Part shown: in pieces, positions 1 to 64,000 of the stretch
Layout of the letters: each line of letters begins with the position of its first letter
Numbering within the stretch: the first letter of the stretch is position 1
Source: Candidatus Moraniibacteriota bacterium
GTDB lineage: Bacteria > Patescibacteriota > Minisyncoccia > Moranbacterales > UBA1568
NCBI GenBank assembly: GCA_013334575.1
Contig: JAAXXG010000005.1
Coordinates: 3,080 to 67,079 of the forward strand
Direction: 5' to 3'
DNA: 64,000 nucleotides
Program-made: the position numbers and the translations under genes
Notes under the pieces: model-generated
Databases searched by the model: none
The model's input: the letters and a program-made list of their open reading frames with translations, nothing else
Told to the model about the DNA's origin: nothing

Positions 1-372
1 TTGCACGCTGACCGGTAAGGCCTCTTTCCAGATGATTCCCGCAAGCTTTCCCCGCTCCAGCCCGTCCAGTCGATCCGTAATCCTCGCAACCGCCGGACGG
101 ATAGCTCCGACCAGCCTGTCGATCGCGCCGAGGAACCGTTTCCGTTCTTCCATGCCGAGTTTCGCGAACGACTCGCCTTCGGCTTCGGGATCTTCGAAAT
201 CGCCGGATAAAAGCTTGGCCGCTGCAAAACGCGCCTCGATATAGTCACTCGGAAACACCCCTTCCTGCTCGAGCATCTGAAGTTGTTGCGCGCAGGAGTC
301 AAGAAAGACGCGCCTTCTCCGACTCCGTTCCTGTTCCGCTATCGATGAAGCGCCTACGAACTCCCGTTCCAT
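1..372 (-). CDS. hypothetical protein, 5'-partial ORF running off the left edge
   Basis: Minus-strand ORF begins with ATG at 370-372 (MEREFVGASSIAEQERSRRRRVFLDSCAQQLQMLEQEG...) and has no stop before position 1. No recognisable domain. Confidence 0.3.
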   Translation of the reverse strand, partial: MEREFVGASSIAEQERSRRRRVFLDSCAQQLQMLEQEGVFPSDYIEARFAAAKLLSGDFEDPEAEGESFAKLGMEERKRFLGAIDRLVGAIRPAVARITDRLDGLERGKLAGIIWKEALPVSVQ

Positions 373-381
373 GTCGGTCCG

Positions 382-1812
382 TTAGCGTATTTCCCGTATT
401 CCGACAAGACGCATCATGTCGCGCTCGCCGGGGACGCGCCCAAGGAAGACTACCGCCTGGTCTCCGGCCGCGAGACCACCGTCCTCTTTGGCCCGATCGA
501 CCATCTTATCGATGAACGAATCAAGGTTCCGGTCACCCTCGAAAAGGTACGGCCGCGCACCCCACAGCAACGCGAGCCGGTTGTAGGTCGTGCGGTCGTT
601 CGTGGCGACAAGGATACCGGTATCGGGACGGAAGTGCGAGGCGAGCTTCGCCGTGTACCCGCTCATGGACAGGAGCAGGATCGCCTTCGTCCGGAAGCTC
701 TTGGCCAGCTCGTACACGCTGCGGATCAGCATCGCGTATTCGGAATGGACGTTGAGATCAAGCGCGTCGTACACGTCGTCGAATGGCGATTCCTCGGTCT
801 TCGTAATGATTTCCCGCATCATGGCAACCGTCTCGACGGGATACTTTCCCATCGCCGATTCCTCGGAAAGCATCACCGCATCCGCATGGTCCACGACCGC
901 GTTCGTCACGTCGCTCACCTCGGCACGGGTCGGGATAGGCTCCTCCACCATGGATTTCATCATCTGCGTGGCGACGATGACCGGCTTGAGCGCCATGAGG
1001 CTGCGCCGCACGATATCCTTCTGCAGCAGGGTCACTTCGGCTTCCGGCATCTCGATACCCAGATCGCCGCGCGCGACCATGACCGCATCCGTGGCGCCGA
1101 TCACCTCGTCGAGGTTGCGGATCGCCTCCCTGCGTTCGATCTTCGAGACGATCTCCGGCAGCGCGACGCCCTCCGGAAGCATCTCCTTCATCGTCTCACG
1201 GGCACGATCGATATCCTTCGCGGATCCCACGAACGAGAGCCCGACATACTCGACCCCCTCCCCGAGCACGAACGCGAGATCGCGAAGATCCTTCTCCGAC
1301 AGGACCGGCAGGTCGAACGCGGAATCGGGAAGATTGACCCCCTTCCGTGGCCGTATCACGGCGTCGTTCTTCGCTTCGGCGGTCGCGAATCCCCCGTCCC
1401 GGCCGGTCACGACGAGTCGGATGGTCCCGTCCTGGATCAGCACCTCGTGACCCGCTTCGAGCGAATCCGAGATTCCGGCCACATCGAGGACTATAGTCGC
1501 TTCCTTGGAATCGGCAAGCGCCTCCATATGCGCCGTGTCGGAAATACGGACGGACTGTCCGGCAGCGACCGGAATCTCCGTTTCGTTCCCCACGCGGATC
1601 CGCGGTCCCTGCAGATCGGCCAGGATACCGATCGGCGTCGACAATTCTTCGGAAAGCTCGCGCACGCGGCCGATGACCGCCTTGTGCCAGGCATGCTCGT
1701 TATGGGAGAAGTTGAGCCGGACGACGTTCATTCCGGCGCGGACGAGTTCCCGGAGCGTGTCTTTGGACTCCGAAGCGGGACCGATGGTCGCGACGATCTT
1801 GGTGTTTTTCAT
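382..1812 (-). CDS. pyk: pyruvate kinase
   Basis: 476 aa. N-terminus MKNTKIVATIGPASESKDTLRELVRAGMNVVRLNFSHN is the canonical PK motif, and the protein has typical PK length. Confidence 0.92.
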   Translation of the reverse strand: MKNTKIVATIGPASESKDTLRELVRAGMNVVRLNFSHNEHAWHKAVIGRVRELSEELSTPIGILADLQGPRIRVGNETEIPVAAGQSVRISDTAHMEALADSKEATIVLDVAGISDSLEAGHEVLIQDGTIRLVVTGRDGGFATAEAKNDAVIRPRKGVNLPDSAFDLPVLSEKDLRDLAFVLGEGVEYVGLSFVGSAKDIDRARETMKEMLPEGVALPEIVSKIERREAIRNLDEVIGATDAVMVARGDLGIEMPEAEVTLLQKDIVRRSLMALKPVIVATQMMKSMVEEPIPTRAEVSDVTNAVVDHADAVMLSEESAMGKYPVETVAMMREIITKTEESPFDDVYDALDLNVHSEYAMLIRSVYELAKSFRTKAILLLSMSGYTAKLASHFRPDTGILVATNDRTTYNRLALLWGARPYLFEGDRNLDSFIDKMVDRAKEDGGLAAGDQAVVFLGRVPGERDMMRLVGIREIR

Positions 1813-1916
1813 AGGATGTTTTTGGAGGTTTCGTTTCTTGCGGGAGCCCTTTTCCGAAAGGATACCTCCGTAGAGACAGGATACTTCCCATCATTACCAG
1901 TATAATCCGCGCCCCG

Positions 1917-1957
1917 TGAAAAGAAAAACTGCCATGCCGTTTGTCGGCTATGGCAGT
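1917..1957 (-). terminator. intrinsic terminator downstream of hypothetical gene 1982-2410
   Basis: Hairpin ACTGCCAT / ATGGCAGT with a U-rich tail on the minus strand. Confidence 0.5.
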
Positions 1958-1981
1958 CTTCTGTGGAATTTCGTCGGCCTT

Positions 1982-2410
1982 TCATTCAAAAGGTACCGGC
2001 GCCCCCAAAAACACCTCGAGTGAAGCATGAAGAAGCCGCCCTTCCCGAACGATGGCCTCGGGCGACCAGTCCTGATCGCACGACCAGGATGCCGATTGTC
2101 TGATCGCCGTCTTCAATCGCTCAGTTCTCAGGGCTTCGATACTACTCCCCGAGACAGGAAGTTCGCTCAACGCCATTTCGACATTCAACGAATCAGCCAT
2201 GATACCGGCGAGGGCGACGAGTCGCCGTTCGGAAAGATCGGGGATTTCGGCTCGTTCACGAAGTAGCGCTTCAAGGGATTGCCGCAGAAGCCTCCAGCCG
2301 GCCGTCCCGGGCAGGATATCGAGATGGTCGGCATACTCCCTCAGGAGCAATTCATGCTCCAGTCGCAGCTCTACGGCCGGCAATACGGCGTTATTATTAC
2401 CTCGTTTCAT
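1982..2410 (-). CDS. hypothetical protein
   Basis: Start chosen at internal Met (MKRGNNNAV...) because it is preceded by a strong SD, AAGGAGA. No known domain. Confidence 0.4.
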   Translation of the reverse strand: MKRGNNNAVLPAVELRLEHELLLREYADHLDILPGTAGWRLLRQSLEALLRERAEIPDLSERRLVALAGIMADSLNVEMALSELPVSGSSIEALRTERLKTAIRQSASWSCDQDWSPEAIVREGRLLHASLEVFLGAPVPFE

Positions 2411-2556
2411 GATGATATTCTCCTTTTTGAAGGTTCGAAAAAATAATCCATTGTTAAGACCGTCGATACTACCATCGATGTCAAATCGCGTCAAGAATGC
2501 GAAAACCACCCGGAGTCGGGCGGTTTTCGTATCGATATCGAACCGAACGCACGAAC

Positions 2557-3057
2557 CTAGTTCGTATACATGTCCTTCACCTGGAAAAGGATGTACCAGC
2601 CGATGATCGCGCCGACGAGGCCGCCGATCACGTTGAACGACAGGATGTTCCCCACGAGACCGACGAGCGTCGCGTAGTACGAGAGTCGCCAGCCGCGCGC
2701 CGAGCGGGCGAAGAGTCCGGGAATCGCCAACAGGTCGAGCACGAGCGAGATCGCCGCGAAGACGAACGAGATGAATGCTGCAACGCCGTAGTGTCCGCCG
2801 AGGAGCGCGAACGGGGCAAGCAGGGCCGACAGTCCGAGTCCGGCCAGAAGTGCCGGCACCGCGATGATCGCCATCACGATCACGAGATACGGGGCGACCT
2901 TCACGATAAGGTCCTTTCCGTTCTGGGGAATGGCGAACGGCGCCTTCTTCACCATATACTCGTCGAGGATCGCTTCAAGCTGCGCAAGGACGCCCTTCAT
3001 GTCCGACGACGCGGTTCCTTCCGTCTTCTTTTCCTCCGTCTTCGTCTCTTCCGACAT
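2557..3057 (-). CDS. hypothetical multi-pass membrane protein
   Basis: Start at MSEETKTEEKK. Four hydrophobic helices follow a charged N-terminus, and a terminator hairpin lies at 2502-2528. Confidence 0.45.
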   Translation of the reverse strand: MSEETKTEEKKTEGTASSDMKGVLAQLEAILDEYMVKKAPFAIPQNGKDLIVKVAPYLVIVMAIIAVPALLAGLGLSALLAPFALLGGHYGVAAFISFVFAAISLVLDLLAIPGLFARSARGWRLSYYATLVGLVGNILSFNVIGGLVGAIIGWYILFQVKDMYTN

Positions 3058-3068
3058 ATCCGTTGCGA

Positions 3069-3545
3069 TTACAGGATTATTCCTTCCGATTCCAGGATAC
3101 TCCCCTCCTCGATTTCCCGCAAAATCTCTTCGGGGACGGGATTGCGTTTCGGACTCACTCCCGGATACCGCCACGCACTGATAACCCGCAGAGAGCAGTT
3201 AACAGATAATGGATAACGGGAATCCCCAGATGCCGAGTTATTTGTTTTCTGCTTCTTGTTAACTGATTTCCGTTGAGCATACATCACCCATATCTCCTGC
3301 GCCCAGGTCTCCTTACCATCCTTGCGTTTCACGGAAGAAGGCTGCATCACGGCGACGGTATCCTTGGCGATACCCTCCTCGCGCCGCTTCGGATTCCGGA
3401 TAACCGACCGAACGCGCTGCGCGGACAGTCCGTACTGTTTCATCTTGAACTCGGCATGCCGGGTGAACAGGACGTCCGAACGGAGCGCCGCCCCCTTTTG
3501 CCGGCGCTCCCGAGCCATATTCACGAAATCCCGATAATCGGACAT
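3069..3545 (-). CDS. DUF4258-like (RelE-fold toxin-like) protein with low-complexity C-terminal extension
   Basis: N-terminal ~90 aa (..FTRHAEFKMKQYGLSAQRVRSVIRNP..VAVMQPS..WAQEIWVMYA) matches the DUF4258 pattern H-A-x2-R-M, ending in V-x-V-Y. The C-terminal tail reads through a 9-bp inverted repeat. Confidence 0.35.
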   Translation of the reverse strand: MSDYRDFVNMARERRQKGAALRSDVLFTRHAEFKMKQYGLSAQRVRSVIRNPKRREEGIAKDTVAVMQPSSVKRKDGKETWAQEIWVMYAQRKSVNKKQKTNNSASGDSRYPLSVNCSLRVISAWRYPGVSPKRNPVPEEILREIEEGSILESEGIIL

Positions 3546-3611
3546 AAGGGATAGCGATAGGAATCAGGCTTTCAAAAAACGAGGAGATACGTCTTTTTGA
3601 TTCTTTCTTCG

Positions 3612-4526
3612 TTATTCCCCGTCCTCCCCGACCCGCTCGCCGAGCAGGGCCGCGATGCGCTCCTCGACCGGCGGATGGGTCATGAACAGCTTCGCGACCT
3701 TCCGCCCCTTGAAAGGATTCGCGATATAAAGATGTGCGGTCGCACGGTTCGCGGCCTCGAGCGGCTCCGTATCCGCGGATATCTTGCGCAGGGCCGAGGC
3801 AAGCCCTTCGGGATATCGGGTCAGGAGCGCTCCCGACGCGTCGGCGAGGAACTCGCGCTTGCGCGAGATGGCAAGCTGCATAAGCATCGCCGCAAGCGGC
3901 GCGAGAATCGAGAGCGCGAGCGCGAGCAGAAAGAAAATCATCTGAAGCTGCCCGTCGCCTTCCCGATCGTCGCGACGGCGCCCTCCTCCGTACCAGACCA
4001 TGTTCCTGAACCAGTCGGCCAGAAGAGCCACGAATCCGACCAGTACGACGACGACCGTCGAAAGGAGCGTATCCCGGTTCCCGATGTGCGAGAGCTCGTG
4101 CGCGGCGACTCCCTCGATTTCCGACCGGTCGAGGCGCGACAGGAGTCCTGCCGTGAAACAGATGACTCCGTGTTCGGGATCCCGCCCCGTCGCGAAGGCG
4201 TTCATGGCGGTATCGTCGATAACATAGATCCGCGGCATCGGAAGTCCGGCCGCGATGGAAAGGTTCTCGACGACCCGGAACAGCTCACGGTCGTCGTCCG
4301 GACCGATCGGTCGCGCGCCGCTCATGGACAGGACGATCTTATCGCTCCACCAGTACGAGCCGAAGCTCATAAGCGCGGAAAAGATGACCGCGAACGGCAG
4401 TATGCCCGGCGCATCGAGCGCCTGCGCGAATACGTACCCGGCACCGATGACCAGGACGAGAAACCCGGTCATATAGACCCAGGTAAGCGACGTATTGCGA
4501 TCGTAACTCGTATAGACGGATGCCAT
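3612..4526 (-). CDS. htpX: zinc metalloprotease HtpX (M48)
   Basis: HELSHIGNRD zinc-binding motif, two N-terminal TM helices, and the partner gene lemA lies downstream. Confidence 0.85.
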   Translation of the reverse strand: MASVYTSYDRNTSLTWVYMTGFLVLVIGAGYVFAQALDAPGILPFAVIFSALMSFGSYWWSDKIVLSMSGARPIGPDDDRELFRVVENLSIAAGLPMPRIYVIDDTAMNAFATGRDPEHGVICFTAGLLSRLDRSEIEGVAAHELSHIGNRDTLLSTVVVVLVGFVALLADWFRNMVWYGGGRRRDDREGDGQLQMIFFLLALALSILAPLAAMLMQLAISRKREFLADASGALLTRYPEGLASALRKISADTEPLEAANRATAHLYIANPFKGRKVAKLFMTHPPVEERIAALLGERVGEDGE

Positions 4527-4610
4527 AGACGGAAACGTTAGGAAGAAGAAAGGAGCGCCCACGCGCCCCTCCTTTATAGCCGATTCGGAACCGACTTTCC
4601 AGGGAGCGCC

Positions 4611-5162
4611 CTAGAACGAGACCTCGACCGGCTTCTTCGCCGCCTCCTCCTCGAGCTCGAAGAAGTCACGCTTCCGGAAACTGAACATCGAGGCCGCGAT
4701 ATTGGTCGGGAACGACTCGATCATGGTATCGAGATCGCGAACGTTCGCGTTATAGAAACGGCGGGCGGACTGGATCTTGTTCTCCGTGTCCGACAGCTCA
4801 CGCTGAAGCTCGAGAAAGTTCTCGTTCGCCTTCAGTTCCGGATAGTTCTCCGCGACCGCGAACAGGCTCTTGAGCGTCCCGGAAAGAGCGTTCTCCGCCT
4901 CCATCTTGGCATGCGCATCACCGGCAGCCATCGCGCGCGTGCGTGCCTCGGTCACCTTCTCGAAGACACCGGACTCGTGCGCGGCATACCCCTTCACGGT
5001 GTTGACCAGGTTCGGAATGAGGTCATATCGACGCTTGAGCTGCACGTCGATATCGCTCCAGGACTCGTCGGTGCGGTTCTTGAGCGTGACAAGGCGATTG
5101 TAAGCGATCGCCGCCCACGCCGCGACCGCGACGATGACAACGAGAAGTATGGGCATATTCAT
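4611..5162 (-). CDS. lemA: LemA family protein
   Basis: N-terminal TM then LemA core (YNRLVTLKNRTDESWSDIDVQLKRRYDLIPNLV...). Conserved htpX-lemA pair. Confidence 0.85.
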   Translation of the reverse strand: MNMPILLVVIVAVAAWAAIAYNRLVTLKNRTDESWSDIDVQLKRRYDLIPNLVNTVKGYAAHESGVFEKVTEARTRAMAAGDAHAKMEAENALSGTLKSLFAVAENYPELKANENFLELQRELSDTENKIQSARRFYNANVRDLDTMIESFPTNIAASMFSFRKRDFFELEEEAAKKPVEVSF

Positions 5163-5274
5163 ACGGTTTCAGATACGAATTATCCGGACACGCCCAGTAT
5201 AGCCGAAGGCTCCGGACGGGGCAAACCCGGAAAAACGGGGTATAATCCGGTACGGAACCGCATAAACATCGCCT

Positions 5275-6957
5275 ATGGAACCGAGACAAACCGCGCGCCG
5301 TCTTTTGAAAAAAAGCCTCCGTGCCACGAAGTCGTTCGTCGCGACGATCGAAGACGCGCAACTCTCTCCAACCCTGTTCATCGCGACGTTCCTTGCTATC
5401 GTCATATCGCGGATCCTCATCGAGACCGTCCTCTCGGGATTCGCACCTCGGTCAGATTCATCCTTCTTCCTCCTCTTCGCACACTACTTTCTCGAATTCC
5501 TCTTCACGCTGCTCCTTCTGATCCCTATCGTCCGCCGGGCCGGTAGCGTGACGCTCCGCGCCGCCGCGAACGTCTCCCTTCTCGCGTTCCTGCTCGTCCT
5601 CACGCCGCCGATAACCGACGCGATCATCTCGGGCGGCGCCGCCCTTCTTTCCACGTACGAGGTCGGCAGTCTCACCGAACTGTTCCGCTCGTTCATCGGC
5701 TTTTTCGATTCGACGCCGGATTCAGGGATTACCTATGGCATCCGTCTCGAGGTCGCCCTCTCGGCCGTCGGAATAGCCGGGTATACGCTCATACGAAGCC
5801 GGAAACGGGGCCCGCTCCGCGCACTCGCGGCAGCCGTCGCAACATATTCCGTCCTGTTCGTCGTCTCGACATTGCCCGCCTGGATCGCGATCCTGTTTCT
5901 CGGTCCCTCGAAAGGGTTTCTCTCGGTAACCGGAGCCGACGCGATCGGAATGTTCTTCTCGCCTCGCCAACTCTTCTCCCTGCCCGTCCCAAGTCTTTTC
6001 GACGCGACGCATGTCACGATGATCCTCGTCTATTCGGTCCTGCTACCCGTCGTCGTCGCTGCGATCCTGTTCCGGTTCGAGCGGACCTATTTCCTCGCTC
6101 TCCTGAAAAACGTCCGATGGCCGCAGGTTTTGTGGCACGGAGGACTGCTGTTCCTGGGAGGCACCCTGGCGATCGTCTATGCGGGCGCCGACCAGTCGTT
6201 CTCGCCATTCGAGCTAATCGCGACCGCGGTCATGTCGATAGCAGTCGTCTGCGCCTGGCTCGCCTCGGTCGTCGCCAACGATCTTGCCGACCGCAGGATA
6301 GACGAGGTGACGAACGCGAAACGGCCGCTTCCGACCCGCGATATCCCGGCCGCGCTCTACCGCGAAATCGGGGTGTTCTTCTTCGCCGGTTCCATCCTAC
6401 TTTCGCTTTCCGTCTCATCAAAGGCAGCCTTGCTCATCCTCGCATATCAGGGAATCGCCTGGATCTACTCCGTTCCGCCTCTTCGGCTCAAGCGGATACC
6501 GGTCATAGCTACACTCCTCTCCGCCGCCGCCGGCATGACGATCCTCTTCGCCGGATACGAGTTCGCCTCGCCGATAGCCTCCATATCGCCGATCCCCTCC
6601 TCCCTGCTCGTCTATCTTTTCATCTGTTACGCCGTCACCATCCCGCTCAAGGACTTCAAGGACATGGAGGGCGATCGGAAAGACGGCGTCATCACGATTC
6701 CGGTCCTACTCGGAGAGGAACGGGCGAGATTCCTGGTCGGAATCCTATTGTTCTTCTGCTATGCCGTAAGCCCCATCGCATTGCACGACGCCGGACTGTT
6801 CGTTCCCGCCTTCCTGTTCGCAAGCCTCTCCTTTCTCTCGGTCCGCCGGGCGAACCGGCCTGGCAGCCGATGGGGATCGTTCCGATCGCTCCCGGCCTGG
6901 AACATGTTCTTCATCATCCTATACGGCTGCATCACCGCGGTCTTCCTCCTGAACTGA
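5275..6957 (+). CDS. UbiA-family prenyltransferase with ~300-aa N-terminal polytopic membrane extension
   Basis: C-terminal half carries the UbiA Asp-rich motif NDLADRRID and a second D-rich motif KDFKDMEGDRKDG. The N-terminal half is an additional multi-TM domain. Confidence 0.65.
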   Translation: MEPRQTARRLLKKSLRATKSFVATIEDAQLSPTLFIATFLAIVISRILIETVLSGFAPRSDSSFFLLFAHYFLEFLFTLLLLIPIVRRAGSVTLRAAANVSLLAFLLVLTPPITDAIISGGAALLSTYEVGSLTELFRSFIGFFDSTPDSGITYGIRLEVALSAVGIAGYTLIRSRKRGPLRALAAAVATYSVLFVVSTLPAWIAILFLGPSKGFLSVTGADAIGMFFSPRQLFSLPVPSLFDATHVTMILVYSVLLPVVVAAILFRFERTYFLALLKNVRWPQVLWHGGLLFLGGTLAIVYAGADQSFSPFELIATAVMSIAVVCAWLASVVANDLADRRIDEVTNAKRPLPTRDIPAALYREIGVFFFAGSILLSLSVSSKAALLILAYQGIAWIYSVPPLRLKRIPVIATLLSAAAGMTILFAGYEFASPIASISPIPSSLLVYLFICYAVTIPLKDFKDMEGDRKDGVITIPVLLGEERARFLVGILLFFCYAVSPIALHDAGLFVPAFLFASLSFLSVRRANRPGSRWGSFRSLPAWNMFFIILYGCITAVFLLN

Positions 6958-7015
6958 GATGACTACCTTCCGGCGCGCTCCGTTCCATAGCAAAGAATGG
7001 ACCTGCGGATCGGCA

Positions 7016-7046
7016 AAAGAAAAAGACCGGGTACCCGGTCTTTTTC
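7016..7046. terminator. bidirectional intrinsic terminator
   Basis: AAAAGACCGGGTACCCGGTCTTTTT lies between the convergent UbiA-family and ksgA genes. Confidence 0.6.
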
Positions 7047-7056
7047 GCATCCGTAT

Positions 7057-7866
7057 TCAGGAACGCGATTCCCCGATCCGACCGACGAGGCCTATCCAGT
7101 CCGCAACGGACAGCTCCTGCGCCCGAATCCTCGTATCAAGCCCCATTCCGGACAAGATCGCCTCTACCTCTCCGCGAGGAATCCGCCGACTTGAGGAAAG
7201 ATTGTTCGCGAGCGTCTTGCGCCGGGCAGCGAACCCGGCCCGCGCGAGACCGAACAGTTTCCGGTCGTCCTCCTTGAGAAACGGCCTCTGCGGCACCAGC
7301 TTTACGACCGCACTGTCGACATTCGGCTCCGGAAAGAACGCCGTCCGCGGAACGAACAGTTCCTTCGATACCGTCGCGTAGTACTGTGCCATGAGCGACA
7401 GAAGGCTCATGCTTCCCGAGGGTGCGGCCAACCGGTCGGCGACCTCCTCCTGAACCATGAGAACGATCCGCTCCGGCCGTATCGGAAGCGACAGCAAAAG
7501 ACGGATGATCGGCGCCGTAATGTAGTACGGGATATTCGCGACGACCTTGTATGCCCCGTCCTCAAAACCGGATTCCCGAAGCAGCGCGGCGACATCCAGC
7601 TCGAGGATGTTCCCTTCGAGGAGCGACAGGTTCGCGGACGCGGCGAAGGTCTCGCCGAGACGGGTCACGAGGTCGCGGTCGAGTTCCACGGCCAGCACCG
7701 ACGCTGCCCGCTCCAGGAGATGCGACGTAAGGGCTCCCGTACCGGGGCCTATCTCAAGGATCCGGTCTTCCGGTCGGACATCGGCGACGGAAAGGATTCC
7801 CTCGACGATATCCGTGTCCCGAAGAAAGTTCTGCCCGAGCGATTTTTTTGCTTTCACCTGTTCCAT
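7057..7866 (-). CDS. rsmA: 16S rRNA (adenine1518/1519-N6)-dimethyltransferase
   Basis: MEQVKAKKSLGQNFLRD...ILEIGPGTGALT is the KsgA/RsmA signature. Confidence 0.9.
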   Translation of the reverse strand: MEQVKAKKSLGQNFLRDTDIVEGILSVADVRPEDRILEIGPGTGALTSHLLERAASVLAVELDRDLVTRLGETFAASANLSLLEGNILELDVAALLRESGFEDGAYKVVANIPYYITAPIIRLLLSLPIRPERIVLMVQEEVADRLAAPSGSMSLLSLMAQYYATVSKELFVPRTAFFPEPNVDSAVVKLVPQRPFLKEDDRKLFGLARAGFAARRKTLANNLSSSRRIPRGEVEAILSGMGLDTRIRAQELSVADWIGLVGRIGESRS

Positions 7867-7911
7867 ATGCCCTTATGATATCTCATTCTCGCCCCTTCGC
7901 CAGCGTCGAAC

Positions 7912-8898
7912 CTAATTGAGCACCGGTTCGACCTTCACTTCGATCACGCCGGAACCGAGCGAGGCGATCTTCTCGAAGGCGACCTTGTCGAGGTCGATGA
8001 TCCGCCCCTTGCCGTACGGACCACGGTCGTTTATGACCACGATGACCGACTTTCCGTTCGCCGGATTCGTAACCCGCGCATAGCTCCCCAAAGGAAGCGA
8101 GAGGCTCGCGGCCGCAAGTTTCCCCGTGTACGAATACCAGGTACCGAGCCCCTTGTCCGCCTTTCCGACCTTGACGTACGTCCCCTGGACGACGACTTCG
8201 GCCACCGGCTCCTTCGTCACTTCGGTACCGAGCAGCTTCCGCGAGACCTCCTTTCCGTCATGATAGCTTACGCGGTACCGATAAGTACGGACACCGTTCT
8301 CCCCCTTCGTCTCAACGACTTTTTTCCGCCAGCTGAGCGAATCATCCTCCTTCGTCTTCGTCTCGTAGGCGATCTTCTTATCCGCGGACTCCTCGCGCAC
8401 TTCGACACGGATCACCGTAAGTTTCGCCCGTCTTCCGACCAACAGGGTTTCCTCGGCCGGATCGGCAAGATCGTCCTCACGAAGCGAAATGCCCGCCTCG
8501 ATAAGTGCCCCTCCGACGCTCCGCGCATCCGTCGAAAGATCCTTCGTTTCCCCGTCCGCAGTCACCCGAAGTTCCTTCCTCCGGGAAACCGTCACCCGCA
8601 TACCGGACGAAAGCGGCGTCTCCCGGGAAGGGATGACGGTATCGTCCGGAGAGAGTCCGTCGATCGACGTGTCGACCAGGCTCCCGATCGTCTCCGCCGT
8701 GACCCGCTCGAACGTCATAGGAAACCCGTCGAGGATGATCGTCACATCCTTCGATCGGGACGGGTCATAAATCCGATTCTTCCCATGGGACAGCAAAAAA
8801 ACGGCGCCGATCGCGCCTCCTATCAACAGAACAGGAATGAAAAACCGTCTCCTCATACGTCTTTTAGGGTACCCGAAAAGAAGGTGAAAGAAAAGCAC
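7912..8898 (-). CDS. YabE-like cell-wall protein (DUF348 / G5 / 3D-DPBB domains)
   Basis: C-terminal 3D/RlpA-like barrel (YTGKLAAASLSLPLGSYARVTNPANGKSVIVVINDRGPYG), N-terminal TM, and G5-like middle region. Confidence 0.7.
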   Translation of the reverse strand: MLFFHLLFGYPKRRMRRRFFIPVLLIGGAIGAVFLLSHGKNRIYDPSRSKDVTIILDGFPMTFERVTAETIGSLVDTSIDGLSPDDTVIPSRETPLSSGMRVTVSRRKELRVTADGETKDLSTDARSVGGALIEAGISLREDDLADPAEETLLVGRRAKLTVIRVEVREESADKKIAYETKTKEDDSLSWRKKVVETKGENGVRTYRYRVSYHDGKEVSRKLLGTEVTKEPVAEVVVQGTYVKVGKADKGLGTWYSYTGKLAAASLSLPLGSYARVTNPANGKSVIVVINDRGPYGKGRIIDLDKVAFEKIASLGSGVIEVKVEPVLN

Positions 8899-9192
8899 TC
8901 ACGATGGAGTGCTTCCCGTACGTTTGTAGCGTATAACCTGATATACAAGCAGATATGCGACCAGGGCACCCGATGCCTGAGAGTATCCGAGATAATAATC
9001 AGGCGTCTGCTTTGTCCAGGCATATCCGGCCCACAGGGAGTAAGCCAGCGCTCCGACATACGGAATAGACGGAGAAAATCCTTCCGTGCTTTTCCGCTTG
9101 TAATTCTTCCAGGCCTGCAAAGCCAAACTGCCGACGACCGCAATTGAAACAAGTGCGACAAGCATTCCAAGGATGTTGTTAACGTTCTCCAC
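8899..9192 (-). CDS. SemiSWEET (PQ-loop) sugar transporter, GTG start
   Basis: 97 aa with 3 TM helices and the PQ-loop-like motif LQAWKNYKRKSTEGFS (x-Q-x5-K-x-K-S-T-x-G-x-S). SD GGAGGGGGGG lies upstream. Confidence 0.5.
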   Translation of the reverse strand: MENVNNILGMLVALVSIAVVGSLALQAWKNYKRKSTEGFSPSIPYVGALAYSLWAGYAWTKQTPDYYLGYSQASGALVAYLLVYQVIRYKRTGSTPS

Positions 9193-9291
9193 CCCCCCTC
9201 CTTTTGTTTACGTGTTTAAAGAAAGAAACATGATTCTAATCCGCGAAGACCGTATCGACAAGCTGCCGATATTTACCCGGAAGGCCTTTCT

Positions 9292-10815
9292 TTACTCGCT
9301 CCGGAACCGGTACTGCAGCGCCTCGGCGACATGTGCCGGCGTGATGTCATCCATATCGGCAAGATCGGCGATAGTCCGTGCGACCTTGAGGATACGATGG
9401 TAGCTCCGCGCGGAAAGCCGCAGTTCCGAGACCGCGCGGCGGAGCAGTTCCCTGGACGGATCATCGAGCACGCAGTGCGTCCGGATAAGCTCCGGGCCCA
9501 TCTCGCTGTTCGTCAGCACCCCGGAATCACGGAGGCGGACGATCTGCCGCGCCCGCGCCGACTCCACCCGCCCGCGTATCTCGGCGCTCGATTCACCTTT
9601 CGGGCCATCCTCGAGCTTCTCGATCTTCTGCCGCGGAACGGAGACCTGCAGGTCTATCCGATCCAGGATCGGGCCGGAAATCTTCTCCTTATACCGGTTC
9701 ACCTGAAACGGCGAACACGAACACATGCGCTCCGGATCGCCGGCATAGCCGCACGGGCAGGGATTCATGGCGGCGACCAGGGTGAAACGTGCCGGAAACC
9801 GACTCGTGCCCCTGATCCTGGACACCGAGACATGTCCGTCTTCGAGCGGCTGGCGCAAGTTCTCCAACACGGCCTTCGGAAACTCCGCGAACTCATCCAG
9901 AAAAAGGACGCCGCGATGCGCAAGGCTCACCTCACCGGGCTTCGGAACGCTTCCACCGCCGACAAGCGAGATCGCCGAAGCGCTATGATGCGGTGAACGG
10001 AACGGCCGGCGGTCGACAAGCGCCTTCCCGCCTCCGAGTTTTCCGGCCACGGAGAAGATCTTGGTCACTTCGAGACTCTCCGAAAGGGAGAGGGCCGGCA
10101 TGATAGTCGGAAGCGCACGGGCCAGCAGAGTCTTTCCCGAACCGGGCGGCCCCACGAGTATCGCGTTATGTCCGCCGGCTGCGGCGATCTCGAGCGCGCG
10201 CTTGGCATGTTCCTGCCCCCGCACTTCGGACATGTCCATCCCCTCGTTTTTATCCTCCCGTCTTTCGCTTTCGTCCTTTACGAAGGGCTCGATCCGCTCC
10301 CGACCCAGAAGATGGGAAACGAGCGAGAACAGATTCCGAACGGGATAGACCGTAAGGTCCGGGATAAGCGAGGCTTCCTCGACGTTCTCCGTCGGGACAT
10401 AGAGTTCAGCAAAACCGGCATCGCGGGCGAACACTGCCGCCGAAATGACGCCGTTTACGCGCCGCACCGCCCCGTCGAGCGCGAGCTCGCCGAGAAACAG
10501 TTTTCCTTTCGGATCGAACTCGAGCTGACCGGTCGCCCGGAGGTATCCGAGTGCGATCGGCAAATCATACACCGGCCCCTGCTTCGGCAGGTCCGCCGGC
10601 GCAAGGTTCACCGTGATCCGGCCGTTCTGATGCGGAGGCTTGAAACCGCTGTTCTTTATCGCGGAACTCACGCGGTCGCGTGATTCCTTGACGGAGGCGT
10701 CCGGAAGTCCGACCAGGGTGAAGGCGTGTAATCCCTGCGACAGCACGTCGACTTCGGCTTCCACCGCCACCCCGTCGAGTCCCACCGTCGCGACCGAATA
10801 GATCCGTGCTGGCAT
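9292..10815 (-). CDS. YifB/ComM family Mg-chelatase-like AAA+ ATPase
   Basis: 507 aa with Walker A GPPGSGKT, an N-terminal Lon-like domain and a C-terminal ChlI-like region. Confidence 0.9.
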   Translation of the reverse strand: MPARIYSVATVGLDGVAVEAEVDVLSQGLHAFTLVGLPDASVKESRDRVSSAIKNSGFKPPHQNGRITVNLAPADLPKQGPVYDLPIALGYLRATGQLEFDPKGKLFLGELALDGAVRRVNGVISAAVFARDAGFAELYVPTENVEEASLIPDLTVYPVRNLFSLVSHLLGRERIEPFVKDESERREDKNEGMDMSEVRGQEHAKRALEIAAAGGHNAILVGPPGSGKTLLARALPTIMPALSLSESLEVTKIFSVAGKLGGGKALVDRRPFRSPHHSASAISLVGGGSVPKPGEVSLAHRGVLFLDEFAEFPKAVLENLRQPLEDGHVSVSRIRGTSRFPARFTLVAAMNPCPCGYAGDPERMCSCSPFQVNRYKEKISGPILDRIDLQVSVPRQKIEKLEDGPKGESSAEIRGRVESARARQIVRLRDSGVLTNSEMGPELIRTHCVLDDPSRELLRRAVSELRLSARSYHRILKVARTIADLADMDDITPAHVAEALQYRFRSE

Positions 10816-10848
10816 AGTTGCTCTTTATTCTCACTATATCATACGGTG

Positions 10849-11271
10849 TCACCCGTCCGATCGTTCGGACAGATATGCGAACACGAACCATACGGCACCC
10901 ACGGTAAGCCAGACATCGGCGAGATTGAAAGCCGGAAACCAGGAGACGACCGAGAAATCCCGGACACATCCCCACAGGATACGATCGACGAGATTTCCGA
11001 TTCCTCCGGCAAGAATGAATATGAGAGGCAGCCTTCCGTACCGCATATCTCCCCGAAACGATACGACCGCAAGACCTCCGAGCACGATCGCCGAGACGGC
11101 CGCGTACGTCGACGAGTCACCGGAAACGCCCAACGGCCCGAACGGATTGCACGACGAACCCGGGTGCCCCATGAAGACCGCCTTTATGGACAGATCCGAA
11201 AACAAAAGGGCCGCGAACGCCATCGCGTCACGACCCTTTTCCGTCGATGGGACATGGTACCTCACCTTCAT
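10849..11271 (-). CDS. lspA: lipoprotein signal peptidase II
   Basis: GNLVDR...FNLAD motifs. Start taken at MKVRYH. Confidence 0.8.
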   Translation of the reverse strand: MKVRYHVPSTEKGRDAMAFAALLFSDLSIKAVFMGHPGSSCNPFGPLGVSGDSSTYAAVSAIVLGGLAVVSFRGDMRYGRLPLIFILAGGIGNLVDRILWGCVRDFSVVSWFPAFNLADVWLTVGAVWFVFAYLSERSDG

Positions 11272-11275
11272 CACG

Positions 11276-11629
11276 CTAAGCCTTCGCGCAGGATATGCAC
11301 TCCTTTGCGGCCGGATACGCTCGGAGACGACCCTCCTCGATTTCCTGACCGCATTCGGCACAGATACCATAGGTCCCGGCCTCGATTCGTCCAAGCGCTT
11401 CCTTCACCTCGTTAAGCTGACTTTCCAGATTCTCCTCGAGCGCCACGTTATCGGAGTACTGTTCGACCTCGGTCGCGTTATCATCCCGGTCCGTGCCGAT
11501 ATCCTCGTATCGAGCCTCGTACTCGCCGTCTTTCTTGTCCGCAAACAAGCCGAGTTCGGATTCGAGCCGACTCTTCGAGGCGAGCAATGCCGCCTTCATC
11601 TCCTCGCGGAACGCTTCGGTCATGGTCAT
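11276..11629 (-). CDS. DksA/TraR-family C4 zinc-finger protein
   Basis: C-terminal CAECGQEI...CISC zinc finger following a coiled-coil acidic region. Confidence 0.7.
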   Translation of the reverse strand: MTMTEAFREEMKAALLASKSRLESELGLFADKKDGEYEARYEDIGTDRDDNATEVEQYSDNVALEENLESQLNEVKEALGRIEAGTYGICAECGQEIEEGRLRAYPAAKECISCAKA

Positions 11630-11714
11630 ATCGTTGCAATTTCCGGTTACGAGGTCATTGTACGCCCCAAAATCCCCGAAGTAAAGCCACATGAAAACAC
11701 CGGGGCCGGAGCGA

Positions 11715-12113
11715 TCAGATGAATATCCCTTCGAAATGTCTGATATTCGGATCCTTCTCCCCGACCCGAAAGACGATCAGAACGGCATCGAAACGGTATG
11801 ATACATCCCGCTTCCCTCGTTCCCGGAGATACTCCTCGGCGACCCTGGCCAATTTCCTAAGTTTCGAAGGCGTAATCGCCTCCTCGGGAAAGACCTCTTC
11901 CACCGAGGCATCGGCAATACGAGCCTTCACTTCCACGAAGACGATTCCCCTATCGTCCGAAGCGACGATATCGACTTCGCCCACCGCTTTCCCCCGCCCG
12001 TTACGATAGTTCCGTTCCAGTATACGGTACCCCTTTGAACGCAGATATCGGGCGGCCGCATCCTCGCCGCGCCTACCGGTCTCGTCCCGAAGGTGGAATC
12101 TCCGCGTCATCAT
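11715..12113 (-). CDS. yraN: YraN/UPF0102 family endonuclease
   Basis: GEDAAARYLRSKGYRILERNYR...GEVDIVA...VFVEVKAR is the YraN core. Confidence 0.8.
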   Translation of the reverse strand: MMTRRFHLRDETGRRGEDAAARYLRSKGYRILERNYRNGRGKAVGEVDIVASDDRGIVFVEVKARIADASVEEVFPEEAITPSKLRKLARVAEEYLRERGKRDVSYRFDAVLIVFRVGEKDPNIRHFEGIFI

Positions 12114-12752
12114 ATTGGCATGATATCCCGTTCAGGCATTCCAGCCAACAAAAAAACGCCCTCTCAGGCATCCGCTTACCGCACCCGCCGCTTCCGTCTC
12201 CGCCCGACAGCCCTCCGTATGGATATTGTTGGGTTGTCGGGCGCCAGGCCCGTAGTCCAAATAAATAAATATATGACTGGAGCACCGACGCCCGACCGCA
12301 TGTCCCAACACGCGATCCTGCGATATAACCCTTCGGGTGATGAGGGTATCTATCGTCAATAAAGACCTCGTGTAGTTTGTGGATATGCTTTTCCCTTTTG
12401 CCGTCTTGTCTGACTTTTCGACAGCTTTTTTCTTTCACCGTTCTCTGGCGCTTGGCCTTTGGAGTAAAAAGAACGGATTTTCCCTTTTTGTTTTTGTATA
12501 AACGCGCCGAGTATTTATTGTTTCGGCGTTGTTTATGTTTGTTTTGGGTCCCCGTGTCAGATCCGGGGCGACGGAAGAGGGATCTCGTACTCGCGGAACG
12601 GAACGTGAGCGGTCCGCGTGCCGATCCGCGAGTACAAGGAACTTCCATACTTGAACAGTGAAAGAGGTCTCAGCCACAAACAGGGGGAGTATCGTGGCTG
12701 AAACTTCTTTCCCCGTTCACTCGTTCTCGGGTTTTCAACGTACTTACAGGTC

Positions 12753-12781
12753 CATTATAGCATGCGAAACGACGAGGGTCA
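12753..12781 (-). promoter_or_regulatory. consensus sigma70 promoter (TTGACC-17-TATAAT) heading a ~630-nt untranslated region upstream of yraN
   Basis: Minus strand reads gaTTGACCctcgtcgtttcgcatgcTATAATgg with exactly 17-nt spacing. Confidence 0.55.
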
Positions 12782-12916
12782 ATCGTAACATGCATTCCAC
12801 TCAGCATTCATCGGGAATTTCGGACACTCGCACGATCATGAACGGAAGTCTGCCGGTTCATGTCCGAAAAAGAAGTCGCCCACTTTCTTTTCGTTCCCCG
12901 TTCAAGCCGTTTTCCG

Positions 12917-13987
12917 TCACTTCTGTATCGCACGACCGAGCACGGCGCGGAACGAATCCTTGCTCGTTCCGACGACAAGACGATCGCCGAGAAGCATGTA
13001 GTCGAACGAAAGATCCGAATCGGACGAGATGATAGCGAAGCGGGTCTTCGACGCGCCGAAAGATCCGTCGCGAAACGCCGCCTGCGACGGAACGTTCGTA
13101 TCTGCCGTATACAGGACCGGAGCGAATGCCGACGGCATAGCCGATTCGGTCTCCGGCGCCTCGGAAAGAAGGATGTTCCGCATCGCCTCCTTATCCTTTA
13201 CGGAAAGAGCCAATGCGCGACGGACACCGCCGGCCTCCGGAATCATATAGACGGAAAACGATTCATCCAGATCGGACAGCACGGTCTCCGGCACCTTAAG
13301 GCCGAGCAGATAGGCGAATCGCGAGAACGCGATAGGGTTGTTATCCGTATCGCGGACGAGGAATTCCACGGGAACGAGCGGAGACATGGAAGAAACTCCC
13401 GTGGCCGCCTTGTCCAATACCGACAGTATCGCCTCACGTGACGACGACTCCGTGTCGATATTGAGGTAGTTCGGCTTTGATGCGGAGTATGTTCCGGCAT
13501 CTTCGACCCCGAGGTCTCCCGACCGAGTCGGAGAAACGGCCTGCTCCGCTACATTTCCCGCTTCCCGGACGTCGGCATTCCGATTCGTCATATACGCGAA
13601 TGCCGCCACACCGAGCACCGCCAGGGCGACCAGGGCCCCGATCAGTCGCAGGTTCTCACGCTTCGGAACGAACATCGAAAGAGAGGAAAGAAATGCGAGA
13701 GGATTCGTCTTCTCGCCGCCTTTTGACCGATTTCCGGAAACGGATGCCGGCGCAACGGCTCCATCCGCCGAAGCATCCGCGCCAAGAAACGGATTCCCGG
13801 CAAGAGCCGAACCGCCGCGTGCCGCGCTCACATCGTCATGATCCGACTCCTTCGAGGTCTTCCCCTTGCCGGAAAGCTCGTCGAGATCATCCTGCATCAC
13901 GCGAACATGACGAAGATCCTCGACCGGAACCGCATTCGGATCATCCTGATGGCTGTGCTTATCGAAAATCTCCTTAAGATCGCTCAT
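12917..13987 (-). CDS. hypothetical single-pass membrane protein
   Basis: 356 aa with an acidic N-terminus, one TM (LIGALVALAVLGVAAFAYM) and a large extracytoplasmic domain. Confidence 0.5.
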   Translation of the reverse strand: MSDLKEIFDKHSHQDDPNAVPVEDLRHVRVMQDDLDELSGKGKTSKESDHDDVSAARGGSALAGNPFLGADASADGAVAPASVSGNRSKGGEKTNPLAFLSSLSMFVPKRENLRLIGALVALAVLGVAAFAYMTNRNADVREAGNVAEQAVSPTRSGDLGVEDAGTYSASKPNYLNIDTESSSREAILSVLDKAATGVSSMSPLVPVEFLVRDTDNNPIAFSRFAYLLGLKVPETVLSDLDESFSVYMIPEAGGVRRALALSVKDKEAMRNILLSEAPETESAMPSAFAPVLYTADTNVPSQAAFRDGSFGASKTRFAIISSDSDLSFDYMLLGDRLVVGTSKDSFRAVLGRAIQK

Positions 13988-14088
13988 AGGGCCATGCTTG
14001 ACGGTAACGGCTCCAGTATATCACCGTCGCAAGCGGAAAAAAAGCGGCGCCCGGCGCGCCGCTTCCTTTTCTCCTCCGAGAGAGGCCG

Positions 14089-16224
14089 CTATTCCTGCGT
14101 CCCTTCGGTCTCTTCGCGCTTGAGCGCCATCCGACGGGAGAGGTTGATGCGACCCTGAGCGTCGATCTCCTTGACGACGACCGGAACGACATCACCCACC
14201 TTCACGATGTCTTCCACCTTCTCGACGCGGTAATCCGCGAGTTCCGAGATATGGATAAGCCCTTCCTGGTTCGGCAGGACCTCGGCGAAGGCGCCGAAGT
14301 TCATCAGCCGGGTAATACGGCCCTGGAACAGCTCTCCGGCCTTCACCTCGCGGGTCAGGTTGCGGATCCATTCCGTGGCCTCCTTGGCGCTCGTTTCGTC
14401 GGTCGAGGTGATGAAGACCGAGCCATCATCCTCGATGTCGATCGATACCCCCGTCTCGTCGATGATCCGGTTGATCATCTTGCCGCCGGGCCCGATGACA
14501 TCGCGGATCTTGTCCGGGTTGATACGCAGCGTGATAATGCGCGGCGCGTACGGAGACATCTCCTTGCGCGGCTCAGGAAGCGCCTCGAGCATCTTCCCGA
14601 GAATGAAGAGCCGGCTTTCCTTGGCCTGCGTAAGCGCCTCGGCAAGGCGCTCAGGCGTCAATCCGTCGATCTTCACGTCCATCTGCATCGCGGTGATACC
14701 GTCAGCCGTCCCGGCAACCTTGAAGTCCATGTCGCCGAAGTGATCCTCGAGACCCTGGATGTCCGAGAGTACGCGGTATTCCCCATCGCCCTCGATGATA
14801 CCCATCGCGATGCCCGCGACCGGCTTCCGGATCGGAACGCCCGCGTCCATGAGTGAGAGCGTGGAGCCGCAGGTCGAAGCCATCGACGAGGAGCCGTTGG
14901 ATTCGAGCACCTCGGAAACGAGGAGGATGGTGTACGGGAACTCCTCCTGCGGCGGAAGCACTGGCAGGAGCGCCTTTTCGGCGAGCGCCCCATGTCCGAT
15001 TTCGCGCCGTCCGGGGCCGCGCATCGGCCGGACCTCTCCCACGGAATACGGCGGGAAGTTGTAGAAGTGCATGTAGCGCTTCTTCATATCCACTTCCATG
15101 GTATCGACGATCATCTGGTCGCCGGGAGCGCCCAAGGTCGTCACGGTCAGTGCCTGCGTTTCGCCGCGGGTGAAGAGTCCCGTCCCGTGCGTTCGCGGAA
15201 GCACGCCGACATGCGCCGAGATCGGACGGATCTCGTCCATCTTGCGTCCGTCCGGACGGCGTCCCTCGCGGAGGACCTTCTCGTGCAAGATCTCATCGGA
15301 AAGTTCGTCCATCACCAGATGCGAGATCTCGCCGAGCGAGCCCGCCTCGGCCGGATACTTTTCGGCGACATACGCCTTCATCTTCTCCTCGATCGCCCCG
15401 AGCGCCGCATACTTCTCCTCCTTCTTCTTGTCGGAGAACAGCGCATCGGCGAGTCCCTCGTTCCGAAGGAACGCCTTCAAGTCCTCATCGAAACCCTCCG
15501 GCCCCGAAAGCACGATCGCCTTCGCCTTCGGCCTGCCGATCTCGGCACGGATATCCTCGATGAACCGCGCGATCTTCTGGACGTTCTCGAATCCGAACCG
15601 GAACGCCGCGGCCATGTCGGCTTCCGGAAGTTCGTTCGAACCGGCCTCGATCATGTTGATCTTGTCCTTCGTGCCGGAGAGGACGAGATCGAGTGTGTTT
15701 CCGCCGTTTTCCCGTTCCTCCGTCGAGGGGTTGAGCACGAATTCCCCGTTGATCCGCCCGACGCGGACAGCCGCGACCGGCCCGTTCCACGGGATGTCGG
15801 AAATAGCAAGTGCCGCCGACGCTGCGATGATCGCGACGATGTCCGGATCGTTCTCTCCGTCGATCGAAAGCACGGTCGCGACGACCTGTACCTCGCTGCG
15901 CATCCGCCCATCGAACAGCGGGCGTATCGTGCGATCGACCGCGCGACCCGAGAGGATCGCGTCGTCCGACGGCCGACCCTCACGCTTGATAAAGCGGGAT
16001 CCCTTTATCTTTCCAGCCGCGTAATACCGCTCCTCGTAATCGACCATGAGCGGGAAATACCCGCGAGACTGCCCTGCGCTCTTGGACATGACCGCCGTCG
16101 CGAGGACGACCGTCTCGCCGTAGCGAACCGTCACCGCCCCGTTCGCCTGCTTCGCGAGCAGACCGGTCGAGATGCGGAGCTCCCGGCCGCCCAACTGGAG
16201 CGACCAGCTCTTCAGTTCCTGCAT
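14089..16224 (-). CDS. pnp: polyribonucleotide nucleotidyltransferase (PNPase)
   Basis: Two RNase PH domains plus KH and S1 domains. Follows rpsO. Start taken at MQELKS. Confidence 0.95.
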   Translation of the reverse strand: MQELKSWSLQLGGRELRISTGLLAKQANGAVTVRYGETVVLATAVMSKSAGQSRGYFPLMVDYEERYYAAGKIKGSRFIKREGRPSDDAILSGRAVDRTIRPLFDGRMRSEVQVVATVLSIDGENDPDIVAIIAASAALAISDIPWNGPVAAVRVGRINGEFVLNPSTEERENGGNTLDLVLSGTKDKINMIEAGSNELPEADMAAAFRFGFENVQKIARFIEDIRAEIGRPKAKAIVLSGPEGFDEDLKAFLRNEGLADALFSDKKKEEKYAALGAIEEKMKAYVAEKYPAEAGSLGEISHLVMDELSDEILHEKVLREGRRPDGRKMDEIRPISAHVGVLPRTHGTGLFTRGETQALTVTTLGAPGDQMIVDTMEVDMKKRYMHFYNFPPYSVGEVRPMRGPGRREIGHGALAEKALLPVLPPQEEFPYTILLVSEVLESNGSSSMASTCGSTLSLMDAGVPIRKPVAGIAMGIIEGDGEYRVLSDIQGLEDHFGDMDFKVAGTADGITAMQMDVKIDGLTPERLAEALTQAKESRLFILGKMLEALPEPRKEMSPYAPRIITLRINPDKIRDVIGPGGKMINRIIDETGVSIDIEDDGSVFITSTDETSAKEATEWIRNLTREVKAGELFQGRITRLMNFGAFAEVLPNQEGLIHISELADYRVEKVEDIVKVGDVVPVVVKEIDAQGRINLSRRMALKREETEGTQE

Positions 16225-16427
16225 AGCCGTCGTCCCGGCTCGGAACGACGAAGACCCGAAACGCAAAAAGGAGAGAAGAAAGGCTTTTCCTGCCTCTTTT
16301 TTGAGTTTGAGCCGCCGCGATCCGCCCGAGAATATGAATGATTACCTTCACCGCCACTCTAGGGGGAAGCGGAATGAAAGTCAATGAAGGCGCCCCGCGT
16401 GGGACGCCTTCGTGAAAATCAATCCCC

Positions 16428-16934
16428 TTATCTCCCTCCGAGCAGGAACTTCCTCCGGTCCGAGGAGAGATTCAGGAATTCGTCGGCGATCTCGACGAGC
16501 TTCCCGCTCGCGGATTCCGAGAACCCGACCACCTCGACCCGGCACCCGAAGGTACTCTGGAGGTATTCGACGAGCGGAATGTAGTCCCCGTCACCCGAAG
16601 CGAGAATGATCACATCGAGCTTGGGCGCCATCTTTACCGCATCCACCGTGATACCGACGTCCCAGTCCCCTTTCTTGGACCCGTCCGGAAAGATCTGCAG
16701 GTCCTTCGTCTTTACGTCGTACCCGTAGGTACCGATCGTCTCGAAGAACTTCTCTTCGGTCGCCTCGGCCGTCGAGATGCCGTAGGCGATGGCGCGGATA
16801 AGCTTTCGTCCCGCGACCGTCTCCGTAAGGACGTTCTTGAAATTGACCTTCTTCTTATAGACCACCTTCGCGCTGTGATAGAGGTTCGAGACGTCCACGA
16901 ACACTCCGACGCGCTGTTCTGCCAGTTTTGCCAT
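16428..16934 (-). CDS. NYN/LabA-like domain protein
   Basis: RVGVFVDVSNLYHS...DVIILASGDGDY is a NYN-type PIN-like motif. Located between rpsO and pnp. Confidence 0.75.
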   Translation of the reverse strand: MAKLAEQRVGVFVDVSNLYHSAKVVYKKKVNFKNVLTETVAGRKLIRAIAYGISTAEATEEKFFETIGTYGYDVKTKDLQIFPDGSKKGDWDVGITVDAVKMAPKLDVIILASGDGDYIPLVEYLQSTFGCRVEVVGFSESASGKLVEIADEFLNLSSDRRKFLLGGR

Positions 16935-17104
16935 ACATGTATGAATAAGACCTTATCAACATCATCCCGAGCGAAGTCGGGGGATCCGTGCGATAAGTAT
17001 AACAGATTCCTCCACTCGAAGACTCCCCCTGCATTCGCCGGGCTCCGGGTCGGAATGACAATCACTACTGAAAAGATTTCCCCGAAAACCTCCGGGTTCG
17101 CCGG

Positions 17105-17131
17105 AAACAAAGCGCCGCCCATACGGGCGGC
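17105..17131 (-). terminator. intrinsic terminator after rpsO
   Basis: GCCGCCC-ATAC-GGGCGGC stem followed by GCUUUGUUU on the minus strand. Confidence 0.55.
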
Positions 17132-17138
17132 CTCCGCG

Positions 17139-17402
17139 CTAGAGCGCGAGCTTCTTCCGAAGACCCTTCGCCGCCTTCTCGTCCGTCTTCTCGAGATAGG
17201 CGAGGAGCTTCTTGCGCTTGGCGACCATCTTGAGGAGGCCGCGGCGGGAATGGAAGTCCTGCTTGTTCTTCTTGAGATGGGCCGTAAGCCGCTTGATCTT
17301 CTCCGTGAACATCGCGATCTGGTACTCCGGCGAGCCGGTGTCCTTGTCGTGCCGGACGACTTCCTTGGTCACCCGGACTTTCTGCGCATGCGTGAGCGCC
17401 AT
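17139..17402 (-). CDS. rpsO: 30S ribosomal protein S15
   Basis: [70 protein letters not shown]. Confidence 0.92.
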
Positions 17403-17578
17403 ACCGTTACGTAAGCCATACCGCCGTGCCGTGACGACTGTCACGCGATCCCGAAGGACCTCCACCCGCACCGCTGTACGCTTCACCCTATGAAATTAAC
17501 CTCCACACGATAACACGAGTACGAAATGTTGGCAAGTTATTGCAAAAAAACCATAAGTAATCTTGGCAAGACTACTGA

Positions 17579-17902
17579 TTAGTCAGTCATTTCGATTGTC
17601 TTTTCAGATTTTGTTTCATGAACCTTCTTCCAAAAATATACCATAAAACCGACTAAAACTACTGTGAACAGAGAAAAGCAAATCGCGCTAAACAACAACG
17701 CCCCCTCAGCAGGCTCCGGCAGACTCAAATAGGCCGTCCAAAAACTAACGGCTGTTGATAAGCAAATTGAAGCGAGACCAGAAAATATTTCATATGACCT
17801 CAAATCATTTCCTTGAACAAGCTCAATGCGCATGATCGAAGGCATGCCCACTTTGATGACCGGGTGGCAATTCACTGAATGTATTGCGACCTTGCTTTTC
17901 AT
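17579..17902 (-). CDS. hypothetical small membrane protein (low-GC islet)
   Basis: 107 aa with 2 TM helices, in a ~42% GC segment. Confidence 0.35.
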   Translation of the reverse strand: MKSKVAIHSVNCHPVIKVGMPSIMRIELVQGNDLRSYEIFSGLASICLSTAVSFWTAYLSLPEPAEGALLFSAICFSLFTVVLVGFMVYFWKKVHETKSEKTIEMTD

Positions 17903-17923
17903 AGAAACCGTTTTTTCACTACA

Positions 17924-18691
17924 TTATTCAGAAGATTCCGAACAGTACTTTTCCGAGAAAACCTTGATTTCAGATCGTAAGTCCTTCAAGGCACCATCCA
18001 AAATTGCCTCATCAACGGACTCTGATTTCGGGATTACTAGTCTTACTCCGCCCTTGAAGACGAACTCGTGGTACCTTTCCATAGAGACAATCTCCTTCAC
18101 GGATTCAGAAGGGGTCTCGTTTTCAGTAGCAAAATTTCCCAGCTTCTCAGACTCGACAGGGCCTTGAATGTCTGAGTCTAACTCAGTAACCTCATCAGGA
18201 TTTATAACTATGTCATTCTTAAGTAATCCAGAATAAATCAAGGATTCTCGAAACGTCTCCGAGGCCTCCTTAGCAACACTTGGGGTTATCTTCTCTCGAA
18301 TGAAAATATTGTCTAGCATGGCAGGAAGCGCCTGATTTTGAAACCGCTCAATGAAATTCATGTAGAGCTTGGGCGTCTTTATTGCCTGAATTATGGCCAA
18401 CCGCTTCTCAGACTCATTTATCGGATTAAGAATGTGACGTGCTAGTTCGCTCTGGTTATACGCATTTCCAGTACGATCGAGTAATCCATAGTGAACTAAC
18501 GCTGCAACCTTTCTGGCAGCTGGACCTGATAGCCGGTCGTGTCCAATTCCGCGAGCAACCATATCTCTAGAATATGGTCCCTTTCCGAGCTCTCTCGAAA
18601 GCTTCCCCGAAAGTTCAATAGCCTTCTCCAGAGTCAAGGATGGGTATGCAACGCTGCGACTCCTTACTTTTGACATAATTGCTTCTTCCAT
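17924..18691 (-). CDS. hypothetical protein (low-GC islet)
   Basis: ~250 aa with no recognisable domain. Codon usage and GC are atypical for the surrounding genes. Confidence 0.45.
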   Translation of the reverse strand: MEEAIMSKVRSRSVAYPSLTLEKAIELSGKLSRELGKGPYSRDMVARGIGHDRLSGPAARKVAALVHYGLLDRTGNAYNQSELARHILNPINESEKRLAIIQAIKTPKLYMNFIERFQNQALPAMLDNIFIREKITPSVAKEASETFRESLIYSGLLKNDIVINPDEVTELDSDIQGPVESEKLGNFATENETPSESVKEIVSMERYHEFVFKGGVRLVIPKSESVDEAILDGALKDLRSEIKVFSEKYCSESSE

Positions 18692-18825
18692 AGTACTTTT
18701 ACAATTAGCTTAACACCTACCTAATGGTAGGTTTTATCGCGTGCCTTGTCAAGCTTGCCTTTAATAAGCCATATATTAATTAAAATAATAGTTATATACT
18801 CTGCTTCTGTAAGTTACGGATAATT

Positions 18826-18858
18826 GAAAAAACCCGCCTTTCGGCGGGCTTTCGTTTT
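18826..18858 (-). terminator. intrinsic terminator after gyrA
   Basis: GCCCGCCGAAAGGCGGG followed by UUUUUU on the minus strand; A-run on the other side makes it bidirectional. Confidence 0.7.
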
Positions 18859-18875
18859 CTTATCTTCCGTTCCCC

Positions 18876-18910
18876 GTTGTCAGTTGTCAGTTGTCAGTTG
18901 TCAGTTGTAA
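18876..18910. repeat. tandem heptamer repeat (GTTGTCA)x4 + GTTGTAA in the gyrA 3' UTR
   Basis: Direct reading of the sequence. Lies between the gyrA stop (18922) and its terminator. Confidence 0.9.
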
Positions 18911-18921
18911 GCTCCCCGATA

Positions 18922-21378
18922 TCAGAGCATCGTAAACGCTCCGACCTTGTCGCCCGCCTGGGGCTTCATGACGCGGACACCCTGCGTGACGCGAGAGAGA
19001 AGCGGAACGGAATTGAACGGGATCCGAATGATCGTCCCCTTCTCGGAGGTAAGAATCAGATCGTCCTCGATATTGCCCATCGAGGTGATCGCAGCTCCCA
19101 CGAGTTTGCCGGTCTTGTCGGTCACCTTCATCGTCTTGATGCCGGAGCCGCCACGCTTCTGGACCTTGTAGTGTTTCAGCTCGGACCGCTTTCCGAGGCC
19201 GTTCTGTGAGAGGATCAGCAGTTCGAGCCCCTTCTCCCCCTTGGCGATGACATCCATCGCGACCACCTCGTCCCCGTCAACGAGCCGGATACCGCGGACT
19301 CCCGCCGCGGAGCGGCCCATAGCGCGAACATCGGTCTCCTTGAACCGGATCGCCTGACCGTCCTGGGTCGTCAGGATGATGTCGTCCCCGCCGGTCGTCG
19401 GACGGACCCAGTTAAGGAGGTCGCCCTTCTCGAGGTTGATGGCGATGAGTCCGGAGCGACGCACGTTCTCGAACTCCTCGATCTTCGTCTTCTTGACCGT
19501 TCCTCCGCGGGTCGCCATGAAAAGATACTTCGTATCGTCACCCTTCTTCCGGGCTACCATCTCGGTAATCTTCTCTTCGGGGCTGATCTGGATGAAATTC
19601 ACGACCGCGGCACCCTTGGCCGTCCGCGAGGACTCGGGAATCTCGTACGCCTTGAGCTGGAAGACCTTTCCGGTGTTCGTGAAGAACATGAGGTCCGCAT
19701 GCGTCTCGAGCGAGAGCACCATGGAGATCTTATCCTCGTCCTTCGTGACCGCGCCGATAACCCCCTTGCCGCCGCGCTTCTGCACGCGGTAGACGGAGGG
19801 GTTCATCCGCTTGATGTAACCGTCCTCGGAAAGCGTGATGATGGCGTCCTCGTTCGGAATAAGGTCCTCCTGCTTGAACTCGCCCACGCCGCCACGGACG
19901 ATCTTCGTCTTCCGGGCGTCCCCGTACTTGTCACGGACCTCGATGAGTTCGTCCTTCACGACGCCGAGCAGCTTCTCGCGGCTCCCCAGAAGGTCCTCGA
20001 GGTGCGCGATGAGCTTGCGCTTTTCCTCGAGTTCGTCTTCGATTTTCTGCCGCTCAAGGCCGGAGAGCGTCTGCAGCCGCATCTCGAGGATCGCGGTCGC
20101 CTGCCGTTCGGAAAGCCGGAAGTTCTTCTGCAGGTTTCCGTGCGCCTCCTCCTTGGTCTTCGACTTCTTGATGGTCGAGATGATCTCGTCGATATGGTCG
20201 AGCGCCTTCTTGAGCCCCTCGAGGATATGCGCCCGGTCCTTCGCCTTCTCCAACTCGTACTTGGTCCGCCGGGTCACCACCTGCTCTCGGTGCGCCACAT
20301 AGTGCTCGAGTATAGGCTTGAGACCGAGAACCTGCGGATCGATCCCGTCGACCAGCGCGAGCATGTTGACGTTGAAGTTCTTCTGCAGGTCGGTCAGGGA
20401 GTAGAGCCGGTTGAGGACCTTCTGGGGATAGGCGTCCTTCTTCAGCTCGACGACGATCCGTACGCCGTCCTTGTCGGACTCGTCGCGCAGGTCGCGTATA
20501 CCCTGAATCTTCCCGTCCTTCACGAGCTCGGCGATCTTCTCGATGAGCGTGGCCTTGTTGGTCGCATACGTCATTTCCGAGACGACGATCTGGTACGCTC
20601 CAGCCTTGGTCTCGACGATGTCGGCCTTGGCGCGGGTCACGATCTTACCTCGGCCAGTCGCGTATGCCTCGCGGATATCCGCCTGATTGTACGCGATACC
20701 GCCCGTCGGGAAGTCCGGCCCCTTGACGAATCCCAGGAGGTCGTCGACGCTCGCGTCCGGGTGGTCGATCAGGTGGCAGATGCCGTCGACGAGCTCGCCA
20801 AGATTATGCGGGGCGATGTTCGTCGCCATACCGACCGCGATACCGACCGTCCCATTGAGAAGCAATTGCGGCAGCTTGGCCGGAAGCACCGTCGGCTCCT
20901 GGTGAACCCCGTCGAAGTTCGGCACGAAATCGACCGTGTCCTTCTCGATGTCGACCAGCATCTCCTCGGCGATCTGGGCGAGTTTGGCCTCGGTGTAGCG
21001 GTAGGCGGCGGCGCTGTCGCCATCCATCGAACCGAAGTTCCCCTGTCCCCAGACAAGCGGGTAGCGAAGCGAGAAATCCTGTGCCATGCGGACCATCGTG
21101 TCGTACACGGCCGTGTCACCGTGCGGGTGATACTTGCCAAGCACCTCGCCGACGACCGTCGCCGACTTCCGAAATTTGGCCCCGGACCTGAGTCCCGTTG
21201 ACCACATCGAGTAGAGGATGCGGCGATGAACCGGCTTAAGACCGTCCCGCACGTCCGGAAGCGCCCGCGAGACGATGACACTCATCGCGTAGTCGAGGTA
21301 CGACTGACGGACCTCGTCGGTAATCTGTCGGGGCTCTATCCTCCCGTGGATATCGACTTCGTTTCTCACCTCTTCCAT
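18922..21378 (-). CDS. gyrA: DNA gyrase subunit A
   Basis: 818 aa. N-terminus ...[38 protein letters not shown] with active-site Tyr region. C-terminal beta-pinwheel repeats. Confidence 0.95.
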
Positions 21379-21417
21379 ATGGCCGTTCGGTTATCGTGAT
21401 TCGTTCCGTCCACTACC

Positions 21418-21699
21418 CTATCGTGTCGCCCCCGTCCCGATTCCCTCGCCGAGATACGGCTTGGCGGCGGAACGTGACGCGGAATCCTCCTCCGTATCCC
21501 CGAACACCGTCGGCGCCGCGGACTTCCGAAGCGTATCGGCATCGGCGGGAATGGATTTTCGAAGACTGTCCCGCAGAGTCACCACCCAGAGCAGCACTAT
21601 CATCGTCATGACGACGGCTACCATCGCCCACACGTACCGGACACGGACATGCTCCGGCTCGCGCCGGATACGATCGACCCGCTCATGAATGGAATTCAT
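21418..21699 (-). CDS. hypothetical small membrane protein
   Basis: 93 aa with a single TM (WAMVAVVMTMIVLLWVVTL). Confidence 0.3.
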   Translation of the reverse strand: MNSIHERVDRIRREPEHVRVRYVWAMVAVVMTMIVLLWVVTLRDSLRKSIPADADTLRKSAAPTVFGDTEEDSASRSAAKPYLGEGIGTGATR

Positions 21700-21706
21700 A
21701 TCCGTT

Positions 21707-22366
21707 TCAGGACTTCTGCAGGAAGACTATCTCCATGCTCTTCCCATCGAGGTCCTTCTTCTTGAAATTGAGTTTCGGAAGATCCTCGGCGACCTTGCAT
21801 CCGGTCTCACGACAGAAAGTCTCGCGGCCTTCGGCGGAGATAGACGCTCCGGAAAGCGCGTAGTGCATCGGAATGACCAGTTTTGGCTCTATGTCACGGA
21901 TGATGCCGTCTATCTTCTTCGGATCGAGCGCCTCGCCGCCGCCGACCGGAACGAAAAGGATATCGACATCGCCGATGCGCTCCACCGTCTTCTCGTCGAG
22001 CGGGTGTCCGATCGCGCCCAAATAGGCGAGACGGACATCTTCGGAATCGAAGACGAAAACCGTGTTCTGCCCGCGATCGACACCGCCGTTCTGATCCCTG
22101 AAGGACGGATAACCGAGTATTCCCACTCCCTTGGCGGCAAATTCGCCGGGCGTGTGGATAATGACCGGATCATCCTTCAATCCGGACAGAGCGTCGTCTG
22201 CGGGATCGAGATGCGACAGAAGAACGATATCGGCATGACCGAACGGCGACCGGATACTGGTCGACTTTCCCGGAAGGTCCGTAAAGATAACCACGTCCTC
22301 GGTGGCGCGTCCGGCGGGCTTGGTCGTGATCTTGAAGCAGTAGTCGCCGTAGTACTGGATGTTCAT
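21707..22366 (-). CDS. MBL-fold metallo-hydrolase
   Basis: HADIVLLSHLDPADD is a HxHxD-like motif, with beta-lactamase-fold layout. Confidence 0.75.
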   Translation of the reverse strand: MNIQYYGDYCFKITTKPAGRATEDVVIFTDLPGKSTSIRSPFGHADIVLLSHLDPADDALSGLKDDPVIIHTPGEFAAKGVGILGYPSFRDQNGGVDRGQNTVFVFDSEDVRLAYLGAIGHPLDEKTVERIGDVDILFVPVGGGEALDPKKIDGIIRDIEPKLVIPMHYALSGASISAEGRETFCRETGCKVAEDLPKLNFKKKDLDGKSMEIVFLQKS

Positions 22367-22584
22367 GGCAGTCTGTCATGACTGAAAAAGGCCGTACCGG
22401 CCACATCAAGTCTAGCATGCCGCGTTTCTCCCTGCCAAGAGTCACCCCTCTGCCCCGGACTTGCCAGAATGCGCGATACGATGTATCATTTCCCGTACGC
22501 TTTTCCCGGCTGTCAGGGAAACCGTCAGGCGGGCATTAATCCCATAATGGAGCCTTTTCCGCCGGGCTCCGACCGCAGAAGCAT

Positions 22585-23739
22585 ATGAGTACCGCAAAAA
22601 AGCAGGATCTTGAGACCCTCCTCTCGGAGGACACCGTCATCATCCCGGCTATCGGAGACGTCGTCACCGGAACGGTGATCCATGTCTCGTCGAATCATGC
22701 CCTCGTCGACCTCGGCCCCCTCGGGACCGGCGTCGTCCTCGGCAAGGAGATGAAGAGCGGCCTCGGCGGCAACGCCAAGCTCCGCGTCGGCGAGGAAGTG
22801 AGCGGAACGCTCATGAGCTTCGAGAACGAGGACGGCGATATCGAGATCTCCATCCGTGAAGCTTCCTACGAGAAGTCCTGGGAAGACCTTATCGACAAGC
22901 TCGAGAACAAGATTGTCATCGAGACGAAGGTGCTCGATGCCAACAAGGGCGGCCTCATGGTCGAACTCAACGGCATCATGGGCTTCCTCCCGGTCTCCCA
23001 GCTCGCCAACGAGCACTATCCGCGCGTCGAGGACGGCGACAAGAACAAGATCCTGGAACTGCTCCGCGCCCTCATCGGCCAGACGATCAGCGTCCGGCTT
23101 CTCGACGTGGACCGCGAGAACGAGAAGCTCATCGTGAGCGAAAAGGCGGCTCAGAGCGAGCGTGACCGCGAGCTCATCAACCGGCTCCGTGTCGGCGACG
23201 AGATCGAGGGAGAGGTATCCGGCGTCGTCGACTTCGGCGCGTTCGTCAAGTTCGACGCCCCGATTTCCGAGGACGGAAAGAAGGCCGGACAGAAGCTCGA
23301 GGGACTCGTCCACATCTCCGAACTCGCCTGGCAGCTGATCGACGACCCGCGCGAGATCGTGAAGACCGGCGACCAGGTCCGCGCCAAGATCATCGGCATC
23401 GAGGAGACCCGCATCTCGCTTTCCATGAAGGCCCTCAAGGAGGACCCGTGGACCAAGGTGGCAGAACGGTACGCGGTCAACCAGACGGTCACCGGCAAGA
23501 TCGACAAGATCAACCACTTCGGAGCCTTCGTCTATCTCGACAAGGACATCCACGGCCTCGCGCACGTCTCCGAGTTCCACGATGTCTACCCGGGACGCAA
23601 GATGGAAGACGTCTTCCGTGTCGGCGAGACCTACGACTGGAAGATCCTCTCGATCGAGCCGCGCGCCCACCGCATGGGACTCCTCCCCATCAAGGAAGGC
23701 AAACGGAAGAAGGATTCCGGGGAACAGGACGAGAAATAG
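22585..23739 (+). CDS. rpsA: 30S ribosomal protein S1-like (four S1 domains)
   Basis: Repeated S1 domain pattern (GDVVTGTVIHVSS..., ...ELAWQLIDDPREIVKTGDQVRAKIIGIEE...). A terminator follows. Confidence 0.8.
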   Translation: MSTAKKQDLETLLSEDTVIIPAIGDVVTGTVIHVSSNHALVDLGPLGTGVVLGKEMKSGLGGNAKLRVGEEVSGTLMSFENEDGDIEISIREASYEKSWEDLIDKLENKIVIETKVLDANKGGLMVELNGIMGFLPVSQLANEHYPRVEDGDKNKILELLRALIGQTISVRLLDVDRENEKLIVSEKAAQSERDRELINRLRVGDEIEGEVSGVVDFGAFVKFDAPISEDGKKAGQKLEGLVHISELAWQLIDDPREIVKTGDQVRAKIIGIEETRISLSMKALKEDPWTKVAERYAVNQTVTGKIDKINHFGAFVYLDKDIHGLAHVSEFHDVYPGRKMEDVFRVGETYDWKILSIEPRAHRMGLLPIKEGKRKKDSGEQDEK

Positions 23740-23807
23740 CTTCGGACCGGGTCCCGCCGCGCGCGGGACCCTTTCGTTTCGGGAAACATCGACATAAGGC
23801 CAGGAAT

Positions 23808-24386
23808 ATGAACGCTTCAAACCTCTTCATCCTTTCGGGACCGTCCGGTGCCGGCGAGGATTCCATCATCGACGGGCTCTCGAAGAGACTCCCTACCGAA
23901 CGTGTCATAACGACGACGACGAGAGTGCCCCGAAAGGGCGAATCGGAGGGTATGCCGTACTACTTCGTCTCCCGCGAAACGTTCGAATCACGCATCGACG
24001 CGGGAGAATTCGCAGAATGGGCGGAAGAATACAACGGAAACTTCTACGGCGTCGCCATGGCCGAGCTCGAGCGCGTGATTTCATCGGGCAGGATCGGCAT
24101 CTGGAAGATAGAATGGAAGGGCGTCATGACGGCTAAGAGACTCTTCCCAGAAATTATCGCCATCCTCATAACCGCTCCGCTTTCAAGCATTGAGGCGCGT
24201 ATCCGGAACCGGGATAACGCATCCGATGCATACATCGCGGAACGTATGGCGTATACGGAAGAGTGGATGCGACATACGGAAATCTATGACTACACGATCG
24301 AAAACCGCGACGGAGAGCTCGAAAGAGCCGTCTCGGAAGCGGAAAACATCATCCGTGCGTGCCTCTCCCGCACAGACGGACGCTAA
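23808..24386 (+). CDS. gmk: guanylate kinase
   Basis: P-loop SGPSGAGEDS and TTTRVPRKGESEGMPYYFVSRETFE. Confidence 0.9.
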   Translation: MNASNLFILSGPSGAGEDSIIDGLSKRLPTERVITTTTRVPRKGESEGMPYYFVSRETFESRIDAGEFAEWAEEYNGNFYGVAMAELERVISSGRIGIWKIEWKGVMTAKRLFPEIIAILITAPLSSIEARIRNRDNASDAYIAERMAYTEEWMRHTEIYDYTIENRDGELERAVSEAENIIRACLSRTDGR

Positions 24387-25386
24387 GGACTGGCGACCGA
24401 CCTCCTACGAAGGGCGGTCGTTCCTGAAGCGTGTCCGGACTCGTGACACGGATAACCGGCTCCTCGGTTCCGACACCTCGGTACTCATCGCGGTCTCAGG
24501 CGGACCGGACAGCGTCGCCTTGCTCCATTTTTTCCTGTACCTCCGGGATAAGCTCCGACTCCGGATCGGCATCGCCCACGTGAACTACCGTCTCCGCGGA
24601 AAGGATTCGGGCCAAGACGAGCTTCTGGTCCGCGAATATGCCTCCCGATACGATATCCCCTTCTTCCTCGCTCGTCCGCACCGAGCCGCATCGTCAAACG
24701 AGGAAACGCTTCGGGATATCCGTTATGCATTCTTCGATCGTATCGCCAAGAAAGAAGGGTTCGATTCGATCGCGGTAGCCCACACGGCGGACGACCAGGT
24801 CGAGACCATCCTGATCCGACTCCTCCGTGGAACCGGACCGGAAGGATTGACCGGTATGCGACCGCGAAAAGATCGCGTCATCCGCCCCTTTCTCAGCACG
24901 ACAAAGCGGGAAGTCCTTTCGTTCCTTGAAACGGAACGGATAGAATACCGGGAAGACGCTTCTAATCGGGACCTCTCCATCCTTCGAAACCGCATCCGAC
25001 ACGAACTCATCCCTCTCCTCGAGCGTGACTACCGGCCGGGAGTCTCGAAGGCTATCGTTCGACTGGCTTCCATAACGGCACGAACACGGAGCGAGAGCGG
25101 TGACGCACCTATTTCGCTCCGTATGGACGAAGTACGATCCGATACCTCTTCCTTCTCACGCGACGACTACCTTGGCCTGACGGAGAACGGCCGTGCCGAA
25201 ACGCTTCGGAGCCTGTTCAGACGACTCTCCGGAACCGGGAAAAACCCCTCCGAGACATTCGTCCGCGAGGCAGATAGGCTCATCCGGAGCGAATCTCCGA
25301 AAATCCGCGTTTTTACGTCAAAACGGTTGAGTATAAGGGTCAGAGGTGATAAAGTAAGCATGATACGGACGGAACATAACGTATAA
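24286..25386 (+). CDS. tilS: tRNA(Ile)-lysidine synthetase (start uncertain)
   Basis: PP-loop VLIAVSGGPDSVALLHF. The only in-frame ATG upstream of the motif overlaps gmk by ~100 nt, and no ATG/GTG/TTG occurs between the gmk stop and the SGG motif. Confidence 0.75.
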   Translation: MTTRSKTATESSKEPSRKRKTSSVRASPAQTDAKDWRPTSYEGRSFLKRVRTRDTDNRLLGSDTSVLIAVSGGPDSVALLHFFLYLRDKLRLRIGIAHVNYRLRGKDSGQDELLVREYASRYDIPFFLARPHRAASSNEETLRDIRYAFFDRIAKKEGFDSIAVAHTADDQVETILIRLLRGTGPEGLTGMRPRKDRVIRPFLSTTKREVLSFLETERIEYREDASNRDLSILRNRIRHELIPLLERDYRPGVSKAIVRLASITARTRSESGDAPISLRMDEVRSDTSSFSRDDYLGLTENGRAETLRSLFRRLSGTGKNPSETFVREADRLIRSESPKIRVFTSKRLSIRVRGDKVSMIRTEHNV

Positions 25387-25402
25387 CCTTCAGACCAACG
25401 CT

Positions 25403-27265
<1,863 letters not shown>

Positions 27266-27439
27266 GCAGCGGAGACCGTTCATCAGACGAAGCGCCGACA
27301 CGCATAGTCGGCGCTTTTTCGACTCCGCTTCTTCGGCTCATCGGAGGTGTCTTCCGAAGCCCCTCTTCACAAGCTCTCCGTATCGTGCTACAAAGGAATT
27401 CGGAGCGATACGGCGGAATGAGATGCTCCGACGGTATGT

Positions 27440-27513
27440 GGGCGGCTAGCTCAGTTGGTTAGAGCGCCACATTGACATTGTGGAGGTCACAAGTTCGAAT
27501 CTTGTGTCGCCCA
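27440..27513 (+). tRNA. tRNA-Val (GAC)
   Basis: Cloverleaf folded by hand. Acceptor GGGCGGC/GTCGCCC with A73, anticodon loop ttGACat, T-loop TTCGAAT. Confidence 0.8.
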
Positions 27514-27526
27514 CATACCGCATAAG

Positions 27527-27550
27527 AAAAACCGGCAATGCCGGTTTTTC
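27527..27550. terminator. bidirectional intrinsic terminator
   Basis: AAAAACCGGCAATGCCGGTTTTT. Confidence 0.7.
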
Positions 27551-27579
27551 TATATCCGAAAGACTGCCTGCAGATACTA

Positions 27580-28599
27580 TCAACGCACTCCGACCGGAGC
27601 GACCCCTCCTTGCTTCGTGGTACTTATCTGCGTCGTAAGCTGCTGGTTAAGTTCGGATGAATAGGCTGCTCCGCGTCCAAGCGTCTGGTTCGCAAGATCG
27701 ATCCTGGAACCGATCTGGGCGTCGACACTCGCTACCTCACGAAGCAGCTTCGACTGGATACTGCCAAGACCGTTCTGAATGACATTCGTTATCATCCGGT
27801 TCGCAAGCGTTGCTATCGCGCCGCTTATCAGTTCGCTCGGATTCTGCGCCTCCGCTATGATCTTGTTTCCGATATCCTGGACGTTCGAAACGATCTGACC
27901 GATCGTACTTCCCGGAAGAATGGTGTTTCCGTTGGCATCCTTGACCCCTTTATATCCGGACGCCATCGCCTGAACCTGGGCTGCCTGGGTATTCTTCGCA
28001 TTTTCTTCCATCACGAAACGCTCCGCTCTCAGCGAATATCCGATCGGATCGCTTCCGGTCGAAAACATTTCCGACAAGACGCGAAAATCCCCACTTCCTA
28101 TGGATGTGATCGGATCACCGCTCAATTCGCTCAGCCTCGCCGTCGAACCGACCGTCCCCGATCCGCCGGAAAGGTGAAGATCGGCGATCTTCGAGAGCTT
28201 CGACTCGTACGAGCCGCTCGATCCGGCCGCATTGAATCCGCTCGCCCTCCCCTGCAGGGTCAATGGTTTAAACGTGCTTTCGTAAGCCAGCTTCGTCTTC
28301 TGCTGCGACTCACCATAAAGATACTGCCTCCAATCGGTAATGATCAGTGATTGCTTCGTCGAATTTCCGACGACCATGCTCATCACGCGGGTATTGAGAA
28401 GGCTGATCGTCGTCGATTTCAGCGTTGCAAGCAGGACGCCGTCGATTTGTGCCTGAATCTTCTCCAGAGTCTGCTTCAGAATGGCCGCCGGAATCGCATC
28501 GCCCCATGCGTAAGCCGGCCGGGCCGAGAGTGACAGGACGCAGACCAGCAACAGCGCCACCGCGACGGGACGAGTTTTTTTTGAGGATGTCTGTTTCAT
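27580..28599 (-). CDS. hypothetical secreted protein
   Basis: Signal peptide (…LLLVCVLSLSARPAYA). Composition is Ser/Thr/Gln/Asn rich. Confidence 0.5.
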   Translation of the reverse strand: MKQTSSKKTRPVAVALLLVCVLSLSARPAYAWGDAIPAAILKQTLEKIQAQIDGVLLATLKSTTISLLNTRVMSMVVGNSTKQSLIITDWRQYLYGESQQKTKLAYESTFKPLTLQGRASGFNAAGSSGSYESKLSKIADLHLSGGSGTVGSTARLSELSGDPITSIGSGDFRVLSEMFSTGSDPIGYSLRAERFVMEENAKNTQAAQVQAMASGYKGVKDANGNTILPGSTIGQIVSNVQDIGNKIIAEAQNPSELISGAIATLANRMITNVIQNGLGSIQSKLLREVASVDAQIGSRIDLANQTLGRGAAYSSELNQQLTTQISTTKQGGVAPVGVR

Positions 28600-28621
28600 A
28601 CGCCGATGCTTGAGCGTGATA

Positions 28622-29629
28622 TTACTGAAGCTCGAGCGGGATAGACGTTATCCCGTAGTCGGAAAGCTTCGACTGCACGTCGGTCACGAACACACCGACC
28701 ACTCCGAGCAGCCCTTGAACCTTTGAAAGCGTCTTGATCGTCATTACCGGATCATCCTGTATCGAATCACCGACGTCGTCCTTCAGTTTCGCCATGTACG
28801 TCGCAAGCTTGAGCGCCTTAACGTGCGTGTCGAGCATCTGCTGAGGAACTTCGACTTCGTTGATCTGCTCGAGCATACGCTGCCCGCTCTCCACATAGGT
28901 ATCCAACGAAGAGACATTCCCCATCGAGACGGCGGTGATCGCCTCGTTCGCAAACGACTCCGATACGCTCTGCAATTCGCTCTGGTTCGTGATCTGAACC
29001 GGAGAGTTGCTCGCAAAGATGAAGGAGACGGTCGTAAGATACTCCGTTATATCCTCCTTGATGCGCTCTTTTCGCTTCGATTCCGAGAGCCCGGCATAGG
29101 TCTCATCCTTGACTTTGATAGCGCTCAAATCGACATCCGGGAGCGAGACTTCTTCGGCTCCGCCGGATATTTCCTGCGCGATGGATGTCAGATCCTCTAT
29201 CGACACCTCGGTGGTACCGTCAGATGTCACGTTTGACTCCGACGCCTTCACCAAGGCAGCCAATTTTTCGCTTACCGTGTCCGTCAAATTGTCACCACCC
29301 ATTCCGCCCGACGAAGTCTCATCCCTTTTTTCAGCCTTTGTTTCCTGTACGATTTTATCGCCAGGCGCAGCTTTCAACGGATCGTACCCTCCCCGGATCT
29401 CCACGCCGTCAGAATATCCGTCACTATCGGTATCCCGATTCGCCGGATCCGTTCCATATAGCCGCTCTTCCGCGCCAGTTAGGCCGTCCTGATCGGAATC
29501 ATCCACGATATTCGCGGCACGCATCTCCTCCGCCGATGTCACGAAAATGCCGTACCCGATAGCGACAAGACACGCTAACAGAAGAAAATCGGCACGAAGA
29601 CCACCCACCAGGTTCTTCATTCGATTCAT
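28622..29629 (-). CDS. secreted protein with thrombospondin type-3-like Asp-rich Ca-binding repeats
   Basis: N-terminal TM/signal, then DDSDQDGLTGAEERLYGTDPANRDTDSDGYSDGVE (DxDxDG repeats). Confidence 0.5.
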   Translation of the reverse strand: MNRMKNLVGGLRADFLLLACLVAIGYGIFVTSAEEMRAANIVDDSDQDGLTGAEERLYGTDPANRDTDSDGYSDGVEIRGGYDPLKAAPGDKIVQETKAEKRDETSSGGMGGDNLTDTVSEKLAALVKASESNVTSDGTTEVSIEDLTSIAQEISGGAEEVSLPDVDLSAIKVKDETYAGLSESKRKERIKEDITEYLTTVSFIFASNSPVQITNQSELQSVSESFANEAITAVSMGNVSSLDTYVESGQRMLEQINEVEVPQQMLDTHVKALKLATYMAKLKDDVGDSIQDDPVMTIKTLSKVQGLLGVVGVFVTDVQSKLSDYGITSIPLELQ

Positions 29630-29796
29630 ATCAATAGGTAATTTTGTTTATCGATACTGTACCACTTTTTTTTCTCTTTTACCAGTTCATGGTTCATTAT
29701 GATCTTTTTACCACTTTATGTAATAAAATATATATTTTGTCAATAATCAACAAATCCACCAGAAACACTTTTCTATAATATGCTTTTCTTTACGAT

Positions 29797-30271
29797 TGTT
29801 CCACGTGGAACATTTCCTCATATCATGTGAAAATCTATATAAATCATTTTCTATAAATATGTTTCAATCTATTCTTACGATATCTGCAAATTTATTATTG
29901 TTCCACGTGGAACATTTTTTCATATCCCACGATCACAGTTATTCATTCTTAAATAATATATAACTCTACATGTTCCACGTGGAACATTCAGCAATTTAAT
30001 TCTTAAACGAGGAAGCGTATATTGATGATAGTGCATATTGTTCCACGTGGAACATTTACCATATTTATGATTAAGAAATTTGTTCCACGTGGAACAAATA
30101 TTTACTAAAAAGATTCATTTAAAATATCAAATGTTCCACGTGGAACAAATTCAAAATTGGTTGATATTCCTTACATTGTTCCACGTGGAACAATGACATT
30201 TATTGATAGTAGAAAATAATATCCGACCAAATTTTCATTACTGAATCTTATTAAATGTTCCACGTGGAACA
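29797..30271. repeat. array of eight perfect parS-type palindromes TGTTCCACGTGGAACA in an AT-rich intergenic region
   Basis: Copies at 29797-29812, 29899-29914, 29971-29986, 30039-30054, 30081-30096, 30132-30147, 30177-30192 and 30256-30271. The repeat is 1 nt from the B. subtilis parS TGTTCCACGTGAAACA. Flanking bases are also conserved (..ACATTT..TCATATC). Confidence 0.85.
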
Positions 30272-30315
30272 ATATATATAATTGACATATATAGTGTTCT
30301 GTGTTTTTATGACTG

Positions 30316-30344
30316 TTGACGGGAGCCTCTTCTCCGGTTAAAAT
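30316..30344 (+). promoter_or_regulatory. sigma70-like promoter (TTGACG-17-TAAAAT) for the tRNA-Ala/tRNA-Arg operon
   Basis: The -10 element ends 9 nt before tRNA-Ala +1. Confidence 0.5.
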
Positions 30345-30353
30345 TGCCTCATT

Positions 30354-30426
30354 GGGCCTGTAGCTTAGTTGGTAGAGCGCCTCCATGGCATGGAGGAGGT
30401 CAGGAGTTCGAGTCTCCTCAGGTCCA
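30354..30426 (+). tRNA. tRNA-Ala (GGC)
   Basis: G3:U70 identity pair, anticodon loop atGGCat, T-loop TTCGAGT. Confidence 0.8.
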
Positions 30427-30477
30427 CACCCATACCGTATTCATGCCATTTTGACGCTCTATACGGCCATCGGTTCC

Positions 30478-30549
30478 GCCTCGATAGCTCAATGGATAGA
30501 GCGAATCCGTCCTAAGGATGAGATCTAGGTTCGATTCCTAGTCGGGGCA
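30478..30549 (+). tRNA. tRNA-Arg (CCT)
   Basis: Acceptor GCCTCGA/TCGGGGC, anticodon loop gtCCTaa, T-loop TTCGATT. Confidence 0.7.
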
Positions 30550-30641
30550 CAAAAAACCTTTCTCAGGCGAATACGACCCATCTTTGACAAAATACCGAGA
30601 TTGCGCGACAATGCTCCGATTAGACACCGAAAGGAAACTCC

Positions 30642-30974
30642 ATGTCGCGAAGAATCCTGCAAATCAACGAGCTCCTTCGGGAGCGGCTCGGCGAAATCAT
30701 CCTTCGGGAGGTCAGTTTCAAGCCGGGAGTACTCGCCACTTTAACGAAGGTCTCCGTCTCACGGGATCTCCGCCATGCATCGGTACATATCAGCCCGTTC
30801 CCGGAGACGGAAAGCGAATACGTGATGCGAACGCTCGAGCACGAACGAAAGCGCATCCAAAAAATCCTGCACGGGGGACTTCATATGAAACCGCTGCCGG
30901 CCATCGCGTTCCTTACGGATACGACGGAGCGGGAAGCCGACATCGTGGAACGGATCCTCCGGGACCTGGACTGA
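30642..30974 (+). CDS. rbfA: ribosome-binding factor A
   Basis: MSRRILQINELLRERLGEIILREV...ATLTKVSVSRDLRHASVHIS. Confidence 0.85.
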   Translation: MSRRILQINELLRERLGEIILREVSFKPGVLATLTKVSVSRDLRHASVHISPFPETESEYVMRTLEHERKRIQKILHGGLHMKPLPAIAFLTDTTEREADIVERILRDLD

Positions 30975-31001
30975 CGTATTTTTCGGAGTTATACACCGGT
31001 T

Positions 31002-31967
31002 ATGCGAGAGTACCTCACGGAATTCCGAAACATCGACTACGTCATCCGGAATGCGGAGAAAATACTCCTCTTCGCTCATACCCGGCCCGATTCCGACACC
31101 GTCGGAGCGAATATCGCCCTTCAGGAACACATAGAGACTCTCGGGAAGCAGGTAGACATCGCCTGTCAGGACGTCTTTCCGGAGTTTGCCAAGGCGCTGT
31201 TTCCCTCCACGAAGTTCATCACGCCGGATCAGCTCGATTTCGGAGAATACGACGCGTTTATCGCGTCGGACAGCGTGAATCGCGGTTTTCATGCCGTCCG
31301 CAACCGGATTTCTGAAGAGAAGGTCGTCATCCTGATCGATCATCACCCCATAGAGGACCCCGAGGGGGACGTCATCATCATCGATACCGGATTCTCGTCC
31401 GCCTGTGAAATCGTCTATCGCTACTTCGAGTTCGCGAATGTGCGCTTATCGCATCGGATGGCAACCGCCCTCCTGCTCGGAATCCTGGGGGATACCGGAA
31501 ATTTACAACACTCCTCGACGACTCCCGCGACCTTTTCCGCCGCGGCAGCACTTATCCGAAGCGGCGCCCAACTTCCGAAGATCACGAATGACGTCTTCTC
31601 GAACAACAAAATCAGCACGCTTAAGCTGTGGGGGAGGGCACTTTCCCGAGCTCGCATCAATCCGCAGAACGGGATGATCTATTCCGCGATCACGGGACGA
31701 GACATCGAGGAACTCGGAAACCCTTCGACCGAGGATCTCTACATCGCTTCCGCGCTTCTCAATAACGTTCCGGATTCACGTTTCTCGCTTCTCTTCTATC
31801 AGATTTCTCCCGATTCGGTCCGCGGCAGCCTCCGTACGGAGCCTCACAAGGGAGTGGATGTCTCCGCTATCGCCCAGTCCCTCGGCGGCGGGGGGCACAA
31901 GTATGCGAGCGGTTTCGAGATTCCCGGCCGGATCGTCGAGACGGAAAATGGCTGGGAGGTGCGGTAA
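31002..31967 (+). CDS. DHH-family phosphoesterase (NrnA-like)
   Basis: HTRPDSDTVGA and DHH motifs, followed by a DHHA1-like C-terminus. Confidence 0.75.
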   Translation: MREYLTEFRNIDYVIRNAEKILLFAHTRPDSDTVGANIALQEHIETLGKQVDIACQDVFPEFAKALFPSTKFITPDQLDFGEYDAFIASDSVNRGFHAVRNRISEEKVVILIDHHPIEDPEGDVIIIDTGFSSACEIVYRYFEFANVRLSHRMATALLLGILGDTGNLQHSSTTPATFSAAAALIRSGAQLPKITNDVFSNNKISTLKLWGRALSRARINPQNGMIYSAITGRDIEELGNPSTEDLYIASALLNNVPDSRFSLLFYQISPDSVRGSLRTEPHKGVDVSAIAQSLGGGGHKYASGFEIPGRIVETENGWEVR

Positions 31968-31987
31968 AACGGAGTTATCAACCACTT

Positions 31988-32593
31988 ATGAACGATGCGG
32001 TTTCCGACATCAAGAAACGTCTCCTGCTCGACCTGAACGGACGCATGTCGGAAGACTGCGTATGTTCGCTACGCCGTACCGCGACGCAGGCCGTGCCCGG
32101 AGCGGGGAATGCCTCAGCGGAGGTCCTATTCATCGGCGAAGCCCCGGGTAAGAACGAGGATCTGCAGGGAGTGCCGTTCGTAGGCGCAGCCGGAAAGTTC
32201 CTCGACGAGATGCTCGACTCGATCGGGATGAGGCGCGACGACATCTATATCACGAACATCGTCAAATATCGGCCGCCGGATAACCGCGATCCGCTTCCGG
32301 AAGAGATCCGGGACTGTTCCGAATGGCTGCACGAGCAGATCGGGATCATCGATCCTCTTCTGATCGTAACGCTCGGACGGCACGCTATGAACCATTTCTT
32401 CCCGGACCTGCGCATATCGGAGTCTCACGGAAAGGCTTTTCGCAGGGAATTCCCGCAAGGAAGGGCTCAAGTCTTTTACGCGCTCTATCATCCGGCGGCT
32501 GCGCTGTACAACGGGGGAATGCGCGAAACGCTCAAGCAGGACTTCCTCCGAATCCCGGCGCTCTTACGTAAACTCCGCCCTGAGCGTGAATAA
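31988..32593 (+). CDS. uracil-DNA glycosylase, family 4
   Basis: GEAPGKNEDLQGVPFVGAAGKFL and HPAA motifs. Confidence 0.8.
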   Translation: MNDAVSDIKKRLLLDLNGRMSEDCVCSLRRTATQAVPGAGNASAEVLFIGEAPGKNEDLQGVPFVGAAGKFLDEMLDSIGMRRDDIYITNIVKYRPPDNRDPLPEEIRDCSEWLHEQIGIIDPLLIVTLGRHAMNHFFPDLRISESHGKAFRREFPQGRAQVFYALYHPAAALYNGGMRETLKQDFLRIPALLRKLRPERE

Positions 32594-32672
32594 ACGGAGG
32601 ACAACCGCCTTCATGCGCGTTTCGTTGACGTTCCGTGACCGTTTCTGGTACCCTGGGTTTGTTTTGAGGTAC

Positions 32673-32743
32673 GGTCCGATGGCCGAGTGGTCAGGCACGG
32701 GTCTGCAAAACCCTTCACGGCGGTTCGATTCCGCCTCGGACCT
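32673..32743 (+). tRNA. tRNA-Cys (GCA)
   Basis: Acceptor GGTCCGA/TCGGACC with U73 discriminator, anticodon loop ctGCAaa. Confidence 0.65.
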
Positions 32744-32775
32744 CAAGCAAATGAATCGGCCCTTTGAGCGGATAT

Positions 32776-32859
32776 GCCGCGGTGGTGGAACTGGTAGACA
32801 CAGGAGACTTAAAATCTCCCGGCCGCAAGGCCATGCGGGTTCGATTCCCGCCTGCGGCA
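32776..32859 (+). tRNA. tRNA-Leu (TAA)
   Basis: Long variable arm, anticodon loop ctTAAaa, acceptor GCCGCGG/CTGCGGC with A73. Confidence 0.8.
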
Positions 32860-32896
32860 CAAGAGTCGATGGCGATTTCCGAAACAAAACGAACAC

Positions 32897-35689
32897 ATGG
32901 CTCTCTGCCACAGCCTCCGCTGCGAACATTCCGTGACGCCGCTTGGCGTCGACGAACCGAATCCGCTTCTCGAATGGCACATCGAAAGCGAACAAGCCGG
33001 CTTTCTTCAGACGGCCTATCGGATTCAGGCAGCCCTTTCGAAGGAAGTCCTCGAACAGGAGCGTGACCTCACATGGGATACGGGAGAGGTCGAATCGTGG
33101 CACACGTTCGATATCCCGTACGAGGGTCTTCCCATCGCAAGCGCGCAACGTTATTTCTGGCGGGTCGCATCCCGGAATCAGGACGGCATATGGACGCCAT
33201 GGAGTAAGACTAGCTGGTGGGAAACCGGCCTTCTCAGGACCGAGGACTGGCACGCAAAGTTCATCGAACCTGGAAAGGAGGACGGCGTCGGCGCCGAGCG
33301 TCCGGCACCATATTTCCGCGCCGTGTTCGATATCGACCAGCCGATCAAGTCCGCAAGGGCATATGTGTCCTGTCACGGCATATATGAACTTTCCCTCAAC
33401 GGAGCACCCGTCGGAGACGCGGTATTCGCTCCGGGGTATACGAATTACCCCGATAGACTCCAATACCAGACCTACGATGTGACGGAATTTGTCCGCTCCG
33501 GAGGCAATGCCGTCGGCATGATTGTCGGCGACGGATGGTACAGAGGACGACTCGGTATCACCTCGCAGCGGGATACGTATGGCACCGTTCTGGGCGCGCT
33601 ACTACACCTCGACATCCTTCATACTGACGGGACTCATACGGTCGTGGCAACCGGGGAGGACTGGAAGTACGCGTTCGGCCCCATCAGAAATTCCGATTTG
33701 AAGGACGGCGAGACCTACGATGCCAGACTGGAATTCGACGGGTGGGATATTTTCGGATTCGATGATTCCGACTGGAAACCGGCTCAAGTCGCCGAACACA
33801 GGCTCGGCACGCTCGTGGCCTCGTCCGCCCCTCCGGTCAGGCGGAAGGAGCGCTTTCGACCGATCAACATCACGAAGTGTTCCCACGACACGTTTCTCCT
33901 CGATTTCGGTCAGAATATCGCCGGACGCGTCCGATTCCGGATTACAGGACCCCGTGGAACACGCGTCCGGATCCGACACGGAGAGACGCTCGACCAGAAC
34001 GGGCGACTCTCGCTCAAACATCTGCAGCCGACCGCGCCAGGCCTCCCGAAACTCCGCCAGGAAGACCTTTACATACTGAAAGGGGATGATTCGGAGGAAT
34101 ATGAGCCGCGATTCACATACCATGGATTCCGCTACGCGGAAGTCTCTGGATGGCCGTCGGACATTCTCGTTGCCGATTCATTCGAAGCGATCGCGATACG
34201 TACCGACTTTGAACGAACGGGCTATTTCCGCTGTTCGGATCCGGACCTGAACCGCCTGTATCGAAACATCCTCTGGAGCATGCGGGGAAATTCCGTCGAT
34301 ATCCCGACGGACTGCCCGACCCGTGAACGATCAGGATGGACCGCGGACGCGCATTTGTTCGCTGCGACTGCCACCTACGCTTACGATACCAGGACTTTCT
34401 ACGAAAAGTGGCTCTCTGACCTTTACTCGGACCAGCATCCGGACGGCCTCGTTCCGGATACGATTCCGGATCCGGGAGGCGCCCGCGCGAACGCCGTTTC
34501 CAGAATAACGGACGGATCATCAGGCTGGGGAGATGCGGCCGTCATCATACCATGGATACTCTATTCGCAAACCGGAGACCACCGAATCCTGGAGCGACAA
34601 TACCGCAGCATGAAGAACTGGGTCGACTACGGGAAAAAAAGGTTGTCGAGAACGGGATGGTCTCACCGGATGAACCCCGTCGAGCGCCTGAACGCATCCC
34701 GAATGCATCGGGAGCCGTATATCCTGGACAGCGGCTATCATTGGGGAGAATGGCTCCGTCCTGGCGAACGAAAGTCAGTCCCTCTCACGATGGGAAAGAA
34801 CATCCTGCTCGATGACCGCAGCGAAAGCGTAGCTGCGACCGCCTATCTGGCACATTCGGCCGACCTCCTCTCGCGCATCGCGAACATACTAGATGTTCCC
34901 GACGACGCCAGACGCTATTCGGAACTGTTCGATCACATTCGAAAGGCGTATTCCGAAGAGTTCATAAGAGATGGCCGCATGAACCCGGACGATCAGTCCG
35001 TGTACGTCAGGACGCTCGCCTTCTCCCTGGCACCCGACGCACTCCGGCCGATGCTTGCGAAGCGGCTCAATGAACTCGTCGAACACGGCGGCTACCATCC
35101 GGATACGGGCTTCCTTTCAACCGCATACCTTCTCGAGGCGCTCAACGATGCCGGATTCGCGGATACCGCCTACCGGCTCCTGAAGACGGACACGTACCCC
35201 TCCTGGCTCCATCAGATCAGAAACGGCGCAACGACCATCTGGGAAAGCTGGGATGGGATAGACAGCAAAGGGCAGGCGCATTTTTCGCACAATCACACGG
35301 CGCTGGGATCCATCGGACGATGGTTTTTCGAATCCATCGCGGGAATAAAGGTCGACGCCACGAAAGATGATCCCACCGTCTTCCGCATCGCTCCCGCTCT
35401 TGGCGGCGGATTGACATATGCCGCCGCGACGTATCATTCGCCATTCGGGATCGTCCGAACACGCTGGGACCTCATGGAAGACCGTTCGGCACGACTCCTT
35501 GTTTCCATCCCGCCAAATACGAGAGCGGAAATCAGCTTTCCAACACAAGATCGAGACACCATAACCGAATCCGGTTTTCCTGTACACGGCCGAAAGGACA
35601 TCCTCCCTATCCGTCGAGAAGAAACGCGATCCGACTACCTTGTCGTAAGCGGCACATATGTCTTCGAGTGGCCGCATGAAAGGAAGTAA
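32897..35689 (+). CDS. alpha-L-rhamnosidase (GH78)
   Basis: 930 aa. The N-terminus matches the rhamnosidase N-domain (..LLEWHIES..QTAYRIQAA..), followed by a six-hairpin catalytic domain and C-terminal domain. Confidence 0.8.
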   Translation: MALCHSLRCEHSVTPLGVDEPNPLLEWHIESEQAGFLQTAYRIQAALSKEVLEQERDLTWDTGEVESWHTFDIPYEGLPIASAQRYFWRVASRNQDGIWTPWSKTSWWETGLLRTEDWHAKFIEPGKEDGVGAERPAPYFRAVFDIDQPIKSARAYVSCHGIYELSLNGAPVGDAVFAPGYTNYPDRLQYQTYDVTEFVRSGGNAVGMIVGDGWYRGRLGITSQRDTYGTVLGALLHLDILHTDGTHTVVATGEDWKYAFGPIRNSDLKDGETYDARLEFDGWDIFGFDDSDWKPAQVAEHRLGTLVASSAPPVRRKERFRPINITKCSHDTFLLDFGQNIAGRVRFRITGPRGTRVRIRHGETLDQNGRLSLKHLQPTAPGLPKLRQEDLYILKGDDSEEYEPRFTYHGFRYAEVSGWPSDILVADSFEAIAIRTDFERTGYFRCSDPDLNRLYRNILWSMRGNSVDIPTDCPTRERSGWTADAHLFAATATYAYDTRTFYEKWLSDLYSDQHPDGLVPDTIPDPGGARANAVSRITDGSSGWGDAAVIIPWILYSQTGDHRILERQYRSMKNWVDYGKKRLSRTGWSHRMNPVERLNASRMHREPYILDSGYHWGEWLRPGERKSVPLTMGKNILLDDRSESVAATAYLAHSADLLSRIANILDVPDDARRYSELFDHIRKAYSEEFIRDGRMNPDDQSVYVRTLAFSLAPDALRPMLAKRLNELVEHGGYHPDTGFLSTAYLLEALNDAGFADTAYRLLKTDTYPSWLHQIRNGATTIWESWDGIDSKGQAHFSHNHTALGSIGRWFFESIAGIKVDATKDDPTVFRIAPALGGGLTYAAATYHSPFGIVRTRWDLMEDRSARLLVSIPPNTRAEISFPTQDRDTITESGFPVHGRKDILPIRREETRSDYLVVSGTYVFEWPHERK

Positions 35690-35692
35690 CTG

Positions 35693-35720
35693 AAAAGACC
35701 CCGGTCAGACGGGGTCTTTT
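35693..35720. terminator. bidirectional intrinsic terminator
   Basis: AAAAGACCCCGGTCAGACGGGGTCTTTT. Confidence 0.7.
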
Positions 35721-35750
35721 CCTTGGATATACGATCGGATCACGGCGATA

Positions 35751-36320
35751 TCAGTCGAGGACGACCTGCGCGACAAGGTGCCGTCGGCCGAACGCAAAGG
35801 CCTCTTTCTTGGTCTCCATGTAGATATCGAAGCGGTTTCCCTTTATCGCGCCGCCGCGATCCTCGCACCGGAAGACCCCGAGCCCGTCGATATCGATCTT
35901 GGCACCGAAAGGAAACTGCGGGGGACATGCGAGCGTACGGTTCTCCGCGACACGGAGACCGGAAGCGGTGACGCCGTCGGACTTTCCGCACTCATCGGCG
36001 GATGCGGTATATGCCGACGCATTTATCTCGAACGCCCCTTCGGGAAGCGCCTCCCAACGGTCAAGCTGCTTCTGCTTCCATCGTGCGAGGATGCGCTCCT
36101 CGGGCGAGGGAGTCGCGCGCTCTTCGGATACGGTCGACCGATCCGCCTCCGGAAGACCGAAGGCCGTCTTCAGCGAAAAGATGTCGTCGATACTCATCCG
36201 AGACGAGCTCTGCCCGTTCGACAGAGCATCGGAACGGTCGTCTACGGATTCGGCATTCGCGGCGTTCGCCCATGACAGGATCACTATCGATAGGACGAAC
36301 GCCAGACGTTTACCATGCAT
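35751..36320 (-). CDS. secreted 3D-domain (RlpA/MltA-like DPBB) protein
   Basis: Signal peptide MHGKRLAFVLSIVILSWANAANA. C-terminus ...GVTASGLRVAENRTLACPP..IDIDGLGVFRCEDRGGAIKGNRFDIYM. Confidence 0.7.
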   Translation of the reverse strand: MHGKRLAFVLSIVILSWANAANAESVDDRSDALSNGQSSSRMSIDDIFSLKTAFGLPEADRSTVSEERATPSPEERILARWKQKQLDRWEALPEGAFEINASAYTASADECGKSDGVTASGLRVAENRTLACPPQFPFGAKIDIDGLGVFRCEDRGGAIKGNRFDIYMETKKEAFAFGRRHLVAQVVLD

Positions 36321-36503
36321 ACGATACTGACAGTGCTTATCCAAGCCCTCCGCTTGGGCCATGCTCCCAGGTTTTTCCGAGCATAACTGACAATGCTAGC
36401 ACATATTTGTAATAATGTCAATATTGCGAAGCAGGGGAAAACACGAAAGAATCATGATATGATTTGAAACAAGCCAAAAAGCATCCTAAGGAGGGGATGA
36501 CCT

Positions 36504-36647
36504 CATGGCAAGAATAGCCCAAAAGCAACGCCACGTCGTTCCTCGCGGAGCCCGGAAGTCCGGGAAGTTTCCGTGCAAATGGCGAGTGTCCGGGAAACGA
36601 TTCCGAATCGTCGAGAGAGCAGATCGGAGCCGAAAGAATCTGGAATG
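36504..36647 (+). CDS. hypothetical small, highly basic protein (47 aa)
   Basis: Strong SD AAGGAGGGG 7 nt upstream, ORF MARIAQKQRHVVPRGARKSGKFPCKWRVSGKRFRIVERADRSRKNLE, then terminator AAAAGCCCTTGAACAAGGGCTTTT. Too short to appear in the supplied six-frame ORF track. Confidence 0.45.
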
Positions 36648-36772
36648 ACCTCGCCAAACCAAAAAGAAAAGCCCTTGAACAAGGGCTTTTCTCACTTATA
36701 CACGGGATATCAACCTTCGGAATCCTCTTATTCGGAATAGTCGAAGCAAAATGCCGGATTCAACGAACGCAG

Positions 36773-36985
36773 CTAGAATTTTCCATCCAGATATTTACCC
36801 GCGACACTGAGTGCAAACGACGGCAGGATGATGAAAACAGTGATCATGAGAAACCGGATAAACATCTCCTGAAGCGGCGTATCGGGCTGATCCGGACCGA
36901 AAGGCCCGATCAGTATCATCGTTATCCCTATGAGACCAAAAGCGATCGAGGCGTAAATAAACACCCTTGTTGCGATCCTTTGCAT
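36773..36985 (-). CDS. hypothetical small membrane protein
   Basis: 70 aa with 2 TM helices, in an AT-rich segment. Confidence 0.3.
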   Translation of the reverse strand: MQRIATRVFIYASIAFGLIGITMILIGPFGPDQPDTPLQEMFIRFLMITVFIILPSFALSVAGKYLDGKF

Positions 36986-37306
36986 GACAAGTCAAAAACA
37001 ATGATTGCACTGATTGTAGCACAAAGAGACACCGGATATGACAGCAAACCCAAAATAAACCCAATTGCCCCTTACGCCCCACGTCCGCAGCGTATCGCCC
37101 CCTCGAACGCGGCAAGCGTATTCTCGGGCGCATATCCGGACGCCTCTCGACGAGCGATAATCGGCATACGCCTATTTTCATAAGCATACGTCCTTCTCCC
37201 TCACAAGTTATGCTCGGAATATTCCGCAAAATATATCCCCCGGCATCCTATATGGACCCGGGGGATAACACATTAGATCCGACCGGCGCCGGATAACCAG
37301 CTTCTT

Positions 37307-38065
37307 CTACCTGGCTCCGAGCGTGATTGCGGGAAGGACCGAATCCTCGATCCGCTTCAATCGCTCGTAACGGTCAGGCTTGCCGAAATCGATTACGTAT
37401 CTGTTCATGCCGACAACGGCATCTACAAGACCTCTTGAAACGAACAACGGAAGCAATTCCCGCTCAAGCGACAGTTGTGATGTCCGTTCGCCGAAAGTCT
37501 CGAAGTTTTCGAGAACAAACCGCCTGTTCATGATATAGCACCCCGTACTACTCGCATTGTCCCAGCGGATCCTCCGTTCACCCTTCCCTTCGTCGAAACC
37601 GATAACTAGATTGTCGCGAACGGTTATCGCTCCGCAGTTCTGCACCATATCGTCATTTTTCGTCAGAACGGCGGTAATCTGGGAGCGTCTCATCACGTGT
37701 ATTTCGGCAATACGACGCACATCCACGTCGCTGACGACGGTATCGCCGTTACATACGAAGATGAGCTCGTTGGACGCCCGGGTAGCTGCAAGGCGGATAG
37801 CACCGCCAGTCCCCAACGGAGACTGCTCTCCGACGACACGAATGCCCATCCCTCTCCAAACCTCCTGTCTGAAAATAGACGAGATGCCATCAGAATTATG
37901 ACCGGCAGCGATGATTATCTCGTTACAGACTCCCATCAACCAGAGCACCTGGTGGACGATGAATGGAGAGCCATTAAATTCGAGAACCGCCTTCGGAACA
38001 CCCTTACAGACTCCCTCCATCCTCGTTCCTAAGCCGCCAGCGAGAATAATGCCCGTTATGCTCAT
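37307..38065 (-). CDS. sugar-phosphate nucleotidyltransferase (NTP_transferase fold)
   Basis: GIILAGGLGTRM N-terminal motif and strong SD GGAGGAGG. A hairpin terminator lies at 37227-37267. Confidence 0.75.
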   Translation of the reverse strand: MSITGIILAGGLGTRMEGVCKGVPKAVLEFNGSPFIVHQVLWLMGVCNEIIIAAGHNSDGISSIFRQEVWRGMGIRVVGEQSPLGTGGAIRLAATRASNELIFVCNGDTVVSDVDVRRIAEIHVMRRSQITAVLTKNDDMVQNCGAITVRDNLVIGFDEGKGERRIRWDNASSTGCYIMNRRFVLENFETFGERTSQLSLERELLPLFVSRGLVDAVVGMNRYVIDFGKPDRYERLKRIEDSVLPAITLGAR

Positions 38066-38472
38066 GTTAAGATCCTCCTCCGTTTAAGGTTCCTTTCGAT
38101 TCGTCTTATACAATTTCTACCCATGTAAAACAACATAATATTATAAATTAATAACTTTTATTTGTCAATATTTTCAGGCACTTCTTACTGTGCAACCGAA
38201 AAGACCGCTTGTTCACCTCATCTTTTTCCTCAACAATTTTCTGCGACACCCGGAATATTCTTGGCTTAGACGGAATCAACCGGAAGGGCTGCAGCGAAAA
38301 CCTCATAATCGGTAGCTATCGCCCCCTTTGGCCCGGAGCAGAGTCTGGAAAATCTGGATTTCCTCACACTCGCTTCTTCCCGTTCGGCTCCAGTTCCCCA
38401 TAAGAAAGAAGAAAAGTCTCATATGAGCCTCTTCTTTCCTTTGGGCTGGGCAGTGGATGCTATTGGAATCCA

Positions 38473-39054
38473 TTATTTGCAAAACAATGCCTTAACCCGC
38501 TCATAATCTTTGAGCACTTCCGTTCTTACTTCGTCAAAAAATATCTTGTCATTGTAATCGCGCTCGATCTTTGAGAGGGCCCATGAGGCAATCTCTTCGG
38601 AAGACTTGCCGGCTCTTCCCATGGCTTCACGCACATAATCATAAAAATTTGTTGACAAGTGAGCGACCGCATCAGCGGTTGCCATGACTTTTCCTTCACT
38701 TGTTACCGGCGCCTTCCCATCGCGACACCCATGGTGATTTATCGCGTCAATTACTGTTGCGATTTCCCGATCTGGAAAACCAGCATCTTTTAATAAGGTT
38801 TCTGCAATTTCCCGACTTCTCTTGGTATGCCTTTCGTCAAAGCGGCTCATCTCAGCATCGGCAATGTCATGAAGCATACCTGCGGCCATGGCCAATTCTT
38901 CCTTTGCGTGGATTTTCTTCGCTATTGCCTCGGCATAATTCACAACGACAAAAACATGGTTTTGGAAAAGCCAATCCGCCCAATCAGCACGATCAGGATT
39001 CTTTGCTTCGTAGAGCTGACAAACTTTTTCTTTCAGGAAATCAATCTTTTTCAT
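38473..39054 (-). CDS. HD-domain phosphohydrolase
   Basis: MLHDIADAE ... HH motifs typical of the HD superfamily. Sits in a lower-GC segment. Confidence 0.65.
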   Translation of the reverse strand: MKKIDFLKEKVCQLYEAKNPDRADWADWLFQNHVFVVVNYAEAIAKKIHAKEELAMAAGMLHDIADAEMSRFDERHTKRSREIAETLLKDAGFPDREIATVIDAINHHGCRDGKAPVTSEGKVMATADAVAHLSTNFYDYVREAMGRAGKSSEEIASWALSKIERDYNDKIFFDEVRTEVLKDYERVKALFCK

Positions 39055-39111
39055 ATATGAAATATATCATGAACATGCTTCCCGTTCGACTTCCAGAACT
39101 CCAGCAAAACT

Positions 39112-39140
39112 AAAAATCACCCCGATGCGGAGTGATTTTT
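39112..39140. terminator. intrinsic terminator following a tRNA-Gly 3' fragment
   Basis: AAAAATCACCCCGATGCGGAGTGATTTTT. It is a paralog of the hairpin at 39403-39428. Confidence 0.6.
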
Positions 39141-39148
39141 AGTTTCCT

Positions 39149-39166
39149 GAGCGGGTAACGGGAGTC
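39149..39166 (-). repeat. 18-nt exact copy of the tRNA-Gly 3' end (acceptor + T-arm half)
   Basis: GAGCGGGTAACGGGAGTC is identical to 39437-39454 of the intact tRNA-Gly gene. Confidence 0.85.
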
Positions 39167-39244
39167 CTCCGTGATCCAACCTGCCTTGACGGCGTGACAG
39201 GCGCGGAGCCAGGGTGCTACACACAGGAAGCGAAATGCATATGA

Positions 39245-39394
39245 GAGGGTAACGGGAGTTTCGTCCTCGGCGCCTGGTGGCGCCTCGTAGTCCGGGGCAG
39301 AGCCGGATACTCGGACTTCCTCGCATCCGTCTACACTCGATTCGCTCGCCTCCGCTCGCATCTCGCTTCTGCCCGTTCGACTCCCGTTACCCTC
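39245..39394. repeat. inverted-repeat element: 15-bp perfect arms (GAGGGTAACGGGAGT / ACTCCCGTTACCCTC) derived from the tRNA-Gly 3' end, enclosing ~120 bp
   Basis: Arms at 39245-39259 and 39380-39394. The interior contains the GGCGCC-TGGT-GGCGCC hairpin. Confidence 0.8.
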
Positions 39395-39402
39395 AGAAAA
39401 CC

Positions 39403-39428
39403 AAAAACTCCCCGAATGGGGAGTTTTG
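39403..39428. terminator. intrinsic terminator downstream of tRNA-Gly
   Basis: AAAACTCCCCGAATGGGGAGTTTT. Confidence 0.6.
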
Positions 39429-39437
39429 GTTCTTTTG

Positions 39438-39509
39438 AGCGGGTAACGGGAGTCGAACCCGTATTTCGTCCTTGGCAAGGACGCGTAATAGCCGCTATAC
39501 GATACCCGC
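39438..39509 (-). tRNA. tRNA-Gly (GCC)
   Basis: Acceptor GCGGGTA/TACCCGC with U73, anticodon loop ttGCCaa, T-loop TTCGACT. Confidence 0.75.
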
Positions 39510-39559
39510 TTACTTCCTGGACATGCTACCGACTTTCCCTCCATCCGGCAAGAGGAGTG

Positions 39560-39632
39560 TGGGACTGGCTGGATTCGAACCAGCGACCAAGCGGTTATGA
39601 GCCGCCTGCTCTAACCGCTGAGCTACAGTCCC
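39560..39632 (-). tRNA. tRNA-Met (CAT), elongator-type (could be tRNA-Ile2/lysidine)
   Basis: GGGACTGTAGCTCAGCGGTTAGAGC..., anticodon loop ctCATaa, and G1:C72 excludes an initiator. Confidence 0.7.
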
Positions 39633-39699
39633 GGCCCCATCGCGGATCGGAAACGGTGGATAAACGGTGATATTCCCGAGTTATCCACAGGATTTCCTG

Positions 39700-39771
39700 T
39701 GCCTGGAGACAGAATCGAACTGTCGACACGAGGATTTTCAGTCCTCTGCTCTACCACTGAGCTACCCAGGC
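39700..39771 (-). tRNA. tRNA-Phe (GAA)
   Basis: GCCTGGGTAGCTCAGTGGTAGAGC..., anticodon loop ctGAAaa. Confidence 0.8.
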
Positions 39772-39861
39772 GACTTTCCCCATTATACACGCTTTCTGTG
39801 CACGCTCAAGGACTCGTCCAGCATTCGCCGGACGCCCCGCGAATGCGGGGCGAACCCCGTG

Positions 39862-39935
39862 TGCACGCTGAGAGATTCGAACTCCCGACCCCCTCGGTGT
39901 AAACGAGGTGCTCTAACCAACTGAGCTAAGCGTGC
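39862..39935 (-). tRNA. tRNA-Val (TAC)
   Basis: GCACGCTTAGCTCAGTTGGTTAGAGC..., anticodon loop ttTACac. Confidence 0.8.
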
Positions 39936-40126
39936 GGCCCATTCAACCGTCAGTATAATCGACCCCGAGAATCATGCAACCCGGACAACGAAAGAGGGTG
40001 GCCTTCCACCCTCGCTGCGTTCGGTTGTTGTCCAGGTGAGCCCGCCTCGCTTCGCTGCGGCCTTCTCGTCCTCCCGCACGTCGAATCGTCGACGTGCTTC
40101 CTGGCCACTCTCACTCCGTTCGATTG

Positions 40127-40210
40127 TGCCCAGGAGAGGACTCGAACCTCCAATCCCTTGCGGGAACTAGCACCTCAAGCTAGCGCGTATACCAATTCCG
40201 CCACCTGGGC
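40127..40210 (-). tRNA. tRNA-Leu (GAG)
   Basis: Long variable arm, anticodon loop ttGAGgt. Confidence 0.75.
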
Positions 40211-40226
40211 AGGTGGGGGAAGGAAA

Positions 40227-40700
40227 CTATTCCTCCTTCCCGGCTTCCGACACGACCTCGGCTTCCGCACCTTCCTGGCTCGCCACATCCTCGGCGACCT
40301 CCGGTTCCATCTCTTCCTGGGACTTCACGCCTCCCTTGCCGACCTTGAGCGCTACCTCCTTCAGTTTGCGGCGGAGGAGCTTCGCGGACTTCTCGCGGAC
40401 ATAGTAGAGCTTCGCGCGGCGCGAACGGGTGCTCTTCACGACCTCGATCTTCTCGATATTGGGGGAATAGAGCGGGAAAACGATCTCGACCCCGGTCCCG
40501 AACGAAACCTTCCGGACCGTCACGGTCGGCGACGAGCTCTGCCCACCGCGCATCGCGATGACCATACCCTGGAAGACCTGGGTACGCTCCTTTCCGCCCT
40601 CGACGATACGGCGATAGACCTTCACGACGTCCCCGGAATGAAGCTCCGGAACGTCCTTGGTGCGGCGAGCCGCGTTGAATGCGATGAGATCCTTGTGCAT
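40227..40700 (-). CDS. rplS: 50S ribosomal protein L19 with acidic C-terminal extension
   Basis: ...GDVVKVYRRIVEGGKERTQVFQGMVIAMRGGQSSSPTVTVRKVSFGTGVEIVFPLYSPNIEKIEVV... Confidence 0.9.
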   Translation of the reverse strand: MHKDLIAFNAARRTKDVPELHSGDVVKVYRRIVEGGKERTQVFQGMVIAMRGGQSSSPTVTVRKVSFGTGVEIVFPLYSPNIEKIEVVKSTRSRRAKLYYVREKSAKLLRRKLKEVALKVGKGGVKSQEEMEPEVAEDVASQEGAEAEVVSEAGKEE

Positions 40701-40764
40701 ACGGTTATGTCCTCATTCCAAGCGGTTTCCGTCTCGGAAATACGGTATGATAGAAAAAAGCGAA

Positions 40765-41766
40765 TCAGGCCCCGCCATGCCGATTCGAAGCCTCATCAGG
40801 ATAGCCCGCTTCTTCCGCGCCGTCAAGAGCTCCGAGAAATTCCCGGAAGTCCGGGGGAAGCGGCGCCTCGAAGACGAGATCGCGCCCTTCGAAAGGGAAC
40901 GAGAGCCGAAACGCGTGCAGCAACTGCCTATCTGGCATGCCTTCGCGACGCATCTGACGACCGCCGTAGAGCCGGTCTCCCATGACCGGGTTCCCGATCG
41001 CGGCGAGATGGATCCGGATCTGATGAGTCCTTCCGGTCTTCGGGAAGATTTCCAACAGGTCGGCATCGCAATACCTGCCGATAACGCGGTACTCCGTCAC
41101 CGCATCGCGGACCTTGCCGGAAATCTCGGACGGATCCTTCACGACCTGTCGCCTCAGCGTTCCGGTCCGCGCAGCCAACGGCAGATCGATGACGCCCGAC
41201 TCCTCGCGCACGCGTCCGCTTACGAGAGCCAGATATGTCTTCCGGATTACACGGGAACCGAACAAGTCTCGCAGACGTTCGTACGCGGAAACCGTCTTCG
41301 CCAATACCACGACACCGCTCGTATTCCGGTCGAGCCGATGAACGATTCCGGGCCGCAGCGGATGAGAGCCGACCTCGCGCATGGACGGGTATTCCGCGGC
41401 AATGCGGTTCGCGACGGTTCCGGTCGTGTCGGTGCCTCCGGGATGCATCTGCACTCCGGCCGGTTTGTCGATGACAAGCAGGTCCCTATCCTCATACAGG
41501 ATATCGAACGGAACGTCCGGATTCGGCGTAAGCGTCTCCTCGACCCGCTCCGGAAGCCTCGATTCGACCCGGTCACCCATCCGGACGCGCTTCCGCGGCT
41601 CGGCTACCGGTTTACCGTTTACCGATACCAGACCCGACTCGATACCCTCACGAACCTCCCTGCGCGAGCGACCGCACGAACGCGACCCATCCGAGAGAAA
41701 GGCGTCGAGGCGCTTTCCGGAATCACGCTCCGGCACGACGAACGTTTCGCAAATCATCGGGTCCAT
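40765..41766 (-). CDS. RluA-family 23S rRNA pseudouridine synthase (RluD-like)
   Basis: N-terminal S4 domain and HRLDRNTSGVVVLAKT catalytic motif. Confidence 0.85.
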   Translation of the reverse strand: MDPMICETFVVPERDSGKRLDAFLSDGSRSCGRSRREVREGIESGLVSVNGKPVAEPRKRVRMGDRVESRLPERVEETLTPNPDVPFDILYEDRDLLVIDKPAGVQMHPGGTDTTGTVANRIAAEYPSMREVGSHPLRPGIVHRLDRNTSGVVVLAKTVSAYERLRDLFGSRVIRKTYLALVSGRVREESGVIDLPLAARTGTLRRQVVKDPSEISGKVRDAVTEYRVIGRYCDADLLEIFPKTGRTHQIRIHLAAIGNPVMGDRLYGGRQMRREGMPDRQLLHAFRLSFPFEGRDLVFEAPLPPDFREFLGALDGAEEAGYPDEASNRHGGA

Positions 41767-41986
41767 ACGGTCACGACATACATCGAAATCGGATTCTACG
41801 ACGGGTTCCGGCTTATGGCAAGGAAAATTTAACCCTGGTAAGTTTGAGCATCATGAGGACGCACCTGAAGGAAGTGACATCGGAATGTCCCCGACGAACA
41901 TCGACTCTCCGCACATACGCCTGCCTCTTTGACACCCATTGTACTGCCGAACTATCATGAAGCCGTAATCGGTATCACGCAATACT

Positions 41987-42616
41987 ATGTCTTGCGAACA
42001 GTGCGCCTGCGGTTCCGAATGCTGCGAATCCGAATGGGACGAAACCTTCGTCGGTCCCGTCATCGGAGAGGAAATCCCCGATTTCGAAGGGGAGATCTTC
42101 CATCAGGAAGCGTTCCGGAAGGTGAGGCTCTCGGACTATCGGGGGACGTGGCTCATTCTCTTCTTCTATCCGGCGGATTTCACGTTCGTCTGCCCGACGG
42201 AACTCGAGGACCTCGCCGAAAACTATGCGAAGTTCCGGGAGCTCGGCGCGGAGATCCTCTCCGTCAGCACCGATACGGTCTTCGTCCATAAGGCGTGGCA
42301 CGATCATTCCGAAGCCATCAGGAAGGTGGACTATCCCATGTTCGCCGATCCGACCGGCATGCTTACCAGGATGCTCGGCGTATATATCCCCGACGAGGGA
42401 GTCGCCCTGCGCGGAACCTTTATCGTGGATCCGGACGGCATCCTTCAGTCGTTCGAGGTGAATGCCAATACTATCGGGCGAAGTTCCGACGAGCTCCTGC
42501 GAAAGCTGCAAGCGGCGCAGTTCGTCCGGGAACACGGCGGGGAAGTCTGCCCGGCCAAGTGGAAACCGGGTGCCAAGACGCTCAAGCCGGGAATCGACCT
42601 CGTCGGGAAGATCTGA
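41987..42616 (+). CDS. peroxiredoxin (AhpC/Tsa, 2-Cys) with Cys-rich N-terminal extension
   Basis: FTFVCPTELEDL peroxidatic Cys motif. N-terminus MSCEQCACGSECCESEWDE. Confidence 0.85.
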   Translation: MSCEQCACGSECCESEWDETFVGPVIGEEIPDFEGEIFHQEAFRKVRLSDYRGTWLILFFYPADFTFVCPTELEDLAENYAKFRELGAEILSVSTDTVFVHKAWHDHSEAIRKVDYPMFADPTGMLTRMLGVYIPDEGVALRGTFIVDPDGILQSFEVNANTIGRSSDELLRKLQAAQFVREHGGEVCPAKWKPGAKTLKPGIDLVGKI

Positions 42617-42635
42617 TCTAAATACGAAAACCGAT

Positions 42636-43211
42636 ATGTACGAGCCACAAGACTTCTCACGGCTTCTCGGGGCGTCTGGATTCTCGGACACTCTTCTTTC
42701 GGACCACTTCAAACTCTACGAGGGGTACGTGAAGAACGTGAATACGGTCGTAGAGCGATTAAAGACGATCGAGCCCGGCTCGATCGAGGGTTCGGAGCTC
42801 CGACGTCGCTTCGGCTGGGAATGGAACGGCATGAGACTTCATGAGCTCTACTTCGGAAACCTCACGTCCGCACCCGAACCGCTCGATCCGGAATCCGGAC
42901 TTGCGAAAGCGATCGTAGGACGGTTCGGGAGTCTCGACGGGTTTTTGCAGGATTTCCGGAGAGCCGGCACCATGCGCGGCATCGGCTGGGTCGTTCTCGC
43001 ATACGACCTGCCGTCGGGAGAACTCTTCAACCTCTGGATCAACGAGCACGACGGAGGACACCTCTCCGGCACGACACCGCTTCTCGTCATGGACGTCTTC
43101 GAACACGCATACCTGAGGGATTACGGCCTGGCGCGGGCCGATTACGTCGACGCGTTCATGAACGCCGTTGATTGGCATACCGTGCTATCGAGGTATTCCC
43201 ACGCATCGTGA
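42636..43211 (+). CDS. sod: Fe/Mn superoxide dismutase
   Basis: DVFEHAYLRDYG... C-terminal motif. The N-terminal HH motif is partly degenerate (DHFKLYEGYV). Confidence 0.8.
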   Translation: MYEPQDFSRLLGASGFSDTLLSDHFKLYEGYVKNVNTVVERLKTIEPGSIEGSELRRRFGWEWNGMRLHELYFGNLTSAPEPLDPESGLAKAIVGRFGSLDGFLQDFRRAGTMRGIGWVVLAYDLPSGELFNLWINEHDGGHLSGTTPLLVMDVFEHAYLRDYGLARADYVDAFMNAVDWHTVLSRYSHAS

Positions 43212-43220
43212 CCCGCACCG

Positions 43221-43246
43221 AAACCCCGGCCCAGCCGGGGTTTTTT
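43221..43246 (+). terminator. intrinsic terminator after sod
   Basis: AAACCCCGGCCCAGCCGGGGTTTTTT. Confidence 0.7.
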
Positions 43247-43292
43247 GAGGATGCGGAAGATGGTATACTGAAAACGAACATAAAACCGTCGT

Positions 43293-44261
43293 ATGACAAT
43301 CTTCCATAAAACCGTTTCCCGACTCCTCATCGCGTTCCTTGTCGTTTTTATGCTCGCCTCGGTCCGTCCGGCGTTCGCTGCCGACGGATTCACGTACGAG
43401 CCGCTTGAACCGATTCCAGGAGCGGAAGACGCCGCGAAGCTTCCCGACTACATCACCGGTATCTACAAATTCGCCCTGTGGGCCGTCGGTATCGCTGCCA
43501 TGTTCATGATCACGATCGGCGGAGGCATGTATCTTACGAGCGCCGGAAACACTTCCGCGATGGGAAACGCGAAAGGCGTCATTACCGACGCGATCATCGG
43601 GCTCGTACTCGCGCTCTTCGCGTGGTTTCTGCTCAATCTCATCAATCCAAGCATCCTCAGCGGCGACCTTTCCGTCTTCAGCACGGTCGGAGTCGCTTCA
43701 TCCGGCAGTCAGGCAGCAGGCGGAACGACGTCAGGAGCAACGGGCACTTCAGGTCAGGGCGCCGTCAGTACCGTCAATCAAGCCTCGACTCTTTCCGCAG
43801 CCGCGGCCGCAAAGGCGCTTCTTGCGAGCTCCAACGTGACCATCAGTTCTTCCGGCGACTGTAAATCCGCTTCCGGCGCCGTATCACCTTCTTCGAATCT
43901 CACGGAGATGTCCTCCGGAAAGGCGATGACCACCTGTCATGACGGTTGTAAATCCGGCAGCCTCTGCACCGGATCGAGCTATGCGAACGCCACGCTTCTC
44001 AATGCTCTTTTCACCGCTTCAAACTCCGCATCCCTTACGATAAACAGCCTTGCGGGAGGCGATCATTCTGCGGGCTCCGCCCATTATTCCGGGAACGCCG
44101 CCGACATCGATCTTCCGAATGCCGCCCTTACCTCCTATCTCCAGAAGAGCAGCTCGACGACCTGCACCTATAAGGGTGGCGCACAGTATCGCGTGAACGG
44201 CGTCTACTGGTGGTACGAAGACTCGTCGCATATCCACGTACAGATGACCCCTCTCTGCTAA
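43293..44261 (+). CDS. TrbC/VirB2-like membrane protein fused to a C-terminal LAS/M15-type zinc peptidase-like domain
   Basis: Signal peptide plus two TM helices and a Gly/Ser/Thr-rich linker. C-terminus SAHYSGNAAD (H-x6-D) and HIH (HxH) match LAS metallopeptidase zinc ligands. Confidence 0.5.
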   Translation: MTIFHKTVSRLLIAFLVVFMLASVRPAFAADGFTYEPLEPIPGAEDAAKLPDYITGIYKFALWAVGIAAMFMITIGGGMYLTSAGNTSAMGNAKGVITDAIIGLVLALFAWFLLNLINPSILSGDLSVFSTVGVASSGSQAAGGTTSGATGTSGQGAVSTVNQASTLSAAAAAKALLASSNVTISSSGDCKSASGAVSPSSNLTEMSSGKAMTTCHDGCKSGSLCTGSSYANATLLNALFTASNSASLTINSLAGGDHSAGSAHYSGNAADIDLPNAALTSYLQKSSSTTCTYKGGAQYRVNGVYWWYEDSSHIHVQMTPLC

Positions 44262-44283
44262 CCGATTCCCAGGCTTCCATCCC

Positions 44284-45435
44284 ATGAAAAAGGTCTTTAC
44301 CGTTTCCATCGCGCTGTTTGCAGTCACGCTTTTGTTCGTAGGGGCGTATTACCTTATCTTCCGGAAGACGGGGAATACCGCAATCGTAGACGCGACGAAA
44401 CACGAAGAGTCGAGACAGGAAACGGAACAGGCATTCCTCGAGGGAGCGACCGAATCAGACATCGTTGCCGTGACGGATTTTGCCGTCATAGGTGCCACCG
44501 ACCTGGACGAATCGCATCTCGCCTATTTCCACGGCCGGAATCTGAAGCGATCGACTCTTGGAGGCGGCGCCGAGGAGATCCTCATTGATAATCTTCCCGG
44601 AACGGCAGCCGACGCTTCGTGGTCACCGGACCGAAGCAAGGTTCTCGTCCTCCTTGGTACGGAATCCGGCGATCGCTGGCATCTCGTCACGCTTTCCGAT
44701 CGGAAGGTGACACCGCTCCGAAACGGGATATCCTCTCCGAAATGGTCGAATCTCTCCGAGAGGATCTACTATTCCTACACTGATCCGGGAACCGGAAAAG
44801 CGGAACTCGACTCGGCAAAGCCCGACGGGACCGACTGGAAAAAGATCTCGAGTCTCACGTCTCCGACGAGCTTCCTTCAGACGATACCCTCTTCGGCAAC
44901 CCTTTCGTTCTGGAGCCGACCGTCCGCCTTCGAGGAGACGTCTATGTCCATCGTCCCCGCGACCGGAGGCGAGCCTAGGCGGATATTCTCTGGAAAGTTC
45001 GGTGCGGACTACCTTTGGTCTCCGGACGGCTCGAAGGTTCTTATCAGCAATACCGTGACGAAGGGGGGGGCCGATGTCCGGCTCGGGATAGCGAACCGTG
45101 ACGGTGGCGAGTTTCGCACACTCCTTGTGCCGACCATCGTTTCAAAAGCCGTTTGGTCCAAGGATGGAAAGACTGTTTATTATGCACTTCCTCTTTCCAT
45201 TCCGGAAAATTCCGTCCTTCCGAACGACTATTACAACCGACCCATCCATACGCAGGACTCCTTCTGGAAAATCGATACGTCTACAGGTAAAAGCGAACGC
45301 ATCATAGATCCCGAGGCGATCGGAGGAACATACGACAGCATCGATCCGTTCATGGATCAGAGCCAGAGCTATCTTTTTTTCACGGACCGGACGAGCGGCA
45401 AACTCTTCCGCATAAGACTGAACGCATCCTCCTGA
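44284..45435 (+). CDS. TolB-like periplasmic WD40/PD40 beta-propeller protein
   Basis: N-terminal TM then repeated WSPD(G/R)SKV motifs. Confidence 0.6.
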   Translation: MKKVFTVSIALFAVTLLFVGAYYLIFRKTGNTAIVDATKHEESRQETEQAFLEGATESDIVAVTDFAVIGATDLDESHLAYFHGRNLKRSTLGGGAEEILIDNLPGTAADASWSPDRSKVLVLLGTESGDRWHLVTLSDRKVTPLRNGISSPKWSNLSERIYYSYTDPGTGKAELDSAKPDGTDWKKISSLTSPTSFLQTIPSSATLSFWSRPSAFEETSMSIVPATGGEPRRIFSGKFGADYLWSPDGSKVLISNTVTKGGADVRLGIANRDGGEFRTLLVPTIVSKAVWSKDGKTVYYALPLSIPENSVLPNDYYNRPIHTQDSFWKIDTSTGKSERIIDPEAIGGTYDSIDPFMDQSQSYLFFTDRTSGKLFRIRLNASS

Positions 45436-46646
45436 CCCGTATCCCGAGGATTCCACATGCTTCCCGCGGCGGCTATCATGCCCAGTAGAGCGAAATATCC
45501 CATTGAAAGATCGTTTCGTAACAGCGGAGTATCAACCGATCCGTGGACGACAAAAGCGACAAGAACAGCAAGATACAACGCCCCCTCGCGCATGAGCATG
45601 GGGGCGTTTTCGCGGCAAAGGATGCGGAACGATACCCGGAACGCTCCTACCGTGAGTACGGCGAAGCCGGAAAGCCCGAGTAATCCGGTTCCAAGCCAAA
45701 CCGAAAGGACGACGTTGTTCGGATGAGGAACGGCCCACTCGAGATATCTGGGAAATAACGGCTGCAGTGCGAGGTATTCGGCCTCGAAATTCCGAAGGCC
45801 GATACCGGTGATCGGATGTTCGACGATCATTCTCCCTGCCGCGTTCCAGATCATCACCCGCGAAGCGACCGAGTTCCTGACCTCGCCGCTTCCCAGTCTC
45901 GTGACCGTCCCATTCATAAACAGGAACGTCGCGCCAAAAACCAAAACGGCGATGATGGCGGATGCGATGACAAGTCGTCGGGGTTTCGAAGCCGACAGGA
46001 GCCAAAGGAATCCGAATCCGGCCAGTATCGCGACATACGCACCTTCGGAGCCGGTCCGAAGGACGGCAACGGAAATAAGAATCGTTCCGGCCGCGGCAAG
46101 CAATCCATTACGCCTCAGGGAAGCGGTCGCGGCGAGGTATGTTCCGAAAAATATTCCGGCCTCAAGAAACATAGCCAGATGGTTCGGCGACGGATAGAAC
46201 GATGATAGCCTTCCATCATAAGTCATCGACGAAAATCGCCCCCCGAAAAAGGATACGGCACTGACCACGACTATCCCGAAAAACCACCACGTGATCATTC
46301 GATGCCGGACAACCCTGTCGACTGCTGTCGAGCTAAGAAGAAAGCCGAGACCCAGTGGGAAGACGATCCAGCTCTTCACCGCGCCAAGCGCCTCGCGATC
46401 CGCTCCGCCGACATATGCGGTAAGGATCGCCCCGACCATCAGAAGCAGTATCCCGGAGACAAGCCAAAACGGGGTATGAAATCGTCGTGTGGAGCCGTTA
46501 CGAAATCCGAACAGAAACACGATACCAGACAAGAAAACGAGCGCTTCCGGAACGTATATCGGGATATCGGCGATCGTAAACCGGACCTGAGCGAGCGGTA
46601 AGGAAAGGAAGACGAGCCGGAGAAGGATTTCGAGTAAGAGACTCAT
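45369..46646 (-). CDS. O-antigen ligase/polymerase family (Wzy_C) membrane protein
   Basis: Multi-TM, with HPITGIGLRNFEAEY loop and NHLAMFLE motifs. Confidence 0.7.
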   Translation of the reverse strand: MSLLLEILLRLVFLSLPLAQVRFTIADIPIYVPEALVFLSGIVFLFGFRNGSTRRFHTPFWLVSGILLLMVGAILTAYVGGADREALGAVKSWIVFPLGLGFLLSSTAVDRVVRHRMITWWFFGIVVVSAVSFFGGRFSSMTYDGRLSSFYPSPNHLAMFLEAGIFFGTYLAATASLRRNGLLAAAGTILISVAVLRTGSEGAYVAILAGFGFLWLLSASKPRRLVIASAIIAVLVFGATFLFMNGTVTRLGSGEVRNSVASRVMIWNAAGRMIVEHPITGIGLRNFEAEYLALQPLFPRYLEWAVPHPNNVVLSVWLGTGLLGLSGFAVLTVGAFRVSFRILCRENAPMLMREGALYLAVLVAFVVHGSVDTPLLRNDLSMGYFALLGMIAAAGSMWNPRDTGQEDAFSLMRKSLPLVRSVKKR

Positions 46647-47986
46647 ATGATACCGGGGTGTTTTTCTCGCTGACCGACTTCCTGCCGATCCGCCATCGAA
46701 AGTAACAGGAGTAGAACCGGAAGGATGTGCACCGAATACAGCGGCATTTCGAAAAGAGCGTGACCCGAAAAGACGGCCAGAGATACCGAGATCGCGAACA
46801 TTGGACCGCTCGCGGATCTCTTCGTCTCCCGTATCGCGGAGAAAATCGCAAGAAGGAAGACGGATGCTCCGAGAATTCCGGACTCCGTCGCGATATCAAG
46901 CGGAAGATCATGGACATAGATCGGCTCACGGTATTCCGCCGTCGGTTTGACGACGAGAGGATAATTTCCAGGCCCGTACCCGAACGGATTCCGTCGGATA
47001 TGACCGAGAGATTCCGCATAGAGACTCATCCTCGCATTGTTCGAACCGTCCGAAGAAGAGAAAGCGGATACGAAACGATCACGGACCTGCGGCAGAAGGA
47101 AAAGAACGGACACGAAGACCGTCGCGAAGGAAAAAAGGATGAGTACCGTCTTCGGTCGGAATCGGACCGATCCGATCCTTGTCGAAAGGAAAACACCCGA
47201 TCCGACGACAAGCCCGATATACCCCCCTCGCGAGAAGGTCAGCAGGTCCGCAATCAGTAACATTCCCGAAAAAACCGCATACATCACCTTCCGGGCGAGG
47301 CGTCGCTCCGAGAACGCATACGAACAGGAAAGCGGGAGCGCCATGCCGAAATAGAACGCGGCGATATGAGGATCCGGAAAGAACGCACTCGCACGAAGTA
47401 CGGTCGAACCTCCGATATTGGCTAAAAGACTGGGATACCTGGCAACCGCATCGGAAAACGACGGCCCAAGGAAGACGGGAAGTACGGCTCCGGTCCAGAA
47501 GTCGAACAAACGGCTCACCCCGAAGATATACTGAGAACACCACTCCGCTATCGCGACGAATGCCGCGACGGCGGCACCGACAACGAATGGACGTACGAGA
47601 CGATCGCCGGAGACCCCCTCCTGACGCAATCCCGAAAAGAGAGGAAAGAGAGGGAAAAACGACAGTAAAAACAGGACCCGTCGAACCGCCCACACCGTAT
47701 TTTCCGCCCAGAGAACCGAAAGAAAAGTAATCGAAAGGTATATCGCCAAAAATATCGCGATCCGCGACCATGGGATATGAAGACGTCGCCGAATAAGGCT
47801 TACCGAAAGGAAAAGCAGAAAGAGTATCGGAGCAAACGCTCTCGAAAAAGGAAGATCGACACCAGGGTACGGAGAAAGCGCGACCTGGAAAGGCAGGAGA
47901 ACGAGAAAGGACTGTGTCAGAAAGAGAAGAACGTTCATACCATCATAATTCGCGATCGCAACCGTCGCAGCAAGGCTGCCTCCCAT
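46643..47986 (-). CDS. O-antigen ligase/polymerase family membrane protein (paralog)
   Basis: Multi-TM, with TFSRGGYIG...PFGYGPGNYPLVV...HDLPLDIATESG motifs. Confidence 0.65.
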   Translation of the reverse strand: MGGSLAATVAIANYDGMNVLLFLTQSFLVLLPFQVALSPYPGVDLPFSRAFAPILFLLFLSVSLIRRRLHIPWSRIAIFLAIYLSITFLSVLWAENTVWAVRRVLFLLSFFPLFPLFSGLRQEGVSGDRLVRPFVVGAAVAAFVAIAEWCSQYIFGVSRLFDFWTGAVLPVFLGPSFSDAVARYPSLLANIGGSTVLRASAFFPDPHIAAFYFGMALPLSCSYAFSERRLARKVMYAVFSGMLLIADLLTFSRGGYIGLVVGSGVFLSTRIGSVRFRPKTVLILFSFATVFVSVLFLLPQVRDRFVSAFSSSDGSNNARMSLYAESLGHIRRNPFGYGPGNYPLVVKPTAEYREPIYVHDLPLDIATESGILGASVFLLAIFSAIRETKRSASGPMFAISVSLAVFSGHALFEMPLYSVHILPVLLLLLSMADRQEVGQREKHPGII

Positions 47987-48744
47987 CCCGGCCTATGCTT
48001 GTTGAAATATCTGTCCTGAGCTCCGTAATAAGCGCTTTTCTGTTCCTCGTGAGACCGGAAGCTCGCTCCTCCGCGATGAAGAAAAGAGATTCCTGGATGA
48101 AATACGGTCCTATATCCGCGCTTCCGGGAACGGATACAGAAATCCATATCCTCGAAATACAGGAAGAATCCCTCATCAAAACCGCCGAGATCTCGGAAGA
48201 GTGCGCTCCGAACGAACAGAGCGCCACCGCTCACCCAACCGACGGACACGGCATAATCGTACTCCCAGTACTTCCGAAGGAAGGAAGGTTTCAGCTTTCC
48301 AATGAGAATTCTCAAGAGATTCGCCGGATATCCGACACTCCACGGCTCGGGATTTCCGAAACCATCTACCAGACGGGCGCCGAGAACGCCTACTTCCGGA
48401 TGCGACCGAAAGAAGCGCGCCGGTAAATCGAACGAACCGTGAAGATGTTCAGTATCTGGATTCAGGAACAATAGGAATTCGCCAGAGGCCTGACCCGCTG
48501 CACGGTTCGCGGCCGCGCCGAATCCGAGATTCTCCGTAGCTACGATAACCGAGACGGGGAAGATGCCGGATAAGGCCTCCAGTCGTTCCCTCTCTTCCGG
48601 ATCGTTTCCTACGATAATCACTTCGATCGAACCCTCGGAAGCCTGCAGGGTCGAACAAAGAGACCGGAGCGACCTCTCAAGAAGTCCGGCACTCCGGTAA
48701 CTTACGAATATGACCGACAATTCAGGCTGTCCGGGAGTCGGCAT
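47935..48744 (-). CDS. family 2 glycosyltransferase
   Basis: LSVIFVSYRSAGLLERSL...EVIIVGNDP...GFGAANRAAGQA...FLNPD (DxD) is GT2 architecture. Confidence 0.75.
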   Translation of the reverse strand: MPTPGQPELSVIFVSYRSAGLLERSLRSLCSTLQASEGSIEVIIVGNDPEERERLEALSGIFPVSVIVATENLGFGAAANRAAGQASGEFLLFLNPDTEHLHGSFDLPARFFRSHPEVGVLGARLVDGFGNPEPWSVGYPANLLRILIGKLKPSFLRKYWEYDYAVSVGWVSGGALFVRSALFRDLGGFDEGFFLYFEDMDFCIRSRKRGYRTVFHPGISFLHRGGASFRSHEEQKSAYYGAQDRYFNKHRPGWEAALLRRLRSRIMMV

Positions 48745-49585
48745 AAGCGGAGGAAACGGGAAGAGCCTCCTTCTTTCCCCGCGATACATCGATAGCGTTC
48801 TTCACCTTCCGAAGCCGAAGGTATGCCCATACCCACGGTCGGAAGTACCACGGCGTATGCCTCACAAAAAAACGCACACCGGAACGGACCAGCCAGTATG
48901 TCTTCTCCGGATTGGATACGCTCTGTTCTTCATGGACGACTTCGGCTTCCGGAACGACCAGTAACCGGTATCCTTTCCGTTTTGCGCGTACCGAATAATC
49001 GGCATCCTCATAATACAGGAAATAGCCCTCATCCAGCAGACCGACCCGTTCAATCGCAGACTTCGGCAATAACAGGGCACACCCCGAAAGATATCCGGTC
49101 CGATATGGCTCTTTTCCGTGCTTTTTTCTCTGCTCGACATGGACAGTCCGCATCCGGAGAAAATCGATCTTCCCGCCGGAAAACCATGTCTTTCCGTCTT
49201 TTTTTCGGATGATCGGACTCAGAAGAGAACGGCTTCCACCGGAAACAGCCACGGAGACCAGCCTTGAAAGCGTACTTCGATGACAGACGGCATCGTTATT
49301 GAGAAGGAAAAGGTATGCCGCACCGCGCGAAAGGGCGAACCGAATACCGACATTCATACCGGCCGCGAATCCGACATTATCCGGATTCAGGATGAAATGA
49401 GCTTTTGGGAAAAGCCTCTTTGCTTCCTCGATCGATCCGTCTTTCGAGGCATTATCAACGACAACGACCTCGAAATTATCGTATGAAAGCGAAAAAACCG
49501 AACGGAGAGCGGCTACTAACCGCGTCCGGCCGTCGAAATTGAGGATAATGACGAATACCTTCGGAGATGACCCCATGCCCTCCAT
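48722..49585 (-). CDS. family 2 glycosyltransferase
   Basis: VFVIILNFDG...VVVVDNASKDGS...GFAAGMNVGIRFA...LLNNDA. Confidence 0.8.
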   Translation of the reverse strand: MEGMGSSPKVFVIILNFDGRTRLVAALRSVFSLSYDNFEVVVVDNASKDGSIEEAKRLFPKAHFILNPDNVGFAAGMNVGIRFALSRGAAYLFLLNNDAVCHRSTLSRLVSVAVSGGSRSLLSPIIRKKDGKTWFSGGKIDFLRMRTVHVEQRKKHGKEPYRTGYLSGCALLLPKSAIERVGLLDEGYFLYYEDADYSVRAKRKGYRLLVVPEAEVVHEEQSVSNPEKTYWLVRSGVRFFVRHTPWYFRPWVWAYLRLRKVKNAIDVSRGKKEALPVSSAYADSRTA

Positions 49586-49609
49586 GATATCATCCGGAAC
49601 GGATGTTTT

Positions 49610-51061
49610 CTAGAGGACTTCCTCGACGAACGCCGCCTCGCGTTCCGACCGCTTCGAGAAGAGACCGGCGACTTCACCGCTTGTAACAGCCCTCAGAAAC
49701 CAAAGCGCTGCCAGATACGCCAAAACACCCAATAGACCGGCGAGGACGAACGGAATTCCCCTTACGAAGAAGAGGACGCACGCCATCAGCATCGCCGATA
49801 GGGTTACCCGGCCGATTTTCGCGAACGAGGGACGGTATCCGAGCAATCTGAAGGTCAGGATTCCCGTTACGAGAGCCACGACGATCTCGGTAGCGAGGGA
49901 AGTCGTCGCGGCTCCGAGGTACGAATACCGCGGAATAAGTATCAGGTTCGCGACGATATTCCCCAACGCGACGAAAAACAGCGTCTTCATGAGGTCCTTC
50001 TGCCGATTCCCGACGACGAGGAGCATGTTGAAGAAGCTTCCGAAAAAGATGAAGGCAAGCGATACGATCAGAAGCTCGAGAACGGGAACGGAATCCTCGA
50101 ATCCGCTCCCGGAAACGATCCCGATGACCTGATCCGAAAAGAAGAGTCCTCCGAGAACGATCGGCGCGGCGATGATCGTGAAAACCCGGAAAGTCGTATC
50201 GGCTATGCCGCGAAAGGCCTCCTTATCGACGGAGAGCGCCCTCGAAAGAAGTGGGAGGATCAGACCGGCAAGAAGTGCCGGGAAAAATGTCAGGTTTTCC
50301 ATGACCTTATACGCCACCCCGTACGTTCCGACCGCGGAACTTCCCTTCAAGACCGAGAGGAGGATGGTGTCCATCTTGAAGTAGAAGAACGTGATGAGCG
50401 CGCTTCCGCCAAGCGGGAGAGAATCGCTCAGGAACCGTTTCCAGAAGGGGACGTCCACGACGAGACGGAAACGGACGTATTTCCGACTCAGTACGAGTGC
50501 TATCACGGCATTGAACGACAATGAGAGGATGAGGGTGGACGCGATACCGAGGAATCCCAAGTCGAATCGCACGACCGCATAGACACCAAGCACCTGCACC
50601 ACCTTCCCCATGAACTCGGTCATCGCGATCCGATCCATGGCGATATTCTTCTGAAAGACACCGTTAAGGAATATCGAGAACGACGAGAAGAGGATCGCGA
50701 CAGCGGCGATCCAAATGCCGATCTTCACCGGAAGCGGATAGGAGAAGAGGGGGAGGAGAAGAGGGACGATACACGTCAGCGCTGCGGACACCGTAAGTCG
50801 CAATGACGCGACCCGACCGAGTATACCGACCTCGTCGGCGCCCTCGCGGGATATCTCACGGGCCGTGATCGAACCGATACCGAAGTCCGCTATGGCTGCG
50901 AAAAATGCGAAAAATGCGAGTACCGTAGCATAGTCACCGAACCCGTCCTTTCCGAGATATCCGGTTATAAGCCGAATCGAAACCAGCGACAGGACAACCG
51001 TCGTCACGACCTTCATGGCCGAGTTGAAGACGATATTGTAGGCGATTTTTCTCGTCGACAT
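49610..51061 (-). CDS. polysaccharide flippase (Wzx / MOP superfamily)
   Basis: 483 aa with ~12-14 TM helices and the characteristic Wzx N-terminus. Confidence 0.75.
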   Translation of the reverse strand: MSTRKIAYNIVFNSAMKVVTTVVLSLVSIRLITGYLGKDGFGDYATVLAFFAFFAAIADFGIGSITAREISREGADEVGILGRVASLRLTVSAALTCIVPLLLPLFSYPLPVKIGIWIAAVAILFSSFSIFLNGVFQKNIAMDRIAMTEFMGKVVQVLGVYAVVRFDLGFLGIASTLILSLSFNAVIALVLSRKYVRFRLVVDVPFWKRFLSDSLPLGGSALITFFYFKMDTILLSVLKGSSAVGTYGVAYKVMENLTFFPALLAGLILPLLSRALSVDKEAFRGIADTTFRVFTIIAAPIVLGGLFFSDQVIGIVSGSGFEDSVPVLELLIVSLAFIFFGSFFNMLLVVGNRQKDLMKTLFFVALGNIVANLILIPRYSYLGAATTSLATEIVVALVTGILTFRLLGYRPSFAKIGRVTLSAMLMACVLFFVRGIPFVLAGLLGVLAYLAALWFLRAVTSGEVAGLFSKRSEREAAFVEEVL

Positions 51062-51166
51062 AGAGGTACCGTATAGGCATCATTGTACGGTCGGGTCCGA
51101 CAAATGGCAAATGAAAAGGCCTGTCGGCGCGACACGGTCCGACAGGCCAGTCCTTGTTATTGCATC

Positions 51167-51652
51167 TCAGGAGAAAACCGCTTTCGGTTTCACGACTACC
51201 CTCCGATCCTCACCCTTCCCGACGCTACCCGTCTCAACCCGCTCGCTTGCCGAAAGTACCGCGTGAACCACTTTCCGTTCGTAAGAGGACATGGGGCGCA
51301 TCTGTATCGGACGTCCAGTCGCGACCGCCTCGTGAGCCGCGTCCTCGGCATCATGACGGAGATGCCGCTTCTTTTCCTTCCAATACCGGTTCACGTCAAT
51401 TCCGAAATCCGCATGTTCCCGGTATTTCCGTCGGACAATCGTCTGGATAAGATGCTGGAAGGAAAACAACCCCACTCCTCGCTGTCCTATGAGTACCTTC
51501 GAGTCGCTCCTATCAACCGTTACCGAGAACATGACCGGCTCACGGTCACCGGAACCGGCATACACGTCTATTTTTGCGTCCCGAATCCCCATCGTCTCCA
51601 ATATTTCCCTTATGGTCGATGAGACAGCTTCTTGAAACTCCCGTTCATTCAT
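51167..51652 (-). CDS. jag: Jag/KhpB R3H-KH RNA-binding protein
   Basis: ...VLIGQRGVGLFSFQHL (KH) and ERKVVHAVL (R3H). Located downstream of yidC. Confidence 0.8.
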   Translation of the reverse strand: MNEREFQEAVSSTIREILETMGIRDAKIDVYAGSGDREPVMFSVTVDRSDSKVLIGQRGVGLFSFQHLIQTIVRRKYREHADFGIDVNRYWKEKKRHLRHDAEDAAHEAVATGRPIQMRPMSSYERKVVHAVLSASERVETGSVGKGEDRRVVVKPKAVFS

Positions 51653-51664
51653 ACTCGTTGACGG

Positions 51665-52408
51665 TTATTCACTCGCCTTATCCCCCGCTCCGGAACGGAG
51701 CACGTACCACTGCTGTACGATAGCAAACGCGGTGGAGACGACCCAATACAACGAAAGTGCCGATGGAAACCGGATTCCGATGAACAGAGTCAGAACCGGC
51801 CCCATATAGAGCATCTGCTTGTTCATAATCGTCGCGAAATCCGGCTCCCCGCCATTCTTCGAGGGCTTCTCTTTCCCGTTCTGACCCAGGGAAAGCATCT
51901 TCATCTGATAGAACTGACCTATCGCCGCGAGTACCGCAAACGCGATACTCGGCTTTGCAAGGTCTGCCAATCCGAAGAATGCACCGGAAAGAAGCCCGGG
52001 ATCAGCCACGAAACGGTAGAGAATACCGCCATCGACACGGAATCCGGTCTCCGATATATGCATGATGACGCTGTATATCGTGATCAGGAACACGATCTGG
52101 ATTACGATCGGAAGGCATCCCATCACCGGATTCACTTTGTGTTTCCGATAGAGTTCCATGATTTCACGCGACTGCCGTTCCTTGTCATCCTTGTAACGTT
52201 CCTGGACCTCCTTCATCTTCGGCTGCAGTTCCTGCATCTTCCGCTGCGCCTCGATCTGCTGCTTCGAAAGCGAAAGAAAGACGAGCTTGATAACGAGCGT
52301 CGAAGCGATGATCGCCAGACCGAAATTCGCGACCGGAAACAGTCCGGCAAAAAAGACCAGCAGATTATAGACCGGCTGATACACGAGAGCGGTGAATATC
52401 TCATTCAT
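51665..52408 (-). CDS. yidC: membrane protein insertase YidC (short form)
   Basis: 247 aa with YidC/Oxa1 core helices. Part of the rnpA-yidC-jag operon. Confidence 0.85.
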   Translation of the reverse strand: MNEIFTALVYQPVYNLLVFFAGLFPVANFGLAIIASTLVIKLVFLSLSKQQIEAQRKMQELQPKMKEVQERYKDDKERQSREIMELYRKHKVNPVMGCLPIVIQIVFLITIYSVIMHISETGFRVDGGILYRFVADPGLLSGAFFGLADLAKPSIAFAVLAAIGQFYQMKMLSLGQNGKEKPSKNGGEPDFATIMNKQMLYMGPVLTLFIGIRFPSALSLYWVVSTAFAIVQQWYVLRSGAGDKASE

Positions 52409-52766
52409 ACTGTTTTCGTCCGGAAAAACCGGAATTTATGGCTTTTACAAGCCCTTCAATATCATTCATCGTCGAAACCAGACCCACTCCACCCTCCGGC
52501 TTCCGCTTAAAGGATAGCACTACATACGCATTCGAAGGAAACCCACCAAGAAACGGCTTGATCGATTCGGAGAGGATTCTCCTGGCACGGTTCCGATCGG
52601 TCGCCAGGCGAAAGGTCTTTTTTGCCGAAACACAGGCGATTTTAGTCGTATCATCCACATTGAAAAGGATCCGAGCACTGACGTTTCCGAAGAAAAAGGG
52701 CTTTCCGTAACGAAAAGCCTTCTGCACCGAGAGAGGATTTTTGAGCCGATAAACACGCGGCACCAT
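52401..52766 (-). CDS. rnpA: RNase P protein component
   Basis: 121 aa basic protein (…KKTFRLATDRNRARRILSES…) between rpmH and yidC. Confidence 0.85.
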   Translation of the reverse strand: MVPRVYRLKNPLSVQKAFRYGKPFFFGNVSARILFNVDDTTKIACVSAKKTFRLATDRNRARRILSESIKPFLGGFPSNAYVVLSFKRKPEGGVGLVSTMNDIEGLVKAINSGFSGRKQYE

Positions 52767-52774
52767 ACCGATCC

Positions 52775-52909
52775 CTACACGGACAACTTCTTTCTCCCTT
52801 TCTGCCGGCGGCTCCGGATGACATTCCGACCACCAACCGTACTCATCCGCTCCAAAAACCCGTGACGACGGGTCCTTCTCCTGGTTTTCGGCTGATATGT
52901 ACGCTTCAT
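52775..52909 (-). CDS. rpmH: 50S ribosomal protein L34
   Basis: Hand translation gives [44 protein letters not shown] (44 aa), which is canonical L34. It is below the 60-aa ORF-track cutoff. Confidence 0.9.
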
Positions 52910-53147
52910 AACAGTATATGGATAGAAAACTTTCCCTCTTCGGAGGGTCGAATAACAGGATACTTCATATTTCGTATCTCGTCAATGCCATACCGTTCCC
53001 ACCCGAAACCACTGAAAATATTCGCTCTCTTTCATATGAAATAGCTACTTTCATCTCTTTCAAGACTTCATATCAACTTATACACCTATTATTCACCGGT
53101 CATCGTGACCAGGATATATCCGCGTGTTATAATCTGCATCACGGCAT

Positions 53148-54578
53148 ATGAACCACCAGGAACTCTGGAAATCCGTCCTCGGGCAGATCGAGCTTTCCAT
53201 TTCGAAGGCTAATTTCGTCACCTGGTTCCAGAACACATCGATCCTCTCTATCGAAGACGGATCCGTCGTTATCAGCGTCCCGAACGGATTCGCCAAGGAA
53301 TGGCTTGAAAATAAATATAATCACACCATCATACAGTCGCTCCGCTCGTTTGAAGGAGACGCGGTACGCTCTATACGCTGCGTCATATCCGGCCCACAGA
53401 CCATAAAGAAATCGATCGACGCCATAACACAGCCCGTACAACAGATCGACATCGCTTCGAAATCCTCCCCGCTTCCACCTCGCATACAACCGTTCAATCC
53501 CACCGCTCCCGTCCCTACACCAAAACTGGCGACGGCGATGTTCCATGAATCGAATCTCAATCCGCGATACACTTTCGACGACTACGTCGTCGCCGAAAAC
53601 AACGAACTCGCCCATGCGGCCTGTGTCGCCGTTTCCAGGAATCTCGGTCAACTTTACAATCCGCTCTTCATCTACGGCGGCGTAGGACTCGGGAAAACCC
53701 ACCTCCTCCAGGCACTCGGAAACGAAGTGAAGCGGCAGCACCCTGAAAAGACGATCAAATACATCACTTCCGAGCGTTTCACGAGCGAACTCGTCGATTC
53801 CATCAAGAACCAGAAGACCGACAAGTTCAAGGAATACTACCAGCAGATGGACCTCCTCATCATCGACGACGTCCAGTTTCTTTCCGGCCGGGAAAAGACT
53901 CAGAACGAATTTTTTCACATCTTCAACGCCCTCTACCAGATCAACAAACAGATCGTGATATCAAGCGATCGCCCCCCGAAATCGATTCCTACCCTCGAAG
54001 ACCGTCTCCGATCCCGATTCGAAGGAGGAATGATCACCGATATTAGCCAGCCGAACGAAGAAACCAGACTCGCTATCCTTAAGAAGAAAGTGATCGAAAA
54101 AGGCGTTTCCATAGACGAGGAATCCCTCAGGTTCATCGCGGAAAACATCACCCAGAACATCCGGGAAATCGAAGGGGCGCTTAATCGCGTCATCGCCTAC
54201 TCGGAATTCTACAAGACACCTCCGTCGATATCACTCGTTGAAAAGGTGCTCTCCCAGCTCATTATTCAGAATAAGAAGACCATTAGCACCGAGGATATCG
54301 TTTCAGCTACCGAGAAGCTCTTTTCGGTCACCAAGGACGATCTCCTGAAAAAAGGACGGAAGAAAGGCATCGCACATGCGAGGCAGGTTGCGATGTACCT
54401 CATGCGAAGCGAACTCAGCATGCCGTTCTCCTCGATTGGCGACTATTTCGGTGGACGAGATCATACGACCGCTCTCCATGCATTCGAAAAGATATCCGCC
54501 GACATCGAAAAGAATCTCCGTCTCAAGGGTGATATTTCGACTCTAAAAAATGAGCTGTACCATCAAAATGGTGGATAA
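53148..54578 (+). CDS. dnaA: chromosomal replication initiator DnaA
   Basis: N-terminus MNHQELWKSVLGQIELSIS..., Walker A GGVGLGKTHLL, and C-terminal DNA-binding domain. Confidence 0.95.
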   Translation: MNHQELWKSVLGQIELSISKANFVTWFQNTSILSIEDGSVVISVPNGFAKEWLENKYNHTIIQSLRSFEGDAVRSIRCVISGPQTIKKSIDAITQPVQQIDIASKSSPLPPRIQPFNPTAPVPTPKLATAMFHESNLNPRYTFDDYVVAENNELAHAACVAVSRNLGQLYNPLFIYGGVGLGKTHLLQALGNEVKRQHPEKTIKYITSERFTSELVDSIKNQKTDKFKEYYQQMDLLIIDDVQFLSGREKTQNEFFHIFNALYQINKQIVISSDRPPKSIPTLEDRLRSRFEGGMITDISQPNEETRLAILKKKVIEKGVSIDEESLRFIAENITQNIREIEGALNRVIAYSEFYKTPPSISLVEKVLSQLIIQNKKTISTEDIVSATEKLFSVTKDDLLKKGRKKGIAHARQVAMYLMRSELSMPFSSIGDYFGGRDHTTALHAFEKISADIEKNLRLKGDISTLKNELYHQNGG

Positions 54579-54843
54579 GTTGTGGATTAACCAGGATTCG
54601 ACCTGGAGAGAGCGTGAATAAATAACCGACTTATCTACACAAATAAAATGGATCCTCTCCATATACACCATTCGGTGTATATCGAAAATAGAAACGTGCT
54701 CACGAACCGTACAGAAAAAACACTTCTACGGAGCCAAAAATCGAAAATCTCCACTTATCCACTCCGCTAATAATCATAATAAAATATATATATATAATAT
54801 ATATAATAATACCTATAACCCGTGGAGGGATCAGTATACGTCT
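54570..54843. promoter_or_regulatory. oriC candidate: DnaA boxes and AT-rich DUE in the dnaA-dnaN intergenic region
   Basis: DnaA-box-like 9-mers GGTGGATAA (54569-77), TGTGGATTA (54581-89), TTATCTACA (54630-38) and TTATCCACT (54755-63). AT-rich run with (TA)n at 54775-54815. Confidence 0.7.
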
Positions 54844-55995
54844 ATGAAAATCATCTGTACTCAAGAAAATCTCTCGAAAGCACTGTCTTACCTTGAACGG
54901 GCTACAGGAAAGCAATCGACTTTGCCTATTCTTTCCAACTTCCTTCTCAGAGTCGATCACGGTCGCCTGAAGCTATCTTCGACGAATCTTGAAATCGGGG
55001 TGACTGCGACGGTAAACGCGAAGATCGAGGGGGTGGGTGAGATCGCGGCGCCGGTGAAGATCATATCCAATTTCGTCGGGAATCTTCCTGGGGATGATGT
55101 CGTATCGATCGATGTGCAAGGGAATTCCGTTTCGGTCGCGTCGGGCGGCTATGATATGCGTGTCCGAGGGCTCGATTCGAAAGATTTCCCTATCATTCCG
55201 GAAAGGAAAGGTGAACATTCCTTTCTGCTGCCCGCTCAGGATCTGAAAACGGCCCTGCAGCGCATTCTCCCGTGTGCCTCATCGAATGAAAGTCGCCTGG
55301 AGTTGACCGGTATCAGTATGCAGTTTCTGAAGGGGGAGGTCCACCTTGCTGCGACGGACAGCTTCAGGCTTGCCGAACAGGTTCTCCGTCTTCCAGATGA
55401 TGTCGGATCGGAGGGGTATGAGGTGTTCCGGGATCAGAATCCGTCTCTTATTCTCCCTCATATCACCATGCAGGAGCTTTCCAGGATCATCTCTCCTGAG
55501 ACTGTTTCCGTGTTCGTGGCATTCGAGGAGAATCAGGTGTTTTTCGATATCGACGGGGTATCGATTGTTTCACGGGTTATTAATGGAAAATATCCCGATT
55601 ATAAGCAGATTCTTCCGAAAGAGTTCTCGTATGTCGCCAGACTTTCCCGGGATGAGTTTCTTCGGGCTGTCAGGATGGCGGGAGTATTTGCGTCTCAGAT
55701 GACCGGAGAGATGATGATCGTGGTCTCTCCGGAGAAGGGTGAAGTGCAGGTTTCCGCCAGGTCGTCCGAGATTGGTGAGAATCGTACGGTTATAAAGGCC
55801 GAGGTGTCCGGAGGGGATCCGGTTCAGATCGTCTTTAATCCCCGTTATGTGATTGATGGCTTGAACGCGGTCTCTTCCGAAGTGGTTGCGTTCCTCCTGA
55901 ATTCCTCGTCGACTCCGGCTGGGTTCAGGTCGGTTGGCTCTGACGGGATTGAAGATCCTTTCTTCCTTTATATCGCGATGCCTATCAGGAAATAG
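54844..55995 (+). CDS. dnaN: DNA polymerase III beta sliding clamp
   Basis: MKIICTQENLSKALSYLERATGK... and three-domain clamp length. Confidence 0.93.
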   Translation: MKIICTQENLSKALSYLERATGKQSTLPILSNFLLRVDHGRLKLSSTNLEIGVTATVNAKIEGVGEIAAPVKIISNFVGNLPGDDVVSIDVQGNSVSVASGGYDMRVRGLDSKDFPIIPERKGEHSFLLPAQDLKTALQRILPCASSNESRLELTGISMQFLKGEVHLAATDSFRLAEQVLRLPDDVGSEGYEVFRDQNPSLILPHITMQELSRIISPETVSVFVAFEENQVFFDIDGVSIVSRVINGKYPDYKQILPKEFSYVARLSRDEFLRAVRMAGVFASQMTGEMMIVVSPEKGEVQVSARSSEIGENRTVIKAEVSGGDPVQIVFNPRYVIDGLNAVSSEVVAFLLNSSSTPAGFRSVGSDGIEDPFFLYIAMPIRK

Positions 55996-56018
55996 GTATC
56001 GATTGAAAGAGGACTCCT

Positions 56019-56324
56019 ATGAAGAGACTTGGGGACATGATGAGCGGTCCGGTGTCCGTTGCGGGCGGTAGGGCGCCTCGGAGAGCTGTTGTCGCGGACG
56101 AAAAGACGGTTTTTTTCCTGGCTGAGCGGGTGATAGGCGGTATGTATGGCGATCGTGGTCGGGAGAATCTGAAGCCGCGGTTTTTTCGTAACGGAAAGTT
56201 GTTTATCGCCTGTTCCGGTCCGTTATGGGCGAATGAGTTGTGGATCGGACGGGAGGCGTTTCGGGAACGTATAAACCGCGAGCTGGGAAGCGACGGAGTA
56301 AGGGGGGTCGGCGTATCCGACTAA
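56019..56324 (+). CDS. DUF721 (DciA-like) protein
   Basis: VFFLAERVIGGMYGD...GKLFIACSGPLWANELWIGREAFRERINRELG matches the DUF721 pattern. Conserved position downstream of dnaN. Confidence 0.6.
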   Translation: MKRLGDMMSGPVSVAGGRAPRRAVVADEKTVFFLAERVIGGMYGDRGRENLKPRFFRNGKLFIACSGPLWANELWIGREAFRERINRELGSDGVRGVGVSD

Positions 56325-56387
56325 GGGGGATGATAAAAAGACGGCTTGAGCCGCCTTTTTATCATTGAGCCGCCTTGCCTTTTCGGG

Positions 56388-58952
56388 TCACCAGCTTACC
56401 GAGACGCTTGACTCACGTCCGTCCTCATTCCCGTTATCATCCTTCACGATCGCTTCTATGTGGATCGTAGAATGATTCTTCCCATCCGGGACCTGATAGG
56501 TCGTCTCCAGCGAATCATTGCTTGTCGAGGCGATCTCGTTCCCGTCGGCAAGGATCCGGAGTGAACTGATGCCGTACGGTGCCTCCGTCTTTGCCTTAAC
56601 GGTAAACGATTGTCCTGCGGAATCCGGAGTGGAAAGGCTTACTTTCGCCTTATAGTCGGAGAAATCACTCTCCTTACACTCGTCTTCCGGCGCTCCTCCG
56701 GTAACTCCACCCTTCACTTTGTTCTTCTTGTACCATTCCTTGACACCGTCTTCCCATCGTTTGAACTGAGGATCGTTTTCCGGATGCTCAGGCTTCGTTC
56801 CAAGCGGGTCGTTTCGGTCGATGTAGTAGAGGATAGTGTGCGTGTTGACGAAATCCTTCTTGTCAGCCTTGCTGTCGGGGCAGTACTTGTTCGCAAGACA
56901 GTATTTGTCCTTTCCGGGAATCTTACAGACCTTCACGTTCTCTTCCTGATCAAGTTTTCCGTCAAGAAGGGGCTTCTTCATCCATTCCGCATCCTTGTTT
57001 TCCTCGAAATAGGAATCCTTGGAATATTCGGGAAACTTTTCTATTGCCTGATTCTTGAGCGCGAAATCGATGAATTTCCGGAAGATCGGCGCCGCGACAT
57101 TGACACCGTCCGCGCCGGTTCTCATGGGAGAATTGTCGTTGTTTCCGGCCCAGACGCCGACGGCTATCTGCGGAGTGAATCCGACCGTCCAGCCGTCACG
57201 GAACTCGTTCGTCGTCCCGGTCTTCGCCGCGACGGGTCTATCGTCGAACCGGAGGGGACTGTTTGTCCCGAAAACCGGAGCCCGATAGTCGTTCGTGGAC
57301 ATGACATGGTCGAGCATGGCGACGTATTTCTCGTCGACAACCCGTTCTCCCGTGGTATCCTGATACTGTTCCAGGACGTTTCCTTTCGTATCTTCGATCC
57401 GGAGAATCGCCGTCTTATCGCGTCGTACGCCGCCTTGGGCAAGCGTCGAGTAGGCGTTCACGTGGTCAAGTAGGGTAATTTCTCCGCCTCCGAGGACAAG
57501 GGAGAGTCCGTATCGGTCCGGATCGTTGAGACTGGTGATCCCGAGGCTCTTCGCGAACGCGACCGCATCCTTCGCGCCGACAAGATACAGGGTCTTAACC
57601 GCTGGTATGTTGAGGGACTGGGCGAGCGTTTCCTTCATGGGGAGCGGTCCTCGGAATTTTCCGTCGTAGTTTTGCGGGGTATAGTCCTTCCCGTCATCGG
57701 TCGAAAAGTTCGTCTCGGTGTCGTAGAGGATCGTTTCGGGGCTGTAGCCCTTGGTGAAGGCGTCGAGATAGACGTACGGTTTGAAGGACGATCCCGGCTG
57801 ACGTTCCCTGATCGCCACGTTTACTTGGCCGTCAATCGACTTATCGAAATAGTCGCGCGAGCCGACCATGGTAAGAATCTGCCCCGTCTTCGGGTCCATG
57901 GCGACGAGCGCCGCGTTCTCGGCGTTCCAGCGCTTCTCGTTATCGAGTGCCTGGTCGCGTACGAGTCGTTCGGCTTCCTGTTGTTTGTCCCAGTCGAGCG
58001 TGGTATAGACCTTGAGACCCATGGATTCCACTCCTTCGCCGTATTTCTGCGAGAGATAGTCCTTTACGTACATCACGAAGTGCGGTGCCGCGATGATATC
58101 CTTCTGTGTCTGTATCCGGTCGAGAGTCTTTTCCGCGACGGCCGAGTCGGCCTCTTCCTGGGAGATATAGCCGAGCTTCGCCATTTGCTGGAGCACCCTG
58201 TCCTTCCGGGCAATCAGTTGTTCGGTATGCGATCCATACGGCGAATAATAAGTCGGCGCGTTCGGGAGCGACGCGAGTACGGCCGCTTCGTCGAGCGAGA
58301 GATCCTTGGCGGACTTTCCGAAGAATGTCTGCGCCGCAGCCTCGATGCCGTAGGCGTTCGATCCGTACGGGATCTCGTTGAGGTACATCGCGAGGATCTC
58401 GTCCTTGTCGAATTTCTGCTCGATCTCGATCGAGAGGATGACCTCCTTCACTTTTCGGATGACCGTCTTTTCGTTCGAGAGAAGGGAATTCTTCACGAAC
58501 TGCTGCGTGATGGTCGATCCGCCTTGTGCCGCGCCACCTTTCACGACATCCTTGAAGACGGCCCGGAGGATAGAGGAGAGCTTGATGCCGTGGTGCGAGT
58601 AGAAATCCTGGTCCTCGAGGACGATTGTCGCGATCTGGACGCTTTTCGGGATATCGGCAAACGCGACGATAGTCCTTTTTTCCTCGCCGTGAACGTCATA
58701 GAGCAGGTGTTCGCCGGATCGGTCGTAAATCTTCGTGGATTCCGGTATGACGCGAGAGTTGACCTTCCCGGGGCTCGGCAAATCCTTCGCGACCCATGCG
58801 AAGAGCGCGATCGCGATGATGAACACCGTTCCGGCGCCCCAAAGGGCTATACGCCCGAGGATTTTCGGCCATTCGCGCCTGTCAGCTTCGGACAATCTGC
58901 GCCACCTGCCGTCCGATGGCCGGAATCGGTCAAAAAGTCTTTTCATAAGCAA
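56388..58952 (-). CDS. class A penicillin-binding protein (PBP1A-type transglycosylase/transpeptidase) with C-terminal extension
   Basis: N-terminal TM, GT51 motifs (EDQDFYSHHG, GGSTITQQ), and TP motifs (SSFKP, SLN, KTGT). Confidence 0.9.
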   Translation of the reverse strand: MLMKRLFDRFRPSDGRWRRLSEADRREWPKILGRIALWGAGTVFIIAIALFAWVAKDLPSPGKVNSRVIPESTKIYDRSGEHLLYDVHGEEKRTIVAFADIPKSVQIATIVLEDQDFYSHHGIKLSSILRAVFKDVVKGGAAQGGSTITQQFVKNSLLSNEKTVIRKVKEVILSIEIEQKFDKDEILAMYLNEIPYGSNAYGIEAAAQTFFGKSAKDLSLDEAAVLASLPNAPTYYSPYGSHTEQLIARKDRVLQQMAKLGYISQEEADSAVAEKTLDRIQTQKDIIAAPHFVMYVKDYLSQKYGEGVESMGLKVYTTLDWDKQQEAERLVRDQALDNEKRWNAENAALVAMDPKTGQILTMVGSRDYFDKSIDGQVNVAIRERQPGSSFKPYVYLDAFTKGYSPETILYDTETNFSTDDGKDYTPQNYDGKFRGPLPMKETLAQSLNIPAVKTLYLVGAKDAVAFAKSLGITSLNDPDRYGLSLVLGGGEITLLDHVNAYSTLAQGGVRRDKTAILRIEDTKGNVLEQYQDTTGERVVDEKYVAMLDHVMSTNDYRAPVFGTNSPLRFDDRPVAAKTGTTNEFRDGWTVGFTPQIAVGVWAGNNDNSPMRTGADGVNVAAPIFRKFIDFALKNQAIEKFPEYSKDSYFEENKDAEWMKKPLLDGKLDQEENVKVCKIPGKDKYCLANKYCPDSKADKKDFVNTHTILYYIDRNDPLGTKPEHPENDPQFKRWEDGVKEWYKKNKVKGGVTGGAPEDECKESDFSDYKAKVSLSTPDSAGQSFTVKAKTEAPYGISSLRILADGNEIASTSNDSLETTYQVPDGKNHSTIHIEAIVKDDNGNEDGRESSVSVSW

Positions 58953-59007
58953 AAATCAGCTTTTGTAGGCTGATTTTACCATGAAACAAGTAAAAAATCC
59001 ATCTATG

Positions 59008-59952
59008 TCAAATACCTGTCGAAGCCTTTCTTCCAAGGGATTTCAGTGTCCGACGTATGAATTCCTCGTAATCCATATCTTCTGATGGGAATCCTATCTG
59101 ATCGTTCAACTCGAAGACGAACGGTGTTTTTCCGCCCGCAACTCCGAAATCTATCGAATAGAGAGGGAGGTCGAACTCAGTATCTATACTTTCCTGTATT
59201 TCTGAAACCCGATCAAGAATGAAGGCCGGGATTTCTTTTAGCGGGACTTCCCGAATCGATCCTCCCTGGGCGACATTCGCAAGAAAGGAGCCTTCTTTCG
59301 GGGTCCGAACATGACAAAGGACGATTTGTCCCTCAACGATGATAATCCTAAGGTCATGTCGGCCATCGATGACACCAGGAATCCCTTTGGAGGTGTCGAC
59401 GAATTCCTGTAAGGAATACTCTTTTTCCGGTTCGAGTGTCGAAAGGGCTATTTCCGAAGCCGGTCCGATGAGGATCCCGTTTCCCTGCATGCCTTTCGAG
59501 GGTTTCAGGACAACGATATCCCCAGCATCGAATTCGTCGAGTGCGGATCGAAGCTCCTCTTTGCTCCGGATAGTGATGTTTTTCGGCATGAAATCGGAAA
59601 GATGTCCGTACATGGCGTTTTTGTCGTTGCAAAGACGCTTGAAAACGATGCTATTCAAGGTTTTTTTACCGATTTTCTCGGGAGGGAAGGAAAGTCCGCC
59701 GCTTCGGTCGAATATTGCATCGGCGTCAATCGACCCATAATCCAAGAAGGTGCCGGAGTCATACCGATACGCGTTCCTGAATGTCAGCGGGGATTCGTAA
59801 TTTTCCTTTCCGCTCGCAACGAACATATCGAAACCGAGTTCCGTTCCGAGTTCGAAAAGGCGATGATAAACCATCTTCTTTTTCCCGAACGTCGCGAACG
59901 GATCTCCGCCTATCGTCCGCCGGTGAAAATACATCACTATCTTTTTTCGCAT
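59008..59952 (-). CDS. ATP-grasp domain protein
   Basis: Central VVLKPSKGMQGNGI...EGQIVLCHVR...NVAQGG...FELNDQIGF is ATP-grasp architecture. Confidence 0.6.
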   Translation of the reverse strand: MRKKIVMYFHRRTIGGDPFATFGKKKMVYHRLFELGTELGFDMFVASGKENYESPLTFRNAYRYDSGTFLDYGSIDADAIFDRSGGLSFPPEKIGKKTLNSIVFKRLCNDKNAMYGHLSDFMPKNITIRSKEELRSALDEFDAGDIVVLKPSKGMQGNGILIGPASEIALSTLEPEKEYSLQEFVDTSKGIPGVIDGRHDLRIIIVEGQIVLCHVRTPKEGSFLANVAQGGSIREVPLKEIPAFILDRVSEIQESIDTEFDLPLYSIDFGVAGGKTPFVFELNDQIGFPSEDMDYEEFIRRTLKSLGRKASTGI

Positions 59953-60848
59953 GAAACAAGGTATTTTGCGAGCTCTGAAATTTCGGGGGACACTGTCTCG
60001 TCGGTGGTGAAAGCGGGGCAGCTGTTAACTTCGAATATGAATGGTCCGCGTTCCGGATGATCCACTATATCGACTCCGGCAATCTCGATATCCGTAATTT
60101 CCGCGCCGAGGACGGCGGCCATCCTCACCTCCTCCCGGACCTTGGACGGGTCGATGAATTCCTCATCCGCTCCAAGGTGGACGTTGTTCCGGAATTCCTC
60201 TTTCCCGGAACGGGTTTTCTTTTCCGCTACGGAAACATGATTTCCCATGACGAGAAGGCGATATTCGAATGTATTCGGTATGAATTCCTGCAGGAAAATC
60301 TCCCTTCCACCGTTGTTTTCAAGCCGGTCGCATATGATTTTTGAGAGTTCTTCCCCTGTTTTCGCTAGAAATACACCGGATCCCTGCGAGGAATTCGTCT
60401 CTTTCACGACGATTGGAAAGCCGAGGAACGCGATGGCGTTTTCCCTTTGCTGTCCGGAATATCCCGCCGAATGATATGTTTTCGGAACGGGTGCTCCGCT
60501 CAGGGCGAGATTGAAGATCTGGATGATTTTCGCCATATCCGAAGCGTCCTTGGTCCGATTATGGAATCCGTCCAGGAATCTGACCCCTTTCCGTTCCGAG
60601 AGGCGACAGAGCATGTGCGCCAACCCTCTGTACTTCCCGACTTTTCTCGGGTATATAGTCGTCCATTCGTCGACGGGCTTTTCTTCAACTCGTATCTCGA
60701 CACTCCCTTTTTCTATGAAGACCTCGAGATCCTCGAAACTGGAGACGGAATAAGGGGTGCCGTCTTCGGAGAGCTTTTCACCGAGTGCGTCGAGAAATCC
60801 TGTCATTTTCGGTCCCGTCTCTCTTTTGCTTTTCAATATGAGCAACAT
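59937..60848 (-). CDS. RimK-like ATP-grasp ligase
   Basis: FPIVVKETNSSQGSGVFLA...LLVMGNHVSVAEKKTRSGKEEFRNNVHLGA...AGVDIVDHPERGPFIFEVNS. Confidence 0.7.
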   Translation of the reverse strand: MLLILKSKRETGPKMTGFLDALGEKLSEDGTPYSVSSFEDLEVFIEKGSVEIRVEEKPVDEWTTIYPRKVGKYRGLAHMLCRLSERKGVRFLDGFHNRTKDASDMAKIIQIFNLALSGAPVPKTYHSAGYSGQQRENAIAFLGFPIVVKETNSSQGSGVFLAKTGEELSKIICDRLENNGGREIFLQEFIPNTFEYRLLVMGNHVSVAEKKTRSGKEEFRNNVHLGADEEFIDPSKVREEVRMAAVLGAEITDIEIAGVDIVDHPERGPFIFEVNSCPAFTTDETVSPEISELAKYLVSCEKR

Positions 60849-60861
60849 AGGTTCTTGATCG

Positions 60862-62256
60862 TTATTTACTGACGTCGACGAGAAATTTTCTGAGGCTTTT
60901 CCGTCCGATGATGACGGGGTATTCCAACCCGGTCCGATCTATCGCGGAAACCTTCGCTGGAATGATCACCTGGTCGATCGAGAGGTCGATCCGGAACATG
61001 GGCCGATAACTTGTGCCGTGTGACGATTTGATTTGGGCCGTATCGGCAAGGTCGGGTATTCCGGAAAAAAGGACCTCGCGTTCCCGTTTTGAGAGGTCAT
61101 TGAGGACGTCGCGGTCTCCCATGCGATTCTCAAACAGCGCTATGGCATCCCTAAAGCCGAGCTTGCGGGCGAGTTCCGTGTCTACGGAAGTCGAGTCGGC
61201 TCCCGTGTCTATCTTGGCCTCGACCGTGATTTCCTTTCCGTCCTTTCCGAAGAGGCGAACCTTTTCTACGGACCCGATGACACGCTTTCCGGAGAGTTCC
61301 TCGATTTCCTCCTCGATCTCTCCGCCGAAGAGGTTCTTCCCGAGGAGGATGCCTCGCTCGGTCGTCTTCACCTTGAGGCCTTTCACACGATCCAGCCGAC
61401 CTTTGAGTCCCGTGAGGTTGGCGATCTGTATGGAGAGGCCCGGACGGGCGTTAAGTTCGAGAAGGACCGGTCCGCGGTCCCGGTCGATAGCGATGTCCGC
61501 GCCGAGGAAACCGAGTCCGGAAACGGACTGCGATTCCACCGCGATGCGGAGGATCTCGTTCCAGTAGGGGATGCGGATACCGGAGAGGGCGAGCCGTGTC
61601 CCGGGGACATAGTCGATGAGATGCGATTTCCCGACGACGGCCGAGGTCGTCGTTCCGGTCGCGAGGTCGATCCCGGTCCCGATGGCACCCTGCTGAAGGT
61701 TGGCTTTTCCGTCGGATTCTCGCGTCGGGAGGCGGAGCATAGCCATGACGGGGACGCGGTTGAAGACGATGACGCGGATGTCGGGGATGCCCTTGTACGC
61801 GTACGGCTTGAAGAGCTTAAGCAGCTTCAGTCTCTCCTCGAAGAAAGCGATATCAGGAGTATTCGTCAGTGAGAACGATCCGTCGAGGATGTTTCGGATA
61901 TGCGTACGGAGGTCTTCGACGGTCACCACGGCGCCGCTCGCCTTCACCCAGGCGTCGTTCCGGCCGCGTTTCCGACCGTAGACGATGAGGATTCCTTCTC
62001 CGCCGAATCCGCGGTTCGGTTTGAGCGCGAAGCTTCCCGGAAGCGACGACCAGTCGAAGTCTTCGAGTTCGGCATGGGTGCGGATACGGGCGATAAGACC
62101 CGGGACCGGAAGCCCGTTCTTCCGGAGAAGCCGCTTCGCGCGCAGCTTATTGTCCGCGAACTCGCGTCCGCTCCGCTTGTTAAGCGGGCGGATGTAGTCG
62201 AGGTTTCGGGCGTTCATCCCGAGCAGTTCCCGGCTGTTTCGAAGGAGTTCGAACAT
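60862..62256 (-). CDS. alpha-L-glutamate-ligase-related ATP-grasp (RLAN + ATP-grasp) fused to C-terminal retropepsin-like (DUF785/Zn_protease) aspartic peptidase domain
   Basis: N-terminus MFELLRNSRELLGMNARNLDYIRPLN. C-terminal domain has the DTGAD catalytic motif (ITVEAKIDTGADSTSV). Confidence 0.65.
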   Translation of the reverse strand: MFELLRNSRELLGMNARNLDYIRPLNKRSGREFADNKLRAKRLLRKNGLPVPGLIARIRTHAELEDFDWSSLPGSFALKPNRGFGGEGILIVYGRKRGRNDAWVKASGAVVTVEDLRTHIRNILDGSFSLTNTPDIAFFEERLKLLKLFKPYAYKGIPDIRVIVFNRVPVMAMLRLPTRESDGKANLQQGAIGTGIDLATGTTTSAVVGKSHLIDYVPGTRLALSGIRIPYWNEILRIAVESQSVSGLGFLGADIAIDRDRGPVLLELNARPGLSIQIANLTGLKGRLDRVKGLKVKTTERGILLGKNLFGGEIEEEIEELSGKRVIGSVEKVRLFGKDGKEITVEAKIDTGADSTSVDTELARKLGFRDAIALFENRMGDRDVLNDLSKREREVLFSGIPDLADTAQIKSSHGTSYRPMFRIDLSIDQVIIPAKVSAIDRTGLEYPVIIGRKSLRKFLVDVSK

Positions 62257-62263
62257 AGGTCTG

Positions 62264-62920
62264 TCACTTCTGCCGGAGGACGGTCAGGAATCGGAAGTAC
62301 TCCGTGAGCCGGAGGCCGGTCCATTTTCCGAGGACGACGTTGAGCGGGATGGTGAGGAGGACTGTCCAGGGATGCGCGAGGATGAATCGGACGAACGCCG
62401 GCCAGGAGATAAGCGCGTAGCCGACGAGGGAGATGGCAAGCGTCTCCGCGGCGAGGATGACCGCGGCGCGGGTGCCCTTTTCGAGCTGGACGGCGACGAA
62501 CTTCTCCGTGATGGTGATCATGATGAGGAGCGGGAAGATCGAGACCGACGCGAGTCCGGTGCGGTGTGTCGCCCCGCCAAGGACCAGGATGCCGAGCATC
62601 GAGAAGGAGATTACCGAGAGGGTGATGGCTACGCGGGGGAGATACAGGAGCCGGAACCGCCGGAGGACGTACCGGGTTACCATACCGATCAGGATGACGC
62701 TTCCGAAGATGGCGATGCCGTATTTAAGCCCGTTCGGGTCGAACGCGAGCAGGGCGAACGTGACGATGGACGGCGCATAGATGCCGAACGCTTTGATACC
62801 GACGACCTGTCGGAAGAACGAGGCGAGTGTCGCGACGACGGGGAGCAGGAGAAGAAGTGCCATCGTCTGAGCGGGTACGTTCTGACCGACGATGAATTCG
62901 GTGATCGGGCTGTAGTCCAT
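62264..62920 (-). CDS. multi-pass (7TM-type) membrane protein associated with ATP-grasp/retropepsin systems
   Basis: 218 aa with ~6-7 hydrophobic helices. Directly upstream of and co-oriented with the ATP-grasp trio. Confidence 0.5.
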   Translation of the reverse strand: MDYSPITEFIVGQNVPAQTMALLLLLPVVATLASFFRQVVGIKAFGIYAPSIVTFALLAFDPNGLKYGIAIFGSVILIGMVTRYVLRRFRLLYLPRVAITLSVISFSMLGILVLGGATHRTGLASVSIFPLLIMITITEKFVAVQLEKGTRAAVILAAETLAISLVGYALISWPAFVRFILAHPWTVLLTIPLNVVLGKWTGLRLTEYFRFLTVLRQK

Positions 62921-62986
62921 ACGGTTCTTCGTGCGTCTTATGCGTTTCCATTATCCCCGTATCCGGAACGCGCCGCAAGCGAAGCG

Positions 62987-63472
62987 TCATCGACAGAGTC
63001 GCGATTTCCGCGAGAATGCGTGACAGAGTCCGATGGCGAGCGCGTCGGCGGTGTCGTCCGGCTTCGGTATCGCCGGAAGCCGTAGGACGTTCTTCGTCAT
63101 GAACTGCATCTGCCGTTTCTCGGCGGAGCCGTATCCGGTGAGTGCCTGCTTGACCTGATTAGGGGTATAACCGGATATGATAACACCGAAACGATTCAAT
63201 GTCAAGAGTATGACGCCTCTTGCCTGGGCGACCGCGATAGCCGTTTTGGCGTTGTTCGAAAAGAAAAGTTCTTCGACAGCGGCCTCTTCCGGTTGGTGGA
63301 CCGTGAGAATCTTCTCGAGGTCGTCTGCCAGGGTACGGAGTCGGGTCGCGGGATCGAGATCCTTGTCGGTCGAGATATGGCCGTAGGCGACCGCGGAGAC
63401 GTTACCGGAGCGTTCCTCGAGAACGCCCCAGCCGATGGTGGCCGTGCCGGGATCGATACCGATGATGCGCAT
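62987..63472 (-). CDS. ruvC: Holliday junction resolvase RuvC
   Basis: MRIIGIDPGTATIGWGVLE...ADALAIGLCH. Confidence 0.9.
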   Translation of the reverse strand: MRIIGIDPGTATIGWGVLEERSGNVSAVAYGHISTDKDLDPATRLRTLADDLEKILTVHQPEEAAVEELFFSNNAKTAIAVAQARGVILLTLNRFGVIISGYTPNQVKQALTGYGSAEKRQMQFMTKNVLRLPAIPKPDDTADALAIGLCHAFSRKSRLCR

Positions 63473-63517
63473 ATCTTCGGAACTTATTCCGTCTTTCGTC
63501 CGTAACGGCGTCCGTCG

Positions 63518-64000
63518 TCAGCCGTGGGTGTTTTCCAGGTTATCCCAGACGGTCTGGACATCCGCGTGGTCCTCGAGTATCTCGAGAAGTCGATCAAGCG
63601 CGTTCCATTCTTCGTCCGTCACGGTGACGCGTTGGGTCGGGAGGAATGAAAGGGAGGCGGAAGTAACGGTAAATCCGGCCGTTTCGAGCGATTCCTTGGC
63701 CGACTGGAGGGACTCCTGCGGTACGTAGGCGTAGAGCGAACCGTCCGCACGCTCGATATCCTCCGCTCCGGCCTCGATGGCGGCGAGTTCGGCTTCGTCC
63801 GGATCGCGTCCGTCAAGGGAGATTTCGATTTCTCCGACAGGACGGAAGAGATAAGAAACCGATCCTTCGGGGACGATCTTCCCGCCGTTCTTCGTGAGCA
63901 GGGTCCGGACCTCTCCGAATGTTCTGTTCCGATTGTCTGTCGCAGTGCCGATGAGAAGGGCGACCTGCCCCGGTCCGTAGGCCTCGTAGACGAGTTCCTC
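63518..64000 (-). CDS. yebC: YebC/PmpR-family transcriptional regulator, 3'-partial in window (N-terminus beyond right edge)
   Basis: The C-terminal translation ends ...DHADVQTVWDNLENTHG. Classic yebC-ruvC linkage. Confidence 0.7.
   Translation of the reverse strand, partial: EELVYEAYGPGQVALLIGTATDNRNRTFGEVRTLLTKNGGKIVPEGSVSYLFRPVGEIEISLDGRDPDEAELAAIEAGAEDIERADGSLYAYVPQESLQSAKESLETAGFTVTSASLSFLPTQRVTVTDEEWNALDRLLEILEDHADVQTVWDNLENTHG

Follow-up and report, generated by a model that had tools for sequence, protein, structure and literature searches.

The locus described here raises the question of what is done by a protein in which a VirB2-like pilin module and a domain of the LAS zinc peptidase type are joined in one chain. 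Patescibacteria (CPR) account for a large share of bacterial diversity. Their T4SSs contain VirB2-like pilins and are essential in one cultured, genetically tractable representative, and in most Patescibacteria genomes that have VirB2 no VirB1 has been recognised (PMC12102498, PMC10633639). A family of such fusions bears on this scarcity of recognisable VirB1 in VirB2-bearing Patescibacteria and offers a testable piece of the puzzle of T4SS function and wall crossing in these organisms (PMC10633639, PMC12102498, PMC12857230).

The open reading frame occupies positions 43293..44261 on the + strand of the window, the whole 64-kb stretch of DNA that was analysed, and encodes, from an ATG start, 322 aa followed by a stop codon. 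The product, identical to the NCBI entry 'hypothetical protein HGB18_03270 [Candidatus Moranbacteria bacterium]', begins with a Sec signal peptide and continues with a two-helix VirB2-like module, a 44-aa linker and a Cys-rich C-terminal domain (C-domain) of about 150 aa. It comes from an ultra-small Candidatus Moranbacteria bacterium. Elsewhere in the 64-kb window no paralogous pilin or C-domains were found. A first-pass annotation had proposed a fusion of a pilin with a LAS peptidase and had considered it undescribed; the Pfam T4SS_pilin match and the invariant zinc-site signature detailed below support the two halves, and our literature searches agree on the second point, having returned no published account of a pilin-peptidase fusion. 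None of the terms T4SS_pilin, PF01464, Peptidase_M15 and SLT occurs in the supplementary material published with the Patescibacteria T4SS paper.

Concerning the N-terminal half, the predicted signal peptide covers residues 1-29 (43293..43379, +), as judged from a hydrophobic segment at 1-31 and a model helix at 3-22. Reading the sequence, an n-region with K6 and R10 leads into the hydrophobic core and then to AFA-AD at residues 27-31, where the AxA rule predicts cleavage between AFA and AD. The pilin module, residues 30-124 (43380..43664, +), is defined by PF18895, by two long hydrophobic helices and by an inter-helix loop, YLTSAGN...AK, that is invariant in the homologue alignment. Residues 53-117 match PF18895 (T4SS_pilin) at positions 8-71 of the 71 in the profile, with 33.5 bits against a gathering cut-off of 26.6, and the same model is matched by all 15 of the 15 aligned homologues. 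Kyte-Doolittle analysis gives hydrophobic segments at 1-31, 54-82 and 92-123, and AlphaFold places helices at 47-82 and 87-117, forming a two-helix hairpin. Over residues 25-133 the module is 88% identical to that of a related protein, P0007, whose C-terminal half is unrelated. The above-cut-off pilin match bears out the VirB2-like character claimed for this region beforehand, while conservation so far beyond the needs of an anchor disfavours the alternative of a plain signal-anchor; the signal peptide, the two TM helices and the Gly/Ser/Thr-rich linker of the first-pass annotation are likewise seen in the Kyte-Doolittle profile, the AlphaFold model and the composition. A single-sequence PDB search with the fusion protein gave one spurious match, to a viral envelope protein on the TM region.

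The C-domain, residues 169-322 (43797..44258, +), is predicted from profiles and from the AF2 model to be an extracytoplasmic, Cys-rich zinc peptidase domain of the LAS (Hedgehog/DD-peptidase-like) type, referred to here as type A. It was previously put at about 110 aa, which proves too short, since the actual domain comprises about 150 aa (residues ~169-322) and includes an N-terminal sub-region rich in cysteines (C190, C215, C219 and C225). The zinc-site loop H258-SAGSA-H264-YSGNAA-D271 (44064..44105, +) aligns to GHHSEESLHYEGRAVDI with a spacing identical to that of Shh H135, H141 and D148, and the second zinc ligand motif, E309-DSS-H313-I-H315 (44217..44237, +), which includes a candidate general-base Glu, is spaced as E177, H181 and H183 of Shh. 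The two strings first taken for the zinc-ligand signature, H-x6-D within SAHYSGNAAD (residues 262-271) and H-x-H as HIH (residues 313-315), fall within these elements. An H-x6-D followed by an H-x-H arises in 0.6% of shuffled C-terminal sequences; the significance of the motif stems from its conservation across relatives and not from this shuffle rate. Among 150 relatives, chosen as representatives at no more than 50% mutual identity, H258, H264 and D271 are each present in all 150, H313 in 149 and H315 in 147, so that the signature holds as invariant or nearly so, and S262 (146), Y265 (148) and G267 (148) are also retained. E309 is restricted to the close subclade of the window protein, most relatives carrying Glu or Asp at the residue-292 column, and its equivalence to Shh E177 is suggested by spacing.

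Sequence profiles place the domain within the superfamily. When PDB sequences were searched with the family profile, the top 24 matches were all Hedgehog N-domains (best E 4.3e-5), no other kind of protein reaching significance, and hhalign of the C-domain against ShhN gave a probability of 93.3% and an E of 2.7e-7 over 46 columns that span a strand, the zinc loop, a strand and a helix, with about 26% identity over these aligned columns. No Pfam M15 model matches the window protein at its cut-off, the best being Peptidase_M15_3 with 11.9-14 bits against 23.2, and no SLT or CHAP domain was matched in it by Pfam. Recurrent sub-threshold Pfam matches of the C-domain are confined to the M15/HH_signal clan: among 40 relatives, M15_3 is found in 14 (best E 3.6e-4), M15_4 in 10 (6.3e-3) and HH_signal in 5 (1.3e-3). 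As the C-domain lies below every Pfam family cut-off, it is filed at the superfamily level only. With clustering at 50% identity, the exhaustive representative search gives at least 859 representatives and defines an unannotated LAS peptidase family whose nearest kin in sequence are animal Hedgehog domains.

The AF2 model of the C-domain is of high confidence (pLDDT 93.9, pTM 0.89), and its order of secondary structure elements (helix, strand, zinc loop, strand, helix, strand and the strand with HxH) equals that of ShhN. Fold searches gave a mixed answer. Foldseek with the full-length model returned weak helical matches only from the PDB, and with the C-domain model nothing in the PDB at E<0.2 and no LAS protein among the top 50. 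Against BFVD, the top match is a protein annotated as 'Sonic hedgehog' (prob 0.96, E 0.019), with a weak TM of 0.34-0.36, and a 'Peptidase M15A' protein appears at rank 9. In the fold check proposed at the outset, BFVD lends weak support and the PDB holds no significant match. Reading the weak fold search as a refutation of LAS identity was rejected, the profile evidence and the motif conservation being strong. The profile matches and the conserved zinc site support the C-domain as a LAS-type zinc peptidase of predicted activity; the earlier LAS/M15 assignment stands as to superfamily, but the closest kin are of Hedgehog-N and M15A type rather than VanY or phage endolysins.

To place the gene among its relatives, 88 related loci found with a full-length alignment were considered, and the counts that follow are over 89 loci, with the window included. 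The search for similar fusions in other genomes suggested by the first-pass annotation was thereby productive, and it showed that the C-domain varies among them. At positional orthologues, the C-terminal position holds four LAS subtypes, SLT, SLT_3 or NlpC/P60, with scores above Pfam cut-offs for SLT (47.9 and 22.2 bits), SLT_3 (30.6) and NlpC/P60 (27.5); LAS types B and C are distantly related to type A by hhalign (94-95%). The pilin module is up to 88-91% identical between proteins with different C-domains, the window protein and P0007 being such a pair, with C-domains that show no similarity, and just 29 of 76 nearest neighbours by N-domain share the same C-type. Divergence of the C-domain in place was considered and rejected, as N-domains 88-91% identical carry C-domains that are unalignable, remote or of a different fold. 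By these comparisons the C-terminal position is, in all appearance, an interchangeable hydrolase slot, exchanged while the pilin module stays constant. The predicted disordered tether between the two halves, residues 125-168 (43665..43796, +), is delimited by composition (31 of its 44 residues are Ser, Gly, Thr or Ala), by AlphaFold pLDDT values below 50 over residues 129-164 and by the end of the similarity to P0007, which stops at residue 133, inside the linker; the linker is the apparent breakpoint of the domain swaps.

The gene seems to form a transcription unit of its own with its downstream neighbour. Past the upstream SOD gene lies a predicted intrinsic terminator (43220..43246, +), a GC stem CCCCGG/CCGGGG followed by U6, whose RNA fold reaches -21 kcal/mol (z -3.85), with none of 200 shuffles equally stable; this predicted terminator insulates the fusion gene from transcription of AhpC-SOD. 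It does not appear in the output of a simple consensus scan. Some 24 nt before the ATG, the extended -10-like element TGGTATACT (43261..43269, +), recognised by consensus resemblance only and absent from the scan, is a putative promoter from which the fusion gene and its partner would be transcribed. The partner gene (44284..45435, +), which starts 22 nt downstream, encodes 383 aa, with a TM helix at the N-terminus and a beta-propeller of the PD40 type (PF07676, 24.9 bits against a cut-off of 20.9), weakly matches the propeller domains of S9 peptidases and is 42% identical to the corresponding neighbour at another locus, L002. A TM-anchored beta-propeller gene was observed immediately downstream of the fusion gene in 86 of the 89 loci, and the two genes are probably co-transcribed.

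Linkage to a T4SS is observed among the relatives. The fusion gene is single-copy and keeps a fixed dnaA-proximal slot across related loci. It directly follows a VirB4 T4SS operon in 17-21 of the 89 loci, from about 20 species, where the preceding genes run in the order p580-p406-PrgI-TraC-like-VirB4-p168-p220-p919; at L005 the fusion gene and the T4SS gene ahead of it share 11 nt. These T4SS-adjacent loci also contain a second, shorter pilin-like gene, some with pilin-like genes in tandem. At 59 of the 89 loci, the window among them, the fusion gene is detached from T4SS genes. UBA1302 has a detached fusion locus and a full T4SS on the same contig, and in one genome the fusion locus and the T4SS locus are 40 kb apart. 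No homologue of VirB4, TraC-like, PrgI or p919 was found in the 64-kb window at E<=1e-5. No T4SS Pfam domain was found in its large ORFs, and the immediate neighbours are oxidative-stress and envelope-polysaccharide genes, both of which count against a T4SS-linked proposal. At least two T4SS clusters (L069 and L089) have a LysM-CHAP hydrolase of their own, and on this ground the idea that the fusion is a simple replacement for a missing VirB1 was rejected.

Given the domain identities, active-site conservation, gene pairing, T4SS linkage in relatives and cassette swapping that we observe, the protein is most likely a peptidoglycan hydrolase that is tethered to the membrane or to a T4SS and whose catalytic cassette can be exchanged. 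The topology, docking role, catalysis and substrate that we infer would be as follows. After removal of the signal peptide, the VirB2-like two-helix hairpin would sit in the membrane with both ends outside, and the flexible tether of about 44 residues would hold the disulfide-stabilised LAS-type zinc metallopeptidase outside the cell. There H264, D271 and H315 would bind zinc, H258, H313 and E309 would assist catalysis, and the domain would cleave a peptide bond in peptidoglycan. Pilin-like module, interchangeable hydrolase and TM-anchored beta-propeller partner make up a Moranbacteria-wide module, which in some species closes the VirB4 T4SS operon at its 3' end and elsewhere, including the window organism, is detached. 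The likeliest role of the pilin module is to dock the enzyme where the T4SS or pilus is assembled, and there the enzyme might open a local gap for the secretion apparatus, in the own or the host wall. The organism makes peptidoglycan, as shown by the gene for a class A PBP at 56388-58952 in the window. We hold this proposal as a whole, a hydrolase tethered by a pilin module, docked at the T4SS, carrying an interchangeable cassette and opening a local gap in the wall, with moderate confidence. Besides the gene neighbourhood in the window and the LysM-CHAP enzymes of some clusters, what counts against it is the empty PDB fold search, the low TM of the BFVD match, the M15 scores below cut-off and the confinement of E309 to the close subclade.

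Other readings have to be weighed against it. The N-module could polymerise into a T4SS pilus, as a minor subunit, at the tip or even as the major subunit, so that the hydrolase, displayed on the filament, attacks the host wall and cassette swapping tracks host peptidoglycan chemistry; we regard this as unlikely, if worth keeping in sight. The N-domain is a bona fide T4SS_pilin member conserved well past anchor needs, and the fast, repeated replacement of the C-domain in close relatives would fit a host-facing part. In F- and T-pilus structures both termini of VirB2-type pilins face the filament exterior, and therefore a C-terminal fusion is geometrically possible. The shorter second pilin-like gene of the T4SS-adjacent loci could be the major subunit, and reviews describe Patescibacteria T4SSs as potentially piliated (PMC12857230). 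However, a 150-aa domain on each subunit would mean crowding, and no second pilin gene lies near the fusion in the window or at the other AhpC-SOD-type loci. The full version of a true pilus subunit, a T4SS filament with tethered interchangeable wall-degrading 'warheads' that are exchanged at the linker to match the hosts' peptidoglycan, strikes us as distinctly doubtful; if true, it would be a pilus-borne drill with which an epibiotic CPR cell gets through the wall of its host.

The detachment from T4SS genes at 59 of 89 loci would fit a housekeeping autolysin, that is, a membrane-anchored endopeptidase or carboxypeptidase serving growth, division or envelope-polymer export, whose hairpin is a mere anchor inherited from a T4SS gene, the secretion role being lost. 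So would the core neighbourhood with Wzy-like, glycosyltransferase, flippase, YidC and dnaA genes, the terminator-bounded transcription unit, and a single-copy, positionally conserved gene that behaves like a core gene. A plain anchor would not, however, stay 88-91% identical, with its loop invariant, as the enzyme part is replaced; switching between peptidase, glycosidase and NlpC/P60 among close relatives is unexpected for an enzyme acting on the own, conserved wall, and the gene is contiguous with a T4SS operon in about 20 species, so that we find this reading quite improbable. Very improbable, in our view, is a pseudo-enzyme of the Hedgehog type whose role is to bind peptidoglycan or, as an adhesin, a host surface glycan. 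It could appeal to the nearest kin being Hedgehog N-domains, for which activity as peptidases is a matter of debate (PMC6027127), to the varying position of the candidate general-base Glu across the family, and to fold searches that retrieved no active M15 enzyme with significance. Yet the three zinc ligands and two auxiliary histidines are essentially invariant in 150 sequences, unlike in pseudo-enzymes such as Drosophila Hh, which have lost zinc-site residues (PMC6027127), most members have an acidic residue at 309 or at the residue-292 column, and catalytic SLT and NlpC/P60 domains occupy the same slot in relatives.

Under the preferred reading, that of a docked hydrolase, a pilin-type module would be physically coupled to a peptidoglycan hydrolase, and in some species the gene for the two closes the T4SS operon. 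The varied wall-cutting domains found in the same slot suggest a swappable enzyme linked to a secretion machine. Comparing cassette type with the chemistry of the own or the host wall would offer a natural experiment on whose wall is cut.

With respect to known systems, the N-terminal half resembles T4SS pilins of the PF18895/VirB2/TrbC type, with which it has in common a signal peptide followed by a two-helix hydrophobic hairpin; PF18895 pilins are abundant in Patescibacteria (PMC12102498), and, like them, positional orthologues of the fusion stand at the 3' end of VirB4 operons. Described PF18895/VirB2-type pilins, however, have ~70-200 aa and no enzymatic domain, whereas the fusion adds a tether and a peptidase of about 150 aa, is single-copy and does not adjoin T4SS genes in the window. 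VirB1-type hydrolases, among them the two-domain SLT+CHAP enzymes TraG of pIP501 and PrgK of pCF10 (PMC12102498), are alike in that a wall hydrolase is tied genetically to a T4SS operon, as in the fusion's relatives, and in their modular chemistry, with SLT or SLT_3 carried by positional orthologues of the fusion. They differ in being SLT or CHAP enzymes, where the window protein has a LAS metallopeptidase, and in their anchor, a single TM helix or signal peptide instead of a VirB2-like hairpin; some T4SS clusters, moreover, encode a LysM-CHAP enzyme separately.

The C-domain has H-x6-D and H-x-H in common with the LAS metallopeptidases (MEROPS M15, M74 MepA and the Hedgehog N-domain), and with the Hedgehog N-domain also the upstream His at the spacing of Shh H135. 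MEROPS M15 comprises the zinc DD-carboxypeptidase of Streptomyces albus, VanX/VanY and phage L-Ala-D-Glu peptidases. What sets the C-domain apart is a further N-terminal sub-domain, rich in Cys and some 60 aa long, and weak overall Foldseek similarity. The bacterial Hedgehog-like (bacHh) proteins, a subgroup of M15A, likewise have a C-terminal Hedgehog/DD-peptidase domain outside the cytoplasm and TM segments in the N-terminal part; their identity to ShhN exceeds 50%, and the acidic residues that bind calcium in ShhN are conserved in them (Roelink 2018, PMC6027127). Membership of the C-domain in bacHh was rejected, the calcium site being absent and the identity low: similarity of the fusion to ShhN is limited to a core of ~46-60 residues, and INSLAGGDH stands in place of the acidic cluster TEGWDEDGHH of Shh. 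The fusion differs from bacHh, finally, in its lineage, which is CPR, and in its N-terminal part, which is a pilin module.

The fusion gene (43293-44261, + strand) encodes a protein of 322 aa that is identical to a "hypothetical protein" from a Candidatus Moranbacteria MAG, database labels for the fusion protein being either "hypothetical" or "pilin". Its N-terminal architecture agrees with that described in the first-pass annotation: a signal peptide with a basic n-region, a hydrophobic core and AFA/AD at residues 27-31, a pair of hydrophobic helices placed at 54-82 and 92-123 by Kyte-Doolittle and at 47-82 and 87-117 by the model, and a Ser/Gly/Thr-rich linker at residues 125-168, disordered in the model, where 31 of 44 positions are Ser, Gly, Thr or Ala. 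The proposed pilin assignment is supported by Pfam PF18895 (T4SS_pilin; 33.5 bits against a curated cut-off of 26.6), which also matches 15/15 aligned homologues. This module is very strongly conserved, with an invariant inter-helix loop (YLTSAGN...AK), and hence does not behave like the ordinary signal-anchor considered as the alternative. Some members show long Cys-rich extensions between the signal peptide and the first helix, ahead of the pilin module, as in the family proteins P0019 ("CSTPNTCETPKNGDCPGG...") and P0037 and in fusion proteins of 456-502 aa from loci L045, L053, L086, L055 and L042.

The annotated zinc motifs are present at residues 262-271 (SAHYSGNAAD) and 313-315 (HIH); the pair is uncommon, arising in 0.6% of shuffles, and short motifs alone are little proof. 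Taken as a single sequence, the protein reaches Peptidase_M15_3 in Pfam at E 0.26 and yields no relevant match in the PDB. An exhaustive search with a profile of the domain, referred to as type A, retrieved 859 representatives at 50% identity (E<=1e-3), in which it is almost always C-terminal, and the same fusion does recur elsewhere, since 144 of 168 collected domain proteins also have the pilin module. Among 150 representatives H258, H264 and D271 are found in 150, H313 in 149 and H315 in 147, and S262, Y265, G267 and Cys215/219 are near-invariant. The H-x5-H-x6-D ... H-x-H spacing is that of Sonic hedgehog (Shh) H135/H141/D148 ... H181/H183, and in the window's subclade E309 stands four residues ahead of H313, like Shh E177 (residue roles from PMC6027127).

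A 40-sequence profile retrieved from the PDB sequences only Hedgehog N-domains (the top 24 matches, best E 4.3e-5), and hhalign pairs the domain with ShhN at 93.3% probability, the alignment covering a strand, the zinc loop, a second strand and a helix. Scanned singly against Pfam, the 40 domains give Peptidase_M15_3 (14), M15_4 (10), HH_signal (5) and VanY (1), all below cut-off, other families appearing only as singletons or doubletons. The domain-only AlphaFold model (pLDDT 93.9, pTM 0.89) shows the ShhN order of elements, i.e. helix, strand, zinc loop, strand ending at D271, helix, strands and a strand with HxH. Foldseek found no significant match for it in the PDB; in BFVD the weak top match is a viral protein annotated as "Sonic hedgehog" (prob 0.96, E 0.019, TM ~0.35), and a "Peptidase M15A" protein ranks ninth. 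The M15-type assignment thus stands at the level of the superfamily, through motif conservation and profiles, while no Pfam M15 cut-off is reached: on sequence and motif grounds we file the type A domain in the LAS/Hedgehog-DD-peptidase superfamily, outside every existing Pfam family.

Comparison by tblastn and ORF extraction of the window with 88 related loci, mostly species representatives of Moranbacteria (89 in all), showed that the domain following the linker varies among positional orthologues. Motif classing gives LAS type A in 29 loci, B in 9-12, C in 18-20 and D in 12, the ranges arising from two variants of the rules for calling motifs. By hhalign, types B and C align with type A as remote LAS homologues (94-95%, ~20% identity) and type D is marginal; other orthologues match, above Pfam cut-off, SLT (47.9 and 22.2 bits), SLT_3 (30.6) or NlpC/P60 (27.5). 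Over residues 25-133 the window protein shares 88% identity with the family protein P0007 and beyond them cannot be aligned with it, all five of its nearest relatives by N-domain (78-91%) carry type B, and N-domain nearest neighbours share the C-type in only 29 of 76 cases. Swaps of the C-domain are recurrent.

In the window the gene order is L19, pseudouridine synthase, AhpC, SOD, fusion gene, a 383-aa TM and PD40 propeller protein (the partner; 44284-45435, +), two Wzy-like proteins, glycosyltransferases, flippase, YidC and RnpA (51665-52766), then dnaA (53148-54578) and dnaN (54844-55995). A strong terminator after SOD (-21 kcal/mol, z -3.85, U6), a putative extended -10-like element upstream of the fusion ATG and a partner start 22 nt past the fusion stop codon make fusion and partner look like a transcription unit of their own. 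The partner (+) overlaps the first Wzy-like gene (-) by 67 nt at their convergent 3' ends (45369-45435). The window includes the replication-origin region, with a cumulative GC skew minimum near 54 kb, and the ~9 kb between fusion gene and dnaA agree with the published, frequent proximity of Patescibacteria T4SS genes to dnaA. No T4SS genes were found within the 64 kb.

Other genes of the window include a complete GH78 alpha-L-rhamnosidase of 930 aa with all five Pfam domains (32897-35689, +), unexpected in a reduced CPR genome and with a related gene in locus L008. Three consecutive ATP-grasp genes (59008-62256, -), RimK-like, GSH-S_ATP-like and ATPgrasp_ST fused to a Zn_protease-like domain, may form a peptide-ligase or modification cluster. 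The window also encodes two secreted proteins side by side, of which one has bacterial TSP3 repeats and the other lacks a Pfam match, and a 3D-domain (MltA/RlpA-like) protein (27580-29629 and 35751-36362, both -); all are candidates for further cell-surface or wall-active proteins.

The partner, a PD40-type beta-propeller behind an N-terminal TM helix, lies directly downstream of the fusion in 86 of 89 loci, with contig ends accounting for the other three, and is kept across hydrolase types, with or without an adjoining T4SS; regulator, wall or host binding protein, and scaffold are candidate roles. Upstream, two mutually exclusive layouts occur: AhpC-SOD, at times with ribonucleotide reductase (59 loci, including the window), and a conserved T4SS operon, p580-p406-PrgI-TraC-like-VirB4-p168-p220-p919, leading straight into the pilin gene (17-21 loci), which in L005 shares 11 nt with the gene before it. 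Moranbacteria UBA1302 has, on a single contig, a locus of the AhpC-SOD type and, ~40 kb away, a complete T4SS cluster, hence a detached locus need not mean a genome without T4SS.

Among 22 T4SS-adjacent loci 16 fall outside LAS types A-D; Pfam places the sampled ones in SLT or SLT_3, and most others show SLT-like motifs. T4SS-adjacent loci also have a second pilin-like gene, shorter and more divergent, between fusion and partner, with ORFs of 150-220 aa downstream of a pilin-SLT fusion in L038 (10913-11572), L044 (10931-11551), L050 (10871-11326), L059 (10949-11566), L060 (10866-11348), L062 (10886-11350), L065 (10898-11389) and L075 (10877-11359). It may be the major pilin, and is absent from the window and from the window's locus type. 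In L063 the pilin-module ORF (9728-10285) ends after 183-186 aa and is followed by a 296-aa ORF (10296-11183) with a weak pilin match, which may mean that the fusion gene is split or frameshifted here, or that the assembly is at fault. Many TPA MAGs with this typically Moranbacteria locus (L013, L014, L024, L027, L028 and ~20 others) bear the title "uncultured Bdellovibrionales bacterium", which the surrounding synteny (AhpC-SOD, pilin-X, partner, Wzy, dnaA) indicates to be a taxonomic mislabel.

The signal peptide would be cleaved, leaving the hairpin in the membrane and the C-domain outside the cell, a topology that the conserved cysteines and the tether fit. Operon position in ~20 species and the canonical VirB1 domain (SLT) found there tie the module to the T4SS, and the best reading, which we consider probable, is a T4SS- or membrane-tethered hydrolase whose catalytic cassette can be exchanged. 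Judged by its predicted contents, the position behind the linker is a slot for peptidoglycan hydrolases, and this lends independent support to type A as a wall-cutting domain; that type A is a non-catalytic binding domain is very improbable. The organism itself makes peptidoglycan, since it encodes a class A PBP (56388-58952). A true pilus-displayed enzyme directed at the wall of a host is an unlikely reading. Slightly less probable still is a housekeeping autolysin that keeps merely a pilin-derived anchor; the pilin module is so tightly conserved as to argue for more than anchoring.

The 242-aa pilin-module protein of L069 has a Gly/Ala-rich tail and no recognisable hydrolase domain. A LysM-CHAP hydrolase gene lies upstream in its T4SS cluster (795-1964), and the same gene occurs in UBA1302 (L089, 3143-4381), which hints that the hydrolase is supplied in alternative ways. 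These LysM-CHAP genes, present in two or more T4SS clusters, weaken the idea that the fusion simply stands in for a missing VirB1.

As for known systems, the domain does not qualify as a "bacHh" as Roelink uses the term (PMC6027127), from which it differs by low identity and by lacking the calcium-binding acidic cluster. For Patescibacteria, VirB2-like pilins, their arrays, dnaA proximity and VirB1 scarcity are already published, VirB1 homologues accompanying VirB4 mainly in Paceibacteria, with no fusions described there (PMC12102498); the pilin-SLT fusions of the present loci would fit that association. Our literature search found no account of this LAS subfamily or of pilin-hydrolase fusions, in line with the earlier suggestion that the fusion is undescribed. 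The pilin part and the peptidase part are each known alone. What is new is that they are coupled, that the cassette is exchanged, that a propeller partner is obligatory and that there is an unannotated family of Hedgehog-like peptidases.

What the first reader, a model, noticed from the sequence alone, without database searches (positions are those of the whole stretch)
59008..62920. Tandem ATP-grasp trio with an ATP-grasp–retropepsin fusion and a 7TM partner: predicted peptide ligation/processing system next to PBP1A
Four co-oriented, tightly packed minus-strand genes: (a) a 7TM-type membrane protein (62264-62920); (b) a TIGR02291-like ATP-grasp, with the MNARNLDYIRPLN RLAN-type N-terminus, fused to a C-terminal retropepsin-like domain carrying DTGAD (60862-62256); (c) a RimK-like ATP-grasp (59937-60848); (d) a third ATP-grasp (59008-59952). 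Comparative genomics, mainly the Iyer/Aravind amidoligase analyses, predicts that such ATP-grasp + DUF785 + 7TM assemblies build or ligate a peptide that the aspartic peptidase then processes, with the membrane protein as sensor or acceptor. None has been characterised biochemically. Three paralogous ligases in a row, one fused to the peptidase, adjacent to a class A PBP, suggests a cell-surface peptide tag or cross-link.
Basis: partly seen in the sequence, partly recalled or inferred. Interest (0 to 1): 0.7.

Follow-up and report, generated by a model that had tools for sequence, protein, structure and literature searches.

The report
Compact Rlo-like peptide ligase–protease module
A Candidatus Moranbacteria genome carries a stripped-down, fused version of the recently described Pseudomonas "Rlo" envelope-stress system: a 7-helix membrane protein and a glutamate-ligase-like enzyme welded to a retroviral-type protease, followed by two extra amino-acid ligases that are swapped between relatives; its product is still unknown.

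Summary
They are a stand-alone 7TM_transglut protein, a TIGR02291/ATPgrasp_ST ligase fused to a DUF785 retropepsin-like domain with an invariant DTGA, a RimK-like ligase and a GshB-like ligase.

- There is no RLAN domain.
- The three ligases belong to different ATP-grasp subfamilies. They are not recent paralogues.
- "None characterised" is outdated: P. aeruginosa RloABC (2025) and RimB/RimK/RimBK (2025) are the direct relatives.

Across 80 Patescibacteria loci, the 7TM gene and the fusion gene form an invariant pair, more conserved than DnaA, DnaN, RuvC or PBP1A. The genes downstream of the pair form a hypervariable cassette: RimK-, GshB- and cyanophycin-synthetase-like ligases, MATCAP/QEGLA peptidase, YdjC, glycosyltransferases. 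PBP1A adjacency holds within Moranbacteria but not in more distant lineages.

Best reading: a membrane-docked writer/eraser for short acidic (poly-α-glutamate-like) peptides, probably envelope-directed, with accessory ligases varying the product between strains. Substrate and product are unknown, and no acidic-tailed ORF lies in the window.

Verdict: a new architectural variant of a known kind, of moderate interest.

The parts
62264..62920 (-). Stand-alone 7TM membrane protein (the RloB-type 7TM module without the inactive transglutaminase domain). Predicted topology is N-terminus outside, C-terminus inside.
   Evidence: PF14402 E 1e-25. It matches only positions 312-507 of the 508 in NF052267 RloB. 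Seven hydrophobic segments, with basic loops at aa 83-96 and 139-151 and a basic C-terminal tail. All 120 listed homologues are 211-229 aa, mostly 217-219, and carry PF14402 only.
60862..62256 (-). Fusion protein of 464 aa: an RloC-type ATP-grasp ligase plus a retropepsin-like aspartic peptidase. It has no signal peptide or TM segment, so it is cytoplasmic.
   Evidence: The maximum Kyte-Doolittle 19-residue window is 1.21.
61381..62208 (-). ATP-grasp ligase domain (aa 17-292) of the TIGR02291 / ATPgrasp_ST type.
   Evidence: PF14397 scores 227.9 bits. TIGR02291 scores 289.8 bits, below its cutoff of 314.2. K79, D254, E267 and N269 are invariant. Foldseek matches ArgX, LysX and RimK at E 7e-7 to 1e-5.
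61288..61332 (-). Acidic linker LFGGEIEEEIEELSG between the ligase and peptidase domains.
   Evidence: Translation. It is invariant or nearly so in 30 homologues. It is acidic in most distant fusions but not all. pLDDT is below 50.
60868..61284 (-). Retropepsin-like (DUF785 / RloA / RimB type) peptidase domain, aa 325-463. The catalytic DTGA is at 61198-61209.
   Evidence: PF05618 scores 34 bits, above its cutoff of 27. RloA3 model E 6.9e-9. A profile of alignment A1 hits PDB 9g58 (RloA) at 1.6e-5. Foldseek gives probability 1.00 to 2pma (DUF785), 9g58 and HIV-1 protease 4njs. pLDDT is 80-93. D350, G352, A353, R418 and R441 are invariant and K348 nearly so.
59937..60848 (-). Accessory RimK-family ATP-grasp ligase. 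It is not an S6-glutamate ligase orthologue.
   Evidence: PF08443 E 2.6e-23. TIGR00768 scores 100 bits (cutoff 143.4). PRK10446 scores 58 bits (cutoff 331). Best PDB sequence hits are Pseudomonas RimK 7qys and 7qyr at about 6e-15. The D...FEVN motif is intact.
59008..59952 (-). Accessory ATP-grasp ligase distantly related to glutathione synthetase. Its start overlaps the upstream ligase gene by 16 nt.
   Evidence: PF02955 E 1.5e-11 and PF08443 E 6.4e-10. The GshB equivalog scores 46 bits (cutoff 272). PDB 1gsa E 1.7e-6. The D...FELN motif is intact. Clear orthologues sit next to the RimK-like gene, in the same order, in 8 loci; in a ninth, L059, one extra ORF lies between them.
56388..58952 (-). 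Class A PBP (PBP1A) immediately downstream. It is probably co-transcribed. This is context, not a demonstrated component.
   Evidence: PF00912 plus PF00905. The gap is 55 nt with no terminator-like site. A PBP1A gene lies downstream of the fusion gene in 63 loci, on the same strand in 60 of them, but not in the distant loci L074-L080.

Best explanation
This is a compact Patescibacteria version of the Rlo/Rim family of peptide writer-eraser systems.

Proposed mechanism:
1. The fusion protein docks on the conserved cytoplasmic loops of the 7TM protein. This is inferred.
2. Its TIGR02291-type ATP-grasp domain uses ATP to build short acidic, most likely alpha-linked oligo/poly-glutamate chains. 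These could be free peptides or a tail on an unidentified acceptor. This is inferred from homology to RimK; RloC itself has not been assayed.
3. The C-terminal retropepsin-like domain has an intact DTGA and keeps the basic residues that bind poly-Glu in RloA. It must pair with a second copy to form an active site, so the fusion protein is at least a dimer. It cuts the chains, limiting their length or releasing them, and may stimulate ligase turnover as RimB does for RimK. This is inferred.
4. The two downstream, translationally coupled ligases (one RimK-like, one GshB-like) add or prime with other residues. Relatives carry different ligases, peptidases and sugar enzymes in this position, so the final product probably differs between strains.
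5. The 7TM protein either passes or anchors the product at the membrane, or gates the enzyme.

The Rlo phenotypes in Pseudomonas and the gene company here (PBP1A; glycosyltransferases and YdjC in relatives) point to the cell envelope as the destination.

Shown: the domain identities, intact catalytic motifs, the invariant pairing of the two core genes and the variability of the cassette. Not shown: the chemistry, the acceptor and the destination.
For: Domain identities:
- 7TM protein: PF14402 E 1e-25. Fusion protein: PF14397 E 1.8e-67, TIGR02291 E 2.2e-86, PF05618 E 3.3e-8, and the RloA1-3 models.
- Structure: Foldseek puts the N-terminal domain with ArgX/LysX/RimK. It puts the C-terminal domain with DUF785 2pma, RloA 9g58 and HIV-1 protease.
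- The profile alignment to RloA 9g58 lines up AK-x-DTGA and two arginines, R418 and R441. By spacing (D+66, D+89) these correspond to RloA R114 and R137, whose mutation abolishes poly-Glu cleavage and complementation.

Link between the 7TM protein and the ligase:
- The two genes are adjacent in 78 of 80 loci, including 51-53%-identical Paceibacteria-like loci with different flanking genes.
- A natural 7TM-ligase fusion exists: P0251, with the RloB 7TM module plus TIGR02291 at 367.7 bits.
- In P. aeruginosa, deletion of rloB or rloC suppresses the lethality of the triple rloA deletion (PMC12239564).

Link between ligase and protease:
- More than 120 protein clusters at 65-89% identity carry this same fusion.
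- The reverse-order RimBK hybrid is proteolytically active. RimB raises RimK ATPase activity fourfold, and poly-alpha-Glu was detected only when RimB was present (PMC11957791).

Selection:
- The fusion (median 68.8% identity) and the 7TM protein (65.7%) are more conserved than DnaA, RuvC, PBP1A and DnaN in the same loci.

The cassette belongs to the module:
- RimK-like ligases and DUF3541 follow the pair in a different genomic location.
- MATCAP/QEGLA, YdjC or a second ATP-grasp occur fused to the ligase-retropepsin protein in relatives.
Against: - No enzyme of the TIGR02291/RloC type has a demonstrated product, so glutamate specificity is an extrapolation. TIGR02291 scores below its curated cutoff here (289.8 against 314.2).
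- The protease domain is cytoplasmic here but periplasmic in Rlo, so the compartment logic of Rlo cannot simply be transferred.
- The periplasmic inactive-transglutaminase domain of RloB is absent.
- No acceptor with an acidic tail is encoded in the window.
- The models are only moderately confident. The fusion has mean pLDDT 65.8 with a weak ligase part. The 7TM model has pLDDT 65.3 and no structural neighbour.
- Two loci (L031, L036) lack any accessory gene, so the extra ligases are not needed by the core pair.
- Conserved gene order within one lineage is weak evidence for a functional tie to PBP1A.
Confidence: 0.5

Rival explanations
1. Amino-acid decoration of a cell-wall glycopolymer or peptidoglycan precursor. 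The ATP-grasp enzymes would amidate sugar-acid or stem-peptide carboxylates, acting as cross-bridge or side-chain ligases. PBP1A would then incorporate the product, and the retropepsin domain would trim it.
For: - The cluster lies immediately upstream of PBP1A, with no terminator-like site, and a PBP1A gene lies downstream in 63 Moranbacteria loci.
- Cassettes in relatives hold GT4, GT2, YdjC and Mur-ligase-like genes.
- Pfam names PF14397 "sugar-transfer associated".
- Rlo mutants in Pseudomonas show altered beta-lactam sensitivity and cell shape.
- From my own knowledge, not tested here: ATP-grasp ligases such as Enterococcus Asl(fm) add D-Asp to peptidoglycan precursors, and Campylobacter Cj1438 amidates glucuronate.
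Against: - PBP1A adjacency is lost in the distant loci that keep the pair and its ligase cassette.
- No homology to known cross-bridge ligases was detected. Ddl-type scores are below cutoff.
- The peptidase domain keeps the RloA-type residues that bind poly-Glu.
- Sugar enzymes are present in only a minority of cassettes, and in none here.
Confidence: 0.2
2. Cytoplasmic protein tail tagging of the RimK/RimB type. The ligases would add Glu or other residues to the C-terminus of a cytoplasmic protein such as ribosomal protein S6. The fused protease would remove them, and the 7TM protein would act as a sensor that tunes the cycle.
For: - The protease domain is cytoplasmic, as RimB is.
- One accessory ligase is RimK-family, and its best solved relatives are Pseudomonas RimK.
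- MATCAP/QEGLA carboxypeptidase fusions in relatives recall the tubulin tyrosination and glutamylation cycles.
- RimBK hybrids exist and are active.
Against: - The core ligase is RloC-type, not RimK-type (TIGR00768 scores 40.9 bits against a cutoff of 143.4).
- The RimK-like gene is an optional cassette member and scores far below the S6-ligase equivalog (58 against 331).
- The obligatory membrane partner is unexplained by a ribosome-directed role.
- No acidic-tailed protein is encoded nearby. S6 lies outside the window and was not examined.
Confidence: 0.15
3. Glutamate/polyglutamate osmotic buffer. The 7TM protein would sense membrane state. It would switch the fused enzyme between polymerising free glutamate, which lowers the osmolyte count, and cleaving it back.
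For: - Rlo mutants die under hypo-osmotic stress, and the authors themselves raise glutamate-polyglutamate homeostasis as a possibility.
- Ligase and protease are in the same compartment and the same polypeptide here.
- The pair is exceptionally conserved in organisms with reduced genomes.
Against: This is entirely inferential. It does not explain the strain-variable accessory ligases and sugar enzymes. An endopeptidase needing at least 6-8 Glu would not regenerate monomers on its own.
Confidence: 0.08

Closest known systems
RloABC operon of Pseudomonas aeruginosa (Lormand et al. 2025, mBio; PMC12239564)
   Same: The same three protein families are present. These are an RloC-type ATP-grasp (TIGR02291/PF14397), the RloB-type 7TM module (PF14402) and an RloA-type retropepsin-like peptidase (PF05618). 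The DTGA motif and the Lys/Arg residues equivalent to those that bind poly-Glu are kept. The genes are clustered in one orientation.
   Different: - The peptidase is fused to the C-terminus of the ligase. It has no signal peptide, so it is cytoplasmic rather than periplasmic.
- The membrane protein lacks the periplasmic inactive-transglutaminase domain (218 aa against about 508).
- One to several extra ligases or other enzymes follow in a variable cassette.
- The host is a CPR bacterium, whereas RloB was reported as 96% proteobacterial.
RimB/RimK and the RimBK hybrid (Little et al. 2025, JBC; PMC11957791)
   Same: A retropepsin-like poly-Glu endopeptidase is physically coupled to an ATP-grasp glutamate ligase in the cytoplasm. 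RimBK shows that such fusions are active.
   Different: - Domain order is reversed: RimB is N-terminal in RimBK, whereas here the ligase comes first.
- The ligase belongs to a different subfamily (RimK against TIGR02291).
- Rim systems have no 7TM partner.
- RimBK occurs mainly in Flavobacteriales and Rhodobacterales.
- This looks like an independent fusion event.
QEGLA (TIGR02421, MATCAP-like) peptidase
   Same: Relatives of the fusion protein carry a MATCAP/QEGLA metallopeptidase. It is either fused to the ligase-retropepsin protein (about 800 aa) or encoded as a cassette gene.
   Different: No MATCAP/QEGLA gene is present in this window. Its function is also unknown.
Cyanophycin synthetase CphA
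   Same: This is also ATP-grasp-driven, non-ribosomal poly-amino-acid synthesis. In sister loci the cassette holds CphA G-domain-like and M-domain-like genes.
   Different: The window's ligases match CphA only weakly (about 18-36 bits). There is no N domain, and no evidence for an Asp-Arg polymer.

Membership tests
Rlo system (RloA/RloB/RloC) | RloC-type cytoplasmic ATP-grasp (TIGR02291 / PF14397) | tested here: met
   PF14397 scores 227.9 bits against a cutoff of 31.4. TIGR02291 gives E 2.2e-86 but its 289.8 bits are below the equivalog cutoff of 314.2. This is membership at family level, not at equivalog level.
Rlo system (RloA/RloB/RloC) | RloB: 7TM module fused to a periplasmic inactive transglutaminase domain | tested here: not met
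   The 7TM module is present (PF14402, 91.1 bits). However, the protein is 218 aa and matches only positions 312-507 of the 508 in NF052267, at 71.8 bits against a cutoff of 900. All 120 close homologues are equally short.
Rlo system (RloA/RloB/RloC) | RloA: secreted retropepsin-like peptidase with an N-terminal signal peptide | tested here: not met
   The fold and motif are present. However, the domain is the C-terminal part of a 464-aa protein with no hydrophobic N-terminus or TM segment.
Rlo system (RloA/RloB/RloC) | Cleavage of runs of at least 8 glutamates; loss of rloB or rloC suppresses the protease-null phenotype | not testable with these tools
   This needs biochemistry and genetics. 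Only the conservation of the residues corresponding to RloA K46, D48, R114 and R137 could be checked.
Retropepsin-like peptidases (DUF785 / PF05618) | Asp-Thr/Ser-Gly-Ala catalytic motif | tested here: met
   DTGA is at aa 350-353. D350, G352 and A353 are invariant in 30 homologues.
Retropepsin-like peptidases (DUF785 / PF05618) | Retropepsin fold | tested here: met
   The domain has pLDDT 80-93. Foldseek gives probability 1.00 to 2pma, 9g58 and 4njs. PF05618 scores 34 bits against a cutoff of 27.
Retropepsin-like peptidases (DUF785 / PF05618) | Homodimer forming one active site | not tested
   Only single-chain prediction was available.
RimBK hybrid | RimB domain N-terminal to a RimK-type ligase | tested here: not met
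   The order here is ligase then peptidase. The ligase scores 40.9 bits on TIGR00768 (cutoff 143.4) and 15.5 bits on PRK10446 (cutoff 331). RimBK is described.
RLAN domain (PF14401) | Match to PF14401 at the N-terminus | tested here: not met
   Scanning aa 1-143 at E<=10 gave no match. The region is covered by PF14397 positions 2-119.
RimK, S6-glutamate ligase (for 59937-60848) | Equivalog-level match to PRK10446 / TIGR00768 | tested here: not met
   PRK10446 scores 58.1 bits (cutoff 331). TIGR00768 scores 100 bits (cutoff 143.4). The domain-level model PF08443 is met at 83 bits.
D-Ala-D-Ala ligase (for either accessory ligase) | Match to the Ddl models above cutoff | tested here: not met
   PF07478 scores 22.8 bits (cutoff 24) for 59937-60848. 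There is no match for 59008-59952.
Glutathione synthetase GshB (for 59008-59952) | Equivalog-level match and the GSH-S N-terminal domain | tested here: not met
   PRK05246 scores 46.1 bits (cutoff 272). Only the ATP-grasp part (PF02955, 44.4 bits) matches, and no N-terminal domain was hit.

The most novel reading that the evidence does not exclude
The invariant pair (7TM protein plus ligase-protease fusion) together with its hypervariable ligase, peptidase and sugar-enzyme cassette is a modular, non-ribosomal assembly line. It would put strain-specific short anionic peptides or glycopeptides on the envelope of CPR bacteria. That would be a functional stand-in for teichoic-acid-type polymers, and a diversifying surface trait relevant to attachment to hosts and to phage. 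If so, the unknown Rlo product in Pseudomonas would be the simplest member of a much wider class.
Probability: 0.2. Interest if true: 0.75.

Novelty: new variant of a known kind. Interest (0 to 1): 0.55.

Why it matters
The Rlo system affects survival under hypo-osmotic stress, beta-lactam sensitivity, biofilm formation and cell shape in P. aeruginosa. Its chemistry and substrate are unknown.

The Patescibacteria version reduces it to two proteins: a bare 7TM module and one polypeptide carrying both ligase and protease. It keeps them under stronger constraint than DnaA or PBP1A in genomes that have shed most non-essential functions.

- That makes it a minimal and probably easier system for reconstituting the reaction.
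- It argues that the 7TM-ligase-protease triad, not the transglutaminase-like domain or protease secretion, is the functional core.
- Opposite-order fusions in RimBK and here independently support a physical ligase-protease complex.
- The variable cassette suggests the product can be chemically diversified.

Tried and rejected
1. RLAN N-terminal domain. No PF14401 hit appears even at E<=10, so this was rejected.
2. Housekeeping Ddl, RimK or GshB. All equivalog scores are far below cutoff, so this was rejected.
3. A small Glu/Asp-tailed precursor gene. Intergenic gaps in the cluster are at most 66 nt. No ORF of 30 aa or more in the whole window has at least 4 acidic residues among its last 6, or an acidic run of at least 7 in 8. 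None of the cluster proteins ends in acidic residues.
4. Self-cleavage at the invariant EIEEEIEE linker, by analogy with retroviral polyproteins. This is judged unlikely. The linker has at most 3 contiguous Glu, whereas RimB needs at least 6 and RloA at least 8, and interruptions abolish cleavage. The linker is also not acidic in several distant fusions. It remains a cheap experiment.
5. Fold of the 7TM protein. The model has pLDDT 65.3 and the best Foldseek PDB hit has E 1.2, so this gave no information.
6. Anti-phage defence. There are no PADLOC hits.
7. Iyer/Aravind 2009 (PMC3268129). The paper is not held in the library, so statements about it rest on my memory and on its citation in PMC12239564.
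8. Taxonomic names for distant fusions through cluster look-up were mostly absent.
9. A literature search for Moranbacteria plus ATP-grasp found nothing.

Full report
**Observation.**
- 62264-62920, 218 aa
- 60862-62256, 464 aa
- 59937-60848, 303 aa
- 59008-59952, 314 aa

They are packed with gaps of 7 and 13 nt and a 16-nt overlap. RuvC lies 66 nt upstream and a class A PBP 55 nt downstream. No intergenic terminator-like site lies on that strand. The source is a Candidatus Moranbacteria (Patescibacteria/CPR) genome: the fusion protein is 100% identical to a deposited Moranbacteria MAG protein. The cluster lies close to dnaA-dnaN.

**Domain identities.**
- The membrane protein matches PF14402 (7TM_transglut, E 1e-25). 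It aligns only to the last 200 or so positions of the NCBIfam RloB model. It has seven hydrophobic segments, and the distribution of basic residues predicts N-out/C-in. It is therefore the bare 7TM module, without the inactive transglutaminase domain.
- The 464-aa protein combines an ATPgrasp_ST/TIGR02291 ligase (E 1.8e-67 and 2.2e-86) with a C-terminal PF05618 domain (E 3.3e-8). That domain also hits the RloA1-3 models.
- An AlphaFold model has mean pLDDT 65.8, but 80-93 over the C-terminal domain. Foldseek matches its N-terminal part to ArgX, LysX and RimK. It matches its C-terminal part to DUF785 2pma, RloA 9g58 and HIV-1 protease.
- A profile of 30 homologues finds the RloA crystal-structure sequences directly.
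- DTGA (aa 350-353) is invariant. So are two arginines that, by spacing, correspond to the RloA residues needed for poly-Glu cleavage.
- The other two ligases are a RimK-family member and a distant GshB-like member. Both fall far below every equivalog cutoff.
- All three ligases keep the Lys and the D...xExN metal-binding motif.
- They share only 23-28% identity over short stretches. They represent three subfamilies, not a tandem duplication.
- No RLAN domain is detectable.

**Comparative genomics.** Eighty related loci were fetched from species-representative genomes.
- The 7TM gene immediately precedes the fusion gene in 78 of them. The other two are truncated at the contig end.
- Within Moranbacteria the order is RuvC, 7TM, fusion, variable cassette, PBP1A, DciA, dnaN, dnaA.
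- In 51-53%-identical Paceibacteria-like loci the pair instead sits between sufB and an ORF whose N-terminal motif reads as RNase HI (my reading; not profile-tested). It is again followed by 0-4 RimK-like, DUF3541 or unknown genes.
- The cassette between the fusion gene and PBP1A has 42 different compositions in 61 loci.
- Cassette genes include GshB-like, RimK-like and cyanophycin-synthetase G-domain-like ligases. They also include a CphA M-domain/Mur-ligase-like protein, a MATCAP/QEGLA peptidase, YdjC, GT4 and GT2.
- Two loci have no cassette at all.
- The window's RimK-like/GshB-like pair recurs, adjacent and in the same order, in 8 loci. In a ninth, L059, one extra ORF separates the two genes.
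- Among 1.8 billion representative proteins, relatives of the fusion protein show several further architectures. These are ligase-retropepsin-MATCAP (about 800 aa, many clusters), ligase-retropepsin-YdjC, ligase-retropepsin-second ATP-grasp, and 7TM-ligase.
- These fusions tie the cassette enzyme types and the 7TM module to the core ligase.
- Across 25 loci, the fusion protein (median 68.8% identity) and the 7TM protein (65.7%) are more conserved than DnaA (64.5%), RuvC (62.8%), PBP1A (62.6%) and DnaN (49.9%). The accessory ligases are at 29-47%.

**What is known.** NCBIfam's names led to Lormand et al. 2025.
- P. aeruginosa rloABC encodes a secreted retropepsin-like peptidase (RloA), an inactive-transglutaminase/7TM protein (RloB) and a TIGR02291-type ATP-grasp (RloC).
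- RloA cuts runs of at least 8 Glu.
- A triple protease mutant dies in salt-free medium and shows beta-lactam, biofilm and cell-shape defects.
- Deletion of rloB or rloC suppresses these defects. The substrate is unknown.

Little et al. 2025 add three points.
- RimB is a poly-Glu endopeptidase that needs at least 6 Glu.
- RimB raises RimK ATPase activity fourfold, and poly-alpha-Glu was detected only when RimB was present.
- A natural RimB-RimK hybrid, with the protease first, is active.

**Interpretation.** The window holds a new architectural variant of this family. The RloC-type ligase and an RloA/RimB-type protease are fused in the order opposite to RimBK. The fusion protein has no signal peptide. 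It is paired with a transglutaminase-less RloB module and followed by a replaceable accessory cassette.

- I take the most likely mechanism to be membrane-docked synthesis and trimming of short acidic peptides, probably directed at the envelope.
- The accessory ligases would diversify the product.
- The chemistry is extrapolated from RimK, RimB and RloA and is not demonstrated.
- PBP1A adjacency fits the cell-wall phenotypes of Rlo mutants. However, it is not maintained outside Moranbacteria, so it is suggestive only.
- Rival explanations are cell-wall or glycopolymer amidation, S6-type cytoplasmic tagging, and a glutamate/polyglutamate osmotic buffer. They are listed with tests.

**Negative results.**
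- The window encodes no acidic-tailed substrate ORF.
- The acidic linker EIEEEIEE is unlikely to be a self-cleavage site by the rules established for RimB and RloA.
- The 7TM model is uninformative.
- There is no defence-system match.
- No literature on this module in CPR bacteria was found.

**Verdict.** This is a new variant of a known kind. Interest is moderate (0.55): it offers a minimal, highly conserved form of a system whose biochemistry is an open question.

Noticed in passing
L002:9406-10404 (family present in 24 loci); L046:3886-5154 (3 loci); L016:11220-12431: Sister Moranbacteria loci carry stand-alone genes resembling single domains of cyanophycin synthetase. One resembles the ATP-grasp G domain (TIGR02068 E 1.9e-59, positions 210-473). 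The other resembles the Mur-ligase-like M domain (E 6e-52, positions 481-860). In two loci the two are side by side. This could be a split CphA-like poly-amino-acid synthetase without an N domain.
   Followed up: partly
P0132, P0136 and many other proteins of about 800 aa; L007:11520-12872: A MATCAP/QEGLA (TIGR02421) metallopeptidase is fused to the ligase-retropepsin protein or encoded next to it. In some of these triple fusions (e.g. P0132) the D[TS]GA motif and the PF05618 match are missing, so the retropepsin domain may be degenerate there.
   Followed up: partly
L024:3176-4990; L080:3174-4151: DUF3541 (PF12060) occurs fused to a RimK-like ligase, or as a separate gene right after the core pair. 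It is an uncharacterised domain that appears functionally tied to these ligases.
   Followed up: no
window 53148-56324: This region looks like the replication origin. It holds dnaA (53148-54578), dnaN (54844-55995) and a small DciA-family gene (56019-56324; PF05258 E 1.8e-6). Cumulative GC skew reaches its minimum at about 54.5 kb.
   Followed up: partly
window 56388-58952: PBP1A has a C-terminal extension of about 220 aa beyond the transpeptidase domain (Pfam match ends at aa 628 of 854). No family match was found for it.
   Followed up: no
L007, L045 and many loci titled 'uncultured Bdellovibrionales': Records titled Candidatus Fimivivens, Candidatus Bathyarchaeia archaeon, Micavibrio or Bdellovibrionales carry the Moranbacteria-type RuvC-7TM-fusion-PBP1A gene order at 60-78% identity. 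Their taxonomic labels look wrong, through mis-binning or mis-assignment.
   Followed up: no
window 39438-40210 and 27440-32859: There are two groups of tRNA genes: five on the minus strand at 39.4-40.2 kb, and five on the plus strand between 27.4 and 32.9 kb.
   Followed up: no
window 63177-63205 (-): A near-consensus sigma-70-like promoter match (TTGACA, 17 nt spacer, TATCAT, with an extended TG) lies inside the ruvC coding region, upstream of the 7TM gene. It is a consensus match only. The number of such sites in the region equals the shuffled expectation.
   Followed up: no
L078:11144-12151; L074:6613-8430: Proteins with no family match, sharing an N-terminal '...YPERPSYSA...' motif, follow the ligase cassette in distant loci. 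They could be further components or acceptors.
   Followed up: no
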